The notes under the pieces were generated by a model, which did not search any database, had not been told where the DNA came from, and saw nothing but the letters and a program-made list of their open reading frames with translations. The translations under genes and the position numbers were made by a program. 64,000 bases of DNA, from IMG/VR virus record IMGVR_UViG_3300025168_000050. The stretch is one strand, 5' to 3'. This document shows positions 1 to 64,000 of this stretch, piece by piece. The DNA comes from an uncultured virus (IMG/VR IMGVR_UViG_3300025168_000050) (lineage: Duplodnaviria > Heunggongvirae > Uroviricota > Caudoviricetes). Each line of letters begins with the position of its first letter. Within the stretch, counting starts at the first letter, position 1.

Positions 1-2346
1 ACATGGCCGGCATCTAGACCTCGTAGTATTGGAGGGGAAGGGTTTTTATTAAATTTAAAGACTGATTTTATAAATTCTCATTATCTTATGGGATCTAGTG
101 TATCTCAAAGTTGTGCTAGTTTTCCTGGGGGAGGAACACCAATACAATATCAAGCTGTGCCTTTTCAAGCAACAATGAGCTACGAAAGATATGTAACTCC
201 TTATGGAGGTAATACTTATTCTACAAGGGCTAATAGTGATTACATGTCTACGGGACATTTTATGCCTATTATAACTTCAGGCATAAATGCTACTATTCTT
301 TCATTACCTTTAGTACATGATGTGTGGGGAGGAGATACAACTACTCAGATATATGATTTTACCTTAATGGAAAAAAATTGGGGTCAGACTGATTTTGATA
401 ACTATGATAGTTTAGATGCTGCTGGTTTTAACGACTTACCAGATGACGCTGAGTATGGAATACAGAGAAATGTTATGTTCCCTGCTGAAGTACATCATAA
501 GAATATCATGTGGAGAATGGGTTATCACTTTGCAAACAAAGGAGCAGGATCTAGTTTTTATCCTAATAATGGTACAGGACTACATGATGAATATAAACTA
601 AATGGAGGATATACATGTGAAAATGATATTAGAACATTCTTTCCTAAACCGTTTAATGTTTCTTTAGGAGATGAGTTTGATACTAGAGTTTATTATTCAG
701 AAACAAAAATTAATGGTGAGCCTGCTGATTCTTGGGCTACCTTTTTAAATAACAACTATAAAGATGTAGAAGGAGTATATGGTCCTATAAATAAATTATC
801 TAGGCTACATGATACAATGTACTTCTTCCAAGATGTTGGTTTTGGATCATTAGCAGTAAATCCTACTGCAGTTGTACAAGCTTCAGATGGATCTGCCTTA
901 CAACTAGGAACAGTTAGTTCAGGAGCTGGAGCATTTATACAAGACTACCAATACATATCTACACGATTTGGATCTTCTCAACAATGGGCAGTAACTAGTA
1001 GTGATTCTAATATTTACTTTTTTGATATAAACCAACGAAAAGCATTTAGATATGGATCAGATGGTACAGCCCCTTTATCAGATATAACTGGAATGCATTC
1101 TTATTTTTTAGAAAATCTTTCTGGATCTATTATGAAACGAGATAATCCAATATTAAAAGAAGGAGTAGCTTGTACATACGATACACAAAACAATGAAGTT
1201 ATATATACATTTCATGATAAAGGTTTTAATAAGAAAGAAACATTACCTATTAGGAACTATGAGACAAGTGTTCCTGCTATTGTTTCTATAGTAGTGCATG
1301 AACAGAATCCAGGCTGTAGTGAATGTATGAATAGAAACTGTGAGGAATATCCTCTTGGTACTAACCCTACATACTGGCCAATAGTAGATAATATAATGAT
1401 TGAAAATTATGGACCGTATCGTGGAGTAATGATGCTGAGATTCGGATGTCCTAATAACCCTTTACCTATTCCTAATCCAAATGGTTATAATATAGGAGAT
1501 GTAGTAATATGGATACCTGCAAGCTGGAACGCAGATCCGAACGGAAGTGATTATTCTCTTTTACAAACTCTAGTTGATCCGCAGACTATAACAATAGGTT
1601 GTCCTATTGAGAAAAATTCTTTTACAGTAGGGTATAGTGAACTAATAGGAGGATATACAGCTATCTACGATTTTAATCCTACAATATATATTAACAGTGG
1701 TTCTTATTTTATTACAGGGAATTCAGAGTCTAGTTGTGCAAAAGGTACAACAGAGTATACTCGTGATGAAATGTATATACATAATATCGGAAGATATGGA
1801 GAATTCTATAATATTATTTTCCAAAGTAAAGTAACATTAATTTCAAATATGCAATCTCCTATAACTAAAACATTTGATAACGTTTCTTATCATATGGAAA
1901 GTTTATGGGTAAAAGGACCACAGGCAAGTAATAATCCAAACAGTGTTTTGAATAATCCAAATGCAGCAATAAGAATTGGTAGGAATAATATTAACACTGT
2001 TGATCTTATAGATGTAAGTAAAGATACATTTGATACAATAAGATTTTATACCGACTATCAAATGTCTGACTATGTTACACTAACTCCTGGACAAAATATA
2101 AGAAAGAAAGAAAGAGAGTGGCAGATGACCATTCCAAGAAATATAATGGATGAGAATTTAGTAGATGCAGATATATTTAATGTTTATAATTATAATCCTT
2201 CAAGAAAATTTAAAGATAGGATGAGAGATAAATATTTATTTGTTGATTTAATCTACAACAATTTTGATTCAGATTTTGGAGATACCAGAAATATAAAATT
2301 TATTTTACATTACTTTAAAACATTTTTTAGACAATCTTATAGATAA
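1..2346 (+). CDS. Tail stabilization/muzzle-like protein (crAss-like), 5'-truncated by window edge
   Basis: Frame 1 is open from base 1 (TWPASRPRSIGG...), so the ATG at 88 is internal. Blocks 'FDTRVYYSETKINGE..DSW', 'YGPINKL', 'YQYISTRFGS', 'KTFDNV' and 'RMRDKYL' resemble crAss-like tail stabilization proteins. It lies directly upstream of the cargo/RNAP genes. Confidence 0.75.
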   Translation, partial: TWPASRPRSIGGEGFLLNLKTDFINSHYLMGSSVSQSCASFPGGGTPIQYQAVPFQATMSYERYVTPYGGNTYSTRANSDYMSTGHFMPIITSGINATILSLPLVHDVWGGDTTTQIYDFTLMEKNWGQTDFDNYDSLDAAGFNDLPDDAEYGIQRNVMFPAEVHHKNIMWRMGYHFANKGAGSSFYPNNGTGLHDEYKLNGGYTCENDIRTFFPKPFNVSLGDEFDTRVYYSETKINGEPADSWATFLNNNYKDVEGVYGPINKLSRLHDTMYFFQDVGFGSLAVNPTAVVQASDGSALQLGTVSSGAGAFIQDYQYISTRFGSSQQWAVTSSDSNIYFFDINQRKAFRYGSDGTAPLSDITGMHSYFLENLSGSIMKRDNPILKEGVACTYDTQNNEVIYTFHDKGFNKKETLPIRNYETSVPAIVSIVVHEQNPGCSECMNRNCEEYPLGTNPTYWPIVDNIMIENYGPYRGVMMLRFGCPNNPLPIPNPNGYNIGDVVIWIPASWNADPNGSDYSLLQTLVDPQTITIGCPIEKNSFTVGYSELIGGYTAIYDFNPTIYINSGSYFITGNSESSCAKGTTEYTRDEMYIHNIGRYGEFYNIIFQSKVTLISNMQSPITKTFDNVSYHMESLWVKGPQASNNPNSVLNNPNAAIRIGRNNINTVDLIDVSKDTFDTIRFYTDYQMSDYVTLTPGQNIRKKEREWQMTIPRNIMDENLVDADIFNVYNYNPSRKFKDRMRDKYLFVDLIYNNFDSDFGDTRNIKFILHYFKTFFRQSYR

Positions 2347-2348
2347 AG

Positions 2349-2379
2349 TTGTGTAATTAAAATATTTTTAATAGTTTTG
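2349..2379 (+). promoter_or_regulatory. Bacteroidota primary-sigma-type promoter (TTG-N20-TAGTTTTG)
   Basis: TAGTTTTG at 2372-2379 matches the TAnnTTTG -7 element, TTG at 2349-2351 is 20 nt upstream, and the site is intergenic 21 nt before ATG 2401. Confidence 0.65.
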
Positions 2380-2400
2380 TAGGTTTTAGAATATAAGCTA

Positions 2401-5400
2401 ATGGCAAAGAAAAAGAAGAAAAAAACAAGTAACTCGTACTGGATGAAATTCGGAGGATCAAATTCTTCGAATATTCCTGCATATAGACAATATGAAAATG
2501 GGGGGAACCCCACTAAAGACACAACGAGTGATCCTACATTCAAAGCGTGGTTTGCAAAAAACGCTAGAAGAGAGGATGTTATGCAATCTGCTAGTAACCC
2601 AGAACAGCTTAAAAGTTTATTTTTAAATGATATTAATTTCCCAGGAAATGATATGCCAGTATTCTCAGGAGAGATGGATGGTATGGGAAACATAGATAAA
2701 AGTAATAGAGACTTAGGACTCAGTATGCAAATGATTGGGGGACCTCAAATGAAAAATGGTGGCCTTTACGCTAACATGAATGCTAGAAAAAAAGCAGGGA
2801 CTTCTAGATCTAAAAAGAATAGTACTGTAAGCGCAGCAGCTTATAAAGATATGCAGAATGGATTTGCAATGTATGGAGGAAAGAAAATTCAATATGGTAA
2901 TGGCGGAGAAGTTTTACCTATGTATAATAAAGGAGGAAACATTTATCCAGGTGGAGGAAACAGGTCTGACTACAGTGGAGTAAATGATAGAAATACAAAT
3001 GCGGGAACTGAAATAGGACAAACTGTAGGAGATACTAATATATTACAAAACTTAGATTACGTAGTTCCGGGATTAGGTACAGGCTTAGATTTTTTAGCAG
3101 ACCTTTGGGGATTCAAAGGAGAACAAGATCAATATATAGATAACAGAAGAGACGCTTCAGAAGCATCAGGCACATTAGATGTTTTAGATCGTGATAATGT
3201 AAATAAGGGAACGCTAAATCTAAGTACACGTAAAGATGCGTTAGGCGCAATGGCAAATTTTACTCAAGTACAACCAACATTTCAAAATTATATGGCGCCT
3301 AGAATGATACAGACTGCTGGTGCCGGTGTAAGTAAATATGCGGCAGGCCAGCTTGGTACTGCTATTAAAGGATTAGGTACAGGTACAGGAGCAGTTGGAG
3401 ATGCAGTATCCCCGATACCAATAGCAGCTGGAGATGCTTTAGCTAACTATGGAGGTAACATGAAAGATTTACCTGTAGCTTATAAAGGATTACCTAAAGC
3501 TAACATGGGTGGAAGAATGTCTAGCATGAGAGATATGATGACAGGGCCTACAGAAATGGAAACAGGAATGGATTTACGAAATAAAACTAAAATGAATTTT
3601 GGTGGAGGGGGAGCTATGAGTTTAGGACCTGGAATGGCTTTACCGGGGTTAAGAGCTCAAGCAATGAATAGTGGAGTAAGAAATCCGTATGGACAAAACG
3701 CTTTAATGCAAGCAACCGGAATGGCGGGAGAGCAGGCTATGGAACAAGGAGGACAACCTCCAGCACAGTATGAAGCTGAAGGCGGTGAAGTTATTATGCA
3801 TGAGCCTGGTAATCAACCTAGTACAACTGGTAATATGGAATCTCTAGGAGCTAATGAAATGGTATCTAAACTAGAAGGATCTAGTCATGACAATGGAGGA
3901 GAGGTAGTACAAGGTGAAGGAGATCAATATGTATTTTCTAATGAATTAAAATCAGAGAAATGGGGCAACATTAGTTTTTCTGATGCAGCCGAAAAAATTG
4001 CAAAAAACATAGAGAAGTATGAAGAGAGTTCAAAAGAAGGGGATGATATAACAAAGTCTACAGCAGAATCTATGATTCAAGCTTGGACACAGAAGCTAGC
4101 TGAATTAAGAACAGAGCAAGAAAGTGCAAGAGAAGCTAAGTTTATGGAGATGGTTAATAGCGGGGCAGATCAAGAAACTCTTATGCAAAACTTTCCAGAC
4201 CTTACGGAACAAATGATGGCAGAACAGACTATGGCTCAGCAACAGCCTGAACAAAATGATATGCCTATGGAGCAAGATAACCCAATGGGTAATATAGATA
4301 TGTCTCAGTTAGCTCCTGAAGATCAAGAACTTATAGGAGCTAGATATGGATTACCTCATTACAATCATGGAGGTTCTCATGAAGATTTTGATACATATGA
4401 CTTTAATAAATATACTACAGATGATAGTGATTACCTTAAATTAGCATTAATGGGGGATGAAAATCTAAATCTTCCATTAGGTAGAGATTATAAACCAAGT
4501 AAAAAAGACTTGCAATCTATTTTAACACAGAATTTTGACGAAGATGGTGCATTCTTTCACGGCAACCTCTATAACGAAGTGGGATCATTATCAGATGCTA
4601 TTCTCTCAGATTATGATTCAAAGAGAAGCGCTCATATAGAAAAAGCTACAGGACTTAAAGGGAGGCCGAGAAGAAAAGATTATAAAAGTACAGATGAAAT
4701 TACAGGCAAAACTTCTGTAGATAAAGTTAAATTACAACAAGATAAAGCTGCATGGAGTATGTATAATAGCGGACTGTCCGGTAATTGGTCAGAAAACTTT
4801 GGAGCAGATGCAAACATGAGTTCAAGAAAATATTTTAAAACTTTCTACAACGACTTAATATCAAAGGGTACTGATCCAGAATTAGCTGCCACACTAGTAG
4901 AGAAAGAAAAAATGAAGAAAGCACAGCTAGATGCAACTAATTTAGAAACAGAGACTCAAGAAGGAGAAATGAGTCCTGAAGACAAAGCAGCAGCATTAAT
5001 AGAGCAGCAACAACAATCTATAAAAAATAAAAAGCTGTTAGGCGATATAGGAAATGGTTTAATAAACATGGCTCCTACTATGTATAACTTTGCTAAAGGA
5101 AATGAGGATGCTGAAGTAGAACAGGTACAGACAAACAGAAATGATGATGAGGTTGAACAATTATTAAGAGGCCTTACTAATAAAGATATTAGCCAAGAAC
5201 TAAAAACAAATGAAGAGTCATTTAATAATCTTAAGTATCTAGCTAGTGATATGTCAGATGGTAGTAGTGCAAATGCAATGAATACTTTACTTAGAGGACA
5301 AGTATTTAAACAAGATGCAGATGCTGCTGTATATGAATCTGCTGAAGAGTCTAATCAAGCTAACAGAATGGTATTAGCAGACTATTTAAATAAAGCTGGA

Positions 5401-5694
5401 GAGAATGACAAAGCAGAAAGAATTAGAGCAACAGGTATTAACTCTGAAAATAGAGCAGCGGTAGAAGCATTTAAGGCTAAAGGTTGGGAAGGTTTATCAG
5501 GAGCTAATCAATTAAGACAGCAGATGGAAGGACTAATAAATAGAGATGAACAACTTAAAGGTTTATTAAATGATATATATCCAGATGTACAAAAGTATAA
5601 AACTGAAGATGGAGGAATCGACTTAGCGGGATTAATTAAAGCTCACCCAGAATTAGAAGAACAGCTTAAAAAATACTATAAAGCAGCTAAATAA
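2401..5694 (+). CDS. Virion cargo/ejection protein 1 (1097 aa) with repeated xxGG motifs
   Basis: Sits between the tail gene and the RNAP genes. Contains an 'EAEGGE...SHDNGG...YVFS' block, Gly/Ala-rich hydrophobic segments, a helical C-terminus and more than 10 [YFM]xxGG-like motifs. Confidence 0.65.
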   Translation: MAKKKKKKTSNSYWMKFGGSNSSNIPAYRQYENGGNPTKDTTSDPTFKAWFAKNARREDVMQSASNPEQLKSLFLNDINFPGNDMPVFSGEMDGMGNIDKSNRDLGLSMQMIGGPQMKNGGLYANMNARKKAGTSRSKKNSTVSAAAYKDMQNGFAMYGGKKIQYGNGGEVLPMYNKGGNIYPGGGNRSDYSGVNDRNTNAGTEIGQTVGDTNILQNLDYVVPGLGTGLDFLADLWGFKGEQDQYIDNRRDASEASGTLDVLDRDNVNKGTLNLSTRKDALGAMANFTQVQPTFQNYMAPRMIQTAGAGVSKYAAGQLGTAIKGLGTGTGAVGDAVSPIPIAAGDALANYGGNMKDLPVAYKGLPKANMGGRMSSMRDMMTGPTEMETGMDLRNKTKMNFGGGGAMSLGPGMALPGLRAQAMNSGVRNPYGQNALMQATGMAGEQAMEQGGQPPAQYEAEGGEVIMHEPGNQPSTTGNMESLGANEMVSKLEGSSHDNGGEVVQGEGDQYVFSNELKSEKWGNISFSDAAEKIAKNIEKYEESSKEGDDITKSTAESMIQAWTQKLAELRTEQESAREAKFMEMVNSGADQETLMQNFPDLTEQMMAEQTMAQQQPEQNDMPMEQDNPMGNIDMSQLAPEDQELIGARYGLPHYNHGGSHEDFDTYDFNKYTTDDSDYLKLALMGDENLNLPLGRDYKPSKKDLQSILTQNFDEDGAFFHGNLYNEVGSLSDAILSDYDSKRSAHIEKATGLKGRPRRKDYKSTDEITGKTSVDKVKLQQDKAAWSMYNSGLSGNWSENFGADANMSSRKYFKTFYNDLISKGTDPELAATLVEKEKMKKAQLDATNLETETQEGEMSPEDKAAALIEQQQQSIKNKKLLGDIGNGLINMAPTMYNFAKGNEDAEVEQVQTNRNDDEVEQLLRGLTNKDISQELKTNEESFNNLKYLASDMSDGSSANAMNTLLRGQVFKQDADAAVYESAEESNQANRMVLADYLNKAGENDKAERIRATGINSENRAAVEAFKAKGWEGLSGANQLRQQMEGLINRDEQLKGLLNDIYPDVQKYKTEDGGIDLAGLIKAHPELEEQLKKYYKAAK

Positions 5695-5706
5695 AAAATA
5701 TATAAA

Positions 5707-8700
5707 ATGGCAGTAAATAGATTCATGAAACCGGCTGAACAGCCATTAATAAATACCCATGTACCTCTTCCTTTTAAGGAAATGTCTTTAGCTTATGCTA
5801 CTAAACAAAAAGAACATACTGATGCAGAATCTTTAGCGGGGACATTAGATGATGAGATATTAAAAATCAAAGCATCTAGTCCTGAACATGCTGAGTACCT
5901 TACTCAATATAGACAAGGGTTAACAACTGAACTTAGTGATTTAGTCGACAAACATGAGGGTAGATATGCTGATATGTTACCTGATCTAAAAAGAATTAAA
6001 AACAGAACTGACTTAGAGATAATGCAAGGTAACTTAGGTATTATTAAAAAGTCTACAAAACAAACAGAAAAGCTTCAGAAAAAAATAGCAACCTCTAAAG
6101 AGGATGGTGATTATGATGATGACTTTAATCCTGTATTGGCTAGTGAAGGTAACTGGCAATCATGGTATAGAAGTGGTACAGAAGGGCAGAATGAAGATTT
6201 ATCTTGGAATCTTAGTGAAGACTCTAAAGGTATTTATGGTACTGAAGGAAGGTTAAAACCTTTCTCATACACTGGATTACATCCAAAAGTAGATGAACTT
6301 AAAGAAGCTAATGAGAATATATTTAAATATGTTAAGCCAGACATAGATAAGATTATCCAGGAAAATGCAAAAACTGGAGCAAAAGTTACTAAGGAGCAAA
6401 AGAGTATAACACTATCTAAACTATATCAAGCAGCACATCAAAATAAACAATTCTTAAGTGATGGGTTCAAGAATGAATTAGATTATGTTGTTAGAAATAG
6501 AATGGATGATGAAATGGTATTAGGAGCAGCTACTAATGCTATAGATAATATGTTTGGAAATGAAGAAGATATATCTTCTATGTATGGTAATAATCCTAAT
6601 GCAGACCAACAAGAAGCTATTGAGTCTAGACTAGCTCAAAGAGATGAGGCTATAGCATCTTTAAGTGGAGACGAAGGTTTAACTGGAAATGCTTATGATC
6701 TTGCTAAAACAAATTATGTAGGAGCTATGGGTGAAAAGTTTATGATGTCAGATGTCTTTGATAGTTTAACTTGGGATCAGTCACTATTAGAAAAAAATAG
6801 AAATAAAGGAAGAGCTCCTAAAACAGACTGGGTTCCTGTAATAGTAGGAAGTACACCGGTAGTGTCATACGCTAAGCCACATAAAGTAGATGATCCAAGT
6901 ACTCCAATACAAACAGGGGGACAGCCTTTACAGGATTTTAATTCATTAGTTGTTGATAGAAAGAAAAGTTATGAATCAATATTAAATGAATATGAGGTAT
7001 TAAAGCAGCAAGGTACTATGGATGACGAAATGCATCAGTCTAAAAAAGATGAAATATCTAGAGCTAAATATCAATATGAGGCAGCTGCATTTTCACAAAA
7101 GAATTTAATACAAAGTACTGCAACAGGCCTACAAATGAGAAGAGTTGGAGGGGACGACTTTTCAGCACCTCTTATTCAATATGTTATGAATGGTAAAAGA
7201 AAATCAGTACAAGTAGGGTCACCTCAATTTATTAATGGTGGTTACAATCTAATTGAATTTGGTGATGATGGGTATCCTGTAAATATGGGAGACTGGGATG
7301 GCCAACAATCTTTAACTACTCAACACTTAGGATATGACTATAGCGAAGGTTTTATACAATATCTTAACAATCCTCAAGGGGATCTAAATAGTGCTTTAAA
7401 TAAAACAGTACAAAACTTTGGTATAGATGGATGGTACGGAGGTAGAAGTGCTAAGTTACCTACTTGGAATACATCTTTAAGTAAGAGTTTAGATACGGAT
7501 GTAACTGAAGCAATGCAGTCTAATTTTATTAAAGACGATTTCTTATTTACAAATAATGAGGGAACTGAAGTAAGTCTTAACACCTTAAGAGAGGGTGGGA
7601 TAATTAAAGATGATGTAATAGATGAATTTATTGTAGATAAAGATTTACCTATTGTTTGGACTACTGTTCCTGATCCATCAACAGGTAACTATAAAGGAAT
7701 GATTAGTGTACCAACAGAAGGTGGTGAGGCAGAGAATACAACAATGACACTTTACTTTGATGCACCTTCTGAATTAAAACAGTCTTGGTTAAGTCTGACT
7801 GAAGACTATGATGATGAAGGCCTTAAGTATACAAGAGCAACTACTCCTACAGAAAAGATGGTATTTAATAATAACTTTGCAGCACAGATGGATATACAAT
7901 CAGCTGCAACAATTAATGGAAACGTTGCTCCGAGTATGTATAGAGACGGTGATGGAAGAATGTTAGGTATGTATTACTTTAATCAAACTCCAGAAGGAAC
8001 TCCTATAGTTAATAGTGAGTTTTTGTTTAGACCACAAGCAGGTTTAGTATCTGCTATAAATCCAGATGGAAGCTATGAGTATACTACTGGGCAAGAGTTA
8101 TTTCCAACAGATATTGAGGCTAGTCAGTTATCACAACTAATAGCGTTAAATAGTCCAGACCATTCAGCATCTTTAGAGTTCTGGAAGAACCATATGTCAG
8201 AGAACAAACCTACAGGTAATTTCCCTATTGCTGTACAAAATGCTCCAGTAACTGAAACTTCAGAGGCGAGAGAAATAGATATTACTGGAATGCCGTATTC
8301 TACTAGACTGGCTAAGGGACAAACATCTTATTCAGGAGATAGAATAGAAAAAAATCATTTATGGGGTACAACAAACTACGGGTTATTAGGTACAAATATT
8401 AAATTTGCAAACCAAGTAATGGAAGCTGAGCTGACTTTTACTGACGGATCAAGGGCTAAAGTTGAAACTGTTTCTAATAGTCTAGGAGAAGAGTATAAAG
8501 ATACTCCAGTAATGCTTACAGACGGAACAGAGACTACTCTAGGAGCTGCAATACTGAGCGGAGATCTTAGTTTAGAGTGGGTAAACAGAGGTGGAAGCGG
8601 AAGAGCTACTTTACCTATTAATAATTCGAACAGAACATATCAAGAACAGCTTGATAAGTATAATGCTTATGTAGAAGGCGGTAGACAAGGAGATCCTATA

Positions 8701-9090
8701 GCTGATCCAAACGTAGGAGGATTCCACGTTATGGGGCAAGCAATAGATCTTAGCCAAACTAAAGGAGATTATGATTTAATATTAGTTACATCAGATGAAA
8801 TAGCATCGGTAGGAGCTAATGGAGTGCAGACTATAGGAACCAAGAATACAAGTAATAATGAAACAGGAAGTTCAAAAGGTGTAAGAATATCAGAGTTAAA
8901 AAATAACGGAGAATTACTATTTAAAGATTTCTTAAAAGATCAATTAACTTCTGTATATAATTCATTATCTTCGCACGGAAACAGAAGAAGGGAAGACGTA
9001 CAACCAATAAGACAATTCGATGCAGAGTGGTGGCATTGGTCAGCAGGAGAATTTAGAACAGAAACGCCAGCGGTTTATCCGTCATGGTAA
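5707..9090 (+). CDS. Virion cargo/ejection protein 2 (1127 aa) with C-terminal M15 (VanY-like) Zn peptidase domain
   Basis: The C-terminus has 'RTYQEQ', 'FHVMGQAIDL' (HxxGxAxD) and 'EWWH', the M15 family ligand motifs. It immediately precedes the RNAP gene. Confidence 0.7.
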   Translation: MAVNRFMKPAEQPLINTHVPLPFKEMSLAYATKQKEHTDAESLAGTLDDEILKIKASSPEHAEYLTQYRQGLTTELSDLVDKHEGRYADMLPDLKRIKNRTDLEIMQGNLGIIKKSTKQTEKLQKKIATSKEDGDYDDDFNPVLASEGNWQSWYRSGTEGQNEDLSWNLSEDSKGIYGTEGRLKPFSYTGLHPKVDELKEANENIFKYVKPDIDKIIQENAKTGAKVTKEQKSITLSKLYQAAHQNKQFLSDGFKNELDYVVRNRMDDEMVLGAATNAIDNMFGNEEDISSMYGNNPNADQQEAIESRLAQRDEAIASLSGDEGLTGNAYDLAKTNYVGAMGEKFMMSDVFDSLTWDQSLLEKNRNKGRAPKTDWVPVIVGSTPVVSYAKPHKVDDPSTPIQTGGQPLQDFNSLVVDRKKSYESILNEYEVLKQQGTMDDEMHQSKKDEISRAKYQYEAAAFSQKNLIQSTATGLQMRRVGGDDFSAPLIQYVMNGKRKSVQVGSPQFINGGYNLIEFGDDGYPVNMGDWDGQQSLTTQHLGYDYSEGFIQYLNNPQGDLNSALNKTVQNFGIDGWYGGRSAKLPTWNTSLSKSLDTDVTEAMQSNFIKDDFLFTNNEGTEVSLNTLREGGIIKDDVIDEFIVDKDLPIVWTTVPDPSTGNYKGMISVPTEGGEAENTTMTLYFDAPSELKQSWLSLTEDYDDEGLKYTRATTPTEKMVFNNNFAAQMDIQSAATINGNVAPSMYRDGDGRMLGMYYFNQTPEGTPIVNSEFLFRPQAGLVSAINPDGSYEYTTGQELFPTDIEASQLSQLIALNSPDHSASLEFWKNHMSENKPTGNFPIAVQNAPVTETSEAREIDITGMPYSTRLAKGQTSYSGDRIEKNHLWGTTNYGLLGTNIKFANQVMEAELTFTDGSRAKVETVSNSLGEEYKDTPVMLTDGTETTLGAAILSGDLSLEWVNRGGSGRATLPINNSNRTYQEQLDKYNAYVEGGRQGDPIADPNVGGFHVMGQAIDLSQTKGDYDLILVTSDEIASVGANGVQTIGTKNTSNNETGSSKGVRISELKNNGELLFKDFLKDQLTSVYNSLSSHGNRRREDVQPIRQFDAEWWHWSAGEFRTETPAVYPSW

Positions 9091-9118
9091 ACATATTAAT
9101 AGACTAAAATTAGTTTAA

Positions 9119-12100
9119 ATGGGAGAACCTAAAAAAGGCTCATCTTTGGATATAGCAAAGATGAATACTACATTGAATCCAATTACTGCTTTGCCAGAAG
9201 ATCAAAGCGGTCCACAATTACAAAGCGACGGAGGTCCGGTACAATATCCAGTAGATATTGAAAATTCGTTAGATGTTATTAGATATACACAAGCGAATTC
9301 TAATCAACGTTTTCAAACACCAACCGTGTTTGCAACGGACTATAATCAGATGCCTGATGTTAATTGGGATATAGAAAACGTACATAATATAAATAAAAGA
9401 AGAGCCTCTGAACAAACAGGATTATCACAGCTCGGGGGATTTTTAAATCAAGCTATTATAGGTGAAGTTGTAGGTGGGACATTAGAAGGGGTTGGAGCGC
9501 TAGGAGATGCTGTTGGTGGTCTGTTTATGGGCCAAATGCCTTGGGAGAGTGACTTTCAAAATTGGTTAACTGATTTCGGTGGAGATATAAGAGAAGCTAC
9601 AAAAGAGTATACACCTATATACCAGCAAAATCCAGGTAAAGGTTGGGATCCATCTGATTCAGGGTGGTGGGCATCTAACGGAGTATCCGTAGCGTCTACA
9701 CTTTCCTTACTTCTTCCGGCAATAGGAGTCGCAAGAGGAGCTTCATATGCAGGTAAAGGAATGAGATATTTAGCAGGAGCTGGTAAATCTTCTAGAAGTG
9801 CTATGGTAGCAAATGCTTCTCGTAAATTACAAAATGCTATGACTGCTGGTAGAGCTACTAACTTTGTAAGAAACTCTATGGCAATGGGTATTTCTATGAG
9901 GCATATGGAAAACTTTAGGGAAGCTGGAGAAACCTGGGATCACTCTTTTCAAAAGAACCTAGATTTTTTACAAGACCCTAAAAATTTCGAGAACTTTATA
10001 AACTCTTCGAATGGTGAAGCTATTTTAAAACAGTTAGGTATAACAACTGATGATCCTTATGTAAAAGATAAAGTAGCAAACCATGTTGCAGGACAAGCTG
10101 CAGCTAATTCTTATATAACAAACTGGTCTAATGTAGGATTTGATATACTACAAGCAGGTTTATGGTTTGGCCCTATGAAACTTGGTACCCGCCCTGGAAA
10201 AAACATATTTGGTAGACATTCAACTAAAGTAACAAAAGCGAATAATGCTACATTAAAAGCACCTAAAGTACCTAAGACAAGAGTAGGTAAAGCTTATAAC
10301 TATATTAAACCTATTATACCTCCAGCATTGTGGGCGTATTCAGAAGGTATAGAAGAACAAATTAACTTTATGAGTATGCAAGAAGGTATACGTCATGGGG
10401 ATATAATGATGGGTAATACAGGTTATGAAAACCGAGAATTTATGTCTGGTTCAAGCTGGGTTAATCGTATGAATGACTATGCATCTAGGGGAGATTTTTG
10501 GGCAGCTACTGCAATGGGTACTATAGGAGGGGGTATTTTTAGTGGTATAGCTACATTAAAAAATAGAAAAGCTCAAGCAGCTTTAGACCAAGCTAGATTA
10601 AAAGAAATTGGAGGAAGAGCTGATCTTATACAAAAGTCTTTAGAAAAAAGAAGAAAAGCTATAGAGAATGGAGATGTACAAGGAGCAAGAGAGCAGGATG
10701 AAATTATGGCATTACAGCTATCACTTAATTCAGCGCAAGCAGGAAACATGGACCAGTTAGAAGAGATGATGAATGATCCTGCATTTGTTGAGATGTTACA
10801 AGAAACAGGGCAAAGTGAATCAGAATTAGCTACAAGAAAAGCAGATCTAATAAATATCTTAAGAACTACTGAAAAGAAATTTAACACTTATAGAAATCGA
10901 GCAACAAGTTCTAAGTGGGGAGCCGGGGTTGCGGGAGCTCTTACTGAATTAGATATGAGTGTTACTATGTATGATAAGTTAATTAAAGACATAGATACAC
11001 AAATAGAGCAAAATATAAATGATGATATTTATAATGTTGAGCAGTATAATATAGGGCCTAATACAAAACAAAGGCACCAGTTACAGATGCAAAAAAGAGC
11101 TTTACAAGATCAGCTTAGTAAGTTTCAGCTTGCACAAGAAAGAGCCGAAGATGCATCAGAAGATACAACAGCATCAAAAGAAGAGAAAGAAAAATCTAAA
11201 GCATTAGCAGAGAATTTTAATCAGTATATAAATAACTTACAAGATCAAATTGCTAGAAACGAAACAGAAGAAAATGTTTTAAAAAAATCATCTCAAGAAA
11301 CATATGAGGATACAGCTTTAAGAGAAGAAAATGAATTTTTAGATAAAGTAGACAAAGGAAGTCTTACTACACTAGCAAATAAAAAACAACTATTTACATG
11401 GCATAGAGATGCTGCCTGGAATAGATTACAAGATTTATTAAAAGAAGAGAATCCTTACTACGAAAATGAGTCTGAAGTATCTGCACTGAATGACATAGCA
11501 GTAGTAGGTAAAGAACGTATTAAAGAAGAAGCTGAAAACAATGGTATTATAGATGATTTTAAAGAAGCTGTAAAAAATAATCCTGAGATGACTGAAGAAC
11601 AAGTTGACGAATTCTTTGCTCAGTATCCAGATAATGTAAAAATACAAGAATTCTATAATGAGTTTATACAAAGCTTTAAACAAGCCAAAGAAGAACAGGC
11701 TGTACAGCAGGCATATGAAGAAAATAAATCTAATTTAAATGCTTTAGCTAATCAAACTAGACAAGAAGTTAGAGATGAGATAGATCGTAAAATAGAACAA
11801 CTTAAGCAAGAACTTTTTAATCCTAAACTTAGTAGAAGAGATGTATCTAAACGTATTAAGATGGAGCAGGAGTGGAGAGAAACTCAAGGTAGAGCTACTG
11901 CCTATCTTTATGGTGATGCTCAGAGTATTAACATGCCTATATCTGAATTGTTTGATGAAGTAACACAGACTGTAGGAGTTGTTTGGGGTGATAAAGTTGG
12001 GTCTATTTATAGAGACACTGAAACAAACGAATTGATATTCCGGGATGGTACAACTCTTGAAGAATATATAGTAGATGAAAGTCCTTCAGCGCATAATTCA

Positions 12101-15100
12101 AGATATAGAAATGCTTTAGGACAGTTTACACAAGGTCCTACGTTAGGATCTTTAGATATGTTACTTAGAAGAGATGAATTATTAGGAATAGAAATAAACG
12201 CAGATGGTAGAACTTTTAATATTAATGGTGAATACTTTAATAATTTAACAGATAATCCATCTGACTCTATTGAATATGATAAAGAAGGGAATGTAGTGTC
12301 AGTTACATTAACTAAATGGAATGGTAAAAAAGTTACATTTACTAGTCCTTTAGTTACTTATGAACTGGCTGATGTTATAGAAACTTTAGAAGCAGTCAAA
12401 AGAACTGCTTTTAATAATTTAATTAACGATGATTTTTTAATCATAGAACAAAATGGTAAAGAGTATATAGTATCTTATGAGCAAGATTTATTTGATGGAG
12501 CTCTTGTTGTTAAAGATATTGATGGAGTTACTATTACAAGTGAGGAAGCAATACCAGTAAGAAGACAAGCGAACATACAATTATCAAACGCTATCCAAGA
12601 AACAATTAATAATATTAAAAACAAATACAATGAAGCTAACTCAACTAAACCGGCTGCTGCCCCTAGAATTACAGAAAACGCTTTCAGCGAAGGACAAGTG
12701 GAGCAGGGTGAAAACTCTCAGAAAGCTGAGGAAAGGATTACCGCTGAACTCAATGCAGAAGGTCAAACGAGCTCAGCCGGGCCAAACGCCTCCCAATCAA
12801 AATTAGATATTACTGAACAAGGAGAATTACTAGATGTCTTTGAACAAGATATAGAAACTAATCAAGATCAAATACAAGAGATAACTAATGAGGGAGAAAT
12901 ACCAACAGTCCAAAATCCAGATGCGGTTATTGCTATCGAAGAGCAAAATGCTATTATCGAAGCTACTGAGGATCCGAAATCAGGAAAAACTGTCGCGGAA
13001 GAAGAGACAACGCTAATAACAATCCCTGGAGCTACTACTAAAACTAAAACAGCATTAGAAAAATCTTATCCTGAATTCTTTCAGCCACAGGTAATAAGTG
13101 TAGTAGGACCAAATGGTAAGTTTACCCAGGCTAAAGATAAGAATGGTATGCTTATGCCAATATGGACTGCACCGGGAAAGAAAGGAGGTTTTTATTTTAA
13201 AGATATTTCAGAACTATCTCCTTCTGAGTTGGAGCAATTAGAAGATCAAAATAATGAAAGAGTGCAGCTTGTGTACTATAATCCACCGATGTTAATAAAT
13301 GAGAAACCTATTTATGAAGGCGGTAGAATAGTAGAACAAAATACAATGGCTCCATGGCAAGGATGGGATTATCAAAAGAAAATGGTTAAAGGACAACAAC
13401 AAGTATTAATGGTTGTACCTGATGCAGTAAAAGAAAAAGATTTATTTGATTTTAGATTATTAAATAGCCCAGAACTAGGGGTAGGCACTAAAGTTCTTTT
13501 ACGAATTGAACCAGAATATAAATACTATCCATCAAGTAATACCGGTGATATGATAGTTACAGTAAGACTAGCATCTGATCCATCAAAAGTTTTATCTGTT
13601 TTAAGTAGAAAGACTGCAAAAAGCCGTGCACTTAGAGCTAAGATAAGTGAGATGGGTAATAAAGATATTAAAGCTGTAATAACTGGGAAGACTCCTGGTT
13701 ATATAATTAACATTAAAAAAGATGGTAAGTCTATACAACGACCTATAGATGGAGATATGATTATAGGTATAGGACAAGACCAAACTGTTAGGTACAACAA
13801 TAGTGATGTAAGTGTTTCTCCTACATCTTACATAGAACAGGGTAGAGTTTATATAGCAGTACCTTCTGCTAATGGAGCGATGATACCTGTAAGAGCTGAA
13901 ACAGCATTACTTTCAGAAAAAGCTATAGATAAAGTATTAGATATTATTACAATGCAAGGAGTAGCTCCTAAAGAAAAAAGAGAGTTAGTAAATAAAATTG
14001 TATATACTCCAGTAGGATCTAGACAAGATCAAGCATTTAAACAGGCTAATAGTAAACGTATATTAGCTATGGATAACTTAGTAGTTAAAATACCTATTCC
14101 TGGAACAGAAAGAGTAATTGGTATTCAGTATAATATGGAAGGACTTGGTGATAAGATGAGAAATAATTTTCAGGATGCTATGAATGGTAAACCTTTCTTG
14201 TTTAAAGAGTATGATAGTCAAGGTAATATAATAACACATGAGTTAAGAAGAAGCGAAGATATTTCTCAGTTTGGACAGATCCCAACAATTATTAGAGATT
14301 ACTTAGCAACAAAAACATTTAATGTACAAAAACATTTAATTAATTCTAAACAAGAATTTTTTAGCCCACTACAAGATGGATCTTTTAAAGATTATAATAC
14401 TTATTTATCTGAGATGGATATAGTTACAACTGATATTCCAGGTGGTACAAGTCAAAGATTTCATCATAGTAAAATTTATGTAGAGGTAGCTGATAAAGTT
14501 AGTGATAATAAAATGCCAGCCTTCTTTAGTGAAGGTACCGAAGTTTTAAATACTACAGATATTATAGTAGAAACTGAACAGGATCTGATTGTAGAAACTA
14601 TGGGCGAGAACGTTGATATACTTGTAGACGAACCTGAAGTACAGAAAGTTTCAGATATATTTGGAGATATATCTCTAACACAACAAACTAGTATAGGTGA
14701 AGAGCTTGAGAGACAAGGAAATTCAATATACTATAAGGACACTGAAGAAGGGGAGGGTGGATTATATAACGAATACACTACAGAAGAAGAAGCTATAAAA
14801 GCTTTTGAAGCTTTAACACAACAAACTGGAGGTACAATGACAGTAACTACTCCTACTACAGCAGAAACTTATATAGACGGTACTGCAGGTAACCAGACTA
14901 TCGTAGAGATTGATCCAAATAAACTTGATGAAGATATAGACATAAAATTTAGAAAGTATGAAGAGTTAGACGCATCTACTCAATTAATAAGTGATGTAGA
15001 AAAACAATGGTTTTTATCTAGGTTTGGAGAAGAGGGTCTTACAGTTATGGATAGATTAAAGTATATGACTTTAAAAAATGGTAAACAAGCTTTTGGTTAT

Positions 15101-18100
15101 TACCAAAGAGGTATGGTTACTGTTGCAGAAATGGCACCTACAGGAACTATGTATTGGGAAGCTTTTCGTCGTATATATGATTTACATTTAACACCAGAAG
15201 AAAAAAGTGCTATAGAGATGGAGGTTATAGAAAAGCTGCAATCAGAATTCCAATCTGATACTATAGCTCCAGAAATAGATATTCAAACTCGTTTAGCTGA
15301 AGAGTTTATGAAGTATAGACTTAATGAAGACGAGTCGGGATTAGGCGCTACAATAAAAAAATTCTTTAAAGAATTACTTTACTACATAAAGAATATGTTA
15401 GGGATGAATTCTGAAATAGAAATTTTATTTAGAGATATTAGTAATAGAGATTTTATACTACCGCAAGAAGATGCAGAATTACAGTCTCAAGTACAGACAC
15501 CTGTACTGCGTGAAAAAACTGGGTTTACAGTAGAACAAGTAGATGAGATTGTAGGAGTTATGAATTACAATTTAAAAAATAAATTACAAGAACAGTATGG
15601 AGATAAGTGGTTAGAGGTTATGAAAGACCCTAAGCTTATGAAGTCTGTTTACACTCAGTTAAGGCAGGGCTTTGAAGAAACTGGAACAAGGCTACAAGCA
15701 TCTGAAAATGAGACACTTAAAAAGATAGGTAATAACTTTGCATTAGTAGCTCAAGAAAATAACTGGAAAGATAAAGTAGATGATTTAAACAATTTAGTTA
15801 GTCCCGGTTTTGAAAGCCTAGCAGTTAAAGCTTTAGATAATCAATTTGGAATAAAGTATAAAATAAAGAGAGACGGTAAGGTTGATACAGAAACTGTACC
15901 TTTTGTAGAAGAAGCAACTACTGAAGTTGAATCTAATGATGATGTATCTTTAGATGAACAAGTAGCCTTGAATGAAGAGCAGAGCAAAGAGCGTATACAC
16001 GGAGTCAATTACTATCATAGTTCAACAAAACCTACACTGTCTAAAGATATTAAAATTGAATTAGGATTTATAAAATCTGAAAAAGGAAAGTTCTTAGGCT
16101 CGAATAGATATTTACCATTTGATGAGGTATATGCATATCTATCTGTAGCGCTAGCTAATACACCCGGGGGTAATGTATTAAATAGACTAGAACAATTAGC
16201 AGAAAAGGGCCACCCAATGGCTAGTGAAGTACTTACAGTGTATGGAAGCTCATCTCCACAATGGCAAAATAAATTTGTTGCGCACTTTAATAAACAAAAT
16301 ATACAGTTTAAAACATTATTATTAGATGATAGTGGAGAAACAAGAACAATTCTTACTAATAGAAATGGATTAAAAAATCAAATTATTAATATATGGAATT
16401 CTAATAGACTTGATAGTGCAGTATTCCAAGAAGAGAATGGAGAAAATGATTTAATAGATTTAACTGAAGTAGACAAAATAAGAACAAGTTATGATACATT
16501 ATTACCTCTTCTAAAAAATCAAGGAGAACTCACAGACCAACAACATAAAGGACAGTACTTAAGAATCATGAAAGATACTTTAGATATGATGGGTATTACT
16601 TTTGATAATGTAGTATGGGAAGGAATATTTAATGATGAAACGATAAAAGCAATAGACCTAGAACAATATATGAGAGGTACTAATTCATTTGGAGCCGGAA
16701 TACTAAGAGCTTTGGAAAGAGGAGTTAGCCCGTATATGGCAGGTAACATGGAATCTGCAGCGCTTAAAAATCTTGCAGAACTAGCAGTAGACTATACAAT
16801 AGATAATTACATTGCATCATTTATGAGCGGTAATAAAAAACCTATCTATGCAATTAATTTAAATACTTATGATTCTAAAACAACATTAGAGTTAAGCTCT
16901 GATGAAACTTATGAGGCTGCTATTTTATCTAGATACAATGATGTATTCTACAGTCCTACAGAAAACCATAGACATTTAATATTAGATTTATTATTTAAGA
17001 ACCCTGAAGTAAGAGCTAACTTTGCTTTAAGTACATTCGATGTAGTTAAAGAAAAGAATACAGCTAGTAGATCTAATGCATATGATACTATGAGTCAGAA
17101 ATTATCTGCAATATCTAGATTTGCAATGTTTTATAATAATGGATTTAAGTATGGAGAGTTTAATACTGGTACTAAAGGTGATAAAACTCAGTGGAAATTC
17201 TTAAGCTTACCAAAGATAGGCCCTGAAAATACTGCATTAGGCTTATGGAAATCAGGTAAACCTGGATTAGATGGATGGTATGAAACTGGAGTACAGCTTT
17301 TAATGCCTGCAGCTTTAGGTGAAATGGCTAGAATAGCTAAGACTAATGACCAAATATCAGGAAATAATCCTATTGCATTATCAGAACAAATACAGAGTGT
17401 ACACTATAAGAAAAACCCTGGAGACCAACAAGGTAACGGTACTAGATTTGTACAATTCCCACAACTAAATAATCCTAAATATAAAATATTTGATGAAGGA
17501 GGGCTTATAAGAAAAGGTGTTAATGCTTCTAGTATGGCTCAGATTGAAGAGCTTAGAATTGGATTAAAGGAAGGGTTATTAAAATACTTACAAGATAATG
17601 TTCAACAAACTATAACAGCATTTGCTGAAGCTGGTGCAATTAATGTAAACGGAACTTCTATAACTAATGAATCATTACCTATATCTGCATTACGTGGAGA
17701 CATAATAAATAATGATATAACTACGGCTATGACTAGATTCGCAGTTAATGATTTAGTATATAAAACTTATATGCAAACTACATTTGGACCTGATTTAGCA
17801 TACTACAAAACTGATGACACTGGTAATCCTATTATAGAAGCAGGAAAAAGAGCTTATCAATCAATTACTCCTGGGCTAGAACCGGTATGGAATGAGCAAA
17901 AACAATTTGGACTTAAGCCTAAGTTCTCTCACACTATTTTAAAAGATATATTTAAAGATGGTGATACAGCAAGGTTCCAAAAAATATTAGAAAATGCAGG
18001 TGTAGAAACAAAAGAAGCAAAAAGAATTGCAACAGCTTATACGAAAATTAATAAGACTGATGCACAAGGGTTTACTACATTAGAATTCCATAAACATTTA

Positions 18101-21100
18101 ATGGAATCAGAAGGTACCTGGACACAGGAGCATGAGAATGCTTATGATAAATACTGGACAAAAGGATTGATGGGAGACATTGCCTCTAGAAAGCTATTAT
18201 TAAATCCTAGGAAAACATATTACTTTGGTGAAAGGCTTGTAACAGATTCTCAAGGAAACAATACAGTAACATTTGAGCAAATAAAGCATTCAACTATCCC
18301 ACTAATAAGAGAATTTACTGAAATGTTTAAAGGTACTGAAGATCAAGTATCTCTAAATAATTTAAGACAACGTATGGAGGGTACCGGTAGATACAAAGGT
18401 TTAGAAACTATTGATATGGCTAACTTTGAGTCTGCTATTAAAGTAGGAGCATCTGGTATAGAGAACATAGATAATCTACAAGGATTAAATGTAGAGATAC
18501 TAGAGACTAAGAATCTAAGATCTCCTCAAGTAATAGAAACAAAAACAAAAGCACCATTAGACGGAACACAGATGGCAAAACTAATACTATCAAATATTTT
18601 AGATAGTTATAATTATAATGTATTTGGAGGTAAGTATAATGGTAAGCAAATAAAAGATCTATATAATGAAATATATGCAGAGCGTATAAAAAGATCTCAT
18701 GATTCATTAACTAAAGAATTAGGATGGGATACATATCAAAATACTCTTAATCTTACAGATCTAAAAGCTAGAGATAAAGCTCAATTAGATTTCTTATTAA
18801 AAGTTAAAGATGTAGCTATAAATAGTTTAGAAGAAAGGGACTTACCAGACAACTACTACTTAGCGATGAAAATAGAAAAGCTAGTAGATGATGTAAATGC
18901 TTACGGATTCCAAGCGCCTTTATCATTCCCGCCGTTTGCAAAAAGATTTGAGAGTATCTTATTATCATTGTTTAAAAATAAAGTACTTAAACAAAGATTT
19001 AATGGTATGAGTGTTGTTCAGGTAGCAGAGTTTGGTTTTGAACTAGATACGCAACTTGAAATTAAAGCTCATAAAAATGGTGGAGTATATGCTGAAGTAG
19101 CATTACCTTATGAATTAGCAGCTAAACTTGGATTAAAACCAGGAGATACTGTAGACTCTAATGTAGACCCACAACTATTTGAAATTATGGGATATAGAAT
19201 TCCTACTCAAGGTAAAAACTCTATGTTATCTTTGAAGATTACAAAAATTTTACCAGAAAATATGGGGGGTGTAATTATATTACCAGCTGAGATAACTACA
19301 ATGATGGGTAGTGACTTTGATATTGATAAAATGTATCTTATGTTCCCAGAAATATCTAAAGCTAAAACAAAAATTAATGCATTTAATGCAGAGATATATT
19401 CAGGAAAGAAAGAGTTTGATGGAGTATCTGATAAGGCATTAACAAATGCATTGTTTGATATAAGACAGTCTATTATAACATCTAAGAACCATGTTAAGGA
19501 GTTAATGGATCCGCTAGATAGTAATACATATACATTAAAACTAGCAGAGTATGAGAAATTAGGAATTGTACCTAACTTATCTGATCTTAATATTAACTCT
19601 ACAGCTGCTGACATGTACTTAGAAAAGATTAACAAAGATGCGGCTTTACTGATTGGATTATTTTCATTACATTCTACAGGTCACGCAGTAGCACAAGACA
19701 TGGATGTAAAATTAAAAGATGATTTTGCTGTTAATATTCAGGCTGAGGGGTCGAAGTCACATACAGACTTAAGCAGAATATTAGGATTTAACGGACAGTT
19801 TATATCAAGTTATATTTCTGAAAATCAAAACGAAGCATTAGACAATGCTAAGTATCAAAGAATTGGTAGAGCAGGAGTATCAGTGTATAACAATGGAATT
19901 GTAGCACTATTAAACAGAATTGGATTTAGTAATGAAGGAGTAGCATTAGATTTTATTAATCAACCTATACTAAGAGAGTTTTTTGCAACAAGAAATTTAG
20001 AAGAAGAAAAGACAGACTATGCTATTGCAAAAGACTTAGCTAAAAAGTATGAGATGTTAGATACATTTGAGCTATTAAGAGAACAAACAATACATACTCC
20101 TAGCGCAGCTTCTTTAAAGAAAGATTTAGGAGGAACTCTAGCAGATAAAGAATTAGCTAAAAGACAGACGCAGATTTTATCTGATATGTTAAAATATTTA
20201 CAAGCAGGTAGAGATTTAGCGAAGTTTAATATGATAGTAAGTCCAGAAACACTGAAGAACTTTAGCAGACTTAGTTTTTTAGAGCAATTTAATAATAATG
20301 TAGCGTATTTAAATAGTGAAGTTTCATCTATTAATATTGGAAACACTACAGGTAGAATTCAAGCATATATAAACTATGGAATTAAAGCAGCGGAATCATT
20401 TACAGGACAATTTGTTCCGTTTAATGGCCCGGGCTTTAGCTTATTAAAAACAAATATAGCACAGTTAACTGGACAAAGAGATACTATCTTGAGCGCAGAC
20501 CTATCTGATGTAATAAATAGCTTTGGATTATTTTATTCATTAACTAAACGTACATCACCATTTGGGGATCTATTATATAATAAAAGAGATGCATTAGAAA
20601 AGAAACTATTTAATAAGCCTACATCTCTTCTTAATGATGTAATTAGAATCAAGAAACAATATAATTTACAAAACGACCCTTTCTTAGGTATGCTATATAA
20701 TTCTGCAGAGAATACAGGAAGAACACAATTTTTACAAACTATAGCATTTAACAATACTACTAAACTAAGTCCAGCACAAAAAAATAAAATAACAGACAGA
20801 TGGTCTGAACTTCTTATGGACCCGAGAGCAGAAGTAAGAAACTTAGCTCAAGATTTAGTTAGGTACTCTGTACTTACATCAGGATTTATGTTAGGACCTA
20901 ATTCATTTGTAGACTTAGTTCCAATGTCATACTGGAAGTCTTCAGGATTAACAGATTTCTTTAGAAAAGAAGAGAGAGGTATGGGATATGCTAATTATTT
21001 TGATGAAGGCGCAGCAGAACAGATTATAAGAAATATGTTTACAGATCGTAACCTCTTAAAAACTGTAGATAGTAAGAACTTAGTAACTACTGATCCTATG

Positions 21101-24100
21101 AGAAAGACACTAAGTATGAGTCAGAACGAATACTTTTTACATGAAGATGCAAATAGTAATTTAGTAGTACCGTCAGTAGATCCATTAGTATCTGAGTATG
21201 TAAAATATTTTAAATCTTTTAATGAAGGAAAGTTTAGATTATATAAGCATGTAAGAGATTCTAAAACAGGAGCTATATATGAAGAAATACAACCTTTAGG
21301 GGAAAGATTTAAATATGTAGAAATGGCAGGAGAAACTTTAATGTTAGAAAGTATACACCCATTAAACAAAGTAGTTAACCCAGCTCCTTCAAAACAACTT
21401 AATCCTACAATCACTGAAATTACAGAAGAACAAAACCCTGGAAATACTCAAAGTATCAATGATGTTATGCCACAGTTAACTCCTATAGTTAAAGAGAGTG
21501 TATTAGCAGATTTAGATGCAAGATTAGAGACTTGGTTATTGGAACACTTTAATATACCAGTTGAAAAGTATGATAACCTTAAACAAAAATTAGGTATTGA
21601 TGCTATTGGAGCAGCAGACATGGCAATGAAGACTGTTCAGATACAAAATGATCGAGACAGATATACATTACCTGAAGAAGCAGGACACTTCTATATAGAA
21701 ATGATGGACCAGTCTCCTCTTAAAACAAGATTATTTGAGCTAGTAGGCCAAACAAAACTTTATCAAGATGTATTAAAAGAATATAAAGATATATATACTA
21801 CAAACGAGCAGTTCATTAACGAAGCTGCCGGGAAAGTTCTTAGTAGATATATTGTAGGACAGGAATTAGGAATAGAACCTGAGTTTGTTCGTGGATCTGG
21901 TCTAATGAATACACTTAGAAACTTATGGGAATCTATTAAACGTTTCTTTAGAGGAGGTAACACAGCTGCAAATGATTTATCTGCACAATTATCTGAAGTA
22001 CTAGGACCTGCTGCAGTAGCAATTACATCTGGAGTTAATCCGGGGGGACTTAGTATAGAGAATATTGGTGTAAATAAATATTATGCATTGCAACCTCAGA
22101 ACATTACAGGATTAGCAGCGCAGTTACTTAAAAGAGGATCCGCACTAGCAGCTTCTAAAATTCCATACTTAAAAAACTTTACGCAGAGAGATGCTATGAA
22201 TCAGCTGATTGGGGAAAGTAATATGATTAGTGCACCAACTGAGCAAGACAACTACTATGTACAAGATGGGGTAAAAATGAATAGAGTAAGTAGGTTACTT
22301 GAGATATTCCAGGATCCATTTAATCAACAGGATATGGCAGAAAAAGTAGCTGCAACTAATAGAGGAGAAGGCAATGTGTTTAACACGGCAGATAAAGTAC
22401 AGAAGTTGTGGGATTTCTTACGAGATGATTTAGGAACAGGTTTACATAATATGATGGAGCAGATTGTACAACAACAAACAGACGATGTTATCTTATCTTC
22501 CGTTCCACAAGAGCAAAGAAAATCTTTTGAAAAAGCATTACCTTCATTAAAAGCCTGGGTAGCTGGTAAGATAGACAGTGGAAGTACATTATACTCTGAA
22601 GTTAAAATAGCAGATAAATCTGATTTATTAGCAGGGTCTGTAGATATTATAGAAATAACACCGACAGGTAGAAAAATTATACATGACTTTAAAACTAAAA
22701 TGCGCGGTAAGTTTGGAAATATAGAACAATCTTTACCTTCATTTAAAGGCGCACTTGCGTCTGTACCTAACACTTTACTTAATAAGTATAGATTACAGCT
22801 ATCTCTTTATAAACATATTATAGAAGAAAAAGGAATAACAATAGATGAATTAAATATAGTACCACTAGAAGCGGATGTAACTATGAACTCAGAAGGGACT
22901 ATATCATTCTCTAATGTAGGTCTTGCTACATCTAATACTCCGGTAATAAATAAACTAAATAATTTAAAGCCTATATCAAAGAAAGTAATTAAAGGCGCTA
23001 TTAGTTATATATCTCCTGAATTTGATGCATCTAATAAAAAGATCGAAAAAGAACAAGATACTGTGTTACGTGTATTTGAAAATGCTAAAAATCAAATACA
23101 AAGAAAGATTGATTTCTATAAAAAATCTAATAACAAAGAATACTCAGATCAATTACAAGAGTTGTATAATGAATTAGATGAGATAGGAGAAAAAGAAGGA
23201 CTAATTGTATTTACTAAACGTGCAGTGAGAGATATTAACTCTGCGCATGCAAGATTAAAAGAATTAGTAAGAAATAATGCAGTTACTCCAAAGAATTTAA
23301 ATCAAATATATCAGTTTGTAAAATCTTATGATAGTTTAGAAGAGATCACATTAATGGCTCCTATGTTAGTAGAGTCTGGTTTTGAAAATATGATTGAAAA
23401 ATATGTAATGCCTGCTATAGCAAAGAAAAATCTAGTTTATGAAGAGTATAAAGCTCTTGGAAGACCTTTGATAGCAGAAGCTTTAGCTAAATTGAGTACA
23501 AATCCTAATGTAACTGTTGATAAACTAGAAGCAGAACTTTTAACTTCAGGTAGAGATATATCTTTTATGGCTAGATGGTTAGATTCTTTAGGAGACTCTA
23601 CTCAAACTGAATTAGCTACAATGGATAAACTTATTGTATTACAAAGAGGGAAAGTAAACGAGGCTACATATAATCTAATGTACGGAACTAAAACTACAAA
23701 AAGTCTTATGAAACTTATGAAAGATCTTGAAAAGTTTCAATTTGATAATGGTGTAAATCTCTACAATAACAGAGCAGTTTATGACTTTATGTTAGAAGTA
23801 GGTACTGACGGAAACATGACTGGAAAAGTTGTTACAACACAAGACTCTAGATGGCTTGAATTAAAACAAGAATTTATGGAGACGGAAAACTTTACTAATA
23901 GTAAAGAAGATTGGGCATCATTCTATAAAGAGAATAAAGCAGAAGATTATAGAAGTCAGAAGTTTAAAGATATAGCAAACATGGCTAAAGAAGATCCTAG
24001 AAGAATGTTTTATGAATTCTATGCGGAGAATTACATGTATGCACAAAAACTTTTACCAACTAAATATAGAAAAGGAGCGCAATTACCGTCATTAAGAGCA

Positions 24101-25903
24101 ACAGCTGCAGAGAAAGTACTAGAGAAAAAAGGATCTTTCCCTTCAAGACTAAAAGATGCAGCTAAAGAGATGTGGACTGAAACATTTACAAAACATGAAG
24201 ATAATGTTTCTTATGGAGAATATGTAGACTCTGCAGGTAACCCATTAGATTTTGTACCGGTACATTACTCAAGAGCTATAGGTAATCAGGAAGGGCAATT
24301 AAGCCCAGCAGATTTATCATACGATTTAGGATCAGGATTAAAAATGTTCTTTACTATGGCAAATAACTTTAAAGAAATGTCAGAAATACTTGATGTACTT
24401 GAAGTCGGTAAAGAATTAATAAAAACAAGAAGAGTTACTAAACTATCATCTGGAATGGCTAAGAAAGATCAGATAGGAGAAGTAGTTACTACAGCAGGTG
24501 TAGATTCTAGAGCTTATGCTAGATTAAGTGATTACTTTGATATGCAAATATACGGTAAGCGTAAAAAAGATATGGGTGCAGTAACAATTATGGGTAAAGA
24601 GATAGATATAGCACAATCATTAGATGCATTTTTACAAGCAGGTAGTTTCCGTGTCTTGGCGCTGAATAAGCACGCCGGTTTATCTAATGCAACGTTCGGG
24701 GAAATGATGAGTTTTATTGAAGGGTATGCTAATCAGCATTACGGTGTAGGAAATTACGCAAGAGCTACTGCGATTTATGCAGCAGGTATAGCAGGATTAA
24801 CTAACGATGTAATGAAAAGACAGCCTTCTTCTAAACTAGGGATGATAAATGAACTGTATGATGTACAACAACATTTTGATGAATATGGAAATAGACTAGA
24901 GCATAGAAAGATAGGTTTAAGAGCTAGTGGTTCAGCATTATTCTTTATGATGTCTCTTGGAGAGCATGTAATACAAACTCAAATGGCTGTAGCTTCAATG
25001 TTAAATACTAAATTTAAAACTAGTAAAGGAGAAGTTAATTTATATGATGCATACTCAGTAGTAGATGGACGTCTTGAATTAGATCCTGAAGTAGAGGCAC
25101 AGTTTAGTTCAGAAGATAGAGTATTATTTGCTGAGAAAAATGCAGCAGCTTATCAACGTATCCACGGTATATATAATACTAAAGACAGAAATGCTTTACA
25201 GCAATATGCAATGGGAAGATGGGCAATGCAATTCCGTAAATGGTTAAGGCCTGGTATGCTTCGTAGATTCCAAGGTGCTGAAAAATTATTTTACAATAAA
25301 GATTCTAAATTTAAAGGACCTGAATACAATGAAAGACTACAATCATTTGTTGAAGGTAATTATGTTACAGCTCTTAAATTTGTAAACAGAATAAAAAAAG
25401 AAGTATTTGCTATGAGATTCCAAACTTTACCACAGCAGTGGGAAAAACTAGAAAAGTTTGAGCAGGAAAATATTAGAAGAGCTTTAGGTGAAAGTGCGGG
25501 ATATATGATACTAGTATTATTAGGAAGCGCAGTCGGATTTGGTTACGATCCAGATGATGAAGAGGGATCAGATAACATGACTGCACTAGATTGGCAAATG
25601 CTTTATAATGTAAAAAGAGTACAAGCTGAGATGGGATTCTATACTACTTCATCATTCTTTGAGATCTTAAGAACTCCTGCAGCAAACATGACTACTATTG
25701 AAGCATATTATAAATTTATAGAGCAACTTATGAGTGATGGTTCTTCATTAATGTTTGGAGGAGACTATGACAGGTATAAGAGAGATGCAGGAAGGTATAA
25801 GAAAGATGATCCAAAAATATTAAAACGATTCCATAATATATTACCAGGTAAAGAGTTATTTACAAAGCCGGAAGATAAACTTTCATGGTTTGATTTAAAA
25901 TAA
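9119..25903 (+). CDS. Giant virion-associated DNA-dependent RNA polymerase polyprotein (5594 aa)
   Basis: Catalytic 'GSDFDIDK' (DFDID at 19313-19327) is preceded by 'YRIPTQ', and 'TDAQG' and 'DNAK' blocks are present, as in crAss-type two-barrel RNAPs. Also carries zincin-like segments and a PD-(D/E)XK domain. Confidence 0.9.
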   Translation: MGEPKKGSSLDIAKMNTTLNPITALPEDQSGPQLQSDGGPVQYPVDIENSLDVIRYTQANSNQRFQTPTVFATDYNQMPDVNWDIENVHNINKRRASEQTGLSQLGGFLNQAIIGEVVGGTLEGVGALGDAVGGLFMGQMPWESDFQNWLTDFGGDIREATKEYTPIYQQNPGKGWDPSDSGWWASNGVSVASTLSLLLPAIGVARGASYAGKGMRYLAGAGKSSRSAMVANASRKLQNAMTAGRATNFVRNSMAMGISMRHMENFREAGETWDHSFQKNLDFLQDPKNFENFINSSNGEAILKQLGITTDDPYVKDKVANHVAGQAAANSYITNWSNVGFDILQAGLWFGPMKLGTRPGKNIFGRHSTKVTKANNATLKAPKVPKTRVGKAYNYIKPIIPPALWAYSEGIEEQINFMSMQEGIRHGDIMMGNTGYENREFMSGSSWVNRMNDYASRGDFWAATAMGTIGGGIFSGIATLKNRKAQAALDQARLKEIGGRADLIQKSLEKRRKAIENGDVQGAREQDEIMALQLSLNSAQAGNMDQLEEMMNDPAFVEMLQETGQSESELATRKADLINILRTTEKKFNTYRNRATSSKWGAGVAGALTELDMSVTMYDKLIKDIDTQIEQNINDDIYNVEQYNIGPNTKQRHQLQMQKRALQDQLSKFQLAQERAEDASEDTTASKEEKEKSKALAENFNQYINNLQDQIARNETEENVLKKSSQETYEDTALREENEFLDKVDKGSLTTLANKKQLFTWHRDAAWNRLQDLLKEENPYYENESEVSALNDIAVVGKERIKEEAENNGIIDDFKEAVKNNPEMTEEQVDEFFAQYPDNVKIQEFYNEFIQSFKQAKEEQAVQQAYEENKSNLNALANQTRQEVRDEIDRKIEQLKQELFNPKLSRRDVSKRIKMEQEWRETQGRATAYLYGDAQSINMPISELFDEVTQTVGVVWGDKVGSIYRDTETNELIFRDGTTLEEYIVDESPSAHNSRYRNALGQFTQGPTLGSLDMLLRRDELLGIEINADGRTFNINGEYFNNLTDNPSDSIEYDKEGNVVSVTLTKWNGKKVTFTSPLVTYELADVIETLEAVKRTAFNNLINDDFLIIEQNGKEYIVSYEQDLFDGALVVKDIDGVTITSEEAIPVRRQANIQLSNAIQETINNIKNKYNEANSTKPAAAPRITENAFSEGQVEQGENSQKAEERITAELNAEGQTSSAGPNASQSKLDITEQGELLDVFEQDIETNQDQIQEITNEGEIPTVQNPDAVIAIEEQNAIIEATEDPKSGKTVAEEETTLITIPGATTKTKTALEKSYPEFFQPQVISVVGPNGKFTQAKDKNGMLMPIWTAPGKKGGFYFKDISELSPSELEQLEDQNNERVQLVYYNPPMLINEKPIYEGGRIVEQNTMAPWQGWDYQKKMVKGQQQVLMVVPDAVKEKDLFDFRLLNSPELGVGTKVLLRIEPEYKYYPSSNTGDMIVTVRLASDPSKVLSVLSRKTAKSRALRAKISEMGNKDIKAVITGKTPGYIINIKKDGKSIQRPIDGDMIIGIGQDQTVRYNNSDVSVSPTSYIEQGRVYIAVPSANGAMIPVRAETALLSEKAIDKVLDIITMQGVAPKEKRELVNKIVYTPVGSRQDQAFKQANSKRILAMDNLVVKIPIPGTERVIGIQYNMEGLGDKMRNNFQDAMNGKPFLFKEYDSQGNIITHELRRSEDISQFGQIPTIIRDYLATKTFNVQKHLINSKQEFFSPLQDGSFKDYNTYLSEMDIVTTDIPGGTSQRFHHSKIYVEVADKVSDNKMPAFFSEGTEVLNTTDIIVETEQDLIVETMGENVDILVDEPEVQKVSDIFGDISLTQQTSIGEELERQGNSIYYKDTEEGEGGLYNEYTTEEEAIKAFEALTQQTGGTMTVTTPTTAETYIDGTAGNQTIVEIDPNKLDEDIDIKFRKYEELDASTQLISDVEKQWFLSRFGEEGLTVMDRLKYMTLKNGKQAFGYYQRGMVTVAEMAPTGTMYWEAFRRIYDLHLTPEEKSAIEMEVIEKLQSEFQSDTIAPEIDIQTRLAEEFMKYRLNEDESGLGATIKKFFKELLYYIKNMLGMNSEIEILFRDISNRDFILPQEDAELQSQVQTPVLREKTGFTVEQVDEIVGVMNYNLKNKLQEQYGDKWLEVMKDPKLMKSVYTQLRQGFEETGTRLQASENETLKKIGNNFALVAQENNWKDKVDDLNNLVSPGFESLAVKALDNQFGIKYKIKRDGKVDTETVPFVEEATTEVESNDDVSLDEQVALNEEQSKERIHGVNYYHSSTKPTLSKDIKIELGFIKSEKGKFLGSNRYLPFDEVYAYLSVALANTPGGNVLNRLEQLAEKGHPMASEVLTVYGSSSPQWQNKFVAHFNKQNIQFKTLLLDDSGETRTILTNRNGLKNQIINIWNSNRLDSAVFQEENGENDLIDLTEVDKIRTSYDTLLPLLKNQGELTDQQHKGQYLRIMKDTLDMMGITFDNVVWEGIFNDETIKAIDLEQYMRGTNSFGAGILRALERGVSPYMAGNMESAALKNLAELAVDYTIDNYIASFMSGNKKPIYAINLNTYDSKTTLELSSDETYEAAILSRYNDVFYSPTENHRHLILDLLFKNPEVRANFALSTFDVVKEKNTASRSNAYDTMSQKLSAISRFAMFYNNGFKYGEFNTGTKGDKTQWKFLSLPKIGPENTALGLWKSGKPGLDGWYETGVQLLMPAALGEMARIAKTNDQISGNNPIALSEQIQSVHYKKNPGDQQGNGTRFVQFPQLNNPKYKIFDEGGLIRKGVNASSMAQIEELRIGLKEGLLKYLQDNVQQTITAFAEAGAINVNGTSITNESLPISALRGDIINNDITTAMTRFAVNDLVYKTYMQTTFGPDLAYYKTDDTGNPIIEAGKRAYQSITPGLEPVWNEQKQFGLKPKFSHTILKDIFKDGDTARFQKILENAGVETKEAKRIATAYTKINKTDAQGFTTLEFHKHLMESEGTWTQEHENAYDKYWTKGLMGDIASRKLLLNPRKTYYFGERLVTDSQGNNTVTFEQIKHSTIPLIREFTEMFKGTEDQVSLNNLRQRMEGTGRYKGLETIDMANFESAIKVGASGIENIDNLQGLNVEILETKNLRSPQVIETKTKAPLDGTQMAKLILSNILDSYNYNVFGGKYNGKQIKDLYNEIYAERIKRSHDSLTKELGWDTYQNTLNLTDLKARDKAQLDFLLKVKDVAINSLEERDLPDNYYLAMKIEKLVDDVNAYGFQAPLSFPPFAKRFESILLSLFKNKVLKQRFNGMSVVQVAEFGFELDTQLEIKAHKNGGVYAEVALPYELAAKLGLKPGDTVDSNVDPQLFEIMGYRIPTQGKNSMLSLKITKILPENMGGVIILPAEITTMMGSDFDIDKMYLMFPEISKAKTKINAFNAEIYSGKKEFDGVSDKALTNALFDIRQSIITSKNHVKELMDPLDSNTYTLKLAEYEKLGIVPNLSDLNINSTAADMYLEKINKDAALLIGLFSLHSTGHAVAQDMDVKLKDDFAVNIQAEGSKSHTDLSRILGFNGQFISSYISENQNEALDNAKYQRIGRAGVSVYNNGIVALLNRIGFSNEGVALDFINQPILREFFATRNLEEEKTDYAIAKDLAKKYEMLDTFELLREQTIHTPSAASLKKDLGGTLADKELAKRQTQILSDMLKYLQAGRDLAKFNMIVSPETLKNFSRLSFLEQFNNNVAYLNSEVSSINIGNTTGRIQAYINYGIKAAESFTGQFVPFNGPGFSLLKTNIAQLTGQRDTILSADLSDVINSFGLFYSLTKRTSPFGDLLYNKRDALEKKLFNKPTSLLNDVIRIKKQYNLQNDPFLGMLYNSAENTGRTQFLQTIAFNNTTKLSPAQKNKITDRWSELLMDPRAEVRNLAQDLVRYSVLTSGFMLGPNSFVDLVPMSYWKSSGLTDFFRKEERGMGYANYFDEGAAEQIIRNMFTDRNLLKTVDSKNLVTTDPMRKTLSMSQNEYFLHEDANSNLVVPSVDPLVSEYVKYFKSFNEGKFRLYKHVRDSKTGAIYEEIQPLGERFKYVEMAGETLMLESIHPLNKVVNPAPSKQLNPTITEITEEQNPGNTQSINDVMPQLTPIVKESVLADLDARLETWLLEHFNIPVEKYDNLKQKLGIDAIGAADMAMKTVQIQNDRDRYTLPEEAGHFYIEMMDQSPLKTRLFELVGQTKLYQDVLKEYKDIYTTNEQFINEAAGKVLSRYIVGQELGIEPEFVRGSGLMNTLRNLWESIKRFFRGGNTAANDLSAQLSEVLGPAAVAITSGVNPGGLSIENIGVNKYYALQPQNITGLAAQLLKRGSALAASKIPYLKNFTQRDAMNQLIGESNMISAPTEQDNYYVQDGVKMNRVSRLLEIFQDPFNQQDMAEKVAATNRGEGNVFNTADKVQKLWDFLRDDLGTGLHNMMEQIVQQQTDDVILSSVPQEQRKSFEKALPSLKAWVAGKIDSGSTLYSEVKIADKSDLLAGSVDIIEITPTGRKIIHDFKTKMRGKFGNIEQSLPSFKGALASVPNTLLNKYRLQLSLYKHIIEEKGITIDELNIVPLEADVTMNSEGTISFSNVGLATSNTPVINKLNNLKPISKKVIKGAISYISPEFDASNKKIEKEQDTVLRVFENAKNQIQRKIDFYKKSNNKEYSDQLQELYNELDEIGEKEGLIVFTKRAVRDINSAHARLKELVRNNAVTPKNLNQIYQFVKSYDSLEEITLMAPMLVESGFENMIEKYVMPAIAKKNLVYEEYKALGRPLIAEALAKLSTNPNVTVDKLEAELLTSGRDISFMARWLDSLGDSTQTELATMDKLIVLQRGKVNEATYNLMYGTKTTKSLMKLMKDLEKFQFDNGVNLYNNRAVYDFMLEVGTDGNMTGKVVTTQDSRWLELKQEFMETENFTNSKEDWASFYKENKAEDYRSQKFKDIANMAKEDPRRMFYEFYAENYMYAQKLLPTKYRKGAQLPSLRATAAEKVLEKKGSFPSRLKDAAKEMWTETFTKHEDNVSYGEYVDSAGNPLDFVPVHYSRAIGNQEGQLSPADLSYDLGSGLKMFFTMANNFKEMSEILDVLEVGKELIKTRRVTKLSSGMAKKDQIGEVVTTAGVDSRAYARLSDYFDMQIYGKRKKDMGAVTIMGKEIDIAQSLDAFLQAGSFRVLALNKHAGLSNATFGEMMSFIEGYANQHYGVGNYARATAIYAAGIAGLTNDVMKRQPSSKLGMINELYDVQQHFDEYGNRLEHRKIGLRASGSALFFMMSLGEHVIQTQMAVASMLNTKFKTSKGEVNLYDAYSVVDGRLELDPEVEAQFSSEDRVLFAEKNAAAYQRIHGIYNTKDRNALQQYAMGRWAMQFRKWLRPGMLRRFQGAEKLFYNKDSKFKGPEYNERLQSFVEGNYVTALKFVNRIKKEVFAMRFQTLPQQWEKLEKFEQENIRRALGESAGYMILVLLGSAVGFGYDPDDEEGSDNMTALDWQMLYNVKRVQAEMGFYTTSSFFEILRTPAANMTTIEAYYKFIEQLMSDGSSLMFGGDYDRYKRDAGRYKKDDPKILKRFHNILPGKELFTKPEDKLSWFDLK

Positions 25904-25910
25904 TTAGATA

Positions 25911-26276
25911 ATGAGTGAAAATTTAGAAAATTTTTTTTATGATCCAGAAGATACTGACTTAGAGATTTTATCACAAACGCAAAGAGATTCTATTAAGAGG
26001 CAGTCTATGGAAAATACATATACATTAGTTATAAATAATTATGACTTTGAGATATTTCCTGATCAGCTATTCTGGCTCTTAAGTGATTTTGATAGCTTAA
26101 CAATTTTTGATGTTTTAATAGAATACTATATAGAAACAGAAGAGTACGAAAAGTGTAGTGCCCTAAAGATCTGCAAAGAAAGAGAAATGCAGTTAAGCCG
26201 TGAGAGTAAAAAAAAACGCGGAAAGTTCACTTACACACTGCCTGATGGCGATGAGCCAGACTTACCGACCAGTTAA
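25911..26276 (+). CDS. Hypothetical protein with UVR-like 'EEYEKC' helical motif
   Basis: 121-aa ORF containing 'LIEYYIETEEYEKCSALK'. Similar to 50538..50774. Confidence 0.55.
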   Translation: MSENLENFFYDPEDTDLEILSQTQRDSIKRQSMENTYTLVINNYDFEIFPDQLFWLLSDFDSLTIFDVLIEYYIETEEYEKCSALKICKEREMQLSRESKKKRGKFTYTLPDGDEPDLPTS

Positions 26277-26849
26277 ACTAATCGGTAAATCTGTGTTAAT
26301 TCCCATCTGTTTCTTAAACTTAACCCTATCAAATAACTCTTGATTGTAACTTACAATGGGCCATACTTCTGAATTGTCTGGTAGCTGTGCGTCTAGTTTT
26401 CCTTCCCAGTACGCACGCAGTGACTGTCCTTTATCGAGGACAAACGGAATGGCGCTAGTTCTACTACGATCTTTCATTAAACGAATTTTAGCGGGGTGAG
26501 AAAACTCTGAATACTTACCTTTTAAGAATAAATCATAATCCTTCTTAAATTCTTTATTTATAGTAAATACAAACATTATGTACCTACCTCTAAATAAAGA
26601 ATAAGAAGTTTTAAAATCCTCATGCTTTTCTATTTCCTTTTCTAAGTTATAATAGCGCATATCTCCACTATATTTTGTTAACACAAAAATATCTGGAGAC
26701 TCTAAATCCCAATCTAACAAACCTGTATCGCCAAGATATACATTTGTTAAATAAGGGTTTAGATTTACACTAGAATAACCTGTTAAAGGTAATAAAAAAT
26801 CGTAAGATTTAGTTTTCGAAATTTTCTCTGATTCGAGAGATTTTATCAT
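26262..26849 (-). CDS. Conserved hypothetical protein, last gene of replication block
   Basis: 195-aa ORF overlapping the upstream nuclease gene, with a 'GKYSEFS' block. Confidence 0.6.
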   Translation of the reverse strand: MIKSLESEKISKTKSYDFLLPLTGYSSVNLNPYLTNVYLGDTGLLDWDLESPDIFVLTKYSGDMRYYNLEKEIEKHEDFKTSYSLFRGRYIMFVFTINKEFKKDYDLFLKGKYSEFSHPAKIRLMKDRSRTSAIPFVLDKGQSLRAYWEGKLDAQLPDNSEVWPIVSYNQELFDRVKFKKQMGINTDLPISLTGR

Positions 26850-27840
26850 CTGATAATTTGATTTTAATTATGCCATTATTACTATAATACTCCATTGGGA
26901 AATCCCAACGGTTGTGGTCTTGATGCCATTTAAACCTGTTTAATAAGTCCTCGAACTCATCAATGGCTATAGATAAGTCAAGATTATCAGGTTCATATAC
27001 CACACACTCACAAAGTCCAGTCGTTTGAACAACTACAATATATGACTTTATATCATATTCTAGCGGATCTTCACCCAATTCTTTAAGATACCAGTTAATG
27101 GCTTCTTTATAAATTGCAATTTGTCTATAGTATCCATAAGAACTATAAGCTCCCATAAAATTATATACAGATTTAGCGGTGGTTTTAAGATCTACTATTG
27201 TAACTAACTTATTTTCTTTGTTAAGTATTAAATTATCAATAATGGATTTAATTAAATAAGGATAATCCTTATAAGTCCAAGAAAGTTCCAACTCAGCTTG
27301 AGCATTATTCAACTCTGAGGTATTACAAATATTACTTGCTACAGCATGTCCCGCGACACTAGCAGCGCATTGTTCTATTACTGCATAATCTTCCGACGAC
27401 AAAACTAACTTGCCTCTAGATTTTCTTAAGAACTCTAAGTAATTTGAATTTTCTTCTTTTTCTAGCTTTTTTATAACACCTGCTAGTGGTGTTTTAAAAC
27501 CTGCTTTTATATAACAAGTTTCGTACAACTCATCTATTGTATTAATAACAAACTCAGCAGGTGTATCTTCTGTGTCGTCATATACTGTAGACTGTATAAA
27601 TATTTCATTCTCAACTATAGCTTGTATAAAAGAGCCCATCATACCACCAACAACTGGTATGTCTGCTACCATATATCTACTTTCAAATTTATCATTTTCT
27701 AATAAATAACAATGTATTGCAGAGCCTAATTCAAATCCTTTACTAGATCTGTTTAGTTCTTTATTTTTATATTTTACAAAATATTGTGGGCTTACTTTTA
27801 ACGCGCTAAGAGAAGAATGACTTAGGTGATCTATTTTCAT
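26809..27840 (-). CDS. PD-(D/E)XK exonuclease (RecE/DUF3799-like)
   Basis: 'LSHSSL', 'GSAIHCYLLE', 'KSIIDNL', 'IVDLKTT', 'YYRQIAIY'. Confidence 0.85.
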   Translation of the reverse strand: MKIDHLSHSSLSALKVSPQYFVKYKNKELNRSSKGFELGSAIHCYLLENDKFESRYMVADIPVVGGMMGSFIQAIVENEIFIQSTVYDDTEDTPAEFVINTIDELYETCYIKAGFKTPLAGVIKKLEKEENSNYLEFLRKSRGKLVLSSEDYAVIEQCAASVAGHAVASNICNTSELNNAQAELELSWTYKDYPYLIKSIIDNLILNKENKLVTIVDLKTTAKSVYNFMGAYSSYGYYRQIAIYKEAINWYLKELGEDPLEYDIKSYIVVVQTTGLCECVVYEPDNLDLSIAIDEFEDLLNRFKWHQDHNRWDFPMEYYSNNGIIKIKLSDDKISRIRENFEN

Positions 27841-28334
27841 TTTTTCTTAATTTTTTTCCTTTTATAAGGAGTTATAATAAATACTAATTTTCTGTCATCT
27901 ATAGTTGGTACAGGTACAAATTCTATCTCTCCTGTCTGTGGTATTGTAGCGCAATTATCATCGTCTATTAATCCCATCTCTACTATAGTATCTTGGAAAC
28001 TTTTTATCCATATCCATAGATTGTCTACATCCCATTTAGGTTTGTAGTCTTTTTTAGGTGCACGCCATCTTAGTTCTCCTTTGTACATTCTAATGTCTCC
28101 GTGATTTATAACAGTATGTAGTTCTAACTTAATTCTGAGTGGTCCCATTTTTCTAATATCTAAACCATTGGGTATCCACTGTTGGATATATCTATGCATT
28201 CTTCTTACAATCAATGCTCTTAGATGGTGGTTCATGCCAGTATATAATCTCTGGCCATTTATCTTCACATACTTTGTGTTCGTTTTCGCAACATGTGTGA
28301 TAAAGTTTGGTATTTCTATTTTCAGTTGTTTCAT
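27837..28334 (-). CDS. RusA-like Holliday junction resolvase
   Basis: 'WDVDNL..IKSFQDTIV..GLIDDDN' matches the RusA DxDN..K..D..DD pattern. Confidence 0.7.
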   Translation of the reverse strand: MKQLKIEIPNFITHVAKTNTKYVKINGQRLYTGMNHHLRALIVRRMHRYIQQWIPNGLDIRKMGPLRIKLELHTVINHGDIRMYKGELRWRAPKKDYKPKWDVDNLWIWIKSFQDTIVEMGLIDDDNCATIPQTGEIEFVPVPTIDDRKLVFIITPYKRKKIKKK

Positions 28335-28347
28335 AAGCTATTAAAGC

Positions 28348-28403
28348 GTAAGGGGACGGGCCCCCAGGTACAATGGAGGAAACCTATAGAGGCCCGTTCT
28401 TAC
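28348..28403 (-). terminator. GC-rich intergenic stem-loop (terminator or processing site)
   Basis: ACGGGCC...GGCCCGT stem extended by G-U pairs on the minus strand, between rIIB and the RusA-like gene. No clear U-tract. Confidence 0.45.
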
Positions 28404-28412
28404 TAATTATTA

Positions 28413-29423
28413 TTACGCCATCAGACTACTAGCTATTTCAGAATTCTGAGCTAACTCAGTTTCTAATTCACTAATTTGTTGTCTTTTAGCAGACTCGTAT
28501 TCTTGTAAATCTTCCTTCATTTGTTTATTATCAAATGCAGTATAGTCAGACTCTAAGAATATGTTTTCATTTTCACCGTTGTTTATAGCAACAGGAAAAT
28601 ACTCACATGTTCTCATCTTCGTATTATTGTAATCAGTCGGAACTGCTACAACATTGCGAGGACTTACAAGAACTTCTAGGATTACACCTTCACTGTATCC
28701 AAAATCATGAACATACTCCATTGATCCTACATGGAGGCCAGCGGAACAAGTACGTTCAGGATCTGAATCACAATCTTCTCTCGGCATTGTGATAGGCGTA
28801 CCGCATTTAATTACCATGCCGTGCGCACCACTATGATATGGAGCAAAAGTTAGTGATTGTGTATATTTCGACTCTTGTTCACCTGTATCAGCATCATACT
28901 TAAACTGAACCTTCTCCTCACCGGTTTCAGTATCATAAGTCTTTTTAACTTTACAAGCTTTATAAGCCAAGAAATAACCTTTATCTGTAATGGGATGACC
29001 ATTATGCTCTAAGAAACCATATAGCTGCTTTCTAACAGCTTTATCAGGGTTTAACAGTAGATGCTTCCAGAAATTTACCAAACCGTCTAACGGCACCCCT
29101 TCTTCTAACCATTGCATAAGTTTTTTGGCTAGGAAATTCGGAATAGGATCCGTTGTACCTTTAAGATACATTTTATTTCCACCATCAAACTCAAAACGGC
29201 CATCCGTTTGGTGCTGAATGCGATTTGCAGGAGTAAGTAAGGTTTTCACTTTCTCCAGTATAGCGTTTCGTTCATCTTGATCTCTTGATACATTAAAGCT
29301 TTTAGCAAGTGCTATAACTTGGTCAGCTTCTTTAAATTGTTTAGAGATGTTTTTTGGTAGTCCATCGATAATAACTTGAACGTCGTCTTTACCGATTTTA
29401 CAGACTAAATATGAATTTATCAT
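28413..29423 (-). CDS. rIIB: rIIB-like protein
   Basis: 'ITDKGYFLAYK', 'CSAGLHVGS' and 'VSPRNVVAVPTDYNNTKMRTCEY' are T4 rIIB-family signatures. Directly downstream of rIIA. Confidence 0.85.
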   Translation of the reverse strand: MINSYLVCKIGKDDVQVIIDGLPKNISKQFKEADQVIALAKSFNVSRDQDERNAILEKVKTLLTPANRIQHQTDGRFEFDGGNKMYLKGTTDPIPNFLAKKLMQWLEEGVPLDGLVNFWKHLLLNPDKAVRKQLYGFLEHNGHPITDKGYFLAYKACKVKKTYDTETGEEKVQFKYDADTGEQESKYTQSLTFAPYHSGAHGMVIKCGTPITMPREDCDSDPERTCSAGLHVGSMEYVHDFGYSEGVILEVLVSPRNVVAVPTDYNNTKMRTCEYFPVAINNGENENIFLESDYTAFDNKQMKEDLQEYESAKRQQISELETELAQNSEIASSLMA

Positions 29424-29427
29424 TTTA

Positions 29428-29435
29428 CAAATATA
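29428..29435 (-). promoter_or_regulatory. TAnnTTTG -7 element upstream of rIIB
   Basis: Minus strand reads TATATTTG-TAAA-ATG in the 20-nt rIIA/rIIB gap. Confidence 0.45.
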
Positions 29436-29443
29436 TTAATTAA

Positions 29444-31906
29444 TTAATTACTTTGAGGCTCTTCCGCCTCTTTCTTTTTTTGTTTTTTAAATTTTACAAC
29501 AGCTTTACTTTTAAATCTAAGATATTCTCTCATAGCTAAAAACACTTCTTTACTTGGAATAATTTTTTTAGATGTAGAATCATTTTGAGCAAACTCTAAA
29601 TGTTTTAATAATTCTAAATCTTTAGAATATAGTTCTAACTCGATAAGGTCTTGCACCATTGAATGGTCTGTACAATCACTATCTTGACAAAGTTTACTAA
29701 GTTCATATTCATCCGAATGATGTAAATAACGAAAATGTTGATAATTATCTTCATGATTTTCTTTTAACTTCTTCCATTTATAATATAAATCGGAATTAAG
29801 TTTTTCAAAGCACGAAAAGAAAAATAACTCATCTGTAGATTCTCTAGTAAGTCTGGCAGTGTGCCAGTTAATTAGAATTCTATGTTTCATTTTGAATAGG
29901 TCTTTAATATTTATAAGATTAGTTAGATTTTTATTAAGAGTAGCAGCTACTTTAAGTACTACAACAGGGAAGTCTTTTACCTCTAAAGAGCTTTGAGGAT
30001 AGCCAGATCCCTCTGGATATAAATTTGCCTGCGCACATATAGCAGCTACATTTTTCAGTAGATTTTCATCTTTTGAATTACCCCATATACATATACCTCC
30101 TTTATTAACATAATCTTCTAAATCAGAAATAAAATATTCACTATTACCAAATGCAATTTTATCACGTTGACCATATCTATCTTTAAAATAGACACGTCTC
30201 ATAAAAGCTTTACCTAATCTTTTACGTCGCTCTGCCTCTGTTTCATAATCACCTAAAGTTTCTTCATCAAAGTCTGTTGCCTCACTCATATCAATATCAT
30301 CATAAGAAATCATCTGTACATTACCAAACAATTTAGACATACCATCAAAGTCTTTACGTATTGTTTCATCATCACGTACTATCTGATTACTATAACTATC
30401 AAATAAATTAGAGTCTTTGTTTATATCTTTTTCTGTTAAAGCATAGTGTCTTCTGATTTGTATAAAACCACCTGGAAAATCATCTTTACTTGTTAGATAT
30501 AAATCTTTAGTCTTTAAAAACACTTTACGAGTCTCTTCAGATTCCGGATCCACCTGTTGTTGAAAAAGAATAGGAAGATTTATCCAATCATGTACGTCTG
30601 GGTGTCTTTTAGTAAGCTTATAACCACCTACATAATTAGAATTAGATTCTCTTGTTACTTTATTAACCGTAAAACCTGTTAACATAGCTCTTCTGTGACT
30701 ATCATCTAGAGGTGAGCCTGAAAGCTCAACACCATGTAACGAACAGTTTAGATTCTTATTACTTAATTTAGCCATATAAGATTTTACAGCAAATATTGAA
30801 TCATAACGTCTTCTATATGAATATCCCGCATTATTTTTTAAAGCAGTTGCCTGTTTTAACCAGGTAATGATATTATCAGAAGTTGCTAATTCATGATCAC
30901 AGTCAGATTTTAAATTTTTCTGTATTTTTAAAACCTTATCTTTTATAGCATTCTTAGTTTTATCTGTATATCTAACAGACTCTCTACTTGGAACTAAATC
31001 TAACTCGCCTACATTAAATTTAATAGCACAAGGTATCTGTTCTGAATTCCAGAGAACTTTTTCATCTATTTGAGATTGATTAAGAGGATAACGAACCCTT
31101 CCAACCATTAGATGCACATCGTTTAAATCACTATCATCTTGTTGTTTTAATTCGATAGCAATGTCATCATCTTCATAGTCCAGTTCTGCTAACTCTACTG
31201 TTCTACCAGTCCCTTCAGTTACATTTATAAACTCTAGGCCTGTAAAATACATTAATTGATTGTTAATTGCTTTTGTAAATCTCTTAATGTCTCTATAAGA
31301 CATAACATCATCTATTGGTATAATTACTTCAGTAGAATTCAATTCAGTTGTTTCTCCTTCTTTAAGAAGATCCATATGAAATGCATCATTACCTCTATAT
31401 AACATATAACTAAACATTTTACCGTTATGATTACTTATTATATAAAAAGTATCAGTGTACGAGAAAGGCGACTTAGCACCAATACCAAAACCACCAATTT
31501 GATTATTATCATCTCTTTTGGTAGAATTACCAAAGAGAGTATAAATCTCTTCTACTCGTTTTTTACTTAAGCCAACACCAAAGTCTCGGAATAAGAAGGC
31601 ATTACCTACACCTAATAATATATTCTCTTCTTGAAATTCTATTTGCGGTTTTTTAGAAGAAGGATAAAACCATTTAGGGTCATCCTCATCACCTAGCGGT
31701 ATGACTTTTTCTATCTTGAGATCTTTCTCTCGATGTGCGTCATAACAGTTAGATGTTACTTCTCTTACAATAGAACCAATAGGATCAGAATATAAGTTAA
31801 TCAATGAGTCTATTATTATACCCATCGAATCTTCACCAATTTTAAACTTATTGGTTTTAACTTCGCCGATTAATTCATCGACTACGTGTTCACGTTCTAA
31901 TTTCAT
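29444..31906 (-). CDS. rIIA: rIIA-like protein (N-terminal GHKL/HSP90-like ATPase)
   Basis: 'LYSDPIGSIVREVTSNCYDAH', 'DFGVGLS', 'GGFGIGAKSPFSY', 'GELDLVPSRE'. Paired with rIIB. Confidence 0.85.
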   Translation of the reverse strand: MKLEREHVVDELIGEVKTNKFKIGEDSMGIIIDSLINLYSDPIGSIVREVTSNCYDAHREKDLKIEKVIPLGDEDDPKWFYPSSKKPQIEFQEENILLGVGNAFLFRDFGVGLSKKRVEEIYTLFGNSTKRDDNNQIGGFGIGAKSPFSYTDTFYIISNHNGKMFSYMLYRGNDAFHMDLLKEGETTELNSTEVIIPIDDVMSYRDIKRFTKAINNQLMYFTGLEFINVTEGTGRTVELAELDYEDDDIAIELKQQDDSDLNDVHLMVGRVRYPLNQSQIDEKVLWNSEQIPCAIKFNVGELDLVPSRESVRYTDKTKNAIKDKVLKIQKNLKSDCDHELATSDNIITWLKQATALKNNAGYSYRRRYDSIFAVKSYMAKLSNKNLNCSLHGVELSGSPLDDSHRRAMLTGFTVNKVTRESNSNYVGGYKLTKRHPDVHDWINLPILFQQQVDPESEETRKVFLKTKDLYLTSKDDFPGGFIQIRRHYALTEKDINKDSNLFDSYSNQIVRDDETIRKDFDGMSKLFGNVQMISYDDIDMSEATDFDEETLGDYETEAERRKRLGKAFMRRVYFKDRYGQRDKIAFGNSEYFISDLEDYVNKGGICIWGNSKDENLLKNVAAICAQANLYPEGSGYPQSSLEVKDFPVVVLKVAATLNKNLTNLINIKDLFKMKHRILINWHTARLTRESTDELFFFSCFEKLNSDLYYKWKKLKENHEDNYQHFRYLHHSDEYELSKLCQDSDCTDHSMVQDLIELELYSKDLELLKHLEFAQNDSTSKKIIPSKEVFLAMREYLRFKSKAVVKFKKQKKKEAEEPQSN

Positions 31907-32916
31907 ATTAATTTATTTATTTTATTTTTACTTTGTTCAGCAGTATGATCTTTTCTAAAATCAGAAATATCTTTGAAACCATTTTTTCTAGTACTAAACC
32001 TCTGTAAGAAAATAGGAGTAAATCCATATTTCTTTCTTAAATTATTAGCACCCTTAACACCAGTTAAATCAAAATCGTTTAAGATATATACCTTATTAAA
32101 TCTTTCATATAACTCACGGGCTACAGTATCTTTAATACTAGTAATCTCATTCTGCAACGCAGCACTAATGAATCCAAGAGTTCTAAGAACCATTACATCT
32201 TTTAGTGACTTTGTTATAATTATAAACTCTCCTCTCTCAGGTAGTTGATCCCACCCTTGAAAAATAGTTCTGTTAGTATTACTCATCCATTTATGACCCG
32301 TAAGGGATAATGGACGGTAAATCTTCCATGTATATATACTATCTTTATAAAACAAATAACCATATATTGGATCATTGTTCTTATAATAGCCTACTACATT
32401 TTCTCCTATAAATACACATTTACAAGAAAATACATTATATAATGTAAGCATAGCTTCATTTATACCGTATTGACTCCAGTAATGTTTATCTATAAAATTT
32501 AAAGACTGAGTTTTTACACCTATAGTCTTTTTAGCATCAAACTTCAATTCTTTGATAGCCGTAACAAAACCATCGTACGGCTTTACTACAACATTTTTCT
32601 TATTATACATTAAGTCTAATTTGAAATCTTCATTTATTCTAATTAAAGCAGAATAAAAATCACATCCAAATAGGGTTTGAATAAATGTAAATGCATCACC
32701 AGTATCTCCGTTACCGAAATCTTTAAATCTCAGAGTACCTTTACGATCAGTAAAGATGGAAAAACTTGGTTTATCATCTTGTCGGAGCGGACTATTCATT
32801 ACAACTCCAGACTTAAAATCACATCCTAAATAATAGCTAAATAATTGATATTGGCTAATCTTATCTAAAATATGATCCTTAGTTAAAGAAAGTGTTATCT
32901 TGTATGGGGATTCCAT
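31903..32916 (-). CDS. DNA primase (crAss-type DnaG/TOPRIM)
   Basis: 'SPLRQDDKPSF..FKDFG' (degenerate Zn-finger region), TOPRIM 'ITKSLKDVM' and 'NDFDLTG', and 'KDISD'. Confidence 0.85.
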   Translation of the reverse strand: MESPYKITLSLTKDHILDKISQYQLFSYYLGCDFKSGVVMNSPLRQDDKPSFSIFTDRKGTLRFKDFGNGDTGDAFTFIQTLFGCDFYSALIRINEDFKLDLMYNKKNVVVKPYDGFVTAIKELKFDAKKTIGVKTQSLNFIDKHYWSQYGINEAMLTLYNVFSCKCVFIGENVVGYYKNNDPIYGYLFYKDSIYTWKIYRPLSLTGHKWMSNTNRTIFQGWDQLPERGEFIIITKSLKDVMVLRTLGFISAALQNEITSIKDTVARELYERFNKVYILNDFDLTGVKGANNLRKKYGFTPIFLQRFSTRKNGFKDISDFRKDHTAEQSKNKINKLI

Positions 32917-32924
32917 TGTAAATA

Positions 32925-32954
32925 GATAAGGGGAGCATTACACTCCCCTATATC
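32925..32954 (-). terminator. Hairpin between SSB and primase
   Basis: AGGGGAG(32929-32935)/CTCCCCT(32943-32949) inverted repeat with a GATA/TATC extension. Confidence 0.5.
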
Positions 32955-32969
32955 TAAAGTTTAACTTAC

Positions 32970-33548
32970 CTAGAAAGGTAAATCAGAACTAGCAGGCTCC
33001 GTTACAGCACCATTAGATGGCGCAGTAGATGTTAAAGAAGAAGGGTTTTCAGCTTCGTCTTTCTCCATTTTATCAAAGTTTGTGATATTAAGTTTTGTTT
33101 TATCAACACTCATATCTTCTAAGAATGGAACATATTTAGGAATAGAAACATAATTGTTGTAACTGTAAACAGTCTTAACTCTTAATTTCTTACCTACATA
33201 TGTATTTCCTAATAATGCAATTACTTGCTGGCAAAAGCCTTCAAAGTCTTGTGCATTTACAACAGCTTTGTCTTCTGTTAAGAATTTAGTCATAATATGC
33301 TTAACTCTTTTCATTTGAGACTGTGCTTTCTTTTCCCATCCTTCATTGTTTACATCAATAGGCCATTCTAGATGACTTAATGCAGACCCATCAGGCGCAG
33401 TAAAAGAAAATTTTAAGAAACTGTTTCCGTTAGAAGCTGTTTCCATACTCACATTTGTCATTTCTGCATTTTCACTAATTCCTAATGGAAATACTTTGGT
33501 TGACGAACCTTCTGATTTAACCTTCTGGTTAATTTGATACATACTCAT
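32970..33548 (-). CDS. Putative single-stranded DNA-binding protein
   Basis: 192 aa, beta-rich N-terminal part and a flexible tail ending 'SDLPF'. Located between the AAA ATPase and primase. Confidence 0.65.
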   Translation of the reverse strand: MSMYQINQKVKSEGSSTKVFPLGISENAEMTNVSMETASNGNSFLKFSFTAPDGSALSHLEWPIDVNNEGWEKKAQSQMKRVKHIMTKFLTEDKAVVNAQDFEGFCQQVIALLGNTYVGKKLRVKTVYSYNNYVSIPKYVPFLEDMSVDKTKLNITNFDKMEKDEAENPSSLTSTAPSNGAVTEPASSDLPF

Positions 33549-33579
33549 AATTTTAAATTAATTTAATTAAACTTCACTT

Positions 33580-34251
33580 TTATTCATTATAATACTTGTG
33601 CATGGTGTCTTTCACCATTTTTAAATCATTAGGTATTTGGTAATCTTCAAACATCCCAGCAGGTGACTTTGCAGTCGATACACCATCTGTTTGTGTTTGG
33701 AAGAAATATTCATTTTTACCTTTACCATCCGATTCAATGTGGGTAAACAAAACCACACTCGACATAGATTCTAATACAATCTTGTCTAACTGTTTTCCAG
33801 CTGTCATCACTTTACGATATTGAGCACCCATATCAGTATATCCCTCATCGGAATGTGATAATACAAATACATCAACATCATCAGGTACAACTTGGTTTAT
33901 GACCGTGAAAATGTCATATATACCGCCTGATAAACTAGCCCATTTCTCAAAACCTTTGATGTGACGTTCTCCCATTACTTTATCGGTCATAACGCGATTA
34001 ATAGTGTCGATCACAATAGTTTTAATGTGCTTTGCCTTTTCTGGTATAACTTTTAACGTATTTACAATATCTACAAGGCTAGAAGCAGTCGCATAGTTTT
34101 TATTTTCTTTACTATAGTTCTTTTTCCATCCTTTAATAGGTAGTGGTTTTTGATCACAGTTTAACCATAAGGTTGATTTTGGGTCGAGATTGCTCCCGCT
34201 TGTAGACTTGCCTGATCCAGACTTTCCACAAATGATTACTAAATTTGCCAT
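33580..34251 (-). CDS. AAA-family ATPase (Sak4/AAA_24-like)
   Basis: Walker A 'GKSGSGKST', Walker B 'IVIDT', and 'TAKSPAGMF'. Confidence 0.8.
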   Translation of the reverse strand: MANLVIICGKSGSGKSTSGSNLDPKSTLWLNCDQKPLPIKGWKKNYSKENKNYATASSLVDIVNTLKVIPEKAKHIKTIVIDTINRVMTDKVMGERHIKGFEKWASLSGGIYDIFTVINQVVPDDVDVFVLSHSDEGYTDMGAQYRKVMTAGKQLDKIVLESMSSVVLFTHIESDGKGKNEYFFQTQTDGVSTAKSPAGMFEDYQIPNDLKMVKDTMHKYYNE

Positions 34252-34252
34252 A

Positions 34253-34552
34253 TTAAAAGGGTAATTTTTTTTGGTTATTAAATTTTTCTAATTCAAACTC
34301 TAGATGAGCTATAGCCTTGGTTACACAATCTACAGGAGTATCGTGCTTATGATACGCCCTAATTATATATGTAACAGCGGTCGCGAGATGGTACGGAAGA
34401 TCAAAGTTGTCACATACTTTACGAGCTTCATATCCATTTTTACCTTTATAATACTCAGGTACTCTCTTGTCTGTCTCTAGGTTATCCAGAGTTGATGTTG
34501 TGTTTGCTTTTTCAAGCATTTTTTCTACGTTATATTTACTTTGTGGTCCCAT
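34253..34552 (-). CDS. DUF3310-like protein
   Basis: 'PEYYKGKNGYEA...LATAVTYIIRAYHKH...KAIAHL' follows the DUF3310 pattern. Confidence 0.6.
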   Translation of the reverse strand: MGPQSKYNVEKMLEKANTTSTLDNLETDKRVPEYYKGKNGYEARKVCDNFDLPYHLATAVTYIIRAYHKHDTPVDCVTKAIAHLEFELEKFNNQKKLPF

Positions 34553-35519
34553 CTTCTATTTTTAATTGGTAATTAACTTCTTTTGGGAAATCAATTACAC
34601 GGTTATACTTAAGTTCATTTTTCATTTTAGCAATACAAGGCTGACCTTCTCTTACTTTAATAAAATGCCAAAACAAAGCACCAGCTGTAGGCCAGGCTTT
34701 AGCTCCATAAGTATCCATACCTAATTGCTCAGGGTTCATAGATACCATTACCAAATCAGAAAACATAAATACAGAATCACCACCAAACAAATCTTTCTTT
34801 TTAGGAAACTGTTGAGATGGTTCTGTTACTCTGTCTGCTGACTCGATTTCTCTGTTTAATTGGCTCAAGAATACAAATGATATTTTATGTTGTTTCTTTA
34901 ATGCATTAGCCATAATCATAAGCTCAACAAGAACTAAACGTTCCATCTCACCTTGCTTACCACGGACTAATATAGTATGATCTAACATAATCATTATACC
35001 TCTATCTTTATTAAAGTCTTCAGCTATAAATTTCTCAATAGTATTTTTAATCATTTCCACAGTACCAGGCATTTCTACATAGTAAATAGGTAATTTATTA
35101 AACTCTTTTTGAGCGGCTAAAACTTTATAGAATTCAGAATCATAAAGACTAAATCCATCAATACCACTATGTAACTGTCTAGTAGTCATGCTTAACTCAT
35201 TTGATAACTTTCTACTAACTAATTGACGCGCTAACATCTCGAAGTTAAATGAAAGTACAGCAAAGTTTTCATCAGGATTTAGTTTAAACAGCTCTGTTTC
35301 TAGTTGATTGATAATAGCAGTTTTACCACTACCAGACATACCCGCTATAGTATGTATAGTGTTCCACTCTATACCATCCATACTCACATGGTTATATTTA
35401 GACCATGGAGTTCTCAAAGACTTAATAAGTCCCTGTCTACGCTGATCAATATACTGCACAGCGTCATGCGTCGCTTTTGCTATACTTTTATAGTATAGGC
35501 TTACTTTTTTATTATCCAT
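34536..35519 (-). CDS. dnaB: DnaB-like replicative helicase
   Basis: 'AGMSGSGKT', 'FNFEM', 'IMLDH', 'LSQLNR', and 'KVREG' arginine finger. Confidence 0.9.
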   Translation of the reverse strand: MDNKKVSLYYKSIAKATHDAVQYIDQRRQGLIKSLRTPWSKYNHVSMDGIEWNTIHTIAGMSGSGKTAIINQLETELFKLNPDENFAVLSFNFEMLARQLVSRKLSNELSMTTRQLHSGIDGFSLYDSEFYKVLAAQKEFNKLPIYYVEMPGTVEMIKNTIEKFIAEDFNKDRGIMIMLDHTILVRGKQGEMERLVLVELMIMANALKKQHKISFVFLSQLNREIESADRVTEPSQQFPKKKDLFGGDSVFMFSDLVMVSMNPEQLGMDTYGAKAWPTAGALFWHFIKVREGQPCIAKMKNELKYNRVIDFPKEVNYQLKIEDGTTK

Positions 35520-35522
35520 AAT

Positions 35523-36110
35523 TTAAATTAAATCTTGTCCGTATTTTGCATCTGCTTGTTGTATAGTTGTATTTGTATCTAACAAGCCTTCATATGCATC
35601 CCAGGCATTCTTATTTATATAAGTTTCTAGCGCATGCATATACTGCATATTACCACCTCGTTTTCTTATCTGTAATTCTTTACTTAAGCAATCTAAAACA
35701 TGTTTATGTTTAATAAGATTACCTTTAATAAATCTATCATACTTTTCTTTACATACAATAGCTGATTTAGCAGATAAACTAGAAGGTCGTAATATTCTTA
35801 ACGAACTACCATTAGATACTTTTAATGGATAGTGGTTAAATAGCTCTGTAAAGTAAGACTCCTCTATACCTATGAGTTCTCTTACTTTATCTCGTGCTAT
35901 TGTTATACAAGTTAAAGGATTCTTAGGGTCACAGGATAATATATATCCTTGTGCTACTAAGCCTTGTATCTCCTTTTGTGCAAATCCATATAGATTTACA
36001 TAATTTACAAATAGTTCCGTGTTGTCTTCAAATAATAAAACTAACATAACATACTGAGATGCTGTTAATTTATTTTTTATGAGTCCAGGAACATTGATTT
36101 CTATATTCAT
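35523..36110 (-). CDS. Hypothetical replication protein (possible initiator/helicase loader)
   Basis: 195 aa with a wHTH-like N-terminus and 'FTELFNHYP...ETYINKNAW' C-terminus. Directly upstream of DnaB. Confidence 0.5.
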   Translation of the reverse strand: MNIEINVPGLIKNKLTASQYVMLVLLFEDNTELFVNYVNLYGFAQKEIQGLVAQGYILSCDPKNPLTCITIARDKVRELIGIEESYFTELFNHYPLKVSNGSSLRILRPSSLSAKSAIVCKEKYDRFIKGNLIKHKHVLDCLSKELQIRKRGGNMQYMHALETYINKNAWDAYEGLLDTNTTIQQADAKYGQDLI

Positions 36111-36130
36111 AGGCAGGCTTTAAAAGTTAA

Positions 36131-36138
36131 CAAATATA
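36131..36138 (-). promoter_or_regulatory. TAnnTTTG -7 promoter element for replication operon
   Basis: TATATTTG on the minus strand, 20 nt upstream of ATG 36110. Confidence 0.6.
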
Positions 36139-36144
36139 AGAAAA

Positions 36145-36306
36145 TTATAGTTTATATACTACTTTTTTCTCGGGTTTTTTCTTCTTTGTATACGTTGTAA
36201 TAGTGTGTTTTCCAATGACTTGAGTCGTTTTGTACACCACTTTTTGTTCAGCACTTGAGCCGTATACTCTCAAAGCTTTTTCGTATGAATCTTCTTTATA
36301 TTCCAT
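36145..36306 (-). CDS. Small basic hypothetical protein (53 aa; not in ORF track)
   Basis: MEYKEDSYEKALRVYGSSAEQKVVYKTTQVIGKHTITTYTKKKKPEKKVVYKL. Starts 2 nt after the stop of the upstream gene and fills the gap. Confidence 0.55.
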   Translation of the reverse strand: MEYKEDSYEKALRVYGSSAEQKVVYKTTQVIGKHTITTYTKKKKPEKKVVYKL

Positions 36307-36308
36307 AA

Positions 36309-37166
36309 TTAAAATATGTATCTAATTGTATTCCACGGTATTATACTGTCGTGAAGTTCTACAAATTGGTTAATATAATTTCTCTTAAGTCCTAATTTAT
36401 ATCTATAGTTTGTACCACCATACTGTGAAGTTTTAGCTTCTTGTAATTTAGGTACCCATAGATGTTTCTCAGTCTCAGGATGATTCTCCATATTCTTCAT
36501 ATGCTTAGATTCATTATGAGTTAGAAAAATAACTTCCGCAAGGACGCAATCTTTATGTTCTACATAATCATTAAGCATATTGAATAAATCTGTATAATCT
36601 TGTTTCCAGTTTTTATATAATATAACTGGACTAAAGTTTACATGTACATCGTACCCCGCATCTATAAATGTATTAATAGCTTTTATTCTATCAATTATTT
36701 TAGTAGTATGAGGTTCGTGTAAGTCAGACATATGCTGTGGCATTAAACTAAATCTAATCCGTATTTTGTTTAGAGGATTAAACTCTAACAACATAGGGTT
36801 TACATATTTAGTAGCAAAACTACCCATAGCCACAGGATGATCTCTGAAGAACTCAAATATTCTTTTCCAGTTATGATGTTTAGCATGAAGAGCAAAGTCT
36901 TCGTTACAACTAATATCATAACTAGTCAGAGTAGGATGAGTTTGATTAGGTTTCTCTACCGGTGTAAAGAAAGCGTGATTATTAACAGCAGTCAATATAT
37001 CATGCTCATTTACAGCAATAGATAATCCTTCAGGTTGATGACGTTTCATATAACAATAAGAACAGTTATATAAACAACCATAACCAAACGAAGGGCTAAT
37101 AAAATCTGTTGATCTTCCCGAAGGTCTTATTATCATAGACTTTCGCTTAACTTTTGTTAGTTTCAT
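36309..37166 (-). CDS. Spore photoproduct lyase-like radical SAM protein
   Basis: 'GCLYNCSYCYM' CxxxCxxC motif, 'ISCNED' (matches the SplB 'ASCTSD' H-donor Cys), 'FATKYVN', 'RIRFSLMP', 'VHVNFSPVI', 'EVIFLTH'. Confidence 0.85.
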   Translation of the reverse strand: MKLTKVKRKSMIIRPSGRSTDFISPSFGYGCLYNCSYCYMKRHQPEGLSIAVNEHDILTAVNNHAFFTPVEKPNQTHPTLTSYDISCNEDFALHAKHHNWKRIFEFFRDHPVAMGSFATKYVNPMLLEFNPLNKIRIRFSLMPQHMSDLHEPHTTKIIDRIKAINTFIDAGYDVHVNFSPVILYKNWKQDYTDLFNMLNDYVEHKDCVLAEVIFLTHNESKHMKNMENHPETEKHLWVPKLQEAKTSQYGGTNYRYKLGLKRNYINQFVELHDSIIPWNTIRYIF

Positions 37167-37618
37167 AGTGGGAATATTCCTATATCCATCATTTCATCAT
37201 AATCATAGTTCGTACTTAAAGCAGTATCAATATTTATTAGCTTTTTACTCCAGCCATAAACATTACCATTATATACTAAACAATGATCAGGTAAAACAGT
37301 TCTATTATTAACAAAATCAACACCTTTATCTGTTAGAGTCCAAGTACCTATTTCATCACCGTCTTCAATTAACGACCATTTTTCTGCATATGCATAATCC
37401 ATGGTTGTTGCTCTTAGTTTAAGTTTAGCAAATTCATTTTGTACATGTATATATTTCTTGTTAACTGCTCCAAGTTTATACATAATAATTAATGCTCGAG
37501 CTATACCTGAATTTAATTTACGTTTATATGCTTTTACATATTTATCACAACAAGGACATGTAGCCCCGGTTTTAAAATTATCTCTTAGATATTGTTTTGC
37601 TTCGGCTATTGTTTTCAT
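37163..37618 (-). CDS. Hypothetical protein (CPCC Zn-knuckle plus wHTH-like)
   Basis: 'TCPCCDK..K.YKRKL' and 'WTLTDKG'. Overlaps both neighbours by 4 nt. Confidence 0.55.
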   Translation of the reverse strand: MKTIAEAKQYLRDNFKTGATCPCCDKYVKAYKRKLNSGIARALIIMYKLGAVNKKYIHVQNEFAKLKLRATTMDYAYAEKWSLIEDGDEIGTWTLTDKGVDFVNNRTVLPDHCLVYNGNVYGWSKKLINIDTALSTNYDYDEMMDIGIFPL

Positions 37619-37854
37619 GATTCATCCCTATCTGCATCCATTTGAGCTTCTTGAGCATCTTCTAGACGTTGTTGTTTATATTCATGAGTTTCTTCAGGGT
37701 ATTCAAATAGATCTTCACATTTACTACATTTATACATAGCGTCTTCTTTTCTAAACTCTAGTTCTGTGTATTCATCCCCACAGCAGGGGCTTACTAAGTT
37801 GGGGTCATCATCCGGGGATGCTAACTTCCACTTATCATATTTATCTAATGACAT
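37615..37854 (-). CDS. Small Zn-ribbon protein
   Basis: 'SPCCG...CSKCED', 79 aa. Confidence 0.55.
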   Translation of the reverse strand: MSLDKYDKWKLASPDDDPNLVSPCCGDEYTELEFRKEDAMYKCSKCEDLFEYPEETHEYKQQRLEDAQEAQMDADRDES

Positions 37855-37939
37855 AATATTGATTTTAAAGATTAATAAATTAAAAATAATGAGGACTGGA
37901 GCAATTCAGCGCTGCAATGTTATCTGAAATTTAATACGT

Positions 37940-39148
37940 TCAGCTTTGCTCCAGTCTCATTAACTCAACACTATGACCATCCTGGGCAGAATTTACCCAC
38001 TTTTCCTCTTGACTTCCTTCAATGTATAGATGAAAAATAAGCGCCTGCTTACCTTCTTCCCATCTTACGGTTCTACCGATACGTTGAATTAAATCTTTGA
38101 CTTTACTGGTTCCACTGGCTATAATAGCCATTGAAATATCCGGGACATTCATGCCCTCGTTCAAAGCTTTCGCAGTAGAGATCCGTGTTACTTTAGTTCT
38201 GTTATCTATAAGCTTGTCTAAGTTAGCAGTTCTTGCTTTCTTACCAATCTTACTATGAAAACTCACACAAGTATCACCTAACTCTTCTGTAACTTTGTCA
38301 GCAAAATCTATTGTTTGAGAAAAAATGATTGTTTTCCGTTCAGGATACATATCACATAGTTGTTGAACTGCAGTAACTTTAGCGGAAGCATTATATAATA
38401 ACTTCTTGCGTTTAGCCATTGCAGCATTACATTGATAAGGGAATGTTTTATTCTCATCATCAATGCTCATACCTTTCTGTTGTAGGAACTTATTGTATAT
38501 AGCTGGTTTCATACATGCATACATGAGTTTCAGATCTTTATCAAACAAAGTAAACAACCTATTGAAGTTGTTATTTGCATGAGTATATGATCTTTTCTCT
38601 ATTCCTGATAATTTTAGTGGTATATTGTAAATCTTATATTCACTGATTAATCCTAATTTACTAGCTTCTGCAGTACTTACTTTTGCACAAATAGGTGCTA
38701 CAGCAGTCAGTAATCTAAGTTTAATTGGGTCTATATAAGCACTTAGTCCTAATATTCTTGGACTATGGTTATTTGCAAAGAAGTTAAAATATTCAGGAGA
38801 TATATAATTATGTATCTCATCAGCTATTACTAAATCATAATGTTCACCTACATATTTATAGGCTGTCTGTATACACACAGTCTTTACACATGATTCAAAT
38901 AATAATTGTTCATCCCATTTTTTAAATTCTTCTTTCCACGACCTGTCTCTAATAGTTTGTGTAGGAGTTAATACTAAGATTTTACAATCCATACCCACTC
39001 TTTTAGCTATTAAAGCTGCCGCTAGTACACCACATCTGGTTTTACCCACACCTGTAGCATACTGGAGAGTCCCTCTTCCTTTGAAGCGAGACCACCATTT
39101 GTTTAGACCGTCACGTTGGACTTGATCTTTAACATCGTTAGCTTTCAT
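37940..39148 (-). CDS. Superfamily 2 DNA helicase (DExH)
   Basis: 'ATGVGKT', 'DEIH', 'GLSA', 'LNEGMNVP', 'QRIGRTVR'. Confidence 0.9.
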   Translation of the reverse strand: MKANDVKDQVQRDGLNKWWSRFKGRGTLQYATGVGKTRCGVLAAALIAKRVGMDCKILVLTPTQTIRDRSWKEEFKKWDEQLLFESCVKTVCIQTAYKYVGEHYDLVIADEIHNYISPEYFNFFANNHSPRILGLSAYIDPIKLRLLTAVAPICAKVSTAEASKLGLISEYKIYNIPLKLSGIEKRSYTHANNNFNRLFTLFDKDLKLMYACMKPAIYNKFLQQKGMSIDDENKTFPYQCNAAMAKRKKLLYNASAKVTAVQQLCDMYPERKTIIFSQTIDFADKVTEELGDTCVSFHSKIGKKARTANLDKLIDNRTKVTRISTAKALNEGMNVPDISMAIIASGTSKVKDLIQRIGRTVRWEEGKQALIFHLYIEGSQEEKWVNSAQDGHSVELMRLEQS

Positions 39149-39158
39149 AGTTAATAGT

Positions 39159-41015
39159 TTATTTACTCCATTCTTTAGTTATTGTATAATCTACACCCAT
39201 TGGGAAATCAGGTATAATGGCTTCACCTGCTTCTCTCATTAGTTTACATTGTATACTTGCCCATTCTTCTGCTACATCATCACGCACTTCCACACCTATT
39301 TCATCGTGGACTTGTGTAACCATATATGCAGGAAAATTATGATTTTCTATATAGTCTCTTATCTTGACCATAGAGAGCTTAATCATATCAGCTCCTGTAC
39401 CTTGTATTGGTGTATTTTTACTTGCACGCTCAATAGCACCGAGTTCCTTAAAATCTTTCTTAGGACTCATACCATTGTGCCAGTTCTCGAACCATCTAAT
39501 CCTTCTATAAGGTTTAAATGTTCTAATAAATCCATGCTGCTTACCATAATTACCCAGAGTATTTAGAAAGCCTCCAATTTTAGGAAACTCTGTAAAGTAC
39601 TGATTAATTAAAGCTTCTGCATCATCGACTGGTATTTGTAGAGTGTCAGATAATTTGAATTTACTCATACCATAAGCAAGACCAAAGTTAATAGTCTTGA
39701 TTGCAGTTCTAAGTTTCTTCTTTTCATCCGCGTCAGCTTCACGCCACTTCTCTTTAAATACCATATCAGCACATATACTGTGAAGATCTGCTTCTTCTTC
39801 ACGTGCTTTCATCCATACAGGATCTTTAGACCCTGAAGCTATAATTCCTAACTCTTGACCTGAATAATCTACGGAAACTAATGAATATCCATCTCTTGCT
39901 TTGAAGCAATTTCTGAATTTATTATCCGCAGGTATATTCTGCATGTTAGGCTTATTATCTGATTTCATACCACTTGATACACGACCAGTGTTTAGTATTT
40001 GCCAAAAGCTAGTTCTAACTTTACCATCTTTCATTACATATTTAAGAAAAGATTTACCATAGGTTGAAACAACCTTTTGTTTTTCTTTATAATGTAAGTA
40101 TTTGGTAACGAATGCTTTACTCTTATGGCGTGATAGTTCAAAAGCATTAACTTTATCTATATCCAAACCATATTCTTTAAATACTTGTAACACCTGTGTA
40201 GGACTTGACCACTTAATGTCTATTTTACGAATTTCTTCAGGTTCAATAAACATATCAGTTTGAAATGATTTCTTTATAAACCTGTTGAGGTTTAATGCAT
40301 AGATCATTTCATCAAGATCACTCTCTAGAACTTTTACGATCTCTTCAGTGTCATCAGCTATTGCTAGCCACGACTCTGAATCAAAACATAATCCGTTATA
40401 TTCTATATCAGCAAAAGCTAAAGCCGCATTGTTCTCCAAGTGCAGAACCTTCTCAAGGTCTAATTCTTTAACTTTTACTAATTGTAGTATTCTTATGTCT
40501 AATAAATGTTCAACGTCTTCAGCACCGTACAGTATCTGTTCAGTGTTAAAGGGGTTACCATCTAGTCCAACAAACTTGTTACGAACCTCTTTGTTCAATT
40601 CTTTACCTAAGTATCTCTGTGTCAGTGCATTAAGTGAGTAACCTACTTTAAGTTTACCACAGTTAATTACACCTTCAGCTAACATAGTGTCATATGGATT
40701 TTTAATATCCACACCCCACTGAGCTTTTAGAAACTTATAATCAAATTTAATGTTGTGAAATATCTTCACAATATTAGGATTTTCCAGAATTGGAATAAGA
40801 GGTTCAATACCAATGTATCTTGTATCAATGACATACTGAACGTCCTTAGTACCGATCTGAAACATCACTACCTTTTTAGAGGTAAAGCATTTGCCAGATG
40901 TCTCAGTATCGACGCCAAGTACAGTTTGTTCAGATAAATAAGTTACAGCTTCATCTATACTCACACATTCAAAGACAGGGTCTATGTCTTGGTGTGCACA
41001 AATTAGCTTTATCAT
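39159..41015 (-). CDS. polA: Family A DNA polymerase with 3'-5' exonuclease
   Basis: Exo 'DTETS', 'HNIKFD', 'YGAED'. Pol 'TGRVSS..PNMQNIP', 'DYSGQE', 'KTINFGLAYG', 'NTPIQGTGAD', 'VHDE'. Confidence 0.95.
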   Translation of the reverse strand: MIKLICAHQDIDPVFECVSIDEAVTYLSEQTVLGVDTETSGKCFTSKKVVMFQIGTKDVQYVIDTRYIGIEPLIPILENPNIVKIFHNIKFDYKFLKAQWGVDIKNPYDTMLAEGVINCGKLKVGYSLNALTQRYLGKELNKEVRNKFVGLDGNPFNTEQILYGAEDVEHLLDIRILQLVKVKELDLEKVLHLENNAALAFADIEYNGLCFDSESWLAIADDTEEIVKVLESDLDEMIYALNLNRFIKKSFQTDMFIEPEEIRKIDIKWSSPTQVLQVFKEYGLDIDKVNAFELSRHKSKAFVTKYLHYKEKQKVVSTYGKSFLKYVMKDGKVRTSFWQILNTGRVSSGMKSDNKPNMQNIPADNKFRNCFKARDGYSLVSVDYSGQELGIIASGSKDPVWMKAREEEADLHSICADMVFKEKWREADADEKKKLRTAIKTINFGLAYGMSKFKLSDTLQIPVDDAEALINQYFTEFPKIGGFLNTLGNYGKQHGFIRTFKPYRRIRWFENWHNGMSPKKDFKELGAIERASKNTPIQGTGADMIKLSMVKIRDYIENHNFPAYMVTQVHDEIGVEVRDDVAEEWASIQCKLMREAGEAIIPDFPMGVDYTITKEWSK

Positions 41016-41016
41016 A

Positions 41017-41277
41017 TCATTTTTCTTCTTTTTGTTGTTCTTTTACTAAATTAATTGTATCTTCAAAACTAGGAGGATTTCCTAATCCATCTTCATCCAG
41101 TAGTTCAGGGCCTACTATATTAGTTTCCCACACCTTAACTACAGCGTTTATATAATCGACAGTATACTCCTGATTTGCAAAGTCTATCTTTTGCTTGTCA
41201 GAAGCGAATTTCAATTTTAATTTCATCACTTGAATGTCGTCAGCAGTCAAGGTTGAAATCCAGTTCATGTGTCCCAT
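41017..41277 (-). CDS. Hypothetical protein
   Basis: 86-aa ORF tightly packed upstream of polA. Confidence 0.55.
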   Translation of the reverse strand: MGHMNWISTLTADDIQVMKLKLKFASDKQKIDFANQEYTVDYINAVVKVWETNIVGPELLDEDGLGNPPSFEDTINLVKEQQKEEK

Positions 41278-41357
41278 TATTCTTCATTTCCAAAAAGCAC
41301 TGCCCATATAAGACAACATAGTCCTAATGTCAGCGCTATTACTATTATTTGTAACAT
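41277..41357 (-). CDS. Single-TM micropeptide (26 aa; not in ORF track)
   Basis: MLQIIVIALTLGLCCLIWAVLFGNEE. Its TAA overlaps the next ATG (TAATG coupling). Confidence 0.5.
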   Translation of the reverse strand: MLQIIVIALTLGLCCLIWAVLFGNEE

Positions 41358-41406
41358 AAAATCATTTTATTTAATTAATAACTATGCCTGTAGTCTGATT
41401 CTTATG

Positions 41407-43260
41407 TTATACTATTTCACAGGACCCGCCTGCGCATGCTATTTCTTGGCTTCTTGTTGTATTATCATCTTTTTCTGTGATCTTACGTAAGTCAATAGCT
41501 TTCAATGAGTTAATCATTGCATAGTATTTAGATTTCGATATGTTTTCGAATGGTGCTTGTGTGTAGGAACCTCCATCATATGGTAATATACTTAAACCAT
41601 TGAATGTATCCCTGTTGGTCCACATCCATTCACCTACCTCTTTCCATTCATTTTCTTTAATGGATACAGTAGCTGATACATTGTTAGTATTATCACCTGA
41701 TCGATGTCCTTGTCTTACCCAGTCAAGATTAAATAGTTTAATCCTTTCTAGTAATTCAAGGGCTGTCTCTTTATGTCGTAAAATGGAATTAGCAGGAGCT
41801 TTTTGAGGGATCTCAATCACTGCAGAGTTTGGTATTAGTTTCATATCAGCAACTAGCTCAGGATGAGCTTCGGCCAAATACTTATATAATGACTCATCCT
41901 TCGTACATTGCATACGTCTAATATAATAGTCGTTATGCCATGCATGAATTCCTGATGATGTCCCTAATACACAGCTCGTAGTACCTGAAGGTTTGATAGT
42001 AGTTACTCTCGATGCTTTATTAACTCCTAATAATTTTGCATAGTTTTCATTGGCATCCATTGCAACTTTCGCCGCCTGGTTCAAATCATACTTCAAAATC
42101 GTACCACTTCCTATTCCTGTCATCCCAACACCAATTAAGGCGTCGTTCTCAGTTGTTGTTCTCCATATTGGTCTAAGATAGTGAAAATCGGTAAAACTAG
42201 CCTGTAAAGTACCTAGTAGTGTTGCTAATTTTACACGTTGATCAAGATCTTTTTGTGACTCAATATTTGAAACATTAACCTCGGTTAGATTACAAAATTG
42301 AAATGGTTTTAGAGCAATTTCACAGCAAGGGTTTGTACCATAGTCACTATTGTTAGTGAAATACATACCTGGTTCACCTGCGTTAGATTCTTTAACTTTT
42401 TTCCAAAACTTATTGAATTCAACTTTAGTGATGCGGTGTCTACGAATTACTGCACTGTTGTTAGCCCGTCCTCTTTGAGGATTTAGCTCCCACCAATTTC
42501 CATATTTACTTGTAAGCATTTCTTCATCATCCATACTGAATAATGAAATCAATGCTGCTCTCCTAATACCTCCTGCAAGCACAGCGTCAGCGATATAACA
42601 CACCATATCGTGCACCTCCAGGGGAGTAAGAGATGTTCCTGTCTCTTTTCTGTTTAATAATGTTTCTAAATGAAATAAGCACACCTTAAGTGGCTCAGGA
42701 CCGGGAGCTTTACCCCCAGCTGTTACTAATCGGGACCCTTTCGGGCGAATGTCAGAGAAGTCAAAAACTGGCTTCGTCTTCCTTATCCCCAGATAGCTTC
42801 CGATTAGATGTCTTACAGAATCAGCCCAACCTTCTATTGAATCTCCAATTACATATTTTTGGGTTTTCATAGGTTTAACTATTTCTGGTAAATTTCTTAC
42901 ATGTTTGAATTGTACAGAGTATCCAACACCTGTTCCTCCTAGTAAAAGGAACATGATCTCAGAGAATGCTCTATAATCATCTATTGGTAAATACGCACAG
43001 TTATAAATCCTTGATTCTGACTTAGTTATAGCAACTCCCGCGAATTGCATAGCCCTCATCGAAGGTAATAATTTTTTCTGTTTTACCGCTTTCATGGCTT
43101 GTTTTATATCCTTTTCCATGTGAGGATGTTTAGTAGTCATCATGTCTCCATAACGATCACATATTTCATTAAATGTTTCTCTTCTACCTAATGATGGTAG
43201 GAACTTGGCGTATTTATTAAAGACGACGATGTCGCTCAATATCTGGTTAGATACTTCCAT
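41407..43260 (-). CDS. nrdJ: Class II (B12-dependent) ribonucleotide reductase
   Basis: 'YNCAY', 'GGTGVGYS', 'RRAALIS', 'TNPCCEI', 'CNLTE', 'TIKPSGT', and C-terminal 'CAGGSC'. No beta subunit nearby. Confidence 0.9.
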   Translation of the reverse strand: MEVSNQILSDIVVFNKYAKFLPSLGRRETFNEICDRYGDMMTTKHPHMEKDIKQAMKAVKQKKLLPSMRAMQFAGVAITKSESRIYNCAYLPIDDYRAFSEIMFLLLGGTGVGYSVQFKHVRNLPEIVKPMKTQKYVIGDSIEGWADSVRHLIGSYLGIRKTKPVFDFSDIRPKGSRLVTAGGKAPGPEPLKVCLFHLETLLNRKETGTSLTPLEVHDMVCYIADAVLAGGIRRAALISLFSMDDEEMLTSKYGNWWELNPQRGRANNSAVIRRHRITKVEFNKFWKKVKESNAGEPGMYFTNNSDYGTNPCCEIALKPFQFCNLTEVNVSNIESQKDLDQRVKLATLLGTLQASFTDFHYLRPIWRTTTENDALIGVGMTGIGSGTILKYDLNQAAKVAMDANENYAKLLGVNKASRVTTIKPSGTTSCVLGTSSGIHAWHNDYYIRRMQCTKDESLYKYLAEAHPELVADMKLIPNSAVIEIPQKAPANSILRHKETALELLERIKLFNLDWVRQGHRSGDNTNNVSATVSIKENEWKEVGEWMWTNRDTFNGLSILPYDGGSYTQAPFENISKSKYYAMINSLKAIDLRKITEKDDNTTRSQEIACAGGSCEIV

Positions 43261-43294
43261 TTTTATTCTTTTTTATATGTTATTAAATGTATTA

Positions 43295-43355
43295 TAGAGT
43301 AGCTAGGAGTCGAACCTAAAAACAGAATTCTGTTTCGAGTACCATGCATACTCTC
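43295..43355 (-). ncRNA. Truncated tRNA-like element in nrdJ leader
   Basis: Minus strand: AGAGTA...TACTCT acceptor-like stem, T-arm TAGG-TTCGACT-CCTA, central hairpin GAAACAG-AATT-CTGTTTT. No anticodon loop and no proper D-stem. Confidence 0.5.
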
Positions 43356-43435
43356 TTTTAAAGCACATTCCAACATTGCCTACTCTACAAATACATTGTA
43401 TTCTTAAGTAGTGTTGAGTTAATTTAAAAGGGTAG

Positions 43436-43443
43436 CAAAGATA
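43436..43443 (-). promoter_or_regulatory. TAnnTTTG -7 promoter element upstream of nrdJ operon
   Basis: TATCTTTG(C) on the minus strand, intergenic. Confidence 0.65.
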
Positions 43444-43450
43444 ACTATTT

Positions 43451-43654
43451 TTAGTTAACCTTACGCCCTCCTAAGTGTAATTTTATTCTTTTATTTACTT
43501 CTTTACGACGAAGTTTATACTCCTCATGTGTTTCTCCTTCTTTACGCGAAGGATCCATATCTATATCAAAGAATGCAGAGTCTACATTACCTGATAATGG
43601 TTCCGCAATGGGGACACCATAGCTTTTCCACTTGTTTTGTTTCTTTTTTGACAT
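43451..43654 (-). CDS. Small basic hypothetical protein
   Basis: 67 aa with 'RKEGETHEEYKLRRK'. Confidence 0.55.
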   Translation of the reverse strand: MSKKKQNKWKSYGVPIAEPLSGNVDSAFFDIDMDPSRKEGETHEEYKLRRKEVNKRIKLHLGGRKVN

Positions 43655-43799
43655 ATTTTCTTTTCTTTTTTAATGTTTTTTTACTGATCCACAATGATGG
43701 CGGTGGATAAACCTTTTCACGCCAGTCCGATTTTGGTGGAGTTACTATTTCACACTCTTTAGGTGAAATTTCGTCTATTATATGTTGATATTTACTCAT
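43587..43799 (-). CDS. Small basic hypothetical protein
   Basis: 70 aa. ATGA-coupled to the upstream gene, and overlaps the downstream ORF by 68 nt. Confidence 0.45.
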   Translation of the reverse strand: MSKYQHIIDEISPKECEIVTPPKSDWREKVYPPPSLWISKKTLKKKRKYVKKETKQVEKLWCPHCGTIIR

Positions 43800-44059
43800 G
43801 ATTCAAGGAATTTAGCTGTTTCTTTACGCTGTTCTTCCCTTATTTTATATAACTTGAGCTCTATCTCAATATTTCTTTTCTGTACTATTAATTTCTGTAT
43901 TTCAGTCTTATATTTGTGTACATTATCATCTAAATCAAGTAAATTCACTAGTAATTTATCATTCTGTTTACCTTTTACTTCAGTCATGATGATAAGACCT
44001 ACAAATATTCCGACTGCAAATGTCAGCAAATATAATAACATTTCGCTACTTACTTCCAT
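43796..44059 (-). CDS. Membrane-anchored coiled-coil protein
   Basis: N-terminal hydrophobic helix 'LLYLLTFAVGIFVGLIIM' followed by a heptad-like segment. Confidence 0.55.
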   Translation of the reverse strand: MEVSSEMLLYLLTFAVGIFVGLIIMTEVKGKQNDKLLVNLLDLDDNVHKYKTEIQKLIVQKRNIEIELKLYKIREEQRKETAKFLES

Positions 44060-44063
44060 AATT

Positions 44064-44273
44064 TTATTCTTTATTAATTAATACTTTATTATATTCAATA
44101 AATAATGAATCTCTTTGATAACTATACTCTAGGTATGCTTTATCTAATTCATAATTTATTTGTTCTTGTCTTGGTGTAATATTGTATGAACATGATGATA
44201 ATAGCACACAAACCACTATAAATAACACCACACGCAACCAACTTACATCACTTAATTTACTATTATCTTTCAT
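44064..44273 (-). CDS. Putative small lipoprotein
   Basis: Hydrophobic signal followed by lipobox 'LLSSC'. Confidence 0.55.
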   Translation of the reverse strand: MKDNSKLSDVSWLRVVLFIVVCVLLSSCSYNITPRQEQINYELDKAYLEYSYQRDSLFIEYNKVLINKE

Positions 44274-44624
44274 TTATTTATTATTTTAATTAAACATTTA
44301 TCTTATTATAGTATAAGTCTAGTAATAGCGTTAGAGAGTTCCGTGCGCCACATATAGATAACTACATGCTTTTGCCTTAGCTAACAATACTACTACTGAC
44401 TCATACAGATTCAACTACTAATTCTCACTGAGAAGTCAAATCAGATTTAACACACTACTCATTCACGCCAGCTCTATCAAAGTAATTTTATAGATGCGTA
44501 GAATGGACTTTGTTTAAAAATGATTTGTGACCAACTTTACACATACTGTGTGTTTCCACGGCGCTTAACCATTCCGGATTAATTAATGTAGACTTTGACT
44601 CGAGTTTTAGCAGTTAAAAATATT

Positions 44625-44689
44625 AAAAAGAAAGGCTTGGGTATTTTTACTCAGGAGCGACCTGAAACCAACTTTTTACTCCTTTCTTT
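44625..44689 (-). terminator. Branched stem-loop followed by U-tract
   Basis: AAAGAAAGG/CCTTTCTTT outer stem and TCAGG/CCTGA inner stem, directly after the stop of 44694..44930. Confidence 0.5.
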
Positions 44690-44693
44690 ATAT

Positions 44694-44930
44694 TCAGTCA
44701 AATAAGAATCTTTTACCTTGATTATGGTAATATCTAGATTCTCTTGCTGCCATTGTACATGCGAATGACATTATTACTCCAAATATAATAGCAAATAGAT
44801 TTGTTAATCCATTACCAAGGTCAAATGGACCTAAAATGATTAATACTATAGATATTGGAAATGCTATCATACCGATGTATAATAGAGAGACACATACTGT
44901 GTCTGCGAAATGTTTTAAATTATTTTTCAT
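44694..44930 (-). CDS. Small two-TM membrane protein
   Basis: 78 aa with two hydrophobic stretches. Confidence 0.55.
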   Translation of the reverse strand: MKNNLKHFADTVCVSLLYIGMIAFPISIVLIILGPFDLGNGLTNLFAIIFGVIMSFACTMAARESRYYHNQGKRFLFD

Positions 44931-44954
44931 ACTTGATTATATGTTTTTATTGTT

Positions 44955-45000
44955 AAAAAAAAGGAAGAACAAGAGAGTGCATCACACACTCTCAAGTTCA
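44955..45000 (-). terminator. Intrinsic terminator
   Basis: GAGAGTG...CACTCTC hairpin followed by TTGTTCTTCCTTTTTTTT on the minus strand, after the 240-aa ORF. Confidence 0.6.
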
Positions 45001-45014
45001 TATTCCAGCCAGTT

Positions 45015-45737
45015 TTATGATAATGAAGGAAGAGCACTAATTATCTCTCCTGTTTCAGTATTTACAGTGACATCTGCGTCTGATTGATAAAGATTATCAG
45101 CAGAAACATATTCATCTATTTCAGTATGTGACCAACCATTTTCGTTAGTATACACACCATTTTCATCTCTTGTTGCAGCTTTCAATAATGTTCTACTGAA
45201 CACATGTTCTACTGCATTTGTTTCAGGGTTCATACCTTTGATAAATCTCCCTGTTGAACCTGCTTTTTTACCTGCTTTCTCAATGTTACTAAGTTCCCAA
45301 GCAGTAGCATTTGATTCAAATACCTCGTTGATACATACTCTGAAATACATTTGTAGTCCATTATGTTGTACACTTGGACTAAGCTCTCCAATGAAGATAC
45401 CAGGTCCAGCAGAACTAGAAGTTCTGATAGATAATTGTGCTATTGCGTTCTTATCTATTTGAGGGAAATATTGAGACACCTCAGCCTCTCCGAAGTTTAA
45501 CCAGTGTCTTCTACAACCACTTGATGGTGTAAATGCAGGGTTAGAAGCTTGAGCCATTTGTACAAAATTTGTACCTGACGCTCTTGTTACTTTCGTATCA
45601 GTTAGTTTGTGTCCAAACTCTACTTGAAATGTTTTAGCACCTGTCTTCTTGTCGTTGTTAATACGAGTTAAAGTGATAGCTGCACATTCATTATCAGGCA
45701 TACTTGCTACGAATTGATTTACTCTATTTTGATCCAT
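45015..45737 (-). CDS. Hypothetical (probably early) protein
   Basis: 240-aa ORF with highly-expressed-type codon bias. No recognised motif. Confidence 0.7.
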   Translation of the reverse strand: MDQNRVNQFVASMPDNECAAITLTRINNDKKTGAKTFQVEFGHKLTDTKVTRASGTNFVQMAQASNPAFTPSSGCRRHWLNFGEAEVSQYFPQIDKNAIAQLSIRTSSSAGPGIFIGELSPSVQHNGLQMYFRVCINEVFESNATAWELSNIEKAGKKAGSTGRFIKGMNPETNAVEHVFSRTLLKAATRDENGVYTNENGWSHTEIDEYVSADNLYQSDADVTVNTETGEIISALPSLS

Positions 45738-46230
45738 TGTTTCTTTTGTACGGTTTACACATTGTACTCTTCGGTTTTTGGTGTTATCACAACTTTAGCT
45801 ATATATATAGTAATATACTGTAATAACAATGATTAAAATGTTAGTTAAAATGGTAGGTGTATGAGTATACAGTGTCTAAGAGTATACTTATTTTCGTTAA
45901 ATCGTTAAGTTCTTTCAGTGTTGAGTTTGTTTACTACACGAATAGGAATATAATTCGTAGTACAGATAGACGAATGATACACATACATACCACTCTTTAG
46001 TAAAGGTCATAGATTTAAATAAAAAAATAAAGACAGTAAACTCTTACATTTACTCAGAGGTCGTAATACTGTCCTTATTGTGTTTTACACACACACTCAA
46101 CACTAGGTTTTTATAAAAGAATAGTCCATCTTACGAGTTCTTATGGGTTACGGACTTACTCCGGATTACTGAACTATTCTTTATGATTAAACTAGCTTAC
46201 CAAGATTAAGTAAAGGTCTTGGATCTAAAT

Positions 46231-46290
46231 AAAAAAAAGAAACCACTCATCCAAATTTAGCCGTAGTTGCTTAGTCAAGGGATGAGTGGT
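46231..46290 (-). terminator. Intrinsic terminator-like stem-loop
   Basis: Perfect 11-bp inverted repeat ACCACTCATCC(46242-46252)/GGATGAGTGGT(46280-46290), followed by TTCTTTTTTTT on the minus strand. Confidence 0.6.
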
Positions 46291-46357
46291 GTATCATACT
46301 GATTAAAGAAGTGTATGATGACTTCTGAACTCTATCTGGCTGGATAGTTAGTTCCCA

Positions 46358-46645
46358 CTACTTCTTCGTAGAAACGTTCCTGAATACGTAGCCTATTCGG
46401 CTAATCATATCCTGAACTTGTTGCATTCTCTCTGGAGTATAGTTAATCATCCATGACTGCGTGTCATCGATAATCTCCCCTGTCTCAAGGTTGAATGCTA
46501 CATTCTTCTCCTGACGACAGAAGAATATCGGCTGGTTGTCTCTCTTACGTGTGTAAGGGCCATCGCAACTGATATACTCTATCCTCTTAACTGTAGAGTC
46601 TACAGTAGGAGCTGAAGTAGTGATAGGTTGAATTGTATCTACCAT
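46358..46645 (-). CDS. Hypothetical protein, first gene of minus-strand block (probable start 46645, 95 aa)
   Basis: The ORF track gives 46744, but that extension crosses G6 tracts and the 22-bp motif. The in-frame ATG at 46645 lies 10 nt downstream of the motif. Confidence 0.55.
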   Translation of the reverse strand: MVDTIQPITTSAPTVDSTVKRIEYISCDGPYTRKRDNQPIFFCRQEKNVAFNLETGEIIDDTQSWMINYTPERMQQVQDMISRIGYVFRNVSTKK

Positions 46646-46796
46646 ATCTATCTTCAGAAAAGGTGATAGATCTAAATCAATTTCGACGTGGGGGGATTCA
46701 ATCTTCTTTGTTGACCGGGGGGAGTTTTCAATAATGGTCTGCATCTCTAAATACCTCTTAAATAATATTTTTTATAAAAAATTATATTTTATATAT

Positions 46797-46814
46797 TATT
46801 TTTGTATATCTTTG
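46797..46814 (+). promoter_or_regulatory. Tandem TAnnTTTG -7 elements driving plus-strand block
   Basis: TATTTTTG (46797-46804) and TATCTTTG (46807-46814) upstream of ATG 46865. Confidence 0.65.
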
Positions 46815-46864
46815 CATCTGAATTAAGAGGTATAGTGTTATAACTATAGCTAAAATATAAATGA

Positions 46865-47224
46865 ATGGCACATGAAGATAAAAAAATAGAAGAAGCAATA
46901 CCGCATGCATGTAATAACTTTTCGGTATCATCTTCTGTAGTGGATAGAACCATAGCAAAGGAATATGTAGATAAACACGGTTTAACAATACACTACCATA
47001 AAGAATTAAGAGACGGAACTCCAAGAAGAGTATGGGATATACATGACCCTTCTGGGCATATGGCTGGTAGATTATATACAGCAGTTGCAGGATATGGTCT
47101 TAAAAATAGAGAACCGTGGAAAGATGAATTTGATTTCGCGGAATTTTTTGTAAACAGAGATAGGTGGGATGATAAGGAGCTTATAGCACCAGATACTAAA
47201 CACTTCAATAATATCGCGGGTTAG
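46865..47224 (+). CDS. Hypothetical protein
   Basis: 119-aa ORF whose last 10 nt overlap the tRNA 5' end. Confidence 0.6.
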   Translation: MAHEDKKIEEAIPHACNNFSVSSSVVDRTIAKEYVDKHGLTIHYHKELRDGTPRRVWDIHDPSGHMAGRLYTAVAGYGLKNREPWKDEFDFAEFFVNRDRWDDKELIAPDTKHFNNIAG

Positions 47225-47285
47225 AGTAATGGTAACTCGACGGTTTCATTAGCCGAAGCTGAAGGTTCGATTCCTTCACCCGCTA
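47215..47285 (+). tRNA. tRNA-Met (CAT), initiator-like
   Basis: Acceptor CGCGGGT/ACCCGCT (C1:T72 mismatch), D-arm GAGT-AATGGTA-ACTC, anticodon arm CGGT-TTCATTA-GCCG, T-arm GAAGG-TTCGATT-CCTTC. No encoded CCA. Confidence 0.85.
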
Positions 47286-47308
47286 CTAAATTTAATAAAT
47301 AAAGAATA

Positions 47309-47644
47309 ATGGCAATAACTAATAATACGAAACTTATAGGAGCAATAAAAAATCAACATGTTTCAACATCCCCAGGACTTGGTTGTGGGGCAATACTCGT
47401 CCCAGCGGGACATCCATTACCGGCAGGAGATTATGTAATGATTAAACCATGGACAAGTTCTGGAAGTACAGTACTAAGCAATATTGTATGGAAAGGAGAA
47501 CCTTGGGCAGATGCAACTAGCTCTTCATATTCAGGTCTAACAACTATAACTTTTGATAACCGAGTAATTATGGAATATGAAATGAATATTGAATCTTGTG
47601 ATGTAACAGGATCACCTGCTCTTTTTTACAAAAGATGTAAATAA
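47309..47644 (+). CDS. Hypothetical protein (beta-rich, possibly structural)
   Basis: 111-aa ORF with an A-rich leader. Confidence 0.6.
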   Translation: MAITNNTKLIGAIKNQHVSTSPGLGCGAILVPAGHPLPAGDYVMIKPWTSSGSTVLSNIVWKGEPWADATSSSYSGLTTITFDNRVIMEYEMNIESCDVTGSPALFYKRCK

Positions 47645-47647
47645 AAC

Positions 47648-47851
47648 ATGATAGACAAAGACCTAGTTAAAAAACTAATAGATAAATATGATTTACCAGA
47701 CTTTGTAATAGAAAGTATAGTTAAGTCACAGTTTAAGTTTGTTCAAAATAAGATTGAAGAAGGTAAATGCGCTAAGGTAAGATTACATCACTTTGGAGTA
47801 TTTAAAGTAAAACCAAAAAGATTGTATATAATAAATAAAGAAACTAGCTAA
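47648..47851 (+). CDS. IHF/HU-like DNA-binding protein
   Basis: Helical N-terminus followed by 'KVRLHHFGVFKVK', matching the HU/IHF 'V.L.GFG.F' pattern. Confidence 0.7.
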   Translation: MIDKDLVKKLIDKYDLPDFVIESIVKSQFKFVQNKIEEGKCAKVRLHHFGVFKVKPKRLYIINKETS

Positions 47852-48105
47852 TGCCAGTAGTACAGATAGGAGGAGACCCAGTAGAAGCACTGAGACTGTT
47901 AAAAGCTCAGAAAAGCGAATTAGAAAGTAAAAAATCAGCTTCAGATCTAATGAGAGATGAAAAAGGGATTAGAGCTTATGAGTCAGGAGTAAAACAAAAA
48001 GAAAACGAAATGGATCAACTTGCATCTGGACAACCTATGCCTACAGTTCCTGGTTTTAATGATTATATAGTAAACAACCTTGTAAAACCAGTAGGATTTG
48101 TATAA
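47851..48105 (+). CDS. Hypothetical protein
   Basis: 84 aa, TAATG-coupled on both sides. Confidence 0.6.
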   Translation: MPVVQIGGDPVEALRLLKAQKSELESKKSASDLMRDEKGIRAYESGVKQKENEMDQLASGQPMPTVPGFNDYIVNNLVKPVGFV

Positions 48106-49136
48106 TGGCAGCATTAATAAACATACCAGGAGTTGGGATTATATCAATGGATACTCAAGCTGATGTAGATAATGCTAATAGTTTCTTAGATATTGTTTTA
48201 TTAAGAGGTAGTATTGTGCATACTAATATGGATAGTGAGGCTGAAGGGTCTTTAATAGACCCTTTTATTAACACTGAAGACCTTTCAATAAATGGTATGG
48301 GCTATAATACAGCTAAACTAAAAGGATATACTCAAGTTGAATGGGATGCTATATTTGGAACTAATAGTACATTTAAGCCTTCACAAAATACAATACCTAC
48401 TTCTGTAAATGCTACATCAACTATTGTAGATCAAAGTAAAGCCCAAAAAGCTAGAGCTGCTAGATTAGCACCTCCTCCGAGTTGGGTAACATATTCCTGC
48501 CTTTCAACTGTTTTACAATTTAATCTTTTTGATTGTTTTAAATCAAGCGGTGCTTGTAATGGTAATAATGCAGATGGAAGTATAGTTTGGAGTATACACT
48601 GTGCCGATCCATTACCAGCCCAAACTGGACCAAATGCATATTATGAATGGTCTGTTATAGATAGCCTTGGTACTGTTGTACATGCTGGAATATATGATGG
48701 AGGAGCAGGTACTGTTACAGAATCAGTAGGATCAGGAGTAATTACTAGTCTGCCTCCAAGTTCTTTTACTCAAAGTAATTTTCAAACTAATGGTTTACTT
48801 CCAGGTAATTATACTTGTAGTATTTTTAACTTTACTGGAGGAGGAAATACTTATGGAACTTATAATATCTCAGGAGTAGTATTAGGAAGTACACCACTAA
48901 ATTGTATACCAGGAGATCCTAATTATGATGTTAGTTGTTGCCCTCCTATTATTTATGGATGTACAGATCCAGCGGCTACTAATTATGACCCAACTGCAAC
49001 TAATGATGATGGTAGTTGTACATATCCTCCACCGCCACCACCACCGCCTGCAGGAAATCCACCTATGCAAGAAGATGGTTGTCCGTGTGAAGGGGCACAA
49101 AATTGTGAAGAATGTGGAGATAATGGAAATTATTAA
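48105..49136 (+). CDS. Cys/Pro-rich protein with GCTD-NY-DDGSC module (possible virion surface protein)
   Basis: 'GCTDPAATNYDPTATNDDGSCTY', a poly-Pro linker, and an Ig/SprB-like 'GLLPGNYTCSI' segment. Confidence 0.6.
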   Translation: MAALINIPGVGIISMDTQADVDNANSFLDIVLLRGSIVHTNMDSEAEGSLIDPFINTEDLSINGMGYNTAKLKGYTQVEWDAIFGTNSTFKPSQNTIPTSVNATSTIVDQSKAQKARAARLAPPPSWVTYSCLSTVLQFNLFDCFKSSGACNGNNADGSIVWSIHCADPLPAQTGPNAYYEWSVIDSLGTVVHAGIYDGGAGTVTESVGSGVITSLPPSSFTQSNFQTNGLLPGNYTCSIFNFTGGGNTYGTYNISGVVLGSTPLNCIPGDPNYDVSCCPPIIYGCTDPAATNYDPTATNDDGSCTYPPPPPPPPAGNPPMQEDGCPCEGAQNCEECGDNGNY

Positions 49137-49147
49137 AATAAAAGAAT

Positions 49148-49687
49148 ATGTCATTATTTGATTTAAAAAATGGAAATATAGTACTTAACCCTGATTCATT
49201 AGCTTTACCATGTTTTCATAAGATATGGAAAAGGGATAAGACAAAAGAAAAAGAAAAGGCTACACAAGAAATATCATATGTATACTTTATGTGTGATTAT
49301 AACAGCCCTTATGCAGTGTATCCTGCAAATAAAAAGAGGCAAGTAGTAGTAGATGATTTTATAGGTGATAAAAAATGGAAAGAAACGCCGGAAATTTTAT
49401 TAGCTATGAAAACATATAAAGAACTCCAGGAGACTCACACAATGAGACTCATGAGAGCGGCTAAAGGAGCATCAGATAAATTAGCTGGATATTTTGAGAA
49501 CATAGATTTTCTCAGAATGGATGATAATGGTAAACCTATTTATACTGCTAAAGATGTAGCATATAATTTAGAAAAAGTAGGAACCATTGTAGATAGTTTA
49601 GATAAACTAGAAACACGAATTAAAAAAGAAGTTAGAACAGATTCTCGTGTTCGTGGAGGAGGAGAAATTGGAATGTTTGAACGTTAA
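49148..49687 (+). CDS. Conserved crAss-like protein upstream of terminase (possible small terminase)
   Basis: 'IWKRDKTKEKEKA..EISYVYFMCDYNSPY' and C-terminal 'RVRGG'. The TerS role is inference only. Confidence 0.5.
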   Translation: MSLFDLKNGNIVLNPDSLALPCFHKIWKRDKTKEKEKATQEISYVYFMCDYNSPYAVYPANKKRQVVVDDFIGDKKWKETPEILLAMKTYKELQETHTMRLMRAAKGASDKLAGYFENIDFLRMDDNGKPIYTAKDVAYNLEKVGTIVDSLDKLETRIKKEVRTDSRVRGGGEIGMFER

Positions 49688-49705
49688 ATAAAAAAATAAG
49701 AAATT

Positions 49706-50092
49706 ATGGGATGTGGATGTAATAAAAATAAAAAACCTGCAGCAAATCAGAGTTATTCAGCTAAAATAAATTCTAGATTAGGATTTGATAGTGTACCTAA
49801 TTCTAAAGATTTTCCTGCTACACCGATAAAGACAGAAGAGAAAGTAGAACCTAAATCTCCATCTTTATTTGCTAAAGCTTTGAATTTAGGAGAGGCTTTA
49901 GCAAACCATGTAGCAGATGGAATGAGTAAAGTCACTAAAGAACAAATGGCAGATAGATTAAGTGTATGCCAAAGGTGTCCATTTATATCAGGCGGGAATT
50001 GTACAAAATGTGGTTGTATATTATCAGTAAAAGCTGGATGGAAAACATCTGAATGCCCTGATAACAGATGGCCTATATTAATAGAAAAATAA
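49706..50092 (+). CDS. Cys-rich Zn-binding protein (DUF6171-like)
   Basis: N-terminal 'MGCGC' and 'RLSVCQRCP...CTKCGC..K......CP..RW'. Confidence 0.6.
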   Translation: MGCGCNKNKKPAANQSYSAKINSRLGFDSVPNSKDFPATPIKTEEKVEPKSPSLFAKALNLGEALANHVADGMSKVTKEQMADRLSVCQRCPFISGGNCTKCGCILSVKAGWKTSECPDNRWPILIEK

Positions 50093-50100
50093 AAATAATA

Positions 50101-50310
50101 ATGGAAGAAATATTTCAACTTATAGAAGGTTATGGATTACCTTTAGTGTTATTGCTAGGAGCATTATACGCTTTATATAGATTCTTAGTATTTTCGTTAT
50201 ATGAAGTGAAGAATCAATTTTCACGTCATCACGAAAGGGCGGCTGATAATATGACAGAACTAAAAAAGAAAATAGATATAATTTTAGAATATATAAGAAA
50301 TACAAAATGA
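50101..50310 (+). CDS. Single-TM holin-like protein
   Basis: Probable start at ATG 50101. 'YGLPLVLLLGALYALYRFLVF' followed by a coiled tail, near the endolysin. Confidence 0.45.
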   Translation: MEEIFQLIEGYGLPLVLLLGALYALYRFLVFSLYEVKNQFSRHHERAADNMTELKKKIDIILEYIRNTK

Positions 50311-50311
50311 T

Positions 50312-50557
50312 ATGGCAATTACAAGGAAACAATTAGTAGAGCATTATGGGTTTAGACCTACTAAGGATAATAAAAAACTATTAACCCGAAAAGTAGGAGG
50401 AGAAGAAACAATAGATGTATATGGAAACGTATTATTTTATCATGGAAAGGCAATCTTAACATTAGAATGGATGCCATCCGAGATGTTTTCCAGATATTTA
50501 GAAAAAATGATAAGTAGTGTTAAAAAGAAAATGAAATATGCCGAGAGAGAAATATGA
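50312..50557 (+). CDS. Hypothetical protein
   Basis: 81-aa ORF in a tight operon. Confidence 0.55.
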   Translation: MAITRKQLVEHYGFRPTKDNKKLLTRKVGGEETIDVYGNVLFYHGKAILTLEWMPSEMFSRYLEKMISSVKKKMKYAEREI

Positions 50558-50774
50558 TCAAGAAATATTAGATGAAGCTATGCGAAATGCATATGCTATT
50601 GTAACTGGAAAATTTACATTAGAAACTTTAATGGATCTGTCCGAAGAAGTAGCATTACCATTTAATATAGAAAAAGAAAAGCCCGATTATGATGCAATGA
50701 TCGAGTATTTTATAGAGACGGAAGAATATGAAAAGTGCGAACAGTTAGTAAAATTAAAAAATGAATCAGAATAA
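50538..50774 (+). CDS. Hypothetical protein with UVR-like 'EEYEKC' motif (paralog of 25911..26276)
   Basis: 'MIEYFIETEEYEKCEQLVK'. Confidence 0.6.
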   Translation: MPREKYDQEILDEAMRNAYAIVTGKFTLETLMDLSEEVALPFNIEKEKPDYDAMIEYFIETEEYEKCEQLVKLKNESE

Positions 50775-50859
50775 ACAACAAGAAATTATAGGATGGAAAA
50801 TAGTATTTATATACTTACTTGTAATGGTATTAGTTTATTTGGTTGGAACAATTATTTAA
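50761..50859 (+). CDS. Single-TM micropeptide (32 aa; not in ORF track)
   Basis: MNQNKQQEIIGWKIVFIYLLVMVLVYLVGTII. Fills the gap before the two-TM gene. Confidence 0.45.
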   Translation: MNQNKQQEIIGWKIVFIYLLVMVLVYLVGTII

Positions 50860-50862
50860 ATA

Positions 50863-51087
50863 ATGGGAGATTTTAAAAATATATTTAAAAATAGTAATGA
50901 TTATAATGAGAAAACTATAATAGGTTTTATAGCGTTTGTTATTATGATCTTAATAATGTTAGCCGATCTTATTACAGGTTGGATAGGAAAAGATTTAGTA
51001 ATTAATGAATTTGTATATGACTCATTCCTATTCCTAGTATTAGGATGTTTTGGGATTGCAGGCATAGAAAAATTCGCAAAAAAATAA
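50863..51087 (+). CDS. Two-TM holin-like protein
   Basis: Two hydrophobic helices and a basic C-terminus 'EKFAKK', upstream of the endolysin. Confidence 0.55.
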   Translation: MGDFKNIFKNSNDYNEKTIIGFIAFVIMILIMLADLITGWIGKDLVINEFVYDSFLFLVLGCFGIAGIEKFAKK

Positions 51088-51091
51088 AATT

Positions 51092-51256
51092 ATGGCAGGA
51101 GAAGCAAAAGAATTTTTACACTCTGATGAGTTAAGTGAATGGGATACAGTATTTGATCCAGGTGGTAAACAAGAATATACTGAAGAACAATTAATACGCT
51201 TTGCAGAAATGTGGGCAGATATAAAACTAAAAAAAGATAATAATGAAAAAATGTGA
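51092..51256 (+). CDS. Small acidic hypothetical protein (54 aa; not in ORF track)
   Basis: MAGEAKEFLHSDELSEWDTVFDPGGKQEYTEEQLIRFAEMWADIKLKKDNNEKM. Confidence 0.5.
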   Translation: MAGEAKEFLHSDELSEWDTVFDPGGKQEYTEEQLIRFAEMWADIKLKKDNNEKM

Positions 51257-51413
51257 ATGTGGACAAACAAGTAATGTGGATGGATGGTGTGATGGCACTC
51301 ATCAAAAAATTAAAAGTACTATTACAAAGGTTAAAGAAGCAGTATGTAAAGGAGTCTGTAAAATTACAGGAAACAAAATCCAACTTGGATGGTGTGGAAC
51401 TAAATGCTGTTAA
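51243..51413 (+). CDS. CDGSH-type iron-sulfur microprotein (56 aa; not in ORF track)
   Basis: MKKCECGQTSNVDGWCDGTHQK...CKGVC...WCGTKCC, containing a CxC...CDGTH motif. Its stop is 1 nt before the endolysin ATG. Confidence 0.7.
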   Translation: MKKCECGQTSNVDGWCDGTHQKIKSTITKVKEAVCKGVCKITGNKIQLGWCGTKCC

Positions 51414-51414
51414 A

Positions 51415-51933
51415 ATGACAAAAATAAGTGATCATGTAAGTTATAAAGAAGGTATTTATAGTGCTACTGCTTTACGAAAAGGAATAGAGAATACTCCTGG
51501 TCCAGATCAGTTAAAATGTATGATGGAAATTGCAGAGAATGTATTTGAACCTTTAAGAGAATGGGTAGGGGGACCTATAAAGATTAATAGTTTTTTTAGA
51601 GGTAAAAAATTAAATACTGCTATTGGGGGATCTAAAACTTCTCAACATATGAAAGGACAGGCTATGGATATAGATGATACATTTGGACATAAAACAAATG
51701 CTGAAATGTACTACTATATAAAAGATAATTTAGTATTCGATCAAATGATCTGGGAGTTTGGAGATGATTATAACCCTAATTGGTTACATGTTAGTTTTGT
51801 TACTCATAGAAAAAACAGAAAGAAATTAACTGTTGCATATAAAGATGAGTTTGGAAAAACTAAATACATGCATACAGAAAAACATGAGACTAGAACCGGA
51901 GGATTATCTCCAGATTGCGGACCAAGAATATGA
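51415..51933 (+). CDS. Endolysin, peptidase M15 family (true start 51415)
   Basis: 'INSFFR', 'LNTAIGGSKTSQHMKGQAMD', 'FDQMIWE', 'WLHVSF'. Confidence 0.85.
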   Translation: MTKISDHVSYKEGIYSATALRKGIENTPGPDQLKCMMEIAENVFEPLREWVGGPIKINSFFRGKKLNTAIGGSKTSQHMKGQAMDIDDTFGHKTNAEMYYYIKDNLVFDQMIWEFGDDYNPNWLHVSFVTHRKNRKKLTVAYKDEFGKTKYMHTEKHETRTGGLSPDCGPRI

Positions 51934-52481
51934 AAAGAATAGGAGAATATGTATTTGAATGGGTAACTAGATTTAGGTCATATGTTTACTTTAAAAAGAT
52001 TGATGCATCTACATCTGTCAAAGTTATTGTTATAGATGAAGATGGTAAATTAGGAACTAATTATGTTGCAGGACCAAGAGGAAATCAAGGCCCTAAAGGA
52101 GACACTGGCGATAGAGGGGCACAAGGCGACCAAGGTATACAAGGAATACAAGGAATTCAGGGGATACAAGGTATCCAAGGTGATAGAGGAACTCAAGGCG
52201 CTACAGGATCTCGTGGAGCAACAGGAACAACAGGAAGTCAAGGAGCAACAGGTGCCAAGGGAGATACAGGAGACCAAGGTATTCAGGGTATTCAGGGTGT
52301 TAGAGGAGATACCGGAGCACAAGGTACCCCAGGAGTTAATGGTGTATTAGATATAACTTCTGGCTTTGCAGCAGCGTTAGCAGTAACTGAAAGTAGAGGT
52401 ATTTATACATTAACAATTAACGTTACTAATAGAAGCATTGTAGGTTTTGGTACTAAATCAGTAGCATTTACACTGAGATAA
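51930..52481 (+). CDS. Collagen-like (Gly-X-Y) repeat protein
   Basis: About 30 consecutive GXY triplets (GIQ, GDT, GAT). The ATG at 51930 overlaps the preceding TGA. Confidence 0.8.
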   Translation: MKRIGEYVFEWVTRFRSYVYFKKIDASTSVKVIVIDEDGKLGTNYVAGPRGNQGPKGDTGDRGAQGDQGIQGIQGIQGIQGIQGDRGTQGATGSRGATGTTGSQGATGAKGDTGDQGIQGIQGVRGDTGAQGTPGVNGVLDITSGFAAALAVTESRGIYTLTINVTNRSIVGFGTKSVAFTLR

Positions 52482-52495
52482 AAAATAATATAATA

Positions 52496-52828
52496 ATGAC
52501 ATATTTAGAAGCAAGAGAAAACACAACAGTTAATAGACTATTTAATCATGATTCTGTGCCGGGTAATATAGAATTACCTTATCAGAATGATAAAGATATT
52601 AGATTTTTAAGAATAACTAATATAACACCTTTACCTTTAATATTAGATATATATGTAGAAGGTAAGCCTCCCCAAAGTCTAAAATATTATGTATGTAAAG
52701 ATATTACTATTAACAATGGAGCAAGTTTAGAATTTAATGAAGATGATATTTTTATAGCCCCTGGATATAAATTAATGGTAAAAACACCAGTTGCTAATTC
52801 TTTTTCTGCAATATATAGATTAAAATAA
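52496..52828 (+). CDS. Hypothetical beta-rich protein (possibly structural)
   Basis: 110-aa ORF directly upstream of TerL. Confidence 0.6.
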   Translation: MTYLEARENTTVNRLFNHDSVPGNIELPYQNDKDIRFLRITNITPLPLILDIYVEGKPPQSLKYYVCKDITINNGASLEFNEDDIFIAPGYKLMVKTPVANSFSAIYRLK

Positions 52829-52829
52829 T

Positions 52830-54842
52830 ATGAATCATTTTCAGATAGTACCCAGCTTTGTTAACACAAGAGAATTTTCTTGTGAGGCTAAATCATTTAT
52901 AAAAAATGGTTATTATACTAATTCGCCTGCAGGTACATATGCCTATAGAGAATATTGGGAAGAGCAGACTCGTAGATGTATGGAAGGTTTTGAAGTAGGA
53001 GGAGTTAGAATTACAGGTGCTCACTATTTTTATTTAAACTTTACACAGATAAAAGCAACAGTTAAGCAAGGAAAAATAGAAAGAAAAGTATTAACATTTC
53101 CATCTTTTCTAGATATGGATTACTATTATTTTATGGAATGTGAAATAGCTAGAGAAAATGGACAAGGAATTATCGTAGCCAAAGCAAGACGAAAAGGATT
53201 CTCATATAAAAATGGAGCACTATGTGTATATCAATATAATTTTTACAGAGACTCTACAAGTATAATAGGTGCATATTTAAATGAATATTCTAATGCAACT
53301 ATGAGTATGGCATTTGAAATGTTAAACTTTATTAATAAACATACAGCATGGGCAAAACGTAGAAATCCTGATAGAAGAGATTTTGTAAAAGCTAGATTTA
53401 AAGAAGTTGTGGACGGGCAAGAAGTTTGGAATGGATATAACAGTGAGATATTTACACTAACATTTAAAGATAACTTCTCAGCAGCTATTGGTAAAACTGC
53501 AGATCTAATGTTATTTGAAGAAGCGGGAAAATTCCCTAATTTAATAAATGCTTATATGGTAACGGCACCAGTATTTAGAGACGGTAATGTTATGATTGGT
53601 ATGCCATTAATATTTGGTACAGGGGGTGATATGGATGGAGGATCAAATGATTTTGCTGAAATGTTTTATAACCCAGAAAAGTATTGGTTAAGGGCTTATG
53701 AAAATATTTGGGATGATGGAGGTGCTGGAACAAATGCTGGATTCTTTATTGATGATATGTGGTATAAGCCCGGAAAGGTAACTATGCCAGATGGAGAAGT
53801 TGTTAATATGGTAGATGATCAAGGGAATTCAAATAGAGAAGCAGCTGAAGTATTTTTAGATCAAGAACGTCAGATTTTAAAAACTACAGATTCAAGATCT
53901 ACATGGGAAAAATATATTACACAATCTCCTAAAACACCTAGAGAAGCATTCTTAAAAACAAGCGGAAATATATTTCCTACTATTGAACTTAATACATGGT
54001 TAGCAGAAATTGAAACTACAAAAAAGGCACAAGATCTAGCTATGGTAGGAGAGTTGTATTGGGAAAAAGATAAAGTAAAATGGATGCCTAATAATGAACT
54101 TAAGCCTATTAATAAGTTTCCATTAAAACCTAATGAAGATAAAACAGGATGTATTGTTATATGGGAACATCCATACCATGATAAAACATCAGATGAAATT
54201 CCATTTGGATTATACATAGGAGGTACCGATCCTTATGACCAGGATAATTCTACAACTAGTTCTCTTGGAAGTACTTTTATATATAAGACATTCCAAAAAT
54301 TTGATAAAACATATAATCTACCAGTAGCAGAATATACAGGTAGACCAGAGACCGCAAAAGAATATTATGAGAATATAAGAAAACTTCTTACATATTATAA
54401 TGCGCAAACCTTGTATGAGAATAACTTAAAAGGTTTGAAGATATACTTTGAGCAGAAAAAATCTTTACATTTATTAAAATCTCAACCAAGTATATTAAAA
54501 GATATAGTAAATAGATCTACAGTATCTAGAGGGTATGGAGTACACATGAGTGAGCCTATTAAGATACAATCTGAGATTTATTTGAGAGATTGGTTGTTAG
54601 AAAAAAGAGCGGATACAGATGAAGGGGATAAATTAAACCTACATTCTATTTTATCTATTCCGCTACTAAAAGAATTAATTGCTTATGATAAACAGGGTAA
54701 CTTTGATAGGGCAATAGCGTTTATGCTTTGTATTCTACATAGCCATGAAAACTATCATATAGATCTAGAAAGTCAGTTCGATCATGGACAAAGTGATAAA
54801 TTCTGGCGTACAAACCACTTTAAAAAAAGAAAAGTATGGTAA
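52830..54842 (+). CDS. terL: Terminase large subunit
   Basis: 'KARRKGFSYK' Walker A, 'LFEEAG' Walker B, 'FGTGG', nuclease 'GGTDPY', 'YENN', 'GNFDR'. No intron or intein visible. Confidence 0.93.
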   Translation: MNHFQIVPSFVNTREFSCEAKSFIKNGYYTNSPAGTYAYREYWEEQTRRCMEGFEVGGVRITGAHYFYLNFTQIKATVKQGKIERKVLTFPSFLDMDYYYFMECEIARENGQGIIVAKARRKGFSYKNGALCVYQYNFYRDSTSIIGAYLNEYSNATMSMAFEMLNFINKHTAWAKRRNPDRRDFVKARFKEVVDGQEVWNGYNSEIFTLTFKDNFSAAIGKTADLMLFEEAGKFPNLINAYMVTAPVFRDGNVMIGMPLIFGTGGDMDGGSNDFAEMFYNPEKYWLRAYENIWDDGGAGTNAGFFIDDMWYKPGKVTMPDGEVVNMVDDQGNSNREAAEVFLDQERQILKTTDSRSTWEKYITQSPKTPREAFLKTSGNIFPTIELNTWLAEIETTKKAQDLAMVGELYWEKDKVKWMPNNELKPINKFPLKPNEDKTGCIVIWEHPYHDKTSDEIPFGLYIGGTDPYDQDNSTTSSLGSTFIYKTFQKFDKTYNLPVAEYTGRPETAKEYYENIRKLLTYYNAQTLYENNLKGLKIYFEQKKSLHLLKSQPSILKDIVNRSTVSRGYGVHMSEPIKIQSEIYLRDWLLEKRADTDEGDKLNLHSILSIPLLKELIAYDKQGNFDRAIAFMLCILHSHENYHIDLESQFDHGQSDKFWRTNHFKKRKVW

Positions 54843-54869
54843 ACTAGTGGATTATTAAAATAAATTATA

Positions 54870-54877
54870 TATTTTTG
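54870..54877 (+). promoter_or_regulatory. TAnnTTTG -7 element upstream of portal
   Basis: TATTTTTG(TAGG), intergenic, with the same context as the 2372 site. Confidence 0.6.
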
Positions 54878-54901
54878 TAGGTTGAAAAACAGTACTGAAT
54901 A

Positions 54902-57388
54902 ATGGGAGATAATAACGGAGCATATGTATTAGCAGATTTACCTAGACAAAAATTGTCTCGTAGTGCTAAAGGCAAAAAGTGGGGACAGACCTGCATAGAT
55001 GAATTAGAAAAAATCACATATAGTGAGATGGAATACAATGGTAGATCTTCTCGTTATAGAAAACAAGTTAACTATGATCTATATAATGGCAAATTAGATC
55101 AAGGAGATTTTCAATATGTTTTAAATCCTTTTGGAGTAAACGAAGCAGAATTCCCAGCTAAGATGCAACACTATGATATTATTTCTCCTAAGTTACAATT
55201 ACTTATGGGGGAAGAAATAAAAAGACCATTTAATTTTAAAGTAGTTTCACATGATCCAGATGCTATATCTAAACTTGAAGCTATGAAAAAAGAGATGCTT
55301 ATGGAATTTTTATATTCTGTAGTAGTACCTCCTAGAGAGCAAGAAGCTCAAATGCAAGAACAACAGCAATTAGCGGAAACAGACCCAGAAAAAGCTGCTC
55401 TATCAAAACCAAAAACTCCTGCTGAAATTGAAAAATATATTAATTATGATTATCAAGATATACGAGAAACAGTAGCACAACGTATCTTAGAATATCTTGT
55501 ACGAGAAGACAACTTAGAAGTTAAGTTTAATCAAGGATTTAAAGATGCACTTATAGCGGGAGAAGAAATTTATTGGGTAGGAGATATTTCAGGGAATCCT
55601 ACAGTAAGAGTATGTAACCCATTAGATATACGAGTAATATTAGATCCAGATTCTCCATACATTGAGGAATCTCAAGCAGTTATTGAAGAAAGATGGTTAA
55701 CTATGTCTACTGTTATGGACGAGTATTATCAATCTTTAACACCTAAAGACTTAGATAGATTAGAAAGCGGAACAAATAGAGGTACAGATCAAGGTGGGGT
55801 TAACTACCCTTATAGTGAATTTAATATTGTTAATGTAGATAGAGTATTAGACACAGTAGGAAATGGAACTTTTGATCCTGCAGCTATTAGATCTTATAGA
55901 CGAGATGGTATGATAAGAGTAATACAAGTAGAGTGGAAGTCTATGAGAAAGATTGGTTTAGTTACTTATACTGATGAAGCGGGAATTGAACAACAAGATA
56001 TAGTAGATGAGATTTTTGAAATACCTGAATACGCAGAAAAGAAAGGAGATGTTTATACTTTTGATGATGTAGAATTAAAATGGTATTGGGTAAATGAATA
56101 TTGGGAAGGTACTAAAATTGCAGAAGATATTTATGTTGATATTCGACCAAAGAAAAATCAGCGTAGAGATATGAATAATCCTAGTGATGTAAAGTCAGGT
56201 TATGTAGGGTATATTTATAATGAAAGAAATTCAGAATCTATTTCATTAATAGATCGTATGAAGCCGTTCCAGTACTTGTATAATATTATTTATTACCGAA
56301 CTGAATTAGCTATTGCTAAATCTAAAGGTAAAGTTGCACTGATGGATATATCTCAAATACCATCTTCTGAAGGATGGGATGTTTCTAAGTGGATGTATTA
56401 TTTAGAATCTATGGGTGTTATGTTTATTAATTCTAGGGAAGAAGGAAATAGATCTAGAGATGCTGCACCATTTAATCAATTCCAAAGTGTAGATCTTTCT
56501 ATGGGTAATTATATAAATACTCATGTACAATTATTAGAGCAAATTAAAACTGAACTCGGAGAACTTTCTGGAGTAAGTAGACAAAGACAAGGTCAAGTAA
56601 CTTCTTCTGAGTTAGTTGGAAATACTGAAAGAGCGGTTACACAATCTTCTCATATTACAGAATACTGGTTCTATAATCATAATGAATGTAAGAAAAGAGT
56701 ATTAAGCGCATTAGTAGATGTAGCTAAGATGAGTTATAGAAAAGGAAAAAAGATACAATATATTGGAGACGATATGCAAAGAACTTTTTTAAATATTGAA
56801 GCAGATGACTTTACTAATTCTAGTTATGGAGTATTTGTTTCTAACTCAGCTAAAGATGATAAAGCTTTAGAAACTTTAAAAGGATTAGCGCAATCTGCAT
56901 TACAGGCGGGAGTTGTATCATTTACTGATGTAGCTAAAATATTAAATTCTGATTCAATAGTAAAAGTGAAAAAAGAATTAGAAGCTTCACAGATTCAAGC
57001 TGAACAGAAACAACAAGAAGCTAGTCAAGCTGAACAGCAGTCTTTACAACAACAAGCTCAAGCTCAACAACAGTTTGAGATGATGAAAGAAGATAGAGAA
57101 GATCAACGTACTTCGATGGATAATCAAACAAGAATTGAGGTAGCCAGAATAAATGCTGAGGCTAAAATGATTGATGCTGATGAGAACAATGATGGTTATG
57201 TAGATCATAAAGAAGCAGAGGATGGGGCTAGACAAGCTGCTGATAATGCTAAAGCTCAAATGGAAAGAGAAAAAATGCAAGGTGAACTAGGTCTAAAGAA
57301 AGAAGAGTTACAAGAAAAGAAAAGAGCCAATAAAGCAGACGAAAGTATAAAGCGTAAAGCCGCAACTAACAAACCAACTAATGGGTAG
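54902..57388 (+). CDS. Portal protein
   Basis: Follows TerL. 'NYDLYNG', 'HYDIISPKLQLLMGEE', 'WVNEYWEGTKI', 'SLIDRMKPFQYLYN' and 'GVSRQRQG' are typical of crAss-like portals. Confidence 0.9.
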   Translation: MGDNNGAYVLADLPRQKLSRSAKGKKWGQTCIDELEKITYSEMEYNGRSSRYRKQVNYDLYNGKLDQGDFQYVLNPFGVNEAEFPAKMQHYDIISPKLQLLMGEEIKRPFNFKVVSHDPDAISKLEAMKKEMLMEFLYSVVVPPREQEAQMQEQQQLAETDPEKAALSKPKTPAEIEKYINYDYQDIRETVAQRILEYLVREDNLEVKFNQGFKDALIAGEEIYWVGDISGNPTVRVCNPLDIRVILDPDSPYIEESQAVIEERWLTMSTVMDEYYQSLTPKDLDRLESGTNRGTDQGGVNYPYSEFNIVNVDRVLDTVGNGTFDPAAIRSYRRDGMIRVIQVEWKSMRKIGLVTYTDEAGIEQQDIVDEIFEIPEYAEKKGDVYTFDDVELKWYWVNEYWEGTKIAEDIYVDIRPKKNQRRDMNNPSDVKSGYVGYIYNERNSESISLIDRMKPFQYLYNIIYYRTELAIAKSKGKVALMDISQIPSSEGWDVSKWMYYLESMGVMFINSREEGNRSRDAAPFNQFQSVDLSMGNYINTHVQLLEQIKTELGELSGVSRQRQGQVTSSELVGNTERAVTQSSHITEYWFYNHNECKKRVLSALVDVAKMSYRKGKKIQYIGDDMQRTFLNIEADDFTNSSYGVFVSNSAKDDKALETLKGLAQSALQAGVVSFTDVAKILNSDSIVKVKKELEASQIQAEQKQQEASQAEQQSLQQQAQAQQQFEMMKEDREDQRTSMDNQTRIEVARINAEAKMIDADENNDGYVDHKEAEDGARQAADNAKAQMEREKMQGELGLKKEELQEKKRANKADESIKRKAATNKPTNG

Positions 57389-59519
57389 ATTCTACAAAGA
57401 ATATTTAAGAGACATGTCTTATAAAAATGCTTCTAGTAAAGTAGAAAGGAGATATTCTATGGGAGGAGATTGGACTGGAGGTAGAGAAGATATTACTGGT
57501 ATGGGGATGGCTCATTTAACAGACGGATCTTTAATTAGTCCATATAATCCACAATATGTTCCTGGTGTACAAATGGGGGGTAGTGAAGCTCCTAATCCAA
57601 GTGGAGATTATGTCTATAGACAAAACGCTAAAAAACCTATAAGATTTTATGAATTTGGAGGAGACATAAAGCCTTTAGATGAAGATGGAAATGAAAGACA
57701 AATGCCTAAGCTTGATACAGCTAATTCTATAATCACAAATAATAAAAGGAGTGCAATGACGAGCGAGGAGGCAGCTATGTATTCTATTGATAGTGCAAAT
57801 GCAGTTTCTACTTTTGATTGGTTTAAAAGTTTAGGAACACAAACTACAGATGGTGTAATTAATGTTTTTGAAAATCTTAAAAAGAAAGTGACAGGCAGCG
57901 ACAGCGACTCTCCACCACCTAAGCAAGGAGCTACTATGACTACTGATGATGGTGTGAAAATGAAATTTTTGAATGATGCTTGGATTCCTGATAAAGGATC
58001 TGGTAATGTAGAGACATATCAATTAAATTTAAAAGGAAAAAAAGGTAAAAGCTCTGCTTCGAAAGACTACGTACCTGAAGGAACTAAAAAGAACGGTAAG
58101 TATTTACATTATACTGAAGAGGGGCCTAAATGGCTAGATGATCCATTAGGTGTTTCGTTTGAACAAGAAGCTTCTGAGGGTACAGTTAAACCATTTGCAT
58201 CTGGTTATGAATATATTAAGGGTCAGGGCTGGACTTATAAAGGCGGCGTTCCTGCAGCTCCTACTGTTAAAGAAAAGGACAAGAAAAACTGGAGAAGTAG
58301 AATACAAGATGAAGAAGATAAAAAGATTATAAAGCTCCCATCAAGATCAATAGAGCAAATCTCAACCTCTGACTTAGAAATGGAATTACAAAAAGCAGCA
58401 CCTTTTGAATTGAGAGGAAATTCTGATTATTATACAACAGAGATAAAAGGTAAGCGTGGGGGTTCTTATGTGAAAGGAGATGATGGTAAGTCTGAAATGA
58501 ATTTAAGAGATCAAGCAGGTAGATTAGTTTGGTCAGGAACTCAAGCAGAATACCAAGAAAAGTATGGAGACTTTCTTGAACAAGGAACAACTCAATCTGG
58601 TGAACGGAGAAAAGATAGATTATATCTAAAAGAATATGGTGGGGACACAGGCGAATTAGATTCATTAAAAATGAAGACCCTAGGAATAAACATGATGCCT
58701 ACAGATAACCCAACTTGGACTCCTATTGATCCAGACTCTGGAACTGTTACAGTAAATCTTCCAGAAAAATCGCCAAAGTTTTTATTAAATAAAAACGGGT
58801 GGGCAGATGTAGATGAGTATAGAAAAAAAGCTAAAGATTCTAAATTTATTAAAGGTACTCAAGATCTAGTTATTACAGATGGATTTGATATTGATAATGA
58901 TGGAGTGTGGGGGAATAAAACTTACAATGCAATAAATCAAGATTTAGTAAATAAACAATTAAATAATTATACTAAATCAAACTTTACTGAGGATCAGTTT
59001 ACAGCTCAAATATATAAAGAATCTACAGGAGATAATTCTGTTGTTTCTGGTGCAGGAGCTATGGGTATTGCACAATTTTTACCAAGTACATTTAAATGGG
59101 CAAAAGAAAAAGGATGGATACCGGAAACATCAAAGATTACTGATGTAGCTGCTCAATCTTTAGCTCAAAGAAGATACATGGATTATCTATATGAAGATAG
59201 AGACAATATAAAATCTGCTAAAACTAGCAGTGAAAGACAGGCGCGTACATTTGCTTCTTATAATATGGGTCCAGGTAATTTTGATAAGTTTTGGAAGAAG
59301 CTTTCTAAAAAAGAAAAAGCAGCGGGATGGGGTACGTGGTATAAAAAAATGAATAACGAAACTAAGATGTATGTTCTTTGGAATATGGATAGAGCGACTT
59401 ATAAAAAAGATTATTCAACTCCATATAAAAATACGCGAGGTGTAATGACTTCTAAATGGAATGATGTAAACTATGGTTTTAATAACTATAAAAACAAAAA
59501 GTTAAAATATAGATATTAA
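57381..59519 (+). CDS. Virion protein with C-terminal lytic transglycosylase (SLT) domain
   Basis: 'KESTG...SGAGAMGIAQFLPST' and 'ASYNMGPG' SLT motifs, 'DGVWGNKT' peptidoglycan-binding-like motif, and N-terminal xxGG repeats. Confidence 0.75.
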   Translation: MGRFYKEYLRDMSYKNASSKVERRYSMGGDWTGGREDITGMGMAHLTDGSLISPYNPQYVPGVQMGGSEAPNPSGDYVYRQNAKKPIRFYEFGGDIKPLDEDGNERQMPKLDTANSIITNNKRSAMTSEEAAMYSIDSANAVSTFDWFKSLGTQTTDGVINVFENLKKKVTGSDSDSPPPKQGATMTTDDGVKMKFLNDAWIPDKGSGNVETYQLNLKGKKGKSSASKDYVPEGTKKNGKYLHYTEEGPKWLDDPLGVSFEQEASEGTVKPFASGYEYIKGQGWTYKGGVPAAPTVKEKDKKNWRSRIQDEEDKKIIKLPSRSIEQISTSDLEMELQKAAPFELRGNSDYYTTEIKGKRGGSYVKGDDGKSEMNLRDQAGRLVWSGTQAEYQEKYGDFLEQGTTQSGERRKDRLYLKEYGGDTGELDSLKMKTLGINMMPTDNPTWTPIDPDSGTVTVNLPEKSPKFLLNKNGWADVDEYRKKAKDSKFIKGTQDLVITDGFDIDNDGVWGNKTYNAINQDLVNKQLNNYTKSNFTEDQFTAQIYKESTGDNSVVSGAGAMGIAQFLPSTFKWAKEKGWIPETSKITDVAAQSLAQRRYMDYLYEDRDNIKSAKTSSERQARTFASYNMGPGNFDKFWKKLSKKEKAAGWGTWYKKMNNETKMYVLWNMDRATYKKDYSTPYKNTRGVMTSKWNDVNYGFNNYKNKKLKYRY

Positions 59520-59592
59520 TAAAACGCTATAATAAACAATAAAAAATTTATTTTTTCCTTTCAAAAGGTTTTTTTATGTAATTAATTAAATA

Positions 59593-59600
59593 TATTTTTG
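59593..59600 (+). promoter_or_regulatory. TAnnTTTG -7 element upstream of capsid operon
   Basis: TATTTTTG(TA), 22 nt before ATG 59623. Confidence 0.6.
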
Positions 59601-59622
59601 TAAATTCTTAAAAAAATAAACT

Positions 59623-60816
59623 ATGTCAACAGAAACCAACGAAAATTCACTAGAGGGATTTAAAAACTTAGCAGCAGATATAATGCCTGCTGAGAGTATA
59701 GAAGTAAAAGAAGTAACAGATGTACCAGCAGATGATCTTGAAACATTAGGATCAGATACAGGTATTGTAGATTTAACTCCAGGAAATAACCTGGAAAAAG
59801 AATCAGAAGCTCCAGAGAGTATGGATGAAACTACGGAGGATAAAAAAGAAGATAAGGAAGTACTATCTGCAGATAATTTAGAGATACAATATAAAAATGA
59901 AATCCCTGAAGGAGAATCTACAGAAGAAGAGTTAGCAGAAGGAGAAGAGGAAGAAATATCTCAAATTGGAGTTGTTGCTAATTTCTTAAAAGAAGAAGGT
60001 ATTGTTGATTTTGATTCTGAGGAATTTGAGGACACTGAAGAAGGGTTCGCAAAAGTTATCCAGAGTGAAATATCAAAAGGAGTAGAAAAATATAAAGAAG
60101 ATTTAGAACCTTTAGCTAAAGAGTTTTTAACTTATATAGAAAAAGGCGGAGATCCTTCTAAGTTTGTAAAAGCTACAAGCGATGTAGACTTCAGCAAAAT
60201 AGATGTTAAAATGATTGACGGAAAAGAAAATCTACAAAAGCAACTAGTAGCTGAACTAATGCGTAAGGAAGGATATAGTAATGATGAAATAATGGAAGAT
60301 GTAAAAGATTTTACAGATGGAGGACTCATTGCTAAAAAAGCTAAACGAGCTTTAACTAAATTAAAAGACTTACAATTAAAAGATCGTGCTTCATTATTAG
60401 CAGATCAAGAAAAAGCAGAAGAGACAAAAAAAGAAGAGTATCAAACTTTTTTGTCTAGTTTAAAAGAAGATATTGAATCTAGAGAAGAGATCGCTGGGTT
60501 TTCTATTAATACAAAATCAAAAAAGGATTTCTATAATTATATAACTAAAGTTGACCGTAAAACAGGAAAGACTAGATTAGTATCAGATTCTGAGGCTGAT
60601 CAAGATTCTCAATTAAAGATGGCTTGGTTATATTATAATAAGTTCGATTTTAAACATGTTGAAAAAAAGGCTAGAACAAAAGCCACTTCATCATTAAGAG
60701 CTAGTTTAGAACGTGCGAGTGGAGTATCTACTCGTAAGCTTAAAAGTAAAACACGTACTAAAGTAACTAATAGTGATGTTGATTTCAGTTTGTTTGCAAA
60801 CGCACTTAAAAAGTAA
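59623..60816 (+). CDS. Acidic scaffold-like protein preceding MCP
   Basis: Very acidic N-terminal half, helical C-terminal half, position directly before the MCP. Confidence 0.65.
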   Translation: MSTETNENSLEGFKNLAADIMPAESIEVKEVTDVPADDLETLGSDTGIVDLTPGNNLEKESEAPESMDETTEDKKEDKEVLSADNLEIQYKNEIPEGESTEEELAEGEEEEISQIGVVANFLKEEGIVDFDSEEFEDTEEGFAKVIQSEISKGVEKYKEDLEPLAKEFLTYIEKGGDPSKFVKATSDVDFSKIDVKMIDGKENLQKQLVAELMRKEGYSNDEIMEDVKDFTDGGLIAKKAKRALTKLKDLQLKDRASLLADQEKAEETKKEEYQTFLSSLKEDIESREEIAGFSINTKSKKDFYNYITKVDRKTGKTRLVSDSEADQDSQLKMAWLYYNKFDFKHVEKKARTKATSSLRASLERASGVSTRKLKSKTRTKVTNSDVDFSLFANALKK

Positions 60817-60847
60817 AATAATTTAATAACTAAAAAAGAAAAAGTGA

Positions 60848-62296
60848 ATGGCTATAAACGGATTGCAACTTTACAAAACAAAATGGCATTCGGGATTGAC
60901 CCAACAAAATCACCTTTCGTCAGCATATTTAACTGAGCCTGAAGTAATGAGTACATTAGTTACTCGTATCTTCGGAATGCAAGGATCTAACCCTATCCAA
61001 TATTTAACAAGTGGAATGGGAAGATCTAATGAAATCGGTAACAGAGAATATGATTGGCACTTACAAGGAGATGATGAGAAGGCAATTCCAGTGACTGGAA
61101 ATTTAGGCGATGGTGGAGTAACACCAGGTTTAAATAGAACAACTTTCCGAGTTAAGTTCGGAGAAAAATGGTTCGCTAACCAAGAAGTGTTAGTGGCAGA
61201 TGATAGATCTTACAGAGTGAGAGTAATGGAAGATCCATATTTTGATGGATCAGACTGGATTTACACGTTAAAATTAACGACTCCAGATCCAACTAAATTC
61301 ATGGATCCACTATTGATTAATGCTGGTTCTGAGTTCTCGAAAGAGTACACTACAGTACCTGAATTCTCAACTGGTGGTAACACTACATTTAGTGCTCCAT
61401 TTAAAATGAGAAATCATTTATCGACTTTAAGAAAGTCTTATACAGTAACAAGATCAGCAGCAACTGATGCTCTTGTTATACAACTAGCTGATCCAGCTAA
61501 CCCAGGTAAAAAAACTACAGTATGGACAAGATATGCTGAATGGGAAGCAATGGCTCAGTGGTACAGAGAGATTGAAAGATCATACTGGTACTCAACATTC
61601 TCTGCTAACGCTAATGGTGTTACAGATATGTTAGGTAACAACGGTCTTCCAGTTTATGAAGGTGCTGGAATTAGAGAGCAAATCGCTCCAGCAAACAGAC
61701 GTTACTATTCTGATTTATCAGAAAATATTATCAGAGATTTCTTAATTGATCTTTCTTATAATGTAATGCCTGAGTCTTCTAGAGAGTTTGTTGCATTTAC
61801 AGGTGAGTATGGATTCGCAGAATTCGACAGAGCTATGAAAACTGCAGCTTCAAATTGGACTCTAGTAGATTCAACATTCATTACTGGTAGCGGGCAAAAC
61901 TTGTCTTTAGGTGGACAATTCAAAACTTACCTAGGATTAAATGGTACTAAGATTACTCTTAAGCATTTACCATTATATGATAACACAGTAATCAACAGAC
62001 AATTACATGCTGATTCTGGAAGACCTATTGAGTCTTACAGGTTCACATTCCTTGACTTTGGTATGGCAGGTGGAGAATCAAACATCCAAGCTGTTCATAA
62101 AAAAGACTCTAAGGATATGATGTGGCATACTGCTGGTTCTGTAGATCCATTTGGAAATACAGCTAAATCTGTTAACACTATGCGTTCTGACAACCTTGAT
62201 GGTTATTCAGTACACATGTTAACTGAGTGTGGAATTATGATTAAAAATCCTATGGCATGTGGTGAGTTGATTTGTACTAAAGTAGCACAAAACTAG
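60848..62296 (+). CDS. Major capsid protein
   Basis: 482 aa with optimised codon usage. 'GLTQQNHL', 'MRNHLSTLRKS', 'GAGIREQI' and 'FTGEYGFAEF' are typical of crAss-like MCPs, in the expected gene order. Confidence 0.9.
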   Translation: MAINGLQLYKTKWHSGLTQQNHLSSAYLTEPEVMSTLVTRIFGMQGSNPIQYLTSGMGRSNEIGNREYDWHLQGDDEKAIPVTGNLGDGGVTPGLNRTTFRVKFGEKWFANQEVLVADDRSYRVRVMEDPYFDGSDWIYTLKLTTPDPTKFMDPLLINAGSEFSKEYTTVPEFSTGGNTTFSAPFKMRNHLSTLRKSYTVTRSAATDALVIQLADPANPGKKTTVWTRYAEWEAMAQWYREIERSYWYSTFSANANGVTDMLGNNGLPVYEGAGIREQIAPANRRYYSDLSENIIRDFLIDLSYNVMPESSREFVAFTGEYGFAEFDRAMKTAASNWTLVDSTFITGSGQNLSLGGQFKTYLGLNGTKITLKHLPLYDNTVINRQLHADSGRPIESYRFTFLDFGMAGGESNIQAVHKKDSKDMMWHTAGSVDPFGNTAKSVNTMRSDNLDGYSVHMLTECGIMIKNPMACGELICTKVAQN

Positions 62297-62318
62297 ATTA
62301 ATAAATTAAACATTAAAC

Positions 62319-63083
62319 ATGAAAGGAAAAATAATTTTAAAGGCTTTAGAAAGACAATCTTGGTCAGGATTTAGCAGATTCCCTAAATGTAAGGATACGG
62401 TAATAGCTTCCCTCGGAAGAGGGGGCTATGCTACCGGTCTTACTGAAGCGGATGAGAAAAAACTTGAAGCAGAATTGCAAATGAAGCCAGGTACTCTTGG
62501 TAAATATTCCGAGTACTGGAGAGACTATACAGTAATTCTTAATGATAAGGATAAACCCTTAGTATTAGATAGACCACGAGATTTTATAGATTATAAAATT
62601 TTAATGGCTAGTAACCGTGTAGCTAATTCAGTAAATGAATTATCTTCTTGGCCTAAAGCAGAATATGTAATATATGATGCTGAAGAAGACGCTAAAAAAG
62701 ATAATTTAAAAATTAAAGAAAAGCGTAAAGCATATAAAGAATTTAATAGCATGACCTCAACTGAAATGAGAAATGTATTAAAATTAATGGGTAAGAAAGC
62801 AGCTAATGCTTCAGATACATTAATTGAAAATACACTTGCAGATATTTTAGATAAGGACCCAGCAATATTTAATGAAACTATGGCTATGCCAGACTTTAAA
62901 ACAAGAGTATTAATAGAAGATTTGGTAGCTATAAATGCATTACGTATTAGAGGCGGACATTATATGTTCGGCGATAGTGCTATAGGTCACGACCTAGAAG
63001 CAACGTGTATATATTTAAAAGAACCAAAAAACCAGGACATTGTATTATCACTTAAGTCAAAACTTAAAGCTAGTAAAAAATAA
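62319..63083 (+). CDS. Conserved crAss-like protein downstream of MCP
   Basis: 254 aa. Synteny and 'LDRPRDFIDYKIL' block. Confidence 0.65.
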   Translation: MKGKIILKALERQSWSGFSRFPKCKDTVIASLGRGGYATGLTEADEKKLEAELQMKPGTLGKYSEYWRDYTVILNDKDKPLVLDRPRDFIDYKILMASNRVANSVNELSSWPKAEYVIYDAEEDAKKDNLKIKEKRKAYKEFNSMTSTEMRNVLKLMGKKAANASDTLIENTLADILDKDPAIFNETMAMPDFKTRVLIEDLVAINALRIRGGHYMFGDSAIGHDLEATCIYLKEPKNQDIVLSLKSKLKASKK

Positions 63084-63784
63084 TGACATTAGCGGAAATG
63101 CATATAGAATTCAAAGTGGGGTTAGATAAGACTGATAGTCTTAACTACCCCAATTTTGAACCTGAAGAAATCGACTTGTGGCTTAATAGGTCACAGGACC
63201 GTTTTGTAAAACAACGTTATTCACATGATCCGAAAAATGAAACTTTTGAGTTAACTCAGAAACGAACGGATGATTTGAGAAAAGTAGTAACAGAGGTAAC
63301 ATTAATTCCATCTGCAACGCAAACCCCAGTTAAACCTAATGGTATTCTTTTTGAATTACCAGATGGCACAACCGGTACGGACATTTATTGGTTCGCCATT
63401 AACGAAGAATGCGAAATTCGTTATGAAGACTGCAATGGCAGTTGGGTAGATGAAAGAAATGGTGTCTATGCTATTCAGCACGACGACTATAATAAACTTG
63501 TAGATGATCCTTTTAACCAGCCTACTAAGGATGTGGTTTTAAGATTGATGCATGGTCGATTTGCTGAGTTACTTACTGACGGGACTTTTACAATAAATCA
63601 GTACTTTTTGAGATATATAAGACAACCAATTAGATTAGATATATTAAATACACCAGGTGTTTCCTGCGAATTAGCCGAACACACGCATGCTGAAATATGT
63701 GCAGGCGCTGTAACAATGGCATTAGAGAATATAGCTAGTCCTAGATTTCAATCTCATATTATTTCAGAAATGACTCAAGAATAG
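63083..63784 (+). CDS. Tail ring/head-tail connector protein
   Basis: 'EMHIEFKVGLDK..S...FEPEEID.WLN..Q', 'YIRQP', 'CELAEHTHAEI'. Confidence 0.7.
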   Translation: MTLAEMHIEFKVGLDKTDSLNYPNFEPEEIDLWLNRSQDRFVKQRYSHDPKNETFELTQKRTDDLRKVVTEVTLIPSATQTPVKPNGILFELPDGTTGTDIYWFAINEECEIRYEDCNGSWVDERNGVYAIQHDDYNKLVDDPFNQPTKDVVLRLMHGRFAELLTDGTFTINQYFLRYIRQPIRLDILNTPGVSCELAEHTHAEICAGAVTMALENIASPRFQSHIISEMTQE

Positions 63785-63817
63785 TAAAATAAATAATTAA
63801 TTTTAAAATAAAAAGTA

Positions 63818-64000
63818 ATGGCAAGACATGAAAATTATAAAATCCTAATCGGAAAAGATGTAGCAAGAACTGCAGCTTTAACTGTAGCTAACATCGCTGA
63901 TGGGGAAATAGCTGTTGTAAAAAACGACATGACTATAATGAATGCAGGTGATACTATCGCGAATAGTGAATACTGCTATATTGTTCAAGGAGTATTTGAG
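63818..64000 (+). CDS. Structural protein (probable auxiliary capsid protein), 3'-truncated
   Basis: Open from ATG 63818 to the window end (MARHENYKILIGKDVARTAALTV...). Assigned by synteny. Confidence 0.55.
   Translation, partial: MARHENYKILIGKDVARTAALTVANIADGEIAVVKNDMTIMNAGDTIANSEYCYIVQGVFE

Follow-up and report, generated by a model that had tools for sequence, protein, structure and literature searches.

Probable partial recombination joints at the hypervariable site of a giant RNA-polymerase polyprotein gene in a marine crAss-like phage

Results

The window (the whole stretch of DNA analysed, 64,000 nucleotides, or 64 kb of a genome of ~86 kb) carries a giant ORF whose sequence suggests a putative virion-packaged polymerase delivered into the host (Table 1). 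Fifteen homologues of the giant protein, with 5472-5935 aa, were found. The tblastn match to the 'putative RNA-polymerase subunit' of crAss001/crAssBcn covers aa 1930-2109 only (12 records; 24-30% identity, best E 1e-8). Further downstream, at aa 3399, the protein has the catalytic motif DFDID, which agrees with the DFDxD motif of the phi14:2 gp66 type, whose fourth residue is Ile or Val. Residues ~2005-2020 align with the zincin HExxH stretch of distant relatives, which read HEAFH, HEAMH or HEALH; both histidines are lost in the window's protein (WEAFR), and HExxH is found nowhere in it (P0001). The location of the repeats just before a zincin-like/RNAP region, given in the original prediction, therefore holds, though the HExxH histidines are lost. 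Pfam searches of the giant protein in three pieces returned no family, PHROGs gave only a structural-protein match (phrog_16227, 'virion structural protein', E 2e-16) and an exonuclease match, and blastn of positions 13000-16500 against phage records had no match.

Table 1. Features of the giant gene, its insertion site and two candidate recombination genes in the window.
Feature	Position	Strand	Basis
Giant ORF, 5594 aa, putative crAss-like virion RNA-polymerase polyprotein	9119..25903	+	ORF list, translation, tblastn, DFDID, 15 homologues
Hypervariable insertion site of the protein family, aa 1850-1929	14666..14905	+	full-length alignment of 15 homologues
Repeat copy 1, apparent 5' half of the joint (cTA ACA CAA CAA ACT, then AGT)	14676..14689	+	
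Cassette 'module C' (SIGEELERQGNSIYYKDTEEGEGGLYNEYTTEEEAIKAFEA), predicted small three-strand-plus-helix domain	14690..14813	+	AF2 model, recurrence
Repeat copy 2, apparent 5' part of the joint (tTA ACA CAA CAA ACT, then GGA)	14814..14827	+	
'Module A' (GGTMTVTTPTTAETYIDGTAGNQT), second optional module	14828..14905	+	linker comparison
WEAFR where relatives have zincin HExxH	15155..15169	+	BLASTP to L110-L113; HExxH listings P0017, P0018, P0020, P0021
DFDID catalytic motif of crAss-like virion RNA polymerases	19313..19327	+	motif search
Exonuclease VIII-like gene, candidate recombination exonuclease; putative link to the joint	26809..27840	-	phrog_412, E 4e-30
Sak4-like ssDNA-annealing protein, candidate recombinase; putative link to the joint	33580..34251	-	phrog_2872, E 5.9e-60

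The sequence TAACACAACAAACT has only two exact copies in the window, both on the + strand and in frame within the giant ORF, with a spacing of 138 nt, or 46 codons, as originally described; the enclosed peptide, of 41 aa, is also the one given there. L-T-Q-Q-T is encoded twice (aa 1853-1857 and aa 1899-1903); the reported identity of codons stands for T-Q-Q-T (ACA CAA CAA ACT in both copies) and not for Leu, which is CTA in copy 1 and TTA in copy 2, giving an identity of 14 nt, or 16/17. Three exact direct repeats of at least 14 nt at a spacing of at most 300 are present in the window, and an in-frame repeat of this kind appeared in 13% of 300 synonymous-codon shuffles that kept the amino-acid sequence of the gene. 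When up to two mismatches are allowed, three matches occur where 1.0 would be expected, a number reached or exceeded in 6 of 100 shuffles. Taken alone, the repeat is within chance and not significant; it becomes meaningful only when other sequences are compared, through the hot spot, the recurrence of the cassette and the silent sites.

Among the 15 full-length homologues, the length at aa 1850-1929 ranges from 14 to 381 aa, the next-largest range in the protein being 74 aa and the rest at most 33 aa. By this alignment, the segment is the single large length-variable site of the giant-protein family, and it holds both repeats; the homologues are not collinear there, the site being the largest indel of the family. 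In L001 (81% aa identity) the linker has 17 aa, versus 81 aa in the window's protein, and in a contig of run X2 just 31 nt, encoding one QQTSE joint, stand between 14673 and 14900. The second optional module, module A, is found in P0001, P0004, P0005, P0006 and P0008, and is missing from the other relatives and from the X2 contig. A joint-like motif is present at this segment in only 4/16 family members, and the modules of P0004, P0006, P0010, P0015 and L009 have no joint-like borders. The expectation that TQQT-like repeats delimit modules in relatives is thus borne out for some repeat-bounded indels with conserved DNA, but not in general. Almost none of the hot-spot modules is named by Pfam or PHROGs; a GNAT-like reading of the P0007/P0010 module was dropped, since Pfam gave no family for P0010.

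At the DNA level, the 14-mer appears to cover no more than the 5' part of a joint ~27 nt long, with the consensus CCA RCA CAA CAA ACT AGT GAG GTT GAA (P-T/A-Q-Q-T-S-E-V-E), and the repeats of the window appear to be partial, worn copies of it. Copy 1 has ACA CAA CAA ACT AGT in common with the consensus. A codon-agnostic scan of IMG/VR for P-x-QQT-x-EVE gave 32 loci, of which 26 read P.QQTSEVE; in these, CCA, ACT and AGT are used in 26/26, CAA at each Gln in 25/26 and GTT in 24/26, the 26 matches not being independent because IMG/VR is redundant. AGT makes up just 24% of the Ser codons in the window's giant gene. Over 18 distinct junction contexts, counted by our own 70% identity cut, identity is 0.72-1.0 from -2 to +26 and 0.3-0.6 outside. 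Read from these alignments, the silent codon positions of the joint are nearly invariant across unrelated contexts, and free variation at synonymous positions, which would have spoken against the original prediction, is not what was found. The raw count of the 15-mer in IMG/VR (63 loci) is not above that of the same letters reversed (56), and the signal of the joint appears to lie in its frame, its extension past the 15-mer and its context. The word CTAG is rare in bacterial and phage DNA, and the reversed-letter control may be poor, since the joint contains it.

Only 12-15 nt of the 27-nt joint are present in the window copies. With up to three mismatches allowed, the window has no match to the full consensus, and no canonical joint was found elsewhere in G001; the joints in the window's phage may be relics, now too short for recombination. 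In five of five carriers examined, the joint lies only inside the giant ORF. Folded as RNA, 14640-14860 scored z = -3.0 and was equalled by 1 of 200 shuffles; its hairpins are local, and no RNA structure upstream of the joint is conserved in the 18 contexts.

Repeat-delimited in-frame indels, as originally proposed, do exist. L111 carries 504 nt (168 codons) that L110 lacks, enclosed by an exact repeat of 22 nt; the flanks of the two are 81-88% identical. Between L113 and L110, identity is 89% right of the joint and 34% left of it. Joints also flank a DUF7831 module whose position differs between L112 (aa ~1180) and L113 (aa ~3180). Comparisons of natural relatives, all of them uncultured phages, place breakpoints at the joint for L110/L111/L113, for P0026 versus L116, for the window versus L115 and in the X1 and X2 contigs. 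The leftover repeats have 14, 15 and 22 nt, and the crossover points vary within the joint.

The cassette enclosed by the repeats, module C, had been taken for a small folded module, and structure prediction and its recurrence in other proteins agree with this. Its AF2 model has a mean pLDDT of 75.2, with strands at 11-14, 17-20 and 29-33 and a helix at 37-52; the joint peptide is predicted to be disordered and the cassette folded. No PDB structure reached E <= 0.001 in a Foldseek search with the model (best E 0.83). The module C domain is found in P0026 (98%), in P0027 (74%) and twice in P0021, and the cassette copies of P0027 and both of P0021 are bordered by Q-(Q/P)-T-S-E; L001 and the strain in run X2 lack the domain. 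P0026 is the otherwise unrelated giant protein of a co-occurring phage, and in it the cassette is also TQQT-bounded; the sole BLASTP match between P0026 and P0001 joins aa 1446-1515 to aa 1839-1902. The cassette is missing from L116, closely related to P0026, which has one joint only (APVAQPTSEVEE). In L115 the final 51 nt of the cassette are the same as in the window, and the two sequences part immediately after ACA CAR CAA ACT. From sequence comparison and modelling, the 41-aa cassette thus appears to be a recurrent small domain with a predicted fold. An exact 29-mer from within it had no match in IMG/VR, the three loci given by a metagenome scan with the 85-aa region were matched by way of module A and lack the cassette, and a giant-protein search with aa 1848-1932 found the cassette in P0021 only. 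P0025 (leucine-rich-repeat-like, nine weak stretches), one of three cassette-search matches among representatives, was judged spurious and dropped.

Run X1 contains a second phage (~25x), the one that encodes P0026, beside the window's phage (~85x). The two have only 14673-14827 in common, with differences at 14676 and 14821 and unlike flanks, and the assembly graph branches at these two positions (T/C and A/G, respectively). The depth of the cassette contig is 73.9, below the sum of the two phages (~110). On either side of the cassette, 85x contigs extend into it from the flanks of the window's phage, reaching 14706 on the left and starting at 14791 on the right, and contigs of other studies span copy 1 (X16, 14509-14748) and copy 2 (X3, 14751-14939). 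The 5594-aa protein from two assemblies (P0001 and P0024) differs in two residues. Assemblies break at cassettes common to several phages, which explains why G001 ends at 14674 and begins again at 14815 and why the L115 contig starts inside the cassette. None of the contigs of X1, X2, X3 and X16 shows the precise 138-bp deletion that had been predicted; being contigs and not reads, they cannot show absence or allow rare variants to be judged.

Discussion

Here it is proposed that the window's repeats are likely a partial in-frame joint at which marine crAss-like phages recombine modules in and out of a giant RNA-polymerase polyprotein. This proposal draws on the hot spot, the recurrence of the cassette, the joint-bounded presence and absence of modules and the invariant silent sites. 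The joint would separate small, independently folding modules in the giant polyproteins, and its near-identical DNA would allow recombination between two joints, within a genome or between co-infecting phages; such an event would insert, delete or replace a whole module with the frame kept. Whole modules could be exchanged in frame because the joint is nearly identical as DNA wherever it is found. In the window, a 41-aa domain would thus lie between two worn joints at the insertion hot spot of the family, upstream of the zincin-like part. We infer that ordinary homologous recombination over short stretches of homology is responsible, with the Sak4-like annealing protein and the exonuclease encoded by the phage as possible agents, and the modules may be accessory cargo delivered with the polymerase. 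The original view of the repeats as a recombination or insertion site for domain cassettes is in this way partly supported, by the indels, the silent sites and the recurring fold, and not in its integron mechanism, its generality or the 138-bp deletion.

Conservation of the joint could instead reflect its peptide, with P-T-Q-Q-T-S-E-V-E kept as a protein processing site cut after Glu and the DNA identity a by-product; the window's repeats would then be two sites of this kind, at which the polyprotein is divided into its modules. The peptide is conserved between unrelated modules and is predicted to be disordered, and many phage head proteases cut after Glu. Fused crAss-like polyproteins, zincin-like protease domain included, have been described as 'likely cleaved into individual components' (10.1101/2020.03.07.982082), and autoproteolysis by such domains has been proposed in the account of polyvalent proteins (PMC5512222). 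However, selection on the peptide leaves the invariant silent positions unexplained (AGT in 26/26), the window copies lack S-E-V (TQQTSI, TQQTGG) and would not qualify, and the zincin HExxH is lost in the window's clade (WEAFR). In the 64 kb covered of the ~86 kb, moreover, no head protease was found among the PHROG matches of 32 window ORFs, and the motif occurs in the giant gene and in no other window ORF. A processing site is therefore considered unlikely as the explanation, and such a role could coexist with that in recombination.

Cutting of the joint and insertion of cassettes by a dedicated enzyme (a site-specific recombinase or nuclease, integron- or homing-like) would account for a sharply bounded conserved site of ~27 nt, for the palindromic ACTAGT core read from the consensus and for the direct repeats that bound the cassettes. 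It is nevertheless very unlikely, as the PHROG matches of the 32 window ORFs include no integrase or annotated homing endonuclease, the cassette ends have no inverted repeats, the variable repeat lengths and crossover points fit homologous exchange better than a fixed cut, and the joint is confined to the giant ORF in all five carriers examined. The shuffles and the branching assembly graphs (G001 at 14674/14815; the start of the L115 contig) would also allow a chance 14-mer produced by codon usage, or a cassette brought in by chimeric assembly with the co-occurring phage. This last explanation is highly improbable: two assemblies agree save for two residues, the 85x contigs of X1 enter the cassette from the flanks at a cassette depth of 73.9 and not ~25, contigs of X16 and X3 bridge copy 1 and copy 2, and chance explains neither the silent-site invariance nor the P0026/L116 pair nor the hot spot.

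Recombination at the joint would resemble the integron in outcome, with an ordered site and repeat-bounded cassettes that are gained and lost. Integron cassettes are promoterless genes, with an integrase (a tyrosine recombinase) by the array and attC-type imperfect inverted repeats at the cassette ends. The cassettes here are in-frame domains. No integrase is among the PHROG matches of the 32 window ORFs (64 kb of the ~86-kb genome), and a search for attC-type or MITE-like ends gave no inverted pair joining the cassette ends, only local palindromes before each repeat copy; the integron comparison, drawn originally, is not supported as a mechanism.

No published description of such a joint was found in the literature. 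Exchange at conserved motifs is known in T-even tail-fibre and adhesin genes (Tetart et al. 1996/1998, cited in Trojet et al. 2011, PMC3157838), and here, too, variable segments of one reading frame are bordered by a conserved DNA motif. The T-even motifs, as described there, belong to the structure of a single fold (glycine-rich core, His boxes), and the swapped loops or fibre segments set host range (PMC3157838), whereas the joint would be a disordered linker that separates unrelated, autonomous domains in a putatively packaged polymerase polyprotein, with whole domains gained or lost and the joint common to very distant proteins. In the PeSL cassettes of T4-type phages (Arbiol et al. 2010, PMC2839356), a short conserved DNA element likewise borders inserted, deleted or replaced segments, and has been proposed to guide their modular shuffling through recombination; PeSLs are described as intergenic units of promoter and stem-loop that move whole genes (PMC2839356), whereas the joint is coding and in frame and would move domains within a gene.

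The giant protein also resembles the polyvalent proteins of phages and conjugative elements (Iyer, Burroughs, Anand, de Souza, Aravind 2017, PMC5512222), which are giant, multidomain and co-delivered with DNA, often have a zincin-like peptidase and RNA-polymerase domains, and vary strongly in domain content between relatives. Such variation in unrelated domains is found here, as the hot-spot modules of P0001, P0004-P0008, P0010 and P0015 differ; the HExxH of the zincin-like metallopeptidase is not, the homologous stretch being degenerate in the window's phage (WEAFR). That paper deals with architectures, and the word 'linker' does not occur in its main text, whereas here a mechanism for the variability is proposed. 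With gp66 of Cellulophaga phage phi14:2 and the fused crAss-like polyproteins (10.1101/2020.03.07.982082), the giant protein has in common DFDxD and its likely role as virion cargo, gp65 (zincin-like) and gp67 being fused in some phages; the treatment of gp66 there includes no variable insertion site or repeated joint.

More speculatively, and with rather little probability, the joint may be a selected, dedicated 'socket' common to many otherwise unrelated marine phages, maybe read by a nuclease or recombinase at ACTAGT and maybe also a cut site of the polyprotein. If so, it would amount to an integron-like system for protein domains inside one reading frame, with a pool of exchangeable injected modules.

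Phage-injected giant proteins are thought to carry tools against host defences, and their fast domain change has so far been unexplained. A joint acting at the DNA level would be a simple, testable mechanism that would let unrelated phages trade ready-made domains in frame, and a search for the joint would reveal module borders in proteins left blank by Pfam and PHROGs.

The repeat pair and the insertion hot spot

The 14-nt repeat TAACACAACAAACT has no exact match in the window beyond its two copies, both of which lie in the frame of the giant gene. The repeat pair of the original prediction was confirmed in position, frame and LTQQT coding, with identical TQQT codons. By itself, the repeat is unremarkable; three exact direct repeats of at least 14 nt and at most 300 nt apart occur in the window, and an in-frame repeat of this kind appeared in 13% of 300 synonymous-codon shuffles that kept the protein. 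Another repeat in the same gene, ACAAAAACATTTAAT, is a chance repeat of similar length.

Fifteen homologues of the giant protein P0001 (P0002-P0016, 3237-5935 aa) have homology to it on either side of the repeat site. In the full-length alignment (15 sequences, excluding P0010, a truncated protein), the segment equivalent to aa 1850-1929 ranges from 14 to 381 aa; elsewhere, lengths vary by at most 74 aa (at one place, in a single sequence) and otherwise by no more than 33 aa. This segment is the insertion hot spot of the family, and several modules are found in it (see table). The nearest relative with DNA available (L001, 81% amino acid identity) has 17 aa here versus 81 aa in the window, and no cassette.

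Features of the window and modules of the hot-spot segment
Feature	Position (nt)	Position (aa)	Strand	Remarks
Giant gene (P0001)	9119-25903		+	5594 aa
Direct repeat ACAAAAACATTTAAT	14309-14340			exact, 15 nt, spacing 17 nt, out of frame
Imperfect palindrome GTTTCAGATATAT/ATATATCTCTAAC	14648-14679			directly 5' of repeat copy 1
Repeat copy 1, TAACACAACAAACT	14676-14689	1853		LTQQT
Cassette	14690-14813			41 aa
Imperfect palindrome AAGCTATAAAAGC/GCTTTTGAAGCTT	14790-14813			directly 5' of repeat copy 2
Repeat copy 2, TAACACAACAAACT	14814-14827	1899		LTQQT
WEAFR	15155-15169	2013-2017		just downstream of the repeat site
Exonuclease-like stretch	22220-22870	~4368-4584		phrog_298 'exonuclease', E 6.8e-13
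rIIA-like and rIIB-like genes	28413-31906		-	phrog_612, phrog_609; crAss-like marine phage
~30-aa module GGTMTVTTP...		hot-spot segment		P0001, P0004, P0005, P0006, P0008
Module VTYKGTKYSV...		hot-spot segment		P0005, P0008
Larger modules		hot-spot segment		P0006/L009; P0007/P0010; P0015

The joint as a DNA motif

Three module borders of P0008 (loci L005/L013) consist of CAA or CCA followed by ACT AGT GAG. The exact 15-mer CAACAAACTAGTGAG was found in 63 IMG/VR loci, a raw count not above the control of the same letters read backwards (56 loci). In 54 of the 63 it encodes QQTSE in the longest open frame, mostly within P(T/A)QQTSEVE, and the sequence adjoining the searched letters is strongly non-random: of 65 occurrences, 36 are followed by the codon GTT, 42 are preceded by ACA or GCA, and 32 have CCA one codon further 5'. 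This in-frame motif of about 27 nt is here called the joint. A codon-agnostic scan (P-x-Q-Q-T-(any WSN codon)-E-V-E) returned 32 loci, 26 of them with P.QQTSEVE, and these use CCA, ACT and AGT in all 26, CAA at each Gln in 25 and GTT in 24; AGT makes up only 24% of the Ser codons in the window's giant gene. Across the 18 distinct contexts that remained after removal of look-alike flanks, identity is 0.72-1.0 from 2 bases 5' of CCA through GAA, with background values directly outside.

Only 15 nt of one window copy and 12 nt of the other match the joint; with up to 3 mismatches allowed, the full 27-mer is absent from the window, and no canonical joint was found elsewhere in the nearest virus record (G001). 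The window repeats are worn fragments of a longer joint that is conserved at the DNA level. Counter-evidence to the reading of joints as exchange points (last section) is that the motif occurs within the hot-spot segment of only 4 of the 16 family members, that several hot-spot modules have no such motif at their borders, and that the window's joints are worn.

Short imperfect palindromes lie directly 5' of the repeat copies, and the 221-nt region around them has a folding z of -3.0. In other contexts, the sequence 5' of the joint keeps neither the palindromes nor the fold, and both are therefore probably due to chance in AT-rich DNA. The joint consensus (e.g., in L083 and L110) also includes ACTAGT, a palindrome with CTAG, a word among the least frequent tetranucleotides of bacterial and phage genomes; if it is indeed so rare, its strict retention would be unexpected and might relate to a nuclease or repair function.

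Exchange of the cassette and of other modules

The cassette is a real, travelling domain. It is present twice in tandem near the C-terminus of the protein P0021, and with 74% and 98% identity in P0027 and P0026, respectively; P0025, a repeat protein, was dropped as a spurious carrier. The AlphaFold2 model, from four cassette-domain sequences, has three strands and a helix (mean pLDDT 75.2), with the LTQQTS and QQTGG ends below 50, and a Foldseek search against the PDB gave no significant match.

The decisive case is P0026, the giant protein of a second phage, which has no BLASTP match (E <= 1e-5) to P0001 outside aa 1446-1515, the cassette region. Its cassette is framed as ...VEAP-TQQT-SIGEE...FEAL-TQQT-SEVNEG..., and the equivalent site of its close relative L116 reads ...VEAPVAQPTSEVEES..., that is, one joint with the cassette absent. 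The P0026 cassette is the repeat-bounded 46-codon unit of the window again, inserted into a second, unrelated giant gene.

In all five joint-carrying loci examined in wider context, the joint lies within ORFs of 3477-4197 aa that are distantly related to P0001 in the region of its polymerase core. Compared with L110, L111 has a 504-nt insert with an exact 22-nt joint repeat at its borders and flanks 81-88% identical, and L113 has 89% identity on the right side of the joint but is unrelated (34%) on the left side. Furthermore, a DUF7831 (PF25176) module is 80% identical between L112 (aa 1180-1289) and L113 (aa ~3171-3314), at quite different locations in two otherwise dissimilar giant proteins, and has joint-type borders on both sides in both (left ...TNEVEV / ...QQTNEVEV, right PTQQTSEVE).

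Public sequencing runs

Logan contigs from 4 of the 22 runs listed were used, from which rare variants and absences cannot be judged. In run X1, which may be the source sample of the window, the window flanks (~85x) reach into the cassette (contig end 14706, contig start 14791), and a 144-nt contig covers 14677-14820. Two ~25x contigs match the window only at 14673-14706 and 14791-14827, and their unlike ends, once translated, are the P0026 flanks; therefore, two phages in X1 share a block of ~155 nt, comprising the cassette and both repeats, with differences at 14676 and 14821 only. The depth of the 144-nt contig (73.9) is below the sum of the two phages, both expected through the cassette, and this is unexplained.

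That this block is common to two phages explains the break in G001 (end at 14674, start at 14815) and the start of the L115 contig inside the cassette. Two IMG/VR contigs of different phages (G001; L115 at position 1) break at or inside the common 144-nt cassette, and common cassettes are likely a general cause of fragmented assemblies of such phages.

In runs from other studies, single contigs span repeat copy 1 (X16, 14509-14748) and copy 2 (X3, 14751-14939). A contig in X2, likewise from another study, joins 14673 to 14900 via 31 letters encoding ...DEVVVQQTSE...; it represents a near-identical phage that has a single joint and lacks both modules. The precise 138-bp deletion was seen in no contig of X1, X2, X3 or X16, a type of data in which absence is not judgeable.

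The giant gene and its phage

The giant protein has no Pfam family, and its PHROG matches are limited to one 'virion structural protein' stretch and, near the C-terminus, one exonuclease-like stretch. Its placement among the crAss-like virion RNA polymerases rests on three results. Genes annotated as 'putative RNA-polymerase subunit' in crAss001 and its relatives match aa 1930-2109 (tblastn, 12 records, 24-30% identity). DFDID at aa 3399 is the motif known from the phi14:2 virion RNA polymerase, gp66. In some crAss-like phages, gp65 (zincin-like), gp66 and gp67 form a single fused polyprotein (10.1101/2020.03.07.982082). In the zincin-like stretch of the giant protein, WEAFR aligns to the HExxH of distant relatives (HEAFH, HEAMH or HEALH). 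'YWEAF' is kept among close homologues, and since both zinc-binding histidines are lost in the window's clade, the peptidase is probably inactive there. The exonuclease-like stretch, together with PF12705 in the relative P0017, points to a fusion of the virion polymerase with a nuclease domain.

The remaining gene content fits a crAss-like phage, with terminase, portal, major head protein, DNA polymerase, primase, helicases, rIIA/rIIB, a Sak4-like annealing protein and an exonuclease VIII-like gene. The runs holding the window sequence are marine or seawater metagenomes.

Joints as probable exchange points

In the accessible text of the sources, conserved motifs serve as in-frame exchange points in T-even tail-fibre and adhesin genes (PMC3157838), T4-type phages recombine at conserved intergenic cassettes (PMC2839356), and giant 'polyvalent' proteins are variable and described without a joint ('linker' 0 times in the main text; PMC5512222). 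Searches with coverage largely outside subscription journals found no paper for the joint motif strings, and only unrelated papers for joints in phage polyproteins.

A role of the joint peptide as a processing site is plausible and may coexist with a role in recombination; it leaves the silent-site conservation unexplained and is inapplicable to the window's own copies, which are without S-E-V. An enzyme-directed, integron-like system is not supported and has only a small probability. The in-frame cassette idea originally put forward holds in substance but fails in its integron analogy. The simplest account of the exchange pattern and the silent-site conservation, both of which are observed, is that the joint is a DNA homology stretch common to autonomous modules. 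Recombination between joints, perhaps with a role of the phage Sak4-like protein and exonuclease, would then allow modules to be gained, lost or replaced with the frame kept.

Follow-up and report, generated by a model that had tools for sequence, protein, structure and literature searches.

A conserved 33-nt motif as a candidate phage-specific promoter array at the head of the early-type strand of a marine crAss-like phage

The window, by which we mean the whole 64,000-nucleotide stretch that was analysed, is part of the genome of an uncultured marine crAss-like phage. Its plus strand (46865-64000 and 1-26276) carries the genes for lysis, terminase, portal, major head protein and tail/virion proteins, together with an ORF of 5594 aa, and its minus strand, from 46744 down to 26262, encodes ribonucleotide reductase, DNA polymerase, helicases, primase, a Sak4-like protein and rIIA/rIIB. 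This gene layout places the motif array described here where the coding strand switches and the replication arm begins. The gene of an HU/IHF-like protein (47648-47851) is close to it, and a tRNA-Met (CAT) gene at 47215-47286 on the plus strand, between the first two rightward ORFs, was the only feature returned by an Rfam scan of 43000-47400.

CrAss-like phages inject a giant RNA polymerase, and the first-pass annotation had taken the 5594-aa ORF (9119-25903, plus strand) for this enzyme. The identification was borne out: the sequence DFDID is found at residue 3399, and a 2000-aa stretch around it matched PDB 6VR4, the phi14:2 virion RNA polymerase gp66, with an E-value of 9.7e-25. The ORF was assigned as a virion RNA polymerase fusion protein of the gp66 family. 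No sigma factor or second polymerase was found among the 52 ORFs scanned against Pfam and PHROGs.

Three copies of a 22-nt motif had been reported on the minus strand, at 46656-46677 (c1), 46209-46230 (c2) and 45999-46020 (c3), and all three were recovered with 0 mismatches and in the same orientation. With up to 3 mismatches allowed, the pattern ATTTARATCYAWSACCTTTWCT matched the window 3 times, where 0.08 matches are expected by chance, and 3 or more matches were obtained in none of 100 dinucleotide-preserving shuffles of the window. All three fall inside 0.7 kb, at the strand switch, where the early genes begin. G001 (86,270 bp, 99% complete), the whole virus record closest to the window, likewise holds these three and no fourth, and a reversed control pattern gave 0 matches in it.

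While the 22 nt stood as reported, the conserved element proved to be longer, ∼33 nt, with ∼11 nt more on the downstream side, and the leading ATTT of the reported motif belongs in part to the T-run of a terminator. The extended element can be written (T-rich)-TAGATC-N4-ACCTTTACT-N7-GGTA, where GGTA occupies motif positions 30-33 and the spacer behind TAGATC comprises 4 variable bases, or 2-5 in some copies (alignment A3). A sequence-only profile, R1, was made from the 18 copies of alignment A3, which come from six distant relatives, the window and its close kin being left out. Applied to the window, R1 returned exactly c2 (46198-46230; 32.1 bits, E 6e-9), c3 (45988-46020; 28.8 bits, E 6e-8) and c1 (46645-46677; 20.9 bits, E 2e-5), all on the minus strand and here given in their extended form. 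The next hit scored only 10 bits, so that neither the pattern nor the profile found a further copy elsewhere in the window, as the first-pass annotation had also stated.

The three copies head three successive minus-strand units. In its 22-nt form c1 ends 10 nt 5′ of the ATG at 46645, as had been noted, and in its extended form its last base is the A of this ATG, which opens ORF1 (46358-46645, minus strand; 95 aa), the first early gene. ORF1 has no match in Pfam or PHROGs and the protein atlas gave no usable hit; homologues of 80-95 aa are present in 7 related loci. In all 8 loci with an ORF1 homologue, the window counted, an ATG with its A at motif position 33 starts ORF1, and in 6 of the 8 it is the start of the longest ORF; the window and L204 have an additional upstream in-frame ATG. 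In two lineages, G004 and G005, the first gene is another one and motif position 33 is not the A of an ATG.

Terminator T1 (46231-46290, minus strand; −19.4 kcal/mol, z −3.0) consists of an 11-bp stem and, behind it, UUUCUUUUUUUU; in the relative L057 the stem is preserved across changes on both sides (alignment A1). A second terminator hairpin, T2 (46026-46079, plus its U-tract, minus strand; −15.9 kcal/mol, z −2.7), ends unit 2, a stretch of ∼177 nt (46021-46197, minus strand) with no ORF of 50 aa or more and no Rfam family at E ≤ 1. Unit 2 is conserved in relatives in its 3′ half and variable by insertions in its 5′ half. That c2 and c3 begin directly behind the U-tracts of stable hairpins, T1 and T2 respectively, agrees with the earlier description. 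The T2 loop (GACC.CT.GAGTAAA...) is common to the window and G002 though the stems differ, which suggests a second role for this hairpin.

Behind c3 lies a conserved leader of 250 nt (45738-45987, minus strand; alignment A2, 7 lineages), which holds the invariant block ATATTAnTATATATATAGCKAAAGT and is followed by an ORF of 240 aa (45015-45737, minus strand). No family could be assigned to this ORF: neither Pfam nor PHROGs gave a match, the protein atlas gave no assignment, and an AF2 model (mean pLDDT 69) returned nothing at E ≤ 0.001 in Foldseek and no Z above 2.6 in VIA-align. Its homologues are 71-78% identical in close lineages and 26-35% in distant ones. The terminator T3 (44955-45006, minus strand; −20.4 kcal/mol, z −4.8) follows the ORF, and no motif copy follows T3. 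The sequence TATAGCKAAA occurs exactly twice, in divergent orientation: the minus-strand copy (45794-45803) lies inside the invariant leader block and the plus-strand copy (46845-46854) heads the rightward operon. At K, the window and G002 have T in both copies, and G005 and G006 have G in both.

Upstream of c1 there is no terminator T-run but an almost invariant anchor (46678-46744, minus strand; ATGCAGACCATTATTG...CCCCCC...CCCCCCACGTCGAAA), which is kept in 14 related loci. It lies ∼70 nt upstream of c1, in the intergenic region 46648-46864, and is laid out as ATGCAGACCATTATTG, two C6 runs and CGTCGAAA. The anchor is more conserved than the flanking genes, and the invariant region that includes it extends over 190 bp. 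The additional in-frame ATG of the window and L204 falls within it. The corresponding reading frame is stop-closed or different in relatives, so not consistently coding, and the anchor was read as non-coding on account of its lack of synonymous variation. A genome end, an entry site and a regulatory site are all possibilities for it.

Relatives were collected from IMG/VR by three routes. An exact scan for a 19-nt form of the motif gave 51 loci, with 2-3 copies in four related contigs. A terminase search gave 32 loci at 83-99% identity, and all the relatives belong to one clade. A scan for the anchor upstream of c1 gave 84 stretches, of which 80 were examined and 14 retained for their C-run context, the remainder being dropped as chance. 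Ribonucleotide reductase was too widespread to serve as bait (80 loci at ∼60-66% identity plus 2 close relatives). Two matches to the 19-nt pattern were set aside: that in L007 is palindromic, and in L045, an unrelated IMG/VR contig of 52.8 kb, the core matches but the flanks differ and there is no T-run context. The L045 match belongs to a longer repeat present as two copies 549 nt apart (1501-2071). Among GenBank phages, blastn with 3 kb of sequence found no match; tblastn with the terminase found 159 records, all below 60% identity and at most 41% among the 25 matches listed, most of them crAss-like phages of Bacteroides, Flavobacterium and Cellulophaga.

The motif recurs at the same places throughout this clade. 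In five genomes that are 99-100% complete (86-89 kb; terminase 84-92% identical to that of the window), R1 hits of at least 18.7 bits numbered 3, 3, 2, 3 and 3, all in one cluster at the head, and the only other hits at E ≤ 1 were two of ∼12 bits each. The polymerase core of these relatives (801 aa around DFDID) shares 64% identity with the window in G002, 53% in G006, 49% in G004 and 50% in G005. In the 14 anchor loci (52,370 nt, both strands, E ≤ 0.01), the early strand accounts for all 40 R1 hits, every one of them downstream of the anchor; 6 of these loci had supplied copies to R1, and for those six the result speaks to strand and clustering alone. Each lineage has 3-4 copies, one just before the first gene and the others directly behind terminators, and the last copy precedes the long conserved leader of an ORF of ∼230-270 aa. 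A curated set of 27 copies (20 internal and 7 head copies, with identical copies and the second subtype-B copy of G004 left out) gave the same picture: a T-run of at least 5 behind a hairpin precedes 19 of the 20 internal copies, the exception being G004_c4, and the 7 head copies have the C-rich anchor upstream instead. Thus, the modular array first proposed for the window, in which motif, unit and terminator follow one another from the start of the early-type strand, extends to related phages.

Comparison of close relatives also indicated that the units are exchanged. In L055 and L005, whose ORF1 is almost the same as that of the window, T1 and c2 are separated by an extra unit consisting of a variant motif copy, an ORF of 82 aa and a terminator; in the window T1 is joined directly to c2, and L057 has yet other cargo. 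The presence or absence of a cassette between near-identical relatives means that units are gained and lost at motif boundaries. Within a lineage the copies can also change together. In G005, TATGACC, ACG and GC(A/G)AT replace the TAGATC, ACT and GGTA of other lineages in all three copies, and the G004 copies all start CACTA, with two more G004 copies forming a diverged subtype. Such concerted change fits either co-evolution with a single reader or gene conversion between the copies. Across four genomes there was no clear correlation between divergence of the motif and divergence of the polymerase: the polymerase cores of G004 and G005 are both ∼50% identical to that of the window, and the motif blocks are changed only in G005.

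The motif had been described as unlike the TAnnTTTG element of the host, and indeed no TAnnTTTG occurs inside any of the three window copies. The Bacteroidota primary-sigma type composite, TTTG-N17-21-TAnnTTTG, has no site in the window, and no leftward TAnnTTTG box is present on the minus strand in 46648-46864. Intergenic boxes facing plus-strand genes are found at 2372, 46797, 46807, 54870 and 59593; those at 46797 and 46807 overlap (46797-46814, plus strand) and face the rightward lysis/structural operon. On the minus strand, two or three intergenic sites lie further down. The absence of a leftward host-type promoter at the head, together with boxes that face the structural operon, favours a phage reader for the motif. 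A scan for sigma-70-like sites, listed for 40000-48000, gave 36 where 34.5 are expected, and none of the 36 overlaps a motif copy. One of them, TATACA-16-TATAAT at 46808-46781, points leftward upstream of c1, and given these totals it is not above chance.

Recognition through a DNA hairpin, as at the early promoters of phage N4, was also considered. RNAalifold predicted 0 pairs on the 18 aligned copies, and a candidate ACC/GGT stem was paired in 44% of cells, compared with 72% when shifted by one column, with a covariation score that was reached by 292 of 500 shuffles. An N4-type hairpin model was therefore rejected for this motif.

From the element itself, its specificity and conservation, its position relative to the terminators and the ORF1 ATG, and the family of the polymerase, we infer initiation at the motif, the enzyme responsible and the start site. 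A unit that lies behind a terminator needs its own start signal, and the motif is the sole conserved element there. In addition, it is specific to the phage, always points the same way, is found only at the start of the early-type strand and keeps a fixed position relative to the first start codon, and its 33-nt core has been kept while the neighbouring 240-aa protein has fallen to 26-35% and the polymerase core to 49-64% identity. Judged by these comparisons of sequence, the motif is most likely a promoter. The gp66-type polymerase is its natural reader, as the only polymerase available other than that of the host, and we consider the chances that the virion polymerase does read it to be about even. 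The full reading, a phage-specific promoter that starts short minus-strand early units and has the 5594-aa gp66-type polymerase as its likeliest reader, may be given a probability close to one half.

Under this promoter reading, the injected 5594-aa polymerase would act before any phage protein is made. It would recognize the DNA by sequence over ∼33 nt, through the three blocks TAGATC, ACCTTTACT and GGTA and with no DNA hairpin, and transcription would probably start at or just before motif position 33. An ORF1 mRNA that starts about there would have little or no leader. Initiation at c1 would produce the ORF1 unit, ended by T1; c2 would start a non-coding RNA of ∼177 nt, ended by T2; and c3 would start the 250-nt leader and the 240-aa ORF, ended by T3. 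With just three copies, packed into 0.7 kb, the motif is missing from most of the 20-kb replication arm, which must be read otherwise, by read-through or from other promoters, for which a TAnnTTTG box at 43436, before the reductase gene, is a candidate. This weighs against the reading, as does the early region of phi14:2 (its first 9 kb), which has no comparable motif.

A more ambitious form of the promoter reading, which we regard as somewhat less probable than its negation, is that the motif represents the first sequence-defined promoter class of a crAss-like two-barrel virion polymerase. Such a promoter would consist of 33 nt in three blocks without a hairpin, would start transcription at its last base to give a leaderless first mRNA, and would be placed behind each terminator for a unit-by-unit restart at the genome's leading end. 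In G005, the copies would then represent a natural switch in specificity, like that between T7 and T3 promoters.

The strongest alternative, although an unlikely one, is that the motif is a promoter read by the host RNA polymerase, through an alternative sigma or a factor that binds AGATC and ACCTTTACT. In four copies from relatives (G002_c2, G002_c3, G006_c2 and L217_c2) the 3′ block reads TA-N3-TTTG, one base longer than the TAnnTTTG of the Bacteroidota −7 box, T-rich DNA lies approximately where a −33 element would sit, and host-type boxes are in use elsewhere in the genome. However, the box is missing from all three window copies, the most conserved bases of the motif would fall in the spacer of a host-type promoter, and transcripts starting ∼7 nt past the box would lack the conserved ATG of ORF1 at position 33. 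None of the 52 scanned ORFs supplies a sigma factor or second polymerase, and the lineage-wide change in all the G005 copies is easier to explain with a reader encoded by the phage.

Less probable still is a role as an operator bound by a phage or host DNA-binding protein, or as a 5′ RNA element that serves processing, stability or antitermination, in which case the transcripts carrying it would start upstream of c1. The invariant 190-bp region there, which contains the anchor and the leftward sigma-70-like site, could accommodate such a start, and the HU/IHF-like protein is encoded close by; the sigma-70-like site, however, is at the chance level given above. Moreover, c2 and c3 lie directly behind strong terminators, and their units would be left without a start signal of their own. 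Antitermination would need just one upstream nut-like site, and on inspection of alignment A3 the motif does not fit the consensus WATCAANNNNTTR, with which it was compared under this explanation. Finally, the exact presence or absence of a cassette between two copies in near-identical relatives could mean that the repeats mainly serve as scaffolds for recombination, or are left over from cassette duplication, and carry no signal of their own. This is very improbable: such remnants should decay like their flanks, yet the 33-nt core persists although the sequence on either side is entirely different from copy to copy and from lineage to lineage, and strand, position relative to the terminators and position relative to the ORF1 ATG are all fixed.

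The promoter reading can be set beside several known systems. The gp66 polymerase of phi14:2 is of the same family as that of the window, and it makes rifampicin-resistant early transcripts (bioRxiv 10.1101/2020.03.07.982082). The early strand of phi14:2 opens with small genes and highly expressed non-coding RNAs, to which unit 2 may be similar, and its whole replication module is reported as early (bioRxiv 10.1101/2020.03.07.982082). No common motif was found upstream of the early transcripts (bioRxiv 10.1101/2020.03.07.982082), and to this extent the motif of the window marks a difference. In coliphage N4, the early promoters P1-P3 are DNA hairpins with a GC-rich heptamer centred at −11 and inverted-repeat flanks, and are read by an injected T7-like single-subunit virion RNA polymerase (PMC4496689). 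The arrangement here is like that of N4 in having three copies on one strand, placed ahead of the early genes, a giant polymerase in the particle and a host consensus that is not used (PMC4496689). It is unlike N4 in that the motif forms no hairpin and the polymerase is of the two-barrel gp66 type rather than T7-like and single-subunit.

The PeSL cassettes of the T4-type phages RB49 and phi1 are the closest known architecture. In these, small early genes that are not essential are enclosed by terminator-plus-promoter signals, cassettes are gained or lost between close relatives by recombination from copy to copy, and the promoters are strong, sigma-70-like and read by the host (PMC2839356). 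In both arrays a stem-loop terminator is joined to a promoter, here a predicted one, and cassettes are shuffled, as seen here between the window and L055/L005; in contrast to the PeSL promoters, the motif follows neither the sigma-70 nor the Bacteroidota consensus. The Thermus phage P23-45 has a two-barrel polymerase, fused to a giant virion protein, that transcribes its first genes, and in that study promoter motifs were found within −30 to +1 of starts located by ONT-cappable-seq (PMC10770324). The comparison of the motif with the promoters of the P23-45 virion and non-virion polymerases is one of polymerase type and promoter placement.

Phage-polymerase early promoter arrays and promoter-terminator cassettes are known kinds of element, to both of which the motif can be related. 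We found in the literature no sequence definition of a promoter for a crAss-like (gp66-family) virion polymerase, and the word ‘promoter’ occurs 0 times in a 2023 review of the Crassvirales (PMC10136315). The motif is a testable candidate for the signal by which an injected crAss-like polymerase finds its start sites. Being short, conserved and lineage-specific, available in natural variants and fixed in position relative to a start codon, it offers a template for transcription assays in vitro and for structural studies of promoter recognition by a two-barrel single-chain polymerase. On the promoter reading, the first early units of this lineage would be exchangeable promoter-cargo-terminator cassettes, some encoding RNAs rather than proteins.

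Some further features of the early arm may concern RNA. A stretch of 10-11 nt in unit 2, just 5′ of T2 (46094-46104, minus strand), is complementary to 45917-45927 (minus strand), which sits ∼63-71 nt into the c3 leader. Complementarity is kept at the same positions in four pairs (AGTGTTGAGT/ACTCAACACT, TTGGTTAGG/TCTAACCAA, GTGTTGGTTGGT/ATCAATCAACAC and TGGTTGGAGT/ATTCCAACTA), although each helix alone is not significant, being matched by 5 to 152 of 200 shuffles, and RNA duplex energies of unit 2 against the c3 leader calculated on long sequences gave z-scores of −1.4 to +0.6. The pairing in these sequences could reflect an sRNA and its target or a long-range RNA helix. Further down the arm, an ORF-free stretch of 420 nt (44274-44693, minus strand) lies behind a terminator-like hairpin at ∼44640-44690 and may be another RNA gene. 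At 43296-43386 (minus strand) there is a tRNA-like sequence, with acceptor pairing AGAGTAG...CTACTCT and the T-arm GGTTCGACTCC, for which ARAGORN made no tRNA call and Rfam gave nothing at E ≤ 1. The early non-coding regions of phi14:2 (L188, ∼1830 and ∼4480) also contain T-arm-like stretches, GGTTCGAATCC.

Follow-up and report, generated by a model that had tools for sequence, protein, structure and literature searches.

What a gene-free segment contributes to an early phage gene block is the question raised by positions 46021–46208 of the window, the 64,000-nucleotide stretch of uncultured phage DNA that was analysed here (IMG/VR IMGVR_UViG_3300025168_000050). Since a 5594-aa ORF of the window matches, in part, the virion RNA polymerase of phage phi14:2 (PDB: 6VR4, E = 3.2e-24), the source is identified as a marine crAss-like phage. 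The segment is the second of three tandem cassettes at the head of a leftward early gene block, and the cumulative GC skew turns near 46 kb, coinciding with the change in gene direction. The evidence leans towards a small-RNA gene of the phage immediate-early region, one with a conserved 5' end, an exchangeable middle and a conserved 3' module.

The crAss-like phages rank among the most abundant of all known viruses, yet to our knowledge there is still no account of which signal starts transcription by their injected polymerase or of what their plentiful early noncoding RNAs do. The locus may serve as a compact comparative handle on the two, with three copies of a phage-specific signal located where an immediate-early promoter is expected. 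Its value is moderate: phage and host, the latter probably a marine flavobacterium, are uncultured, the unit is known from sequence alone, and small early phage RNAs are already a known kind.

The parallel with phi14:2 extends beyond the marine crAss-like lineage and the injected virion RNA polymerase to the gene-free stretches in the early operon. In phi14:2, the long intergenic regions of the early operon give rise to abundant early noncoding RNAs, being transcribed from the earliest time point and above most genes, and no shared motif is reported upstream of the early transcripts (Drobysheva et al., bioRxiv 10.1101/2020.03.07.982082). However, the two loci have no sequence similarity by blastn, the phi14:2 regions are longer (about 0.7 and 1 kb), and one of them holds a tmRNA gene, as identified by ARAGORN.

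A noncoding unit with strand-specific pairing

No ORF of at least 25 aa occurs between 46010 and 46358. The original prediction had allowed for nothing beyond about eight codons; the unit indeed holds no real ORF, and the eight-codon frame (MDYSFIKT) is present. In 45991–46240, the longest start-initiated ORF reaches 17 codons on the minus strand (12 codons on the plus strand). Two 13-bp stems had also been proposed, at 46116–46128/46170–46182 and 46026–46038/46067–46079, and in both all 13 pairs form on the minus strand. Each contains one G-U pair that works on this strand only, again as proposed; the plus-strand stems are left with 12 of 13 pairs because the G-U pair turns into A-C. The minus-strand fold of the unit has an energy of −45.3 kcal/mol (z = −2.59) that was equalled by 5 of 200 shuffles, and the plus-strand fold has an energy of −33.3 kcal/mol (z = −0.69) that was equalled by 43 of 200. 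The motif and the U-tract said to flank the unit lie where they had been placed.

The unit is present and ORF-less in all nine related contigs examined, which represent seven distinct versions, and all nine keep its heading motif, in identical form, and its hairpin with U-tract. The flanking genes are 61–81% identical to those of the relatives. The 3' module is 95–96% identical to L001, L021, L026 and L003, and 78% identical to L025, the most distant relative. This retention of the unit, the conservation of the 3' module beyond that of the genes, and pairing that is strand-specific or compensatory give comparative support to the stand-alone early small RNA that was originally suggested; we infer a discrete transcript, promoter activity, and the base pairing discussed below with its effect. 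Among 23 sequencing runs, 20 contain part of the region 45000–47000, and the three recorded as RNA contain 6–10% of the sampled words, a share that carries no weight as evidence of transcription.

Pattern searches of IMG/VR extended the set little. A degenerate form of the heading motif gave nine loci, five of which were chance matches without context, a hairpin-loop pattern gave 15 loci with 12 chance matches, and an invariant 20-mer of the leader that follows the unit was found in just three contigs that were already known. A single metagenome scan gave six loci. Within the phage collection, no cultured relative was matched by blastn of 45700–46400 or by tblastn of the 240-aa protein encoded next to the unit. 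The 240-aa and 128-aa neighbor proteins fall into no Pfam or PHROG family, an Atlas search gave no usable match, and AlphaFold modelling (mean pLDDT = 49.8) was too poor for a structure search. By comparison with covariance models, the unit belongs to no described Rfam 15 family at gathering score; over the whole window, the sole match at gathering thresholds was a tRNA-Met at 47215–47285. With E values up to 10, the region 45650–46900 gave four weak matches (14.8–18 bits versus gathering scores of 35–50), none of which covers the unit on the minus strand, and searches of five related loci returned tRNAs only.

Conserved ends of the predicted RNA

The putative RNA may be considered in terms of three parts. 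The first would be a conserved 5' end that is able to close a 5' stem-loop domain. It corresponds to the conserved segment at 46183–46208 (minus strand; UAAUCUUGGUAAGCUAG...). In relatives with long forms, its UUGGNAGG builds the stem at the base of the 5' domain. From the predicted folds, this stem covaries, being GGUAGG:CUUACC in L021, GGUAA:UUACC in L026 and GGGAGG:CCUCCC in L003. The second part would be a middle that is free to vary and takes up foreign hairpins such as the 13-bp, GUAA-rich hairpin of the window phage. The third would combine a ten-nucleotide box, AGUGUUGAGU, with two hairpins, a small one of GU repeats and the terminator, whose loop is conserved.

The hairpins of the third part occupy 46021–46093 on the minus strand: a (GU)n hairpin at 46093–46079, the terminator hairpin at 46079–46026, and a U7 run at 46027–46021. 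The terminator hairpin is composed of a 13-bp outer stem, an inner 4-bp stem (CUCU/AGAG) and an 11-nt loop. With a stable stem followed by a U-run on the transcribed strand it is a predicted intrinsic terminator, and it is overlooked by a simple terminator scanner because the loop exceeds 8 nt. All versions keep the hairpin with matched changes in the arms; one pair switches between G-U and A-U (three versus four sequences), and the arms read GACAAGU/ACUUGUC in L024/L025 versus GACAGU/ACUGUC here. Since the L024/L025 arms are 1 nt longer, they were misaligned by MAFFT and scored as broken, and were read from the sequence instead.

A motif at the head of each cassette

The window contains three copies of a 21-nt motif, all on the minus strand: P1 at 46677–46657 (ATTTAGATCTATCACCTTTTC), P2 at 46230–46210 (ATTTAGATCCAAGACCTTTAC) and P3 at 46020–46000 (ATTTAAATCTATGACCTTTAC). 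The same three copies, and no others, were found by a pattern search of the 86-kb record G001. Across six genomes there are 20 instances on the same strand and none on the opposite strand; P3 is identical in all six, as is P2, which is also identical in the contig L007. We infer that the motif acts as an early promoter, which the injected virion RNA polymerase may recognize. All three cassettes would then open with an early promoter of their own, and the first two would close with a long hairpin and U-run serving as a terminator. P2 is the candidate promoter of the noncoding unit owing to its position and conservation, and P3 heads the next unit, which consists of the leader and the 240-aa gene.

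P1 forms part of an element (46645–46677) in which 11 nt separate the motif from a conserved internal ATG at 46645–46643. Approximately 107 nt including P1 are 89–99% identical to the relatives, in contrast to 61–65% for the body of the first gene. This difference suggests that the P1 region is regulatory and does not serve as the opening 33 codons of a 128-aa ORF. P1 is probably the first early promoter, and the internal ATG the true start of a 95-aa first gene (46645–46358). The terminator of this gene (46231–46290) pairs arms at 46290–46281 and 46253–46244 ahead of a U-run at 46238–46231. Its three versions, shared by the window and L001, by L003 and L026, and by L024 and L025, have arms that both differ yet remain complementary when compared by eye.

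A host-type promoter was considered and set aside. No sigma-70-like site was detected over P2 or P3, and the motif copies do not share the Bacteroidota-type promoter consensus TAnnTTTG when inspected by eye. In phage N4, promoters are short DNA hairpins having a 5–7 bp stem and a 3-nt loop. By eye, no 3-nt-loop hairpin is common to the three motif copies; P2 and P1 can form stems with 11–12-nt loops, and P3 lacks a comparable inverted repeat. The polymerases also belong to unrelated fold classes, T7-like in N4 as opposed to two-barrel. What the two phages share is a cluster of three phage-specific signals at the start of the early genes and the injection of their own polymerase (for a review of N4, see PMC4496689).

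An organizational parallel may be drawn with the PeSL (promoter-early stem-loop) cassettes of T4-type phages, described as composite junctions of a terminator hairpin and an early promoter that border small units in a variable early region (PMC2839356, PMC4122927). Here too, repeated junctions bound small units whose content differs among close relatives: three copies of the junction of hairpin and candidate promoter motif occur in the window and four each in L001 and L003, both of which carry extra cassettes, in keeping with units that are gained, lost and swapped between junctions. The phage order, the motif and probably the polymerase differ, and the unit here carries a noncoding RNA that every relative retains instead of a variable small gene.

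An RNA gene or a transcription-control cassette

The same junctions are at the center of the strongest alternative, according to which the locus is a transcription-control cassette, the RNA is a by-product, and the conserved parts are signals in DNA or nascent RNA, namely a terminator or attenuator ahead of P3 together with sequences that P2 and P3 require. The 240-aa gene may receive transcription from P2 as well as from P3, the hairpin and U7 acting as a leaky gate. A junction of hairpin, U-run and motif lies at every cassette border, including those of the extra cassettes in L001 and L003, and matches the PeSL junctions of T4-type phages. Conservation is highest over the terminator, P3 and the leader, and the short forms hold little beyond the 5' end, the box and the terminator. 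The middle is hypervariable, ranging from no insert to roughly 145 extra nucleotides of unrelated sequence, and such extreme variability would be expected if the RNA itself did little. However, a plain terminator requires neither a 27-nt loop that is invariant in five of seven sequences nor an upstream 10-mer. The covarying 5' stem of the long forms suggests selection on a released RNA, and P2 is invariant even though P3, about 110–260 nt downstream, could serve the gene alone. A by-product is judged considerably less likely than a small-RNA gene.

A possible target in the leader of the next gene

As to mode of action, base pairing of the box with a complementary sequence in the leader loop of the next gene appears the likeliest, a tentative proposal with perhaps one chance in a few of being right. 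The box (46095–46104, minus strand) is complementary to ACUCAACACU, which occurs at 45926–45917 and 43419–43410. It is kept in all versions of the unit, with 9 nt retained in L024/L025. The 10-mer occurs five times in the window versus an expectation of 0.11, a number reached by none of 100 shuffles, and G002, a relative whose proteins are about 78% identical, keeps four of the five positions. The box is predicted to be moderately accessible, at 0.38 in the window phage and 0.54–0.73 in the relatives.

The first ACUCAACACU copy lies within the structured leader of the 240-aa gene (261 nt, 45738–45998, minus strand), where a long hairpin at approximately 45993–45850 displays it in a 32-nt apical loop. 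An RNAalifold analysis of seven leader sequences predicts 53 pairs, five of which have two-sided changes, one pair running through an AU/GU/GC series. The leader is 89–95% identical to the relatives and the 240-aa gene that follows is 69–81% identical. The second copy is located upstream of a tRNA-like element and an operon for ribonucleotide reductase and replication.

The box would bind the ACUCAACACU copy that the apical loop exposes and so tune the hand-over from early to middle genes, whether in trans or, if transcription reads through the terminator, in cis. Because about 180 nt separate the target from the start codon downstream, simple occlusion of the ribosome site is ruled out. Box and anti-box are kept in all genomes and, because neither side varies, they show no covariation. 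We estimate that a 10-nt match between an RNA of 114–188 nt and a 260-nt leader would arise by chance with a probability of a few percent. RNAduplex calculations of the small RNA against the leader, in which accessibility was ignored, gave full-length duplexes; these were discarded, as 17 of 60 and 23 of 60 shuffles were equally good.

The c4 antisense RNA of phages P1 and P7 targets short sequences complementary to it further along the mRNA of its operon. Like c4, the putative RNA is small and structured, is encoded a short way ahead of its presumed target in the same direction of transcription, and has about 10 nt of complementarity to a downstream leader. In contrast, c4 is processed from an operon transcript and the RNA here has its own motif and predicted terminator; its putative target is also far from the ribosome site.

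A copy of the box is also found at the 3' end of the replication operon, just before a terminator. A more speculative extension, for which the probability is low, is that boxes placed before terminators pair with leader-displayed anti-boxes as an RNA–RNA code. The small RNA would be a diffusible box that times or stabilizes middle transcripts, and its middle would be a landing pad for hairpin modules that distant phages exchange, such as the GUAA hairpin, and that may decoy host factors.

The box 10-mer could equally be a DNA site. Two of the 10-mers flank P3 in inverted orientation, AGTGTTGAGT about 85 nt upstream of it and ACTCAACACT about 73 nt downstream, and might be operators for a phage regulator or parts of a replication origin where the two gene blocks diverge and the GC skew turns. 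Alternatively, the 21-nt motif might belong to a polymerase-specific termination signal: two of the three copies directly follow a hairpin and U-run, and the P23-45 virion-RNAP terminators near the genome end are reported to share a 26-nt motif (bioRxiv 10.1101/2022.12.01.518664). A DNA-level element of either sort is improbable. The first motif copy has no preceding hairpin or U-run and is 11 nt before a conserved ATG, a position that fits a promoter and not a terminator. DNA sites need neither G-U pairs confined to one strand nor compensatory changes in stems, the spacing of the inverted 10-mers is not fixed (about 178 bp, compared to about 161 bp in L024/L025), and the skew turn coincides with the change in gene direction.

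An exchangeable middle and the GUAA-rich hairpin

The GUAA repeats that first drew attention to the unit are real. There are eight copies in 188 nt, where dinucleotide shuffles of the unit give 2.76 ± 1.42, and a count of eight was reached by 5 of 5000 shuffles in one set and 3 of 2000 in another. The repeats are thus above chance in this phage, one of the points on which the original prediction could have failed. Of 3191 sliding 188-nt windows, none on the minus strand has more than eight copies, and the highest count on the plus strand is five. Seven of the eight copies in the unit are unpaired in the minimum-energy fold. The conserved part of the unit, on the other hand, holds just four of the eight copies and one of the two 13-bp stems.

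The remaining four are contained in a 76-nt hairpin at 46107–46182 (minus strand), which is made up of the 13-bp stem 46182–46170/46128–46116 and a sub-hairpin, CGGA-GUAAG-UCCG. The hairpin has a predicted energy of −18.7 kcal/mol (z = −2.43). It is absent from L001/L002/L022 and from L007, where the empty site reads TTTAATMAT followed directly by CTAGTG, and the middles of L021, L026, L003 and L024/L025 are unrelated to or different from that of the window. None of the seven related versions carries it in this form, and it is specific to the window phage among close relatives. An insert with 91.3% identity over 69 nt (E = 1e-21) is found in G003/G004, whose DNA polymerase is just 45% identical to that of the window phage. 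Four GUAAs are again present there and the sub-hairpin covaries, with CGGA:UCCG replaced by CGGU:ACCG. By this distribution, the GUAA-rich hairpin is a foreign insert outside the conserved core, and a structured 76-nt hairpin appears able to move between phages as distant as these. Natural variation already separates the conserved core of box and terminator loop from a dispensable middle.

The original prediction went further and proposed a multivalent sponge or decoy, in which the GUAA display would titrate an RNA-binding protein or distract a defence nuclease. As a conserved function this is not supported, since the GUAA-rich hairpin was swapped in and is missing from most relatives. Nor do the other long forms, L021, L026 and L003, show GUAA enrichment: 415, 246 and 151 of 2000 shuffles, respectively, reach the observed count, and hairpins of L003 and L026 that are related to the insert have no GUAA at all. 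Individual copies are also lost, one of the two in the terminator loop in L024/L025 and one basal copy in the window itself. No nearby protein has a recognizable family, and we know of no GUAA-binding partner. The count and exposure of the repeats in the window phage, the recurrence of the insert in a distant phage with four GUAAs despite a changed sub-hairpin sequence, and a mild enrichment in the short forms (4 in 114 nt; reached by 26–56 of 2000 shuffles) keep the idea alive at a level that is quite improbable for the unit as a whole. A GUAA-reading partner may exist for the inserted module alone, given that recurrence.

Sponge RNAs of the CsrB/RsmZ type repeat a short, mostly unpaired GGA motif and end in a terminator. 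The unit resembles them in having many, above-chance copies of a short motif, mostly unpaired, within a small RNA that ends in a predicted terminator. It differs in that the motif is GUAA rather than GGA, an insert specific to this lineage contributes half of the copies, and the array is not conserved in homologs.

That the unit is a decayed cassette, in which a small gene has disappeared and left its promoter, its terminator and remnants in between, is very improbable. Neighboring cassettes in the relatives do carry small genes (by eye, L001/L002/L022 have an ORF of approximately 85 codons, and L003/L024/L025 have a CxxC...CxxC mini-ORF), and the insert brings the start of a mini-ORF. However, none of nine related contigs has a gene in the slot even with flanking genes diverged to 61–81%, the mini-peptides vary in length and sequence, and P2, the box and the terminator loop are strongly constrained.

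A conserved small peptide encoded by the middle was likewise rejected, the mini-ORF sequences being unrelated after their first residues. The AUG that follows CCAUAAGAACUC is itself conserved, and the frames read from it by eye extend for 8 codons in the window, 19 in L003, 23 in L026 and 24 in G003.

The ORF-less unit and its genome setting

From comparative analysis of the locus, the ORF-less unit (46021–46208, minus strand) is a newly found, uncatalogued, putative early noncoding RNA of the phage, carried in a putative promoter-terminator cassette. Three features are worth pursuing: the motif as a candidate immediate-early promoter, the box with its conserved anti-box, and a hairpin module that also occurs in a distant phage. 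As originally predicted, the unit lacks a substantial ORF, with none of at least 25 aa within 46010–46358 and a longest start-initiated ORF in 45991–46240 of 17 codons (minus strand). The two predicted 13-bp stems are also present; in each, one pair is G-U when read from the minus strand and an A-C mismatch when read from the plus strand. The minus-strand fold has an energy of -45.3 kcal/mol (z = -2.59, equaled by 5 of 200 shuffles); the plus-strand fold has an energy of -33.3 kcal/mol (z = -0.69, equaled by 43 of 200). No Rfam family matched the unit, either in the window phage or in its relatives.

The phage genome (record G001) is 86 kb in length; the 64-kb window covers most of it and has a G+C content of ~33%. 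It encodes a terminase, a portal, a major head protein, a RIIA-like protein, a DNA polymerase, helicases and a ribonucleotide reductase. A single ORF of 5594 aa (9119–25903, plus strand) contains a stretch that matches gp66, the virion RNA polymerase of Cellulophaga phage phi14:2 (PDB: 6VR4, E = 3.2e-24). From this match and the gene content, the phage is an uncultured marine crAss-like phage. The match covers 6VR4 residues 774–1406; the ORF also has an exonuclease-like stretch and far exceeds the 6VR4 chain (2194 residues). Genes in 26262–46744 run leftward on the minus strand and those from 46865 onward run rightward, which places the unit right at the start of the leftward block.

A row of three cassettes

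The genome contains just three copies of the 21-nt motif (minus-strand consensus ATTTARATCYAWNACCTTTWC), all on a single strand and all at this locus: P1 (46677–46657), P2 (46230–46210) and P3 (46020–46000). P1 is followed by a gene and its terminator, P2 by the noncoding unit and its terminator, and P3 by a 261-nt leader and a 240-aa gene. A long hairpin and U-run immediately precede P2 and P3. P1 has no preceding hairpin and lies 11 nt upstream of an ATG (46645) conserved in relatives. The ~107 nt around P1, formally codons 1–33 of a 128-aa ORF, are 89–99% identical to relatives compared to 61–65% for the remainder of the ORF. From this difference, these nucleotides are probably regulatory, and the first gene probably starts at ATG 46645. 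Besides P1, the interval 46646–46744 (minus strand) includes two runs of C6.

The motif is not a sigma-70-type site, and its placement makes it a candidate immediate-early promoter. N4 has three early promoters, which P1–P3 resemble by position. The row is also similar in layout to the PeSL promoter-terminator junction cassettes of T4-type phages (PMC2839356, PMC4122927). A rival reading of low probability is that the motif belongs to termination and not promotion. It draws on phage P23-45, where terminators of the virion polymerase reportedly share a conserved 26-nt motif (bioRxiv 10.1101/2022.12.01.518664); where P1 lies speaks against this reading. In addition to the candidate promoter motif, a 25-nt inverted repeat (80% complementary) is found at 45794–45818 and 46830–46854. 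It puts the same sequence (...TATAGCTAAA) a comparably short way upstream of both the 240-aa gene and the first rightward gene, and may be a second promoter or operator common to the two.

Conservation of the unit among relatives

Nine related contigs were recovered by means of the 240-aa protein, the terminator loop and the motif: L001, L002 and L022 (with identical units), L021, L026, L024, L025, L007 (cut by the contig end) and L003 (the same contig as L023). Identity to the window in the 240-aa protein is 63–78%. The unit is present in all nine and contains an ORF in none, and P2 is letter-for-letter identical throughout. The comparative anatomy supports the unit as a candidate for the originally proposed stand-alone early small RNA; the protein sponge role suggested for it is taken up below.

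The constant parts of the unit are its 5' end and a 3' module. In this module, the box AGUGUUGAGU is followed by a small hairpin rich in GU and then by the terminator hairpin, whose inner stem is CUCU/AGAG and whose loop spans 11 nt. The 3' module is 95–96% identical to the window in four genomes and 78% identical in the most distant; the flanking genes have a DNA identity of 61–81%. At one position of the terminator the pair is G-U in three sequences and A-U in four, and in L024 and L025 each arm is one matching base longer (GACAAGU/ACUUGUC versus GACAGU/ACUGUC). In the long forms of the unit, the 5' segment UUGGNAGG and the 3' stretch with which it pairs covary (GGUAGG:CUUACC, GGUAA:UUACC, GGGAGG:CCUCCC). 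Both arms of the upstream gene's terminator also change together, giving three versions. Upstream of the unit, L003 has an extra ORF-poor cassette of ~215 nt (2203–2438), bounded by a variant copy of the motif and by a U9 run; Rfam finds nothing in this cassette, which may be a second small RNA.

A variable middle and an exchanged hairpin

Unlike its ends, the middle of the unit is not conserved among relatives. The unit is 114 nt in L001, L002 and L022, whose middle consists of just a 9-nt loop flanked by CUAG on either side, and also 114 nt in L024 and L025, which have a different small hairpin. Longer units are found in L021 (176 nt), the window (188 nt), L026 (218 nt) and L003 (258 nt). 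The L007 contig presents an empty site in which ...TTTAATCAT directly abuts CTAGTGTTGAG; at this junction the window adds 76 nt (46107–46182). The insert is exactly the 13-bp stem and GUAA-rich interior of the original prediction and holds four of the eight GUAAs.

A hairpin-loop pattern search traced this hairpin to a second phage, represented by the contigs G003 and G004 (99.95% identical to each other), with 91.3% identity to the window over 69 nt (E = 1e-21) and an identical 13-bp stem. The phage itself is distant, with a DNA polymerase of 45% identity and a best coding DNA match of 72.5%. Its hairpin is located in the early/replication arm between two small genes, with neither a motif copy nor a U-run. 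The sub-hairpin covaries between the two phages (CGGA:UCCG in the window, CGGU:ACCG in G003/G004) and four GUAAs are again present. From the empty site and the match in a distant phage, we conclude that the hairpin is a self-contained structured module exchanged between distant phages, dropped into a tolerant middle of the RNA and outside its conserved function. In G003 (L047), the hairpin (709–790) has a 70-aa ORF on one side and a 202-aa gene on the other, and a possible 24-codon mini-ORF begins inside its 3' arm, of which the window retains 8 codons. A shorter hairpin in L003 and L026 has a related loop (...ACCAUAAGAACUC...AUG), another stem and no GUAA, and folds weakly (z = -0.49).

The predicted repetition of GUAA is real in the window phage: eight copies in 188 nt compared to 2.8 ± 1.4 in dinucleotide shuffles, a count that 5 shuffles out of 5000 and 3 out of 2000 attain, and no other 188-nt window across the 64 kb. 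For the relatives, each unit was compared to 2000 dinucleotide shuffles. The observed count was attained by 26–29 shuffles for the L001 type (four in 114 nt), 49–56 for L024 and L025 (four in 114 nt), 415 for L021 (three in 176 nt), 246 for L026 (four in 218 nt) and 151 for L003 (five in 258 nt). Three GUAA positions are roughly homologous, namely a 5' GGUAAG or GAGUAAG, the terminator base, and GAGUAAAU in the loop. The first two are each missing in some genome, and the window itself has lost the one at the terminator base. At the level of the family, these counts and losses leave the array weak or absent. A GUAA sponge or decoy of the CsrB kind, as the original prediction had it, is thus not upheld as a family function.

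Precedents in phi14:2

The closest biological precedent for the unit is phi14:2, where long intergenic regions of the early operon give rise to two abundant noncoding RNAs; reportedly, no promoter motif shared by its early transcripts was found (bioRxiv 10.1101/2020.03.07.982082). The phi14:2 genome has no sequence similarity to the locus. In a gene-free stretch before g006 (L020, NC_021806, 4031–4500), ARAGORN identifies a tmRNA (tag GSSVQKLAMVA*), with no Rfam call at gathering thresholds. This region appears to be one of the two reported early "long non-coding RNA" regions and, given the tmRNA call, its RNA differs in kind from the unit.

Box, anti-box and the structured leader

The 10-mer ACTCAACACT and its complement occur five times in the window (7318, 37963, 43410, 45917 and 46095) compared to 0.11 expected, a count attained in none of 100 shuffles; the 8-nt core occurs six times (1.11 expected). 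Four of the five sites are conserved in the relative G002. On the minus strand, the box AGUGUUGAGU lies at 46095 in the unit RNA, shortly ahead of its terminator, and again at 37972–37963 in the last helicase codons, 3 nt before a long terminator hairpin, where the DNA is invariant between the window phage and G002. The anti-box ACUCAACACU lies at 45926–45917 within the 240-aa gene's leader and at 43419–43409, where the complementarity can be extended to 11 nt. The latter site is ~25 nt ahead of a conserved cloverleaf resembling a tRNA, itself located before the genes for ribonucleotide reductase, polymerase and helicase (all minus strand). The cloverleaf (43285–43378, minus strand) lies immediately 5' of the ribonucleotide reductase gene; its T-loop reads UUCGACU, its variable arm is long, its anticodon-like arm has an odd loop and its closing stem is acceptor-like. 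It is almost unchanged in G002, and ARAGORN and Rfam both give no call for it. From these four conserved positions, the box form precedes terminators and the anti-box form is found in 5' leaders.

The leader (45738–45998, minus strand, 261 nt) is 89–95% identical to relatives and the 240-aa gene itself 69–81%. In an RNAalifold analysis of seven seq­uences it is predicted to form a long hairpin of 53 pairs, five of which change on both sides, with one pair running through AU, GU and GC; the leader is a conserved structured RNA element itself. The anti-box falls within the 32-nt apical loop of this hairpin (predicted unpaired probability 0.62–0.64); the predicted accessibility of the box is moderate, at 0.38 in the window phage and 0.54–0.73 in relatives. 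Several points weigh against pairing of box and anti-box: both are invariant, which leaves no covariation between them; a 10-nt match by itself is not rare; the target is ~180 nt away from the start codon; and these sites could equally serve a DNA-binding protein. The overall anatomy is that of a loop-directed antisense pair, the mechanism tentatively favored here for the conserved core.
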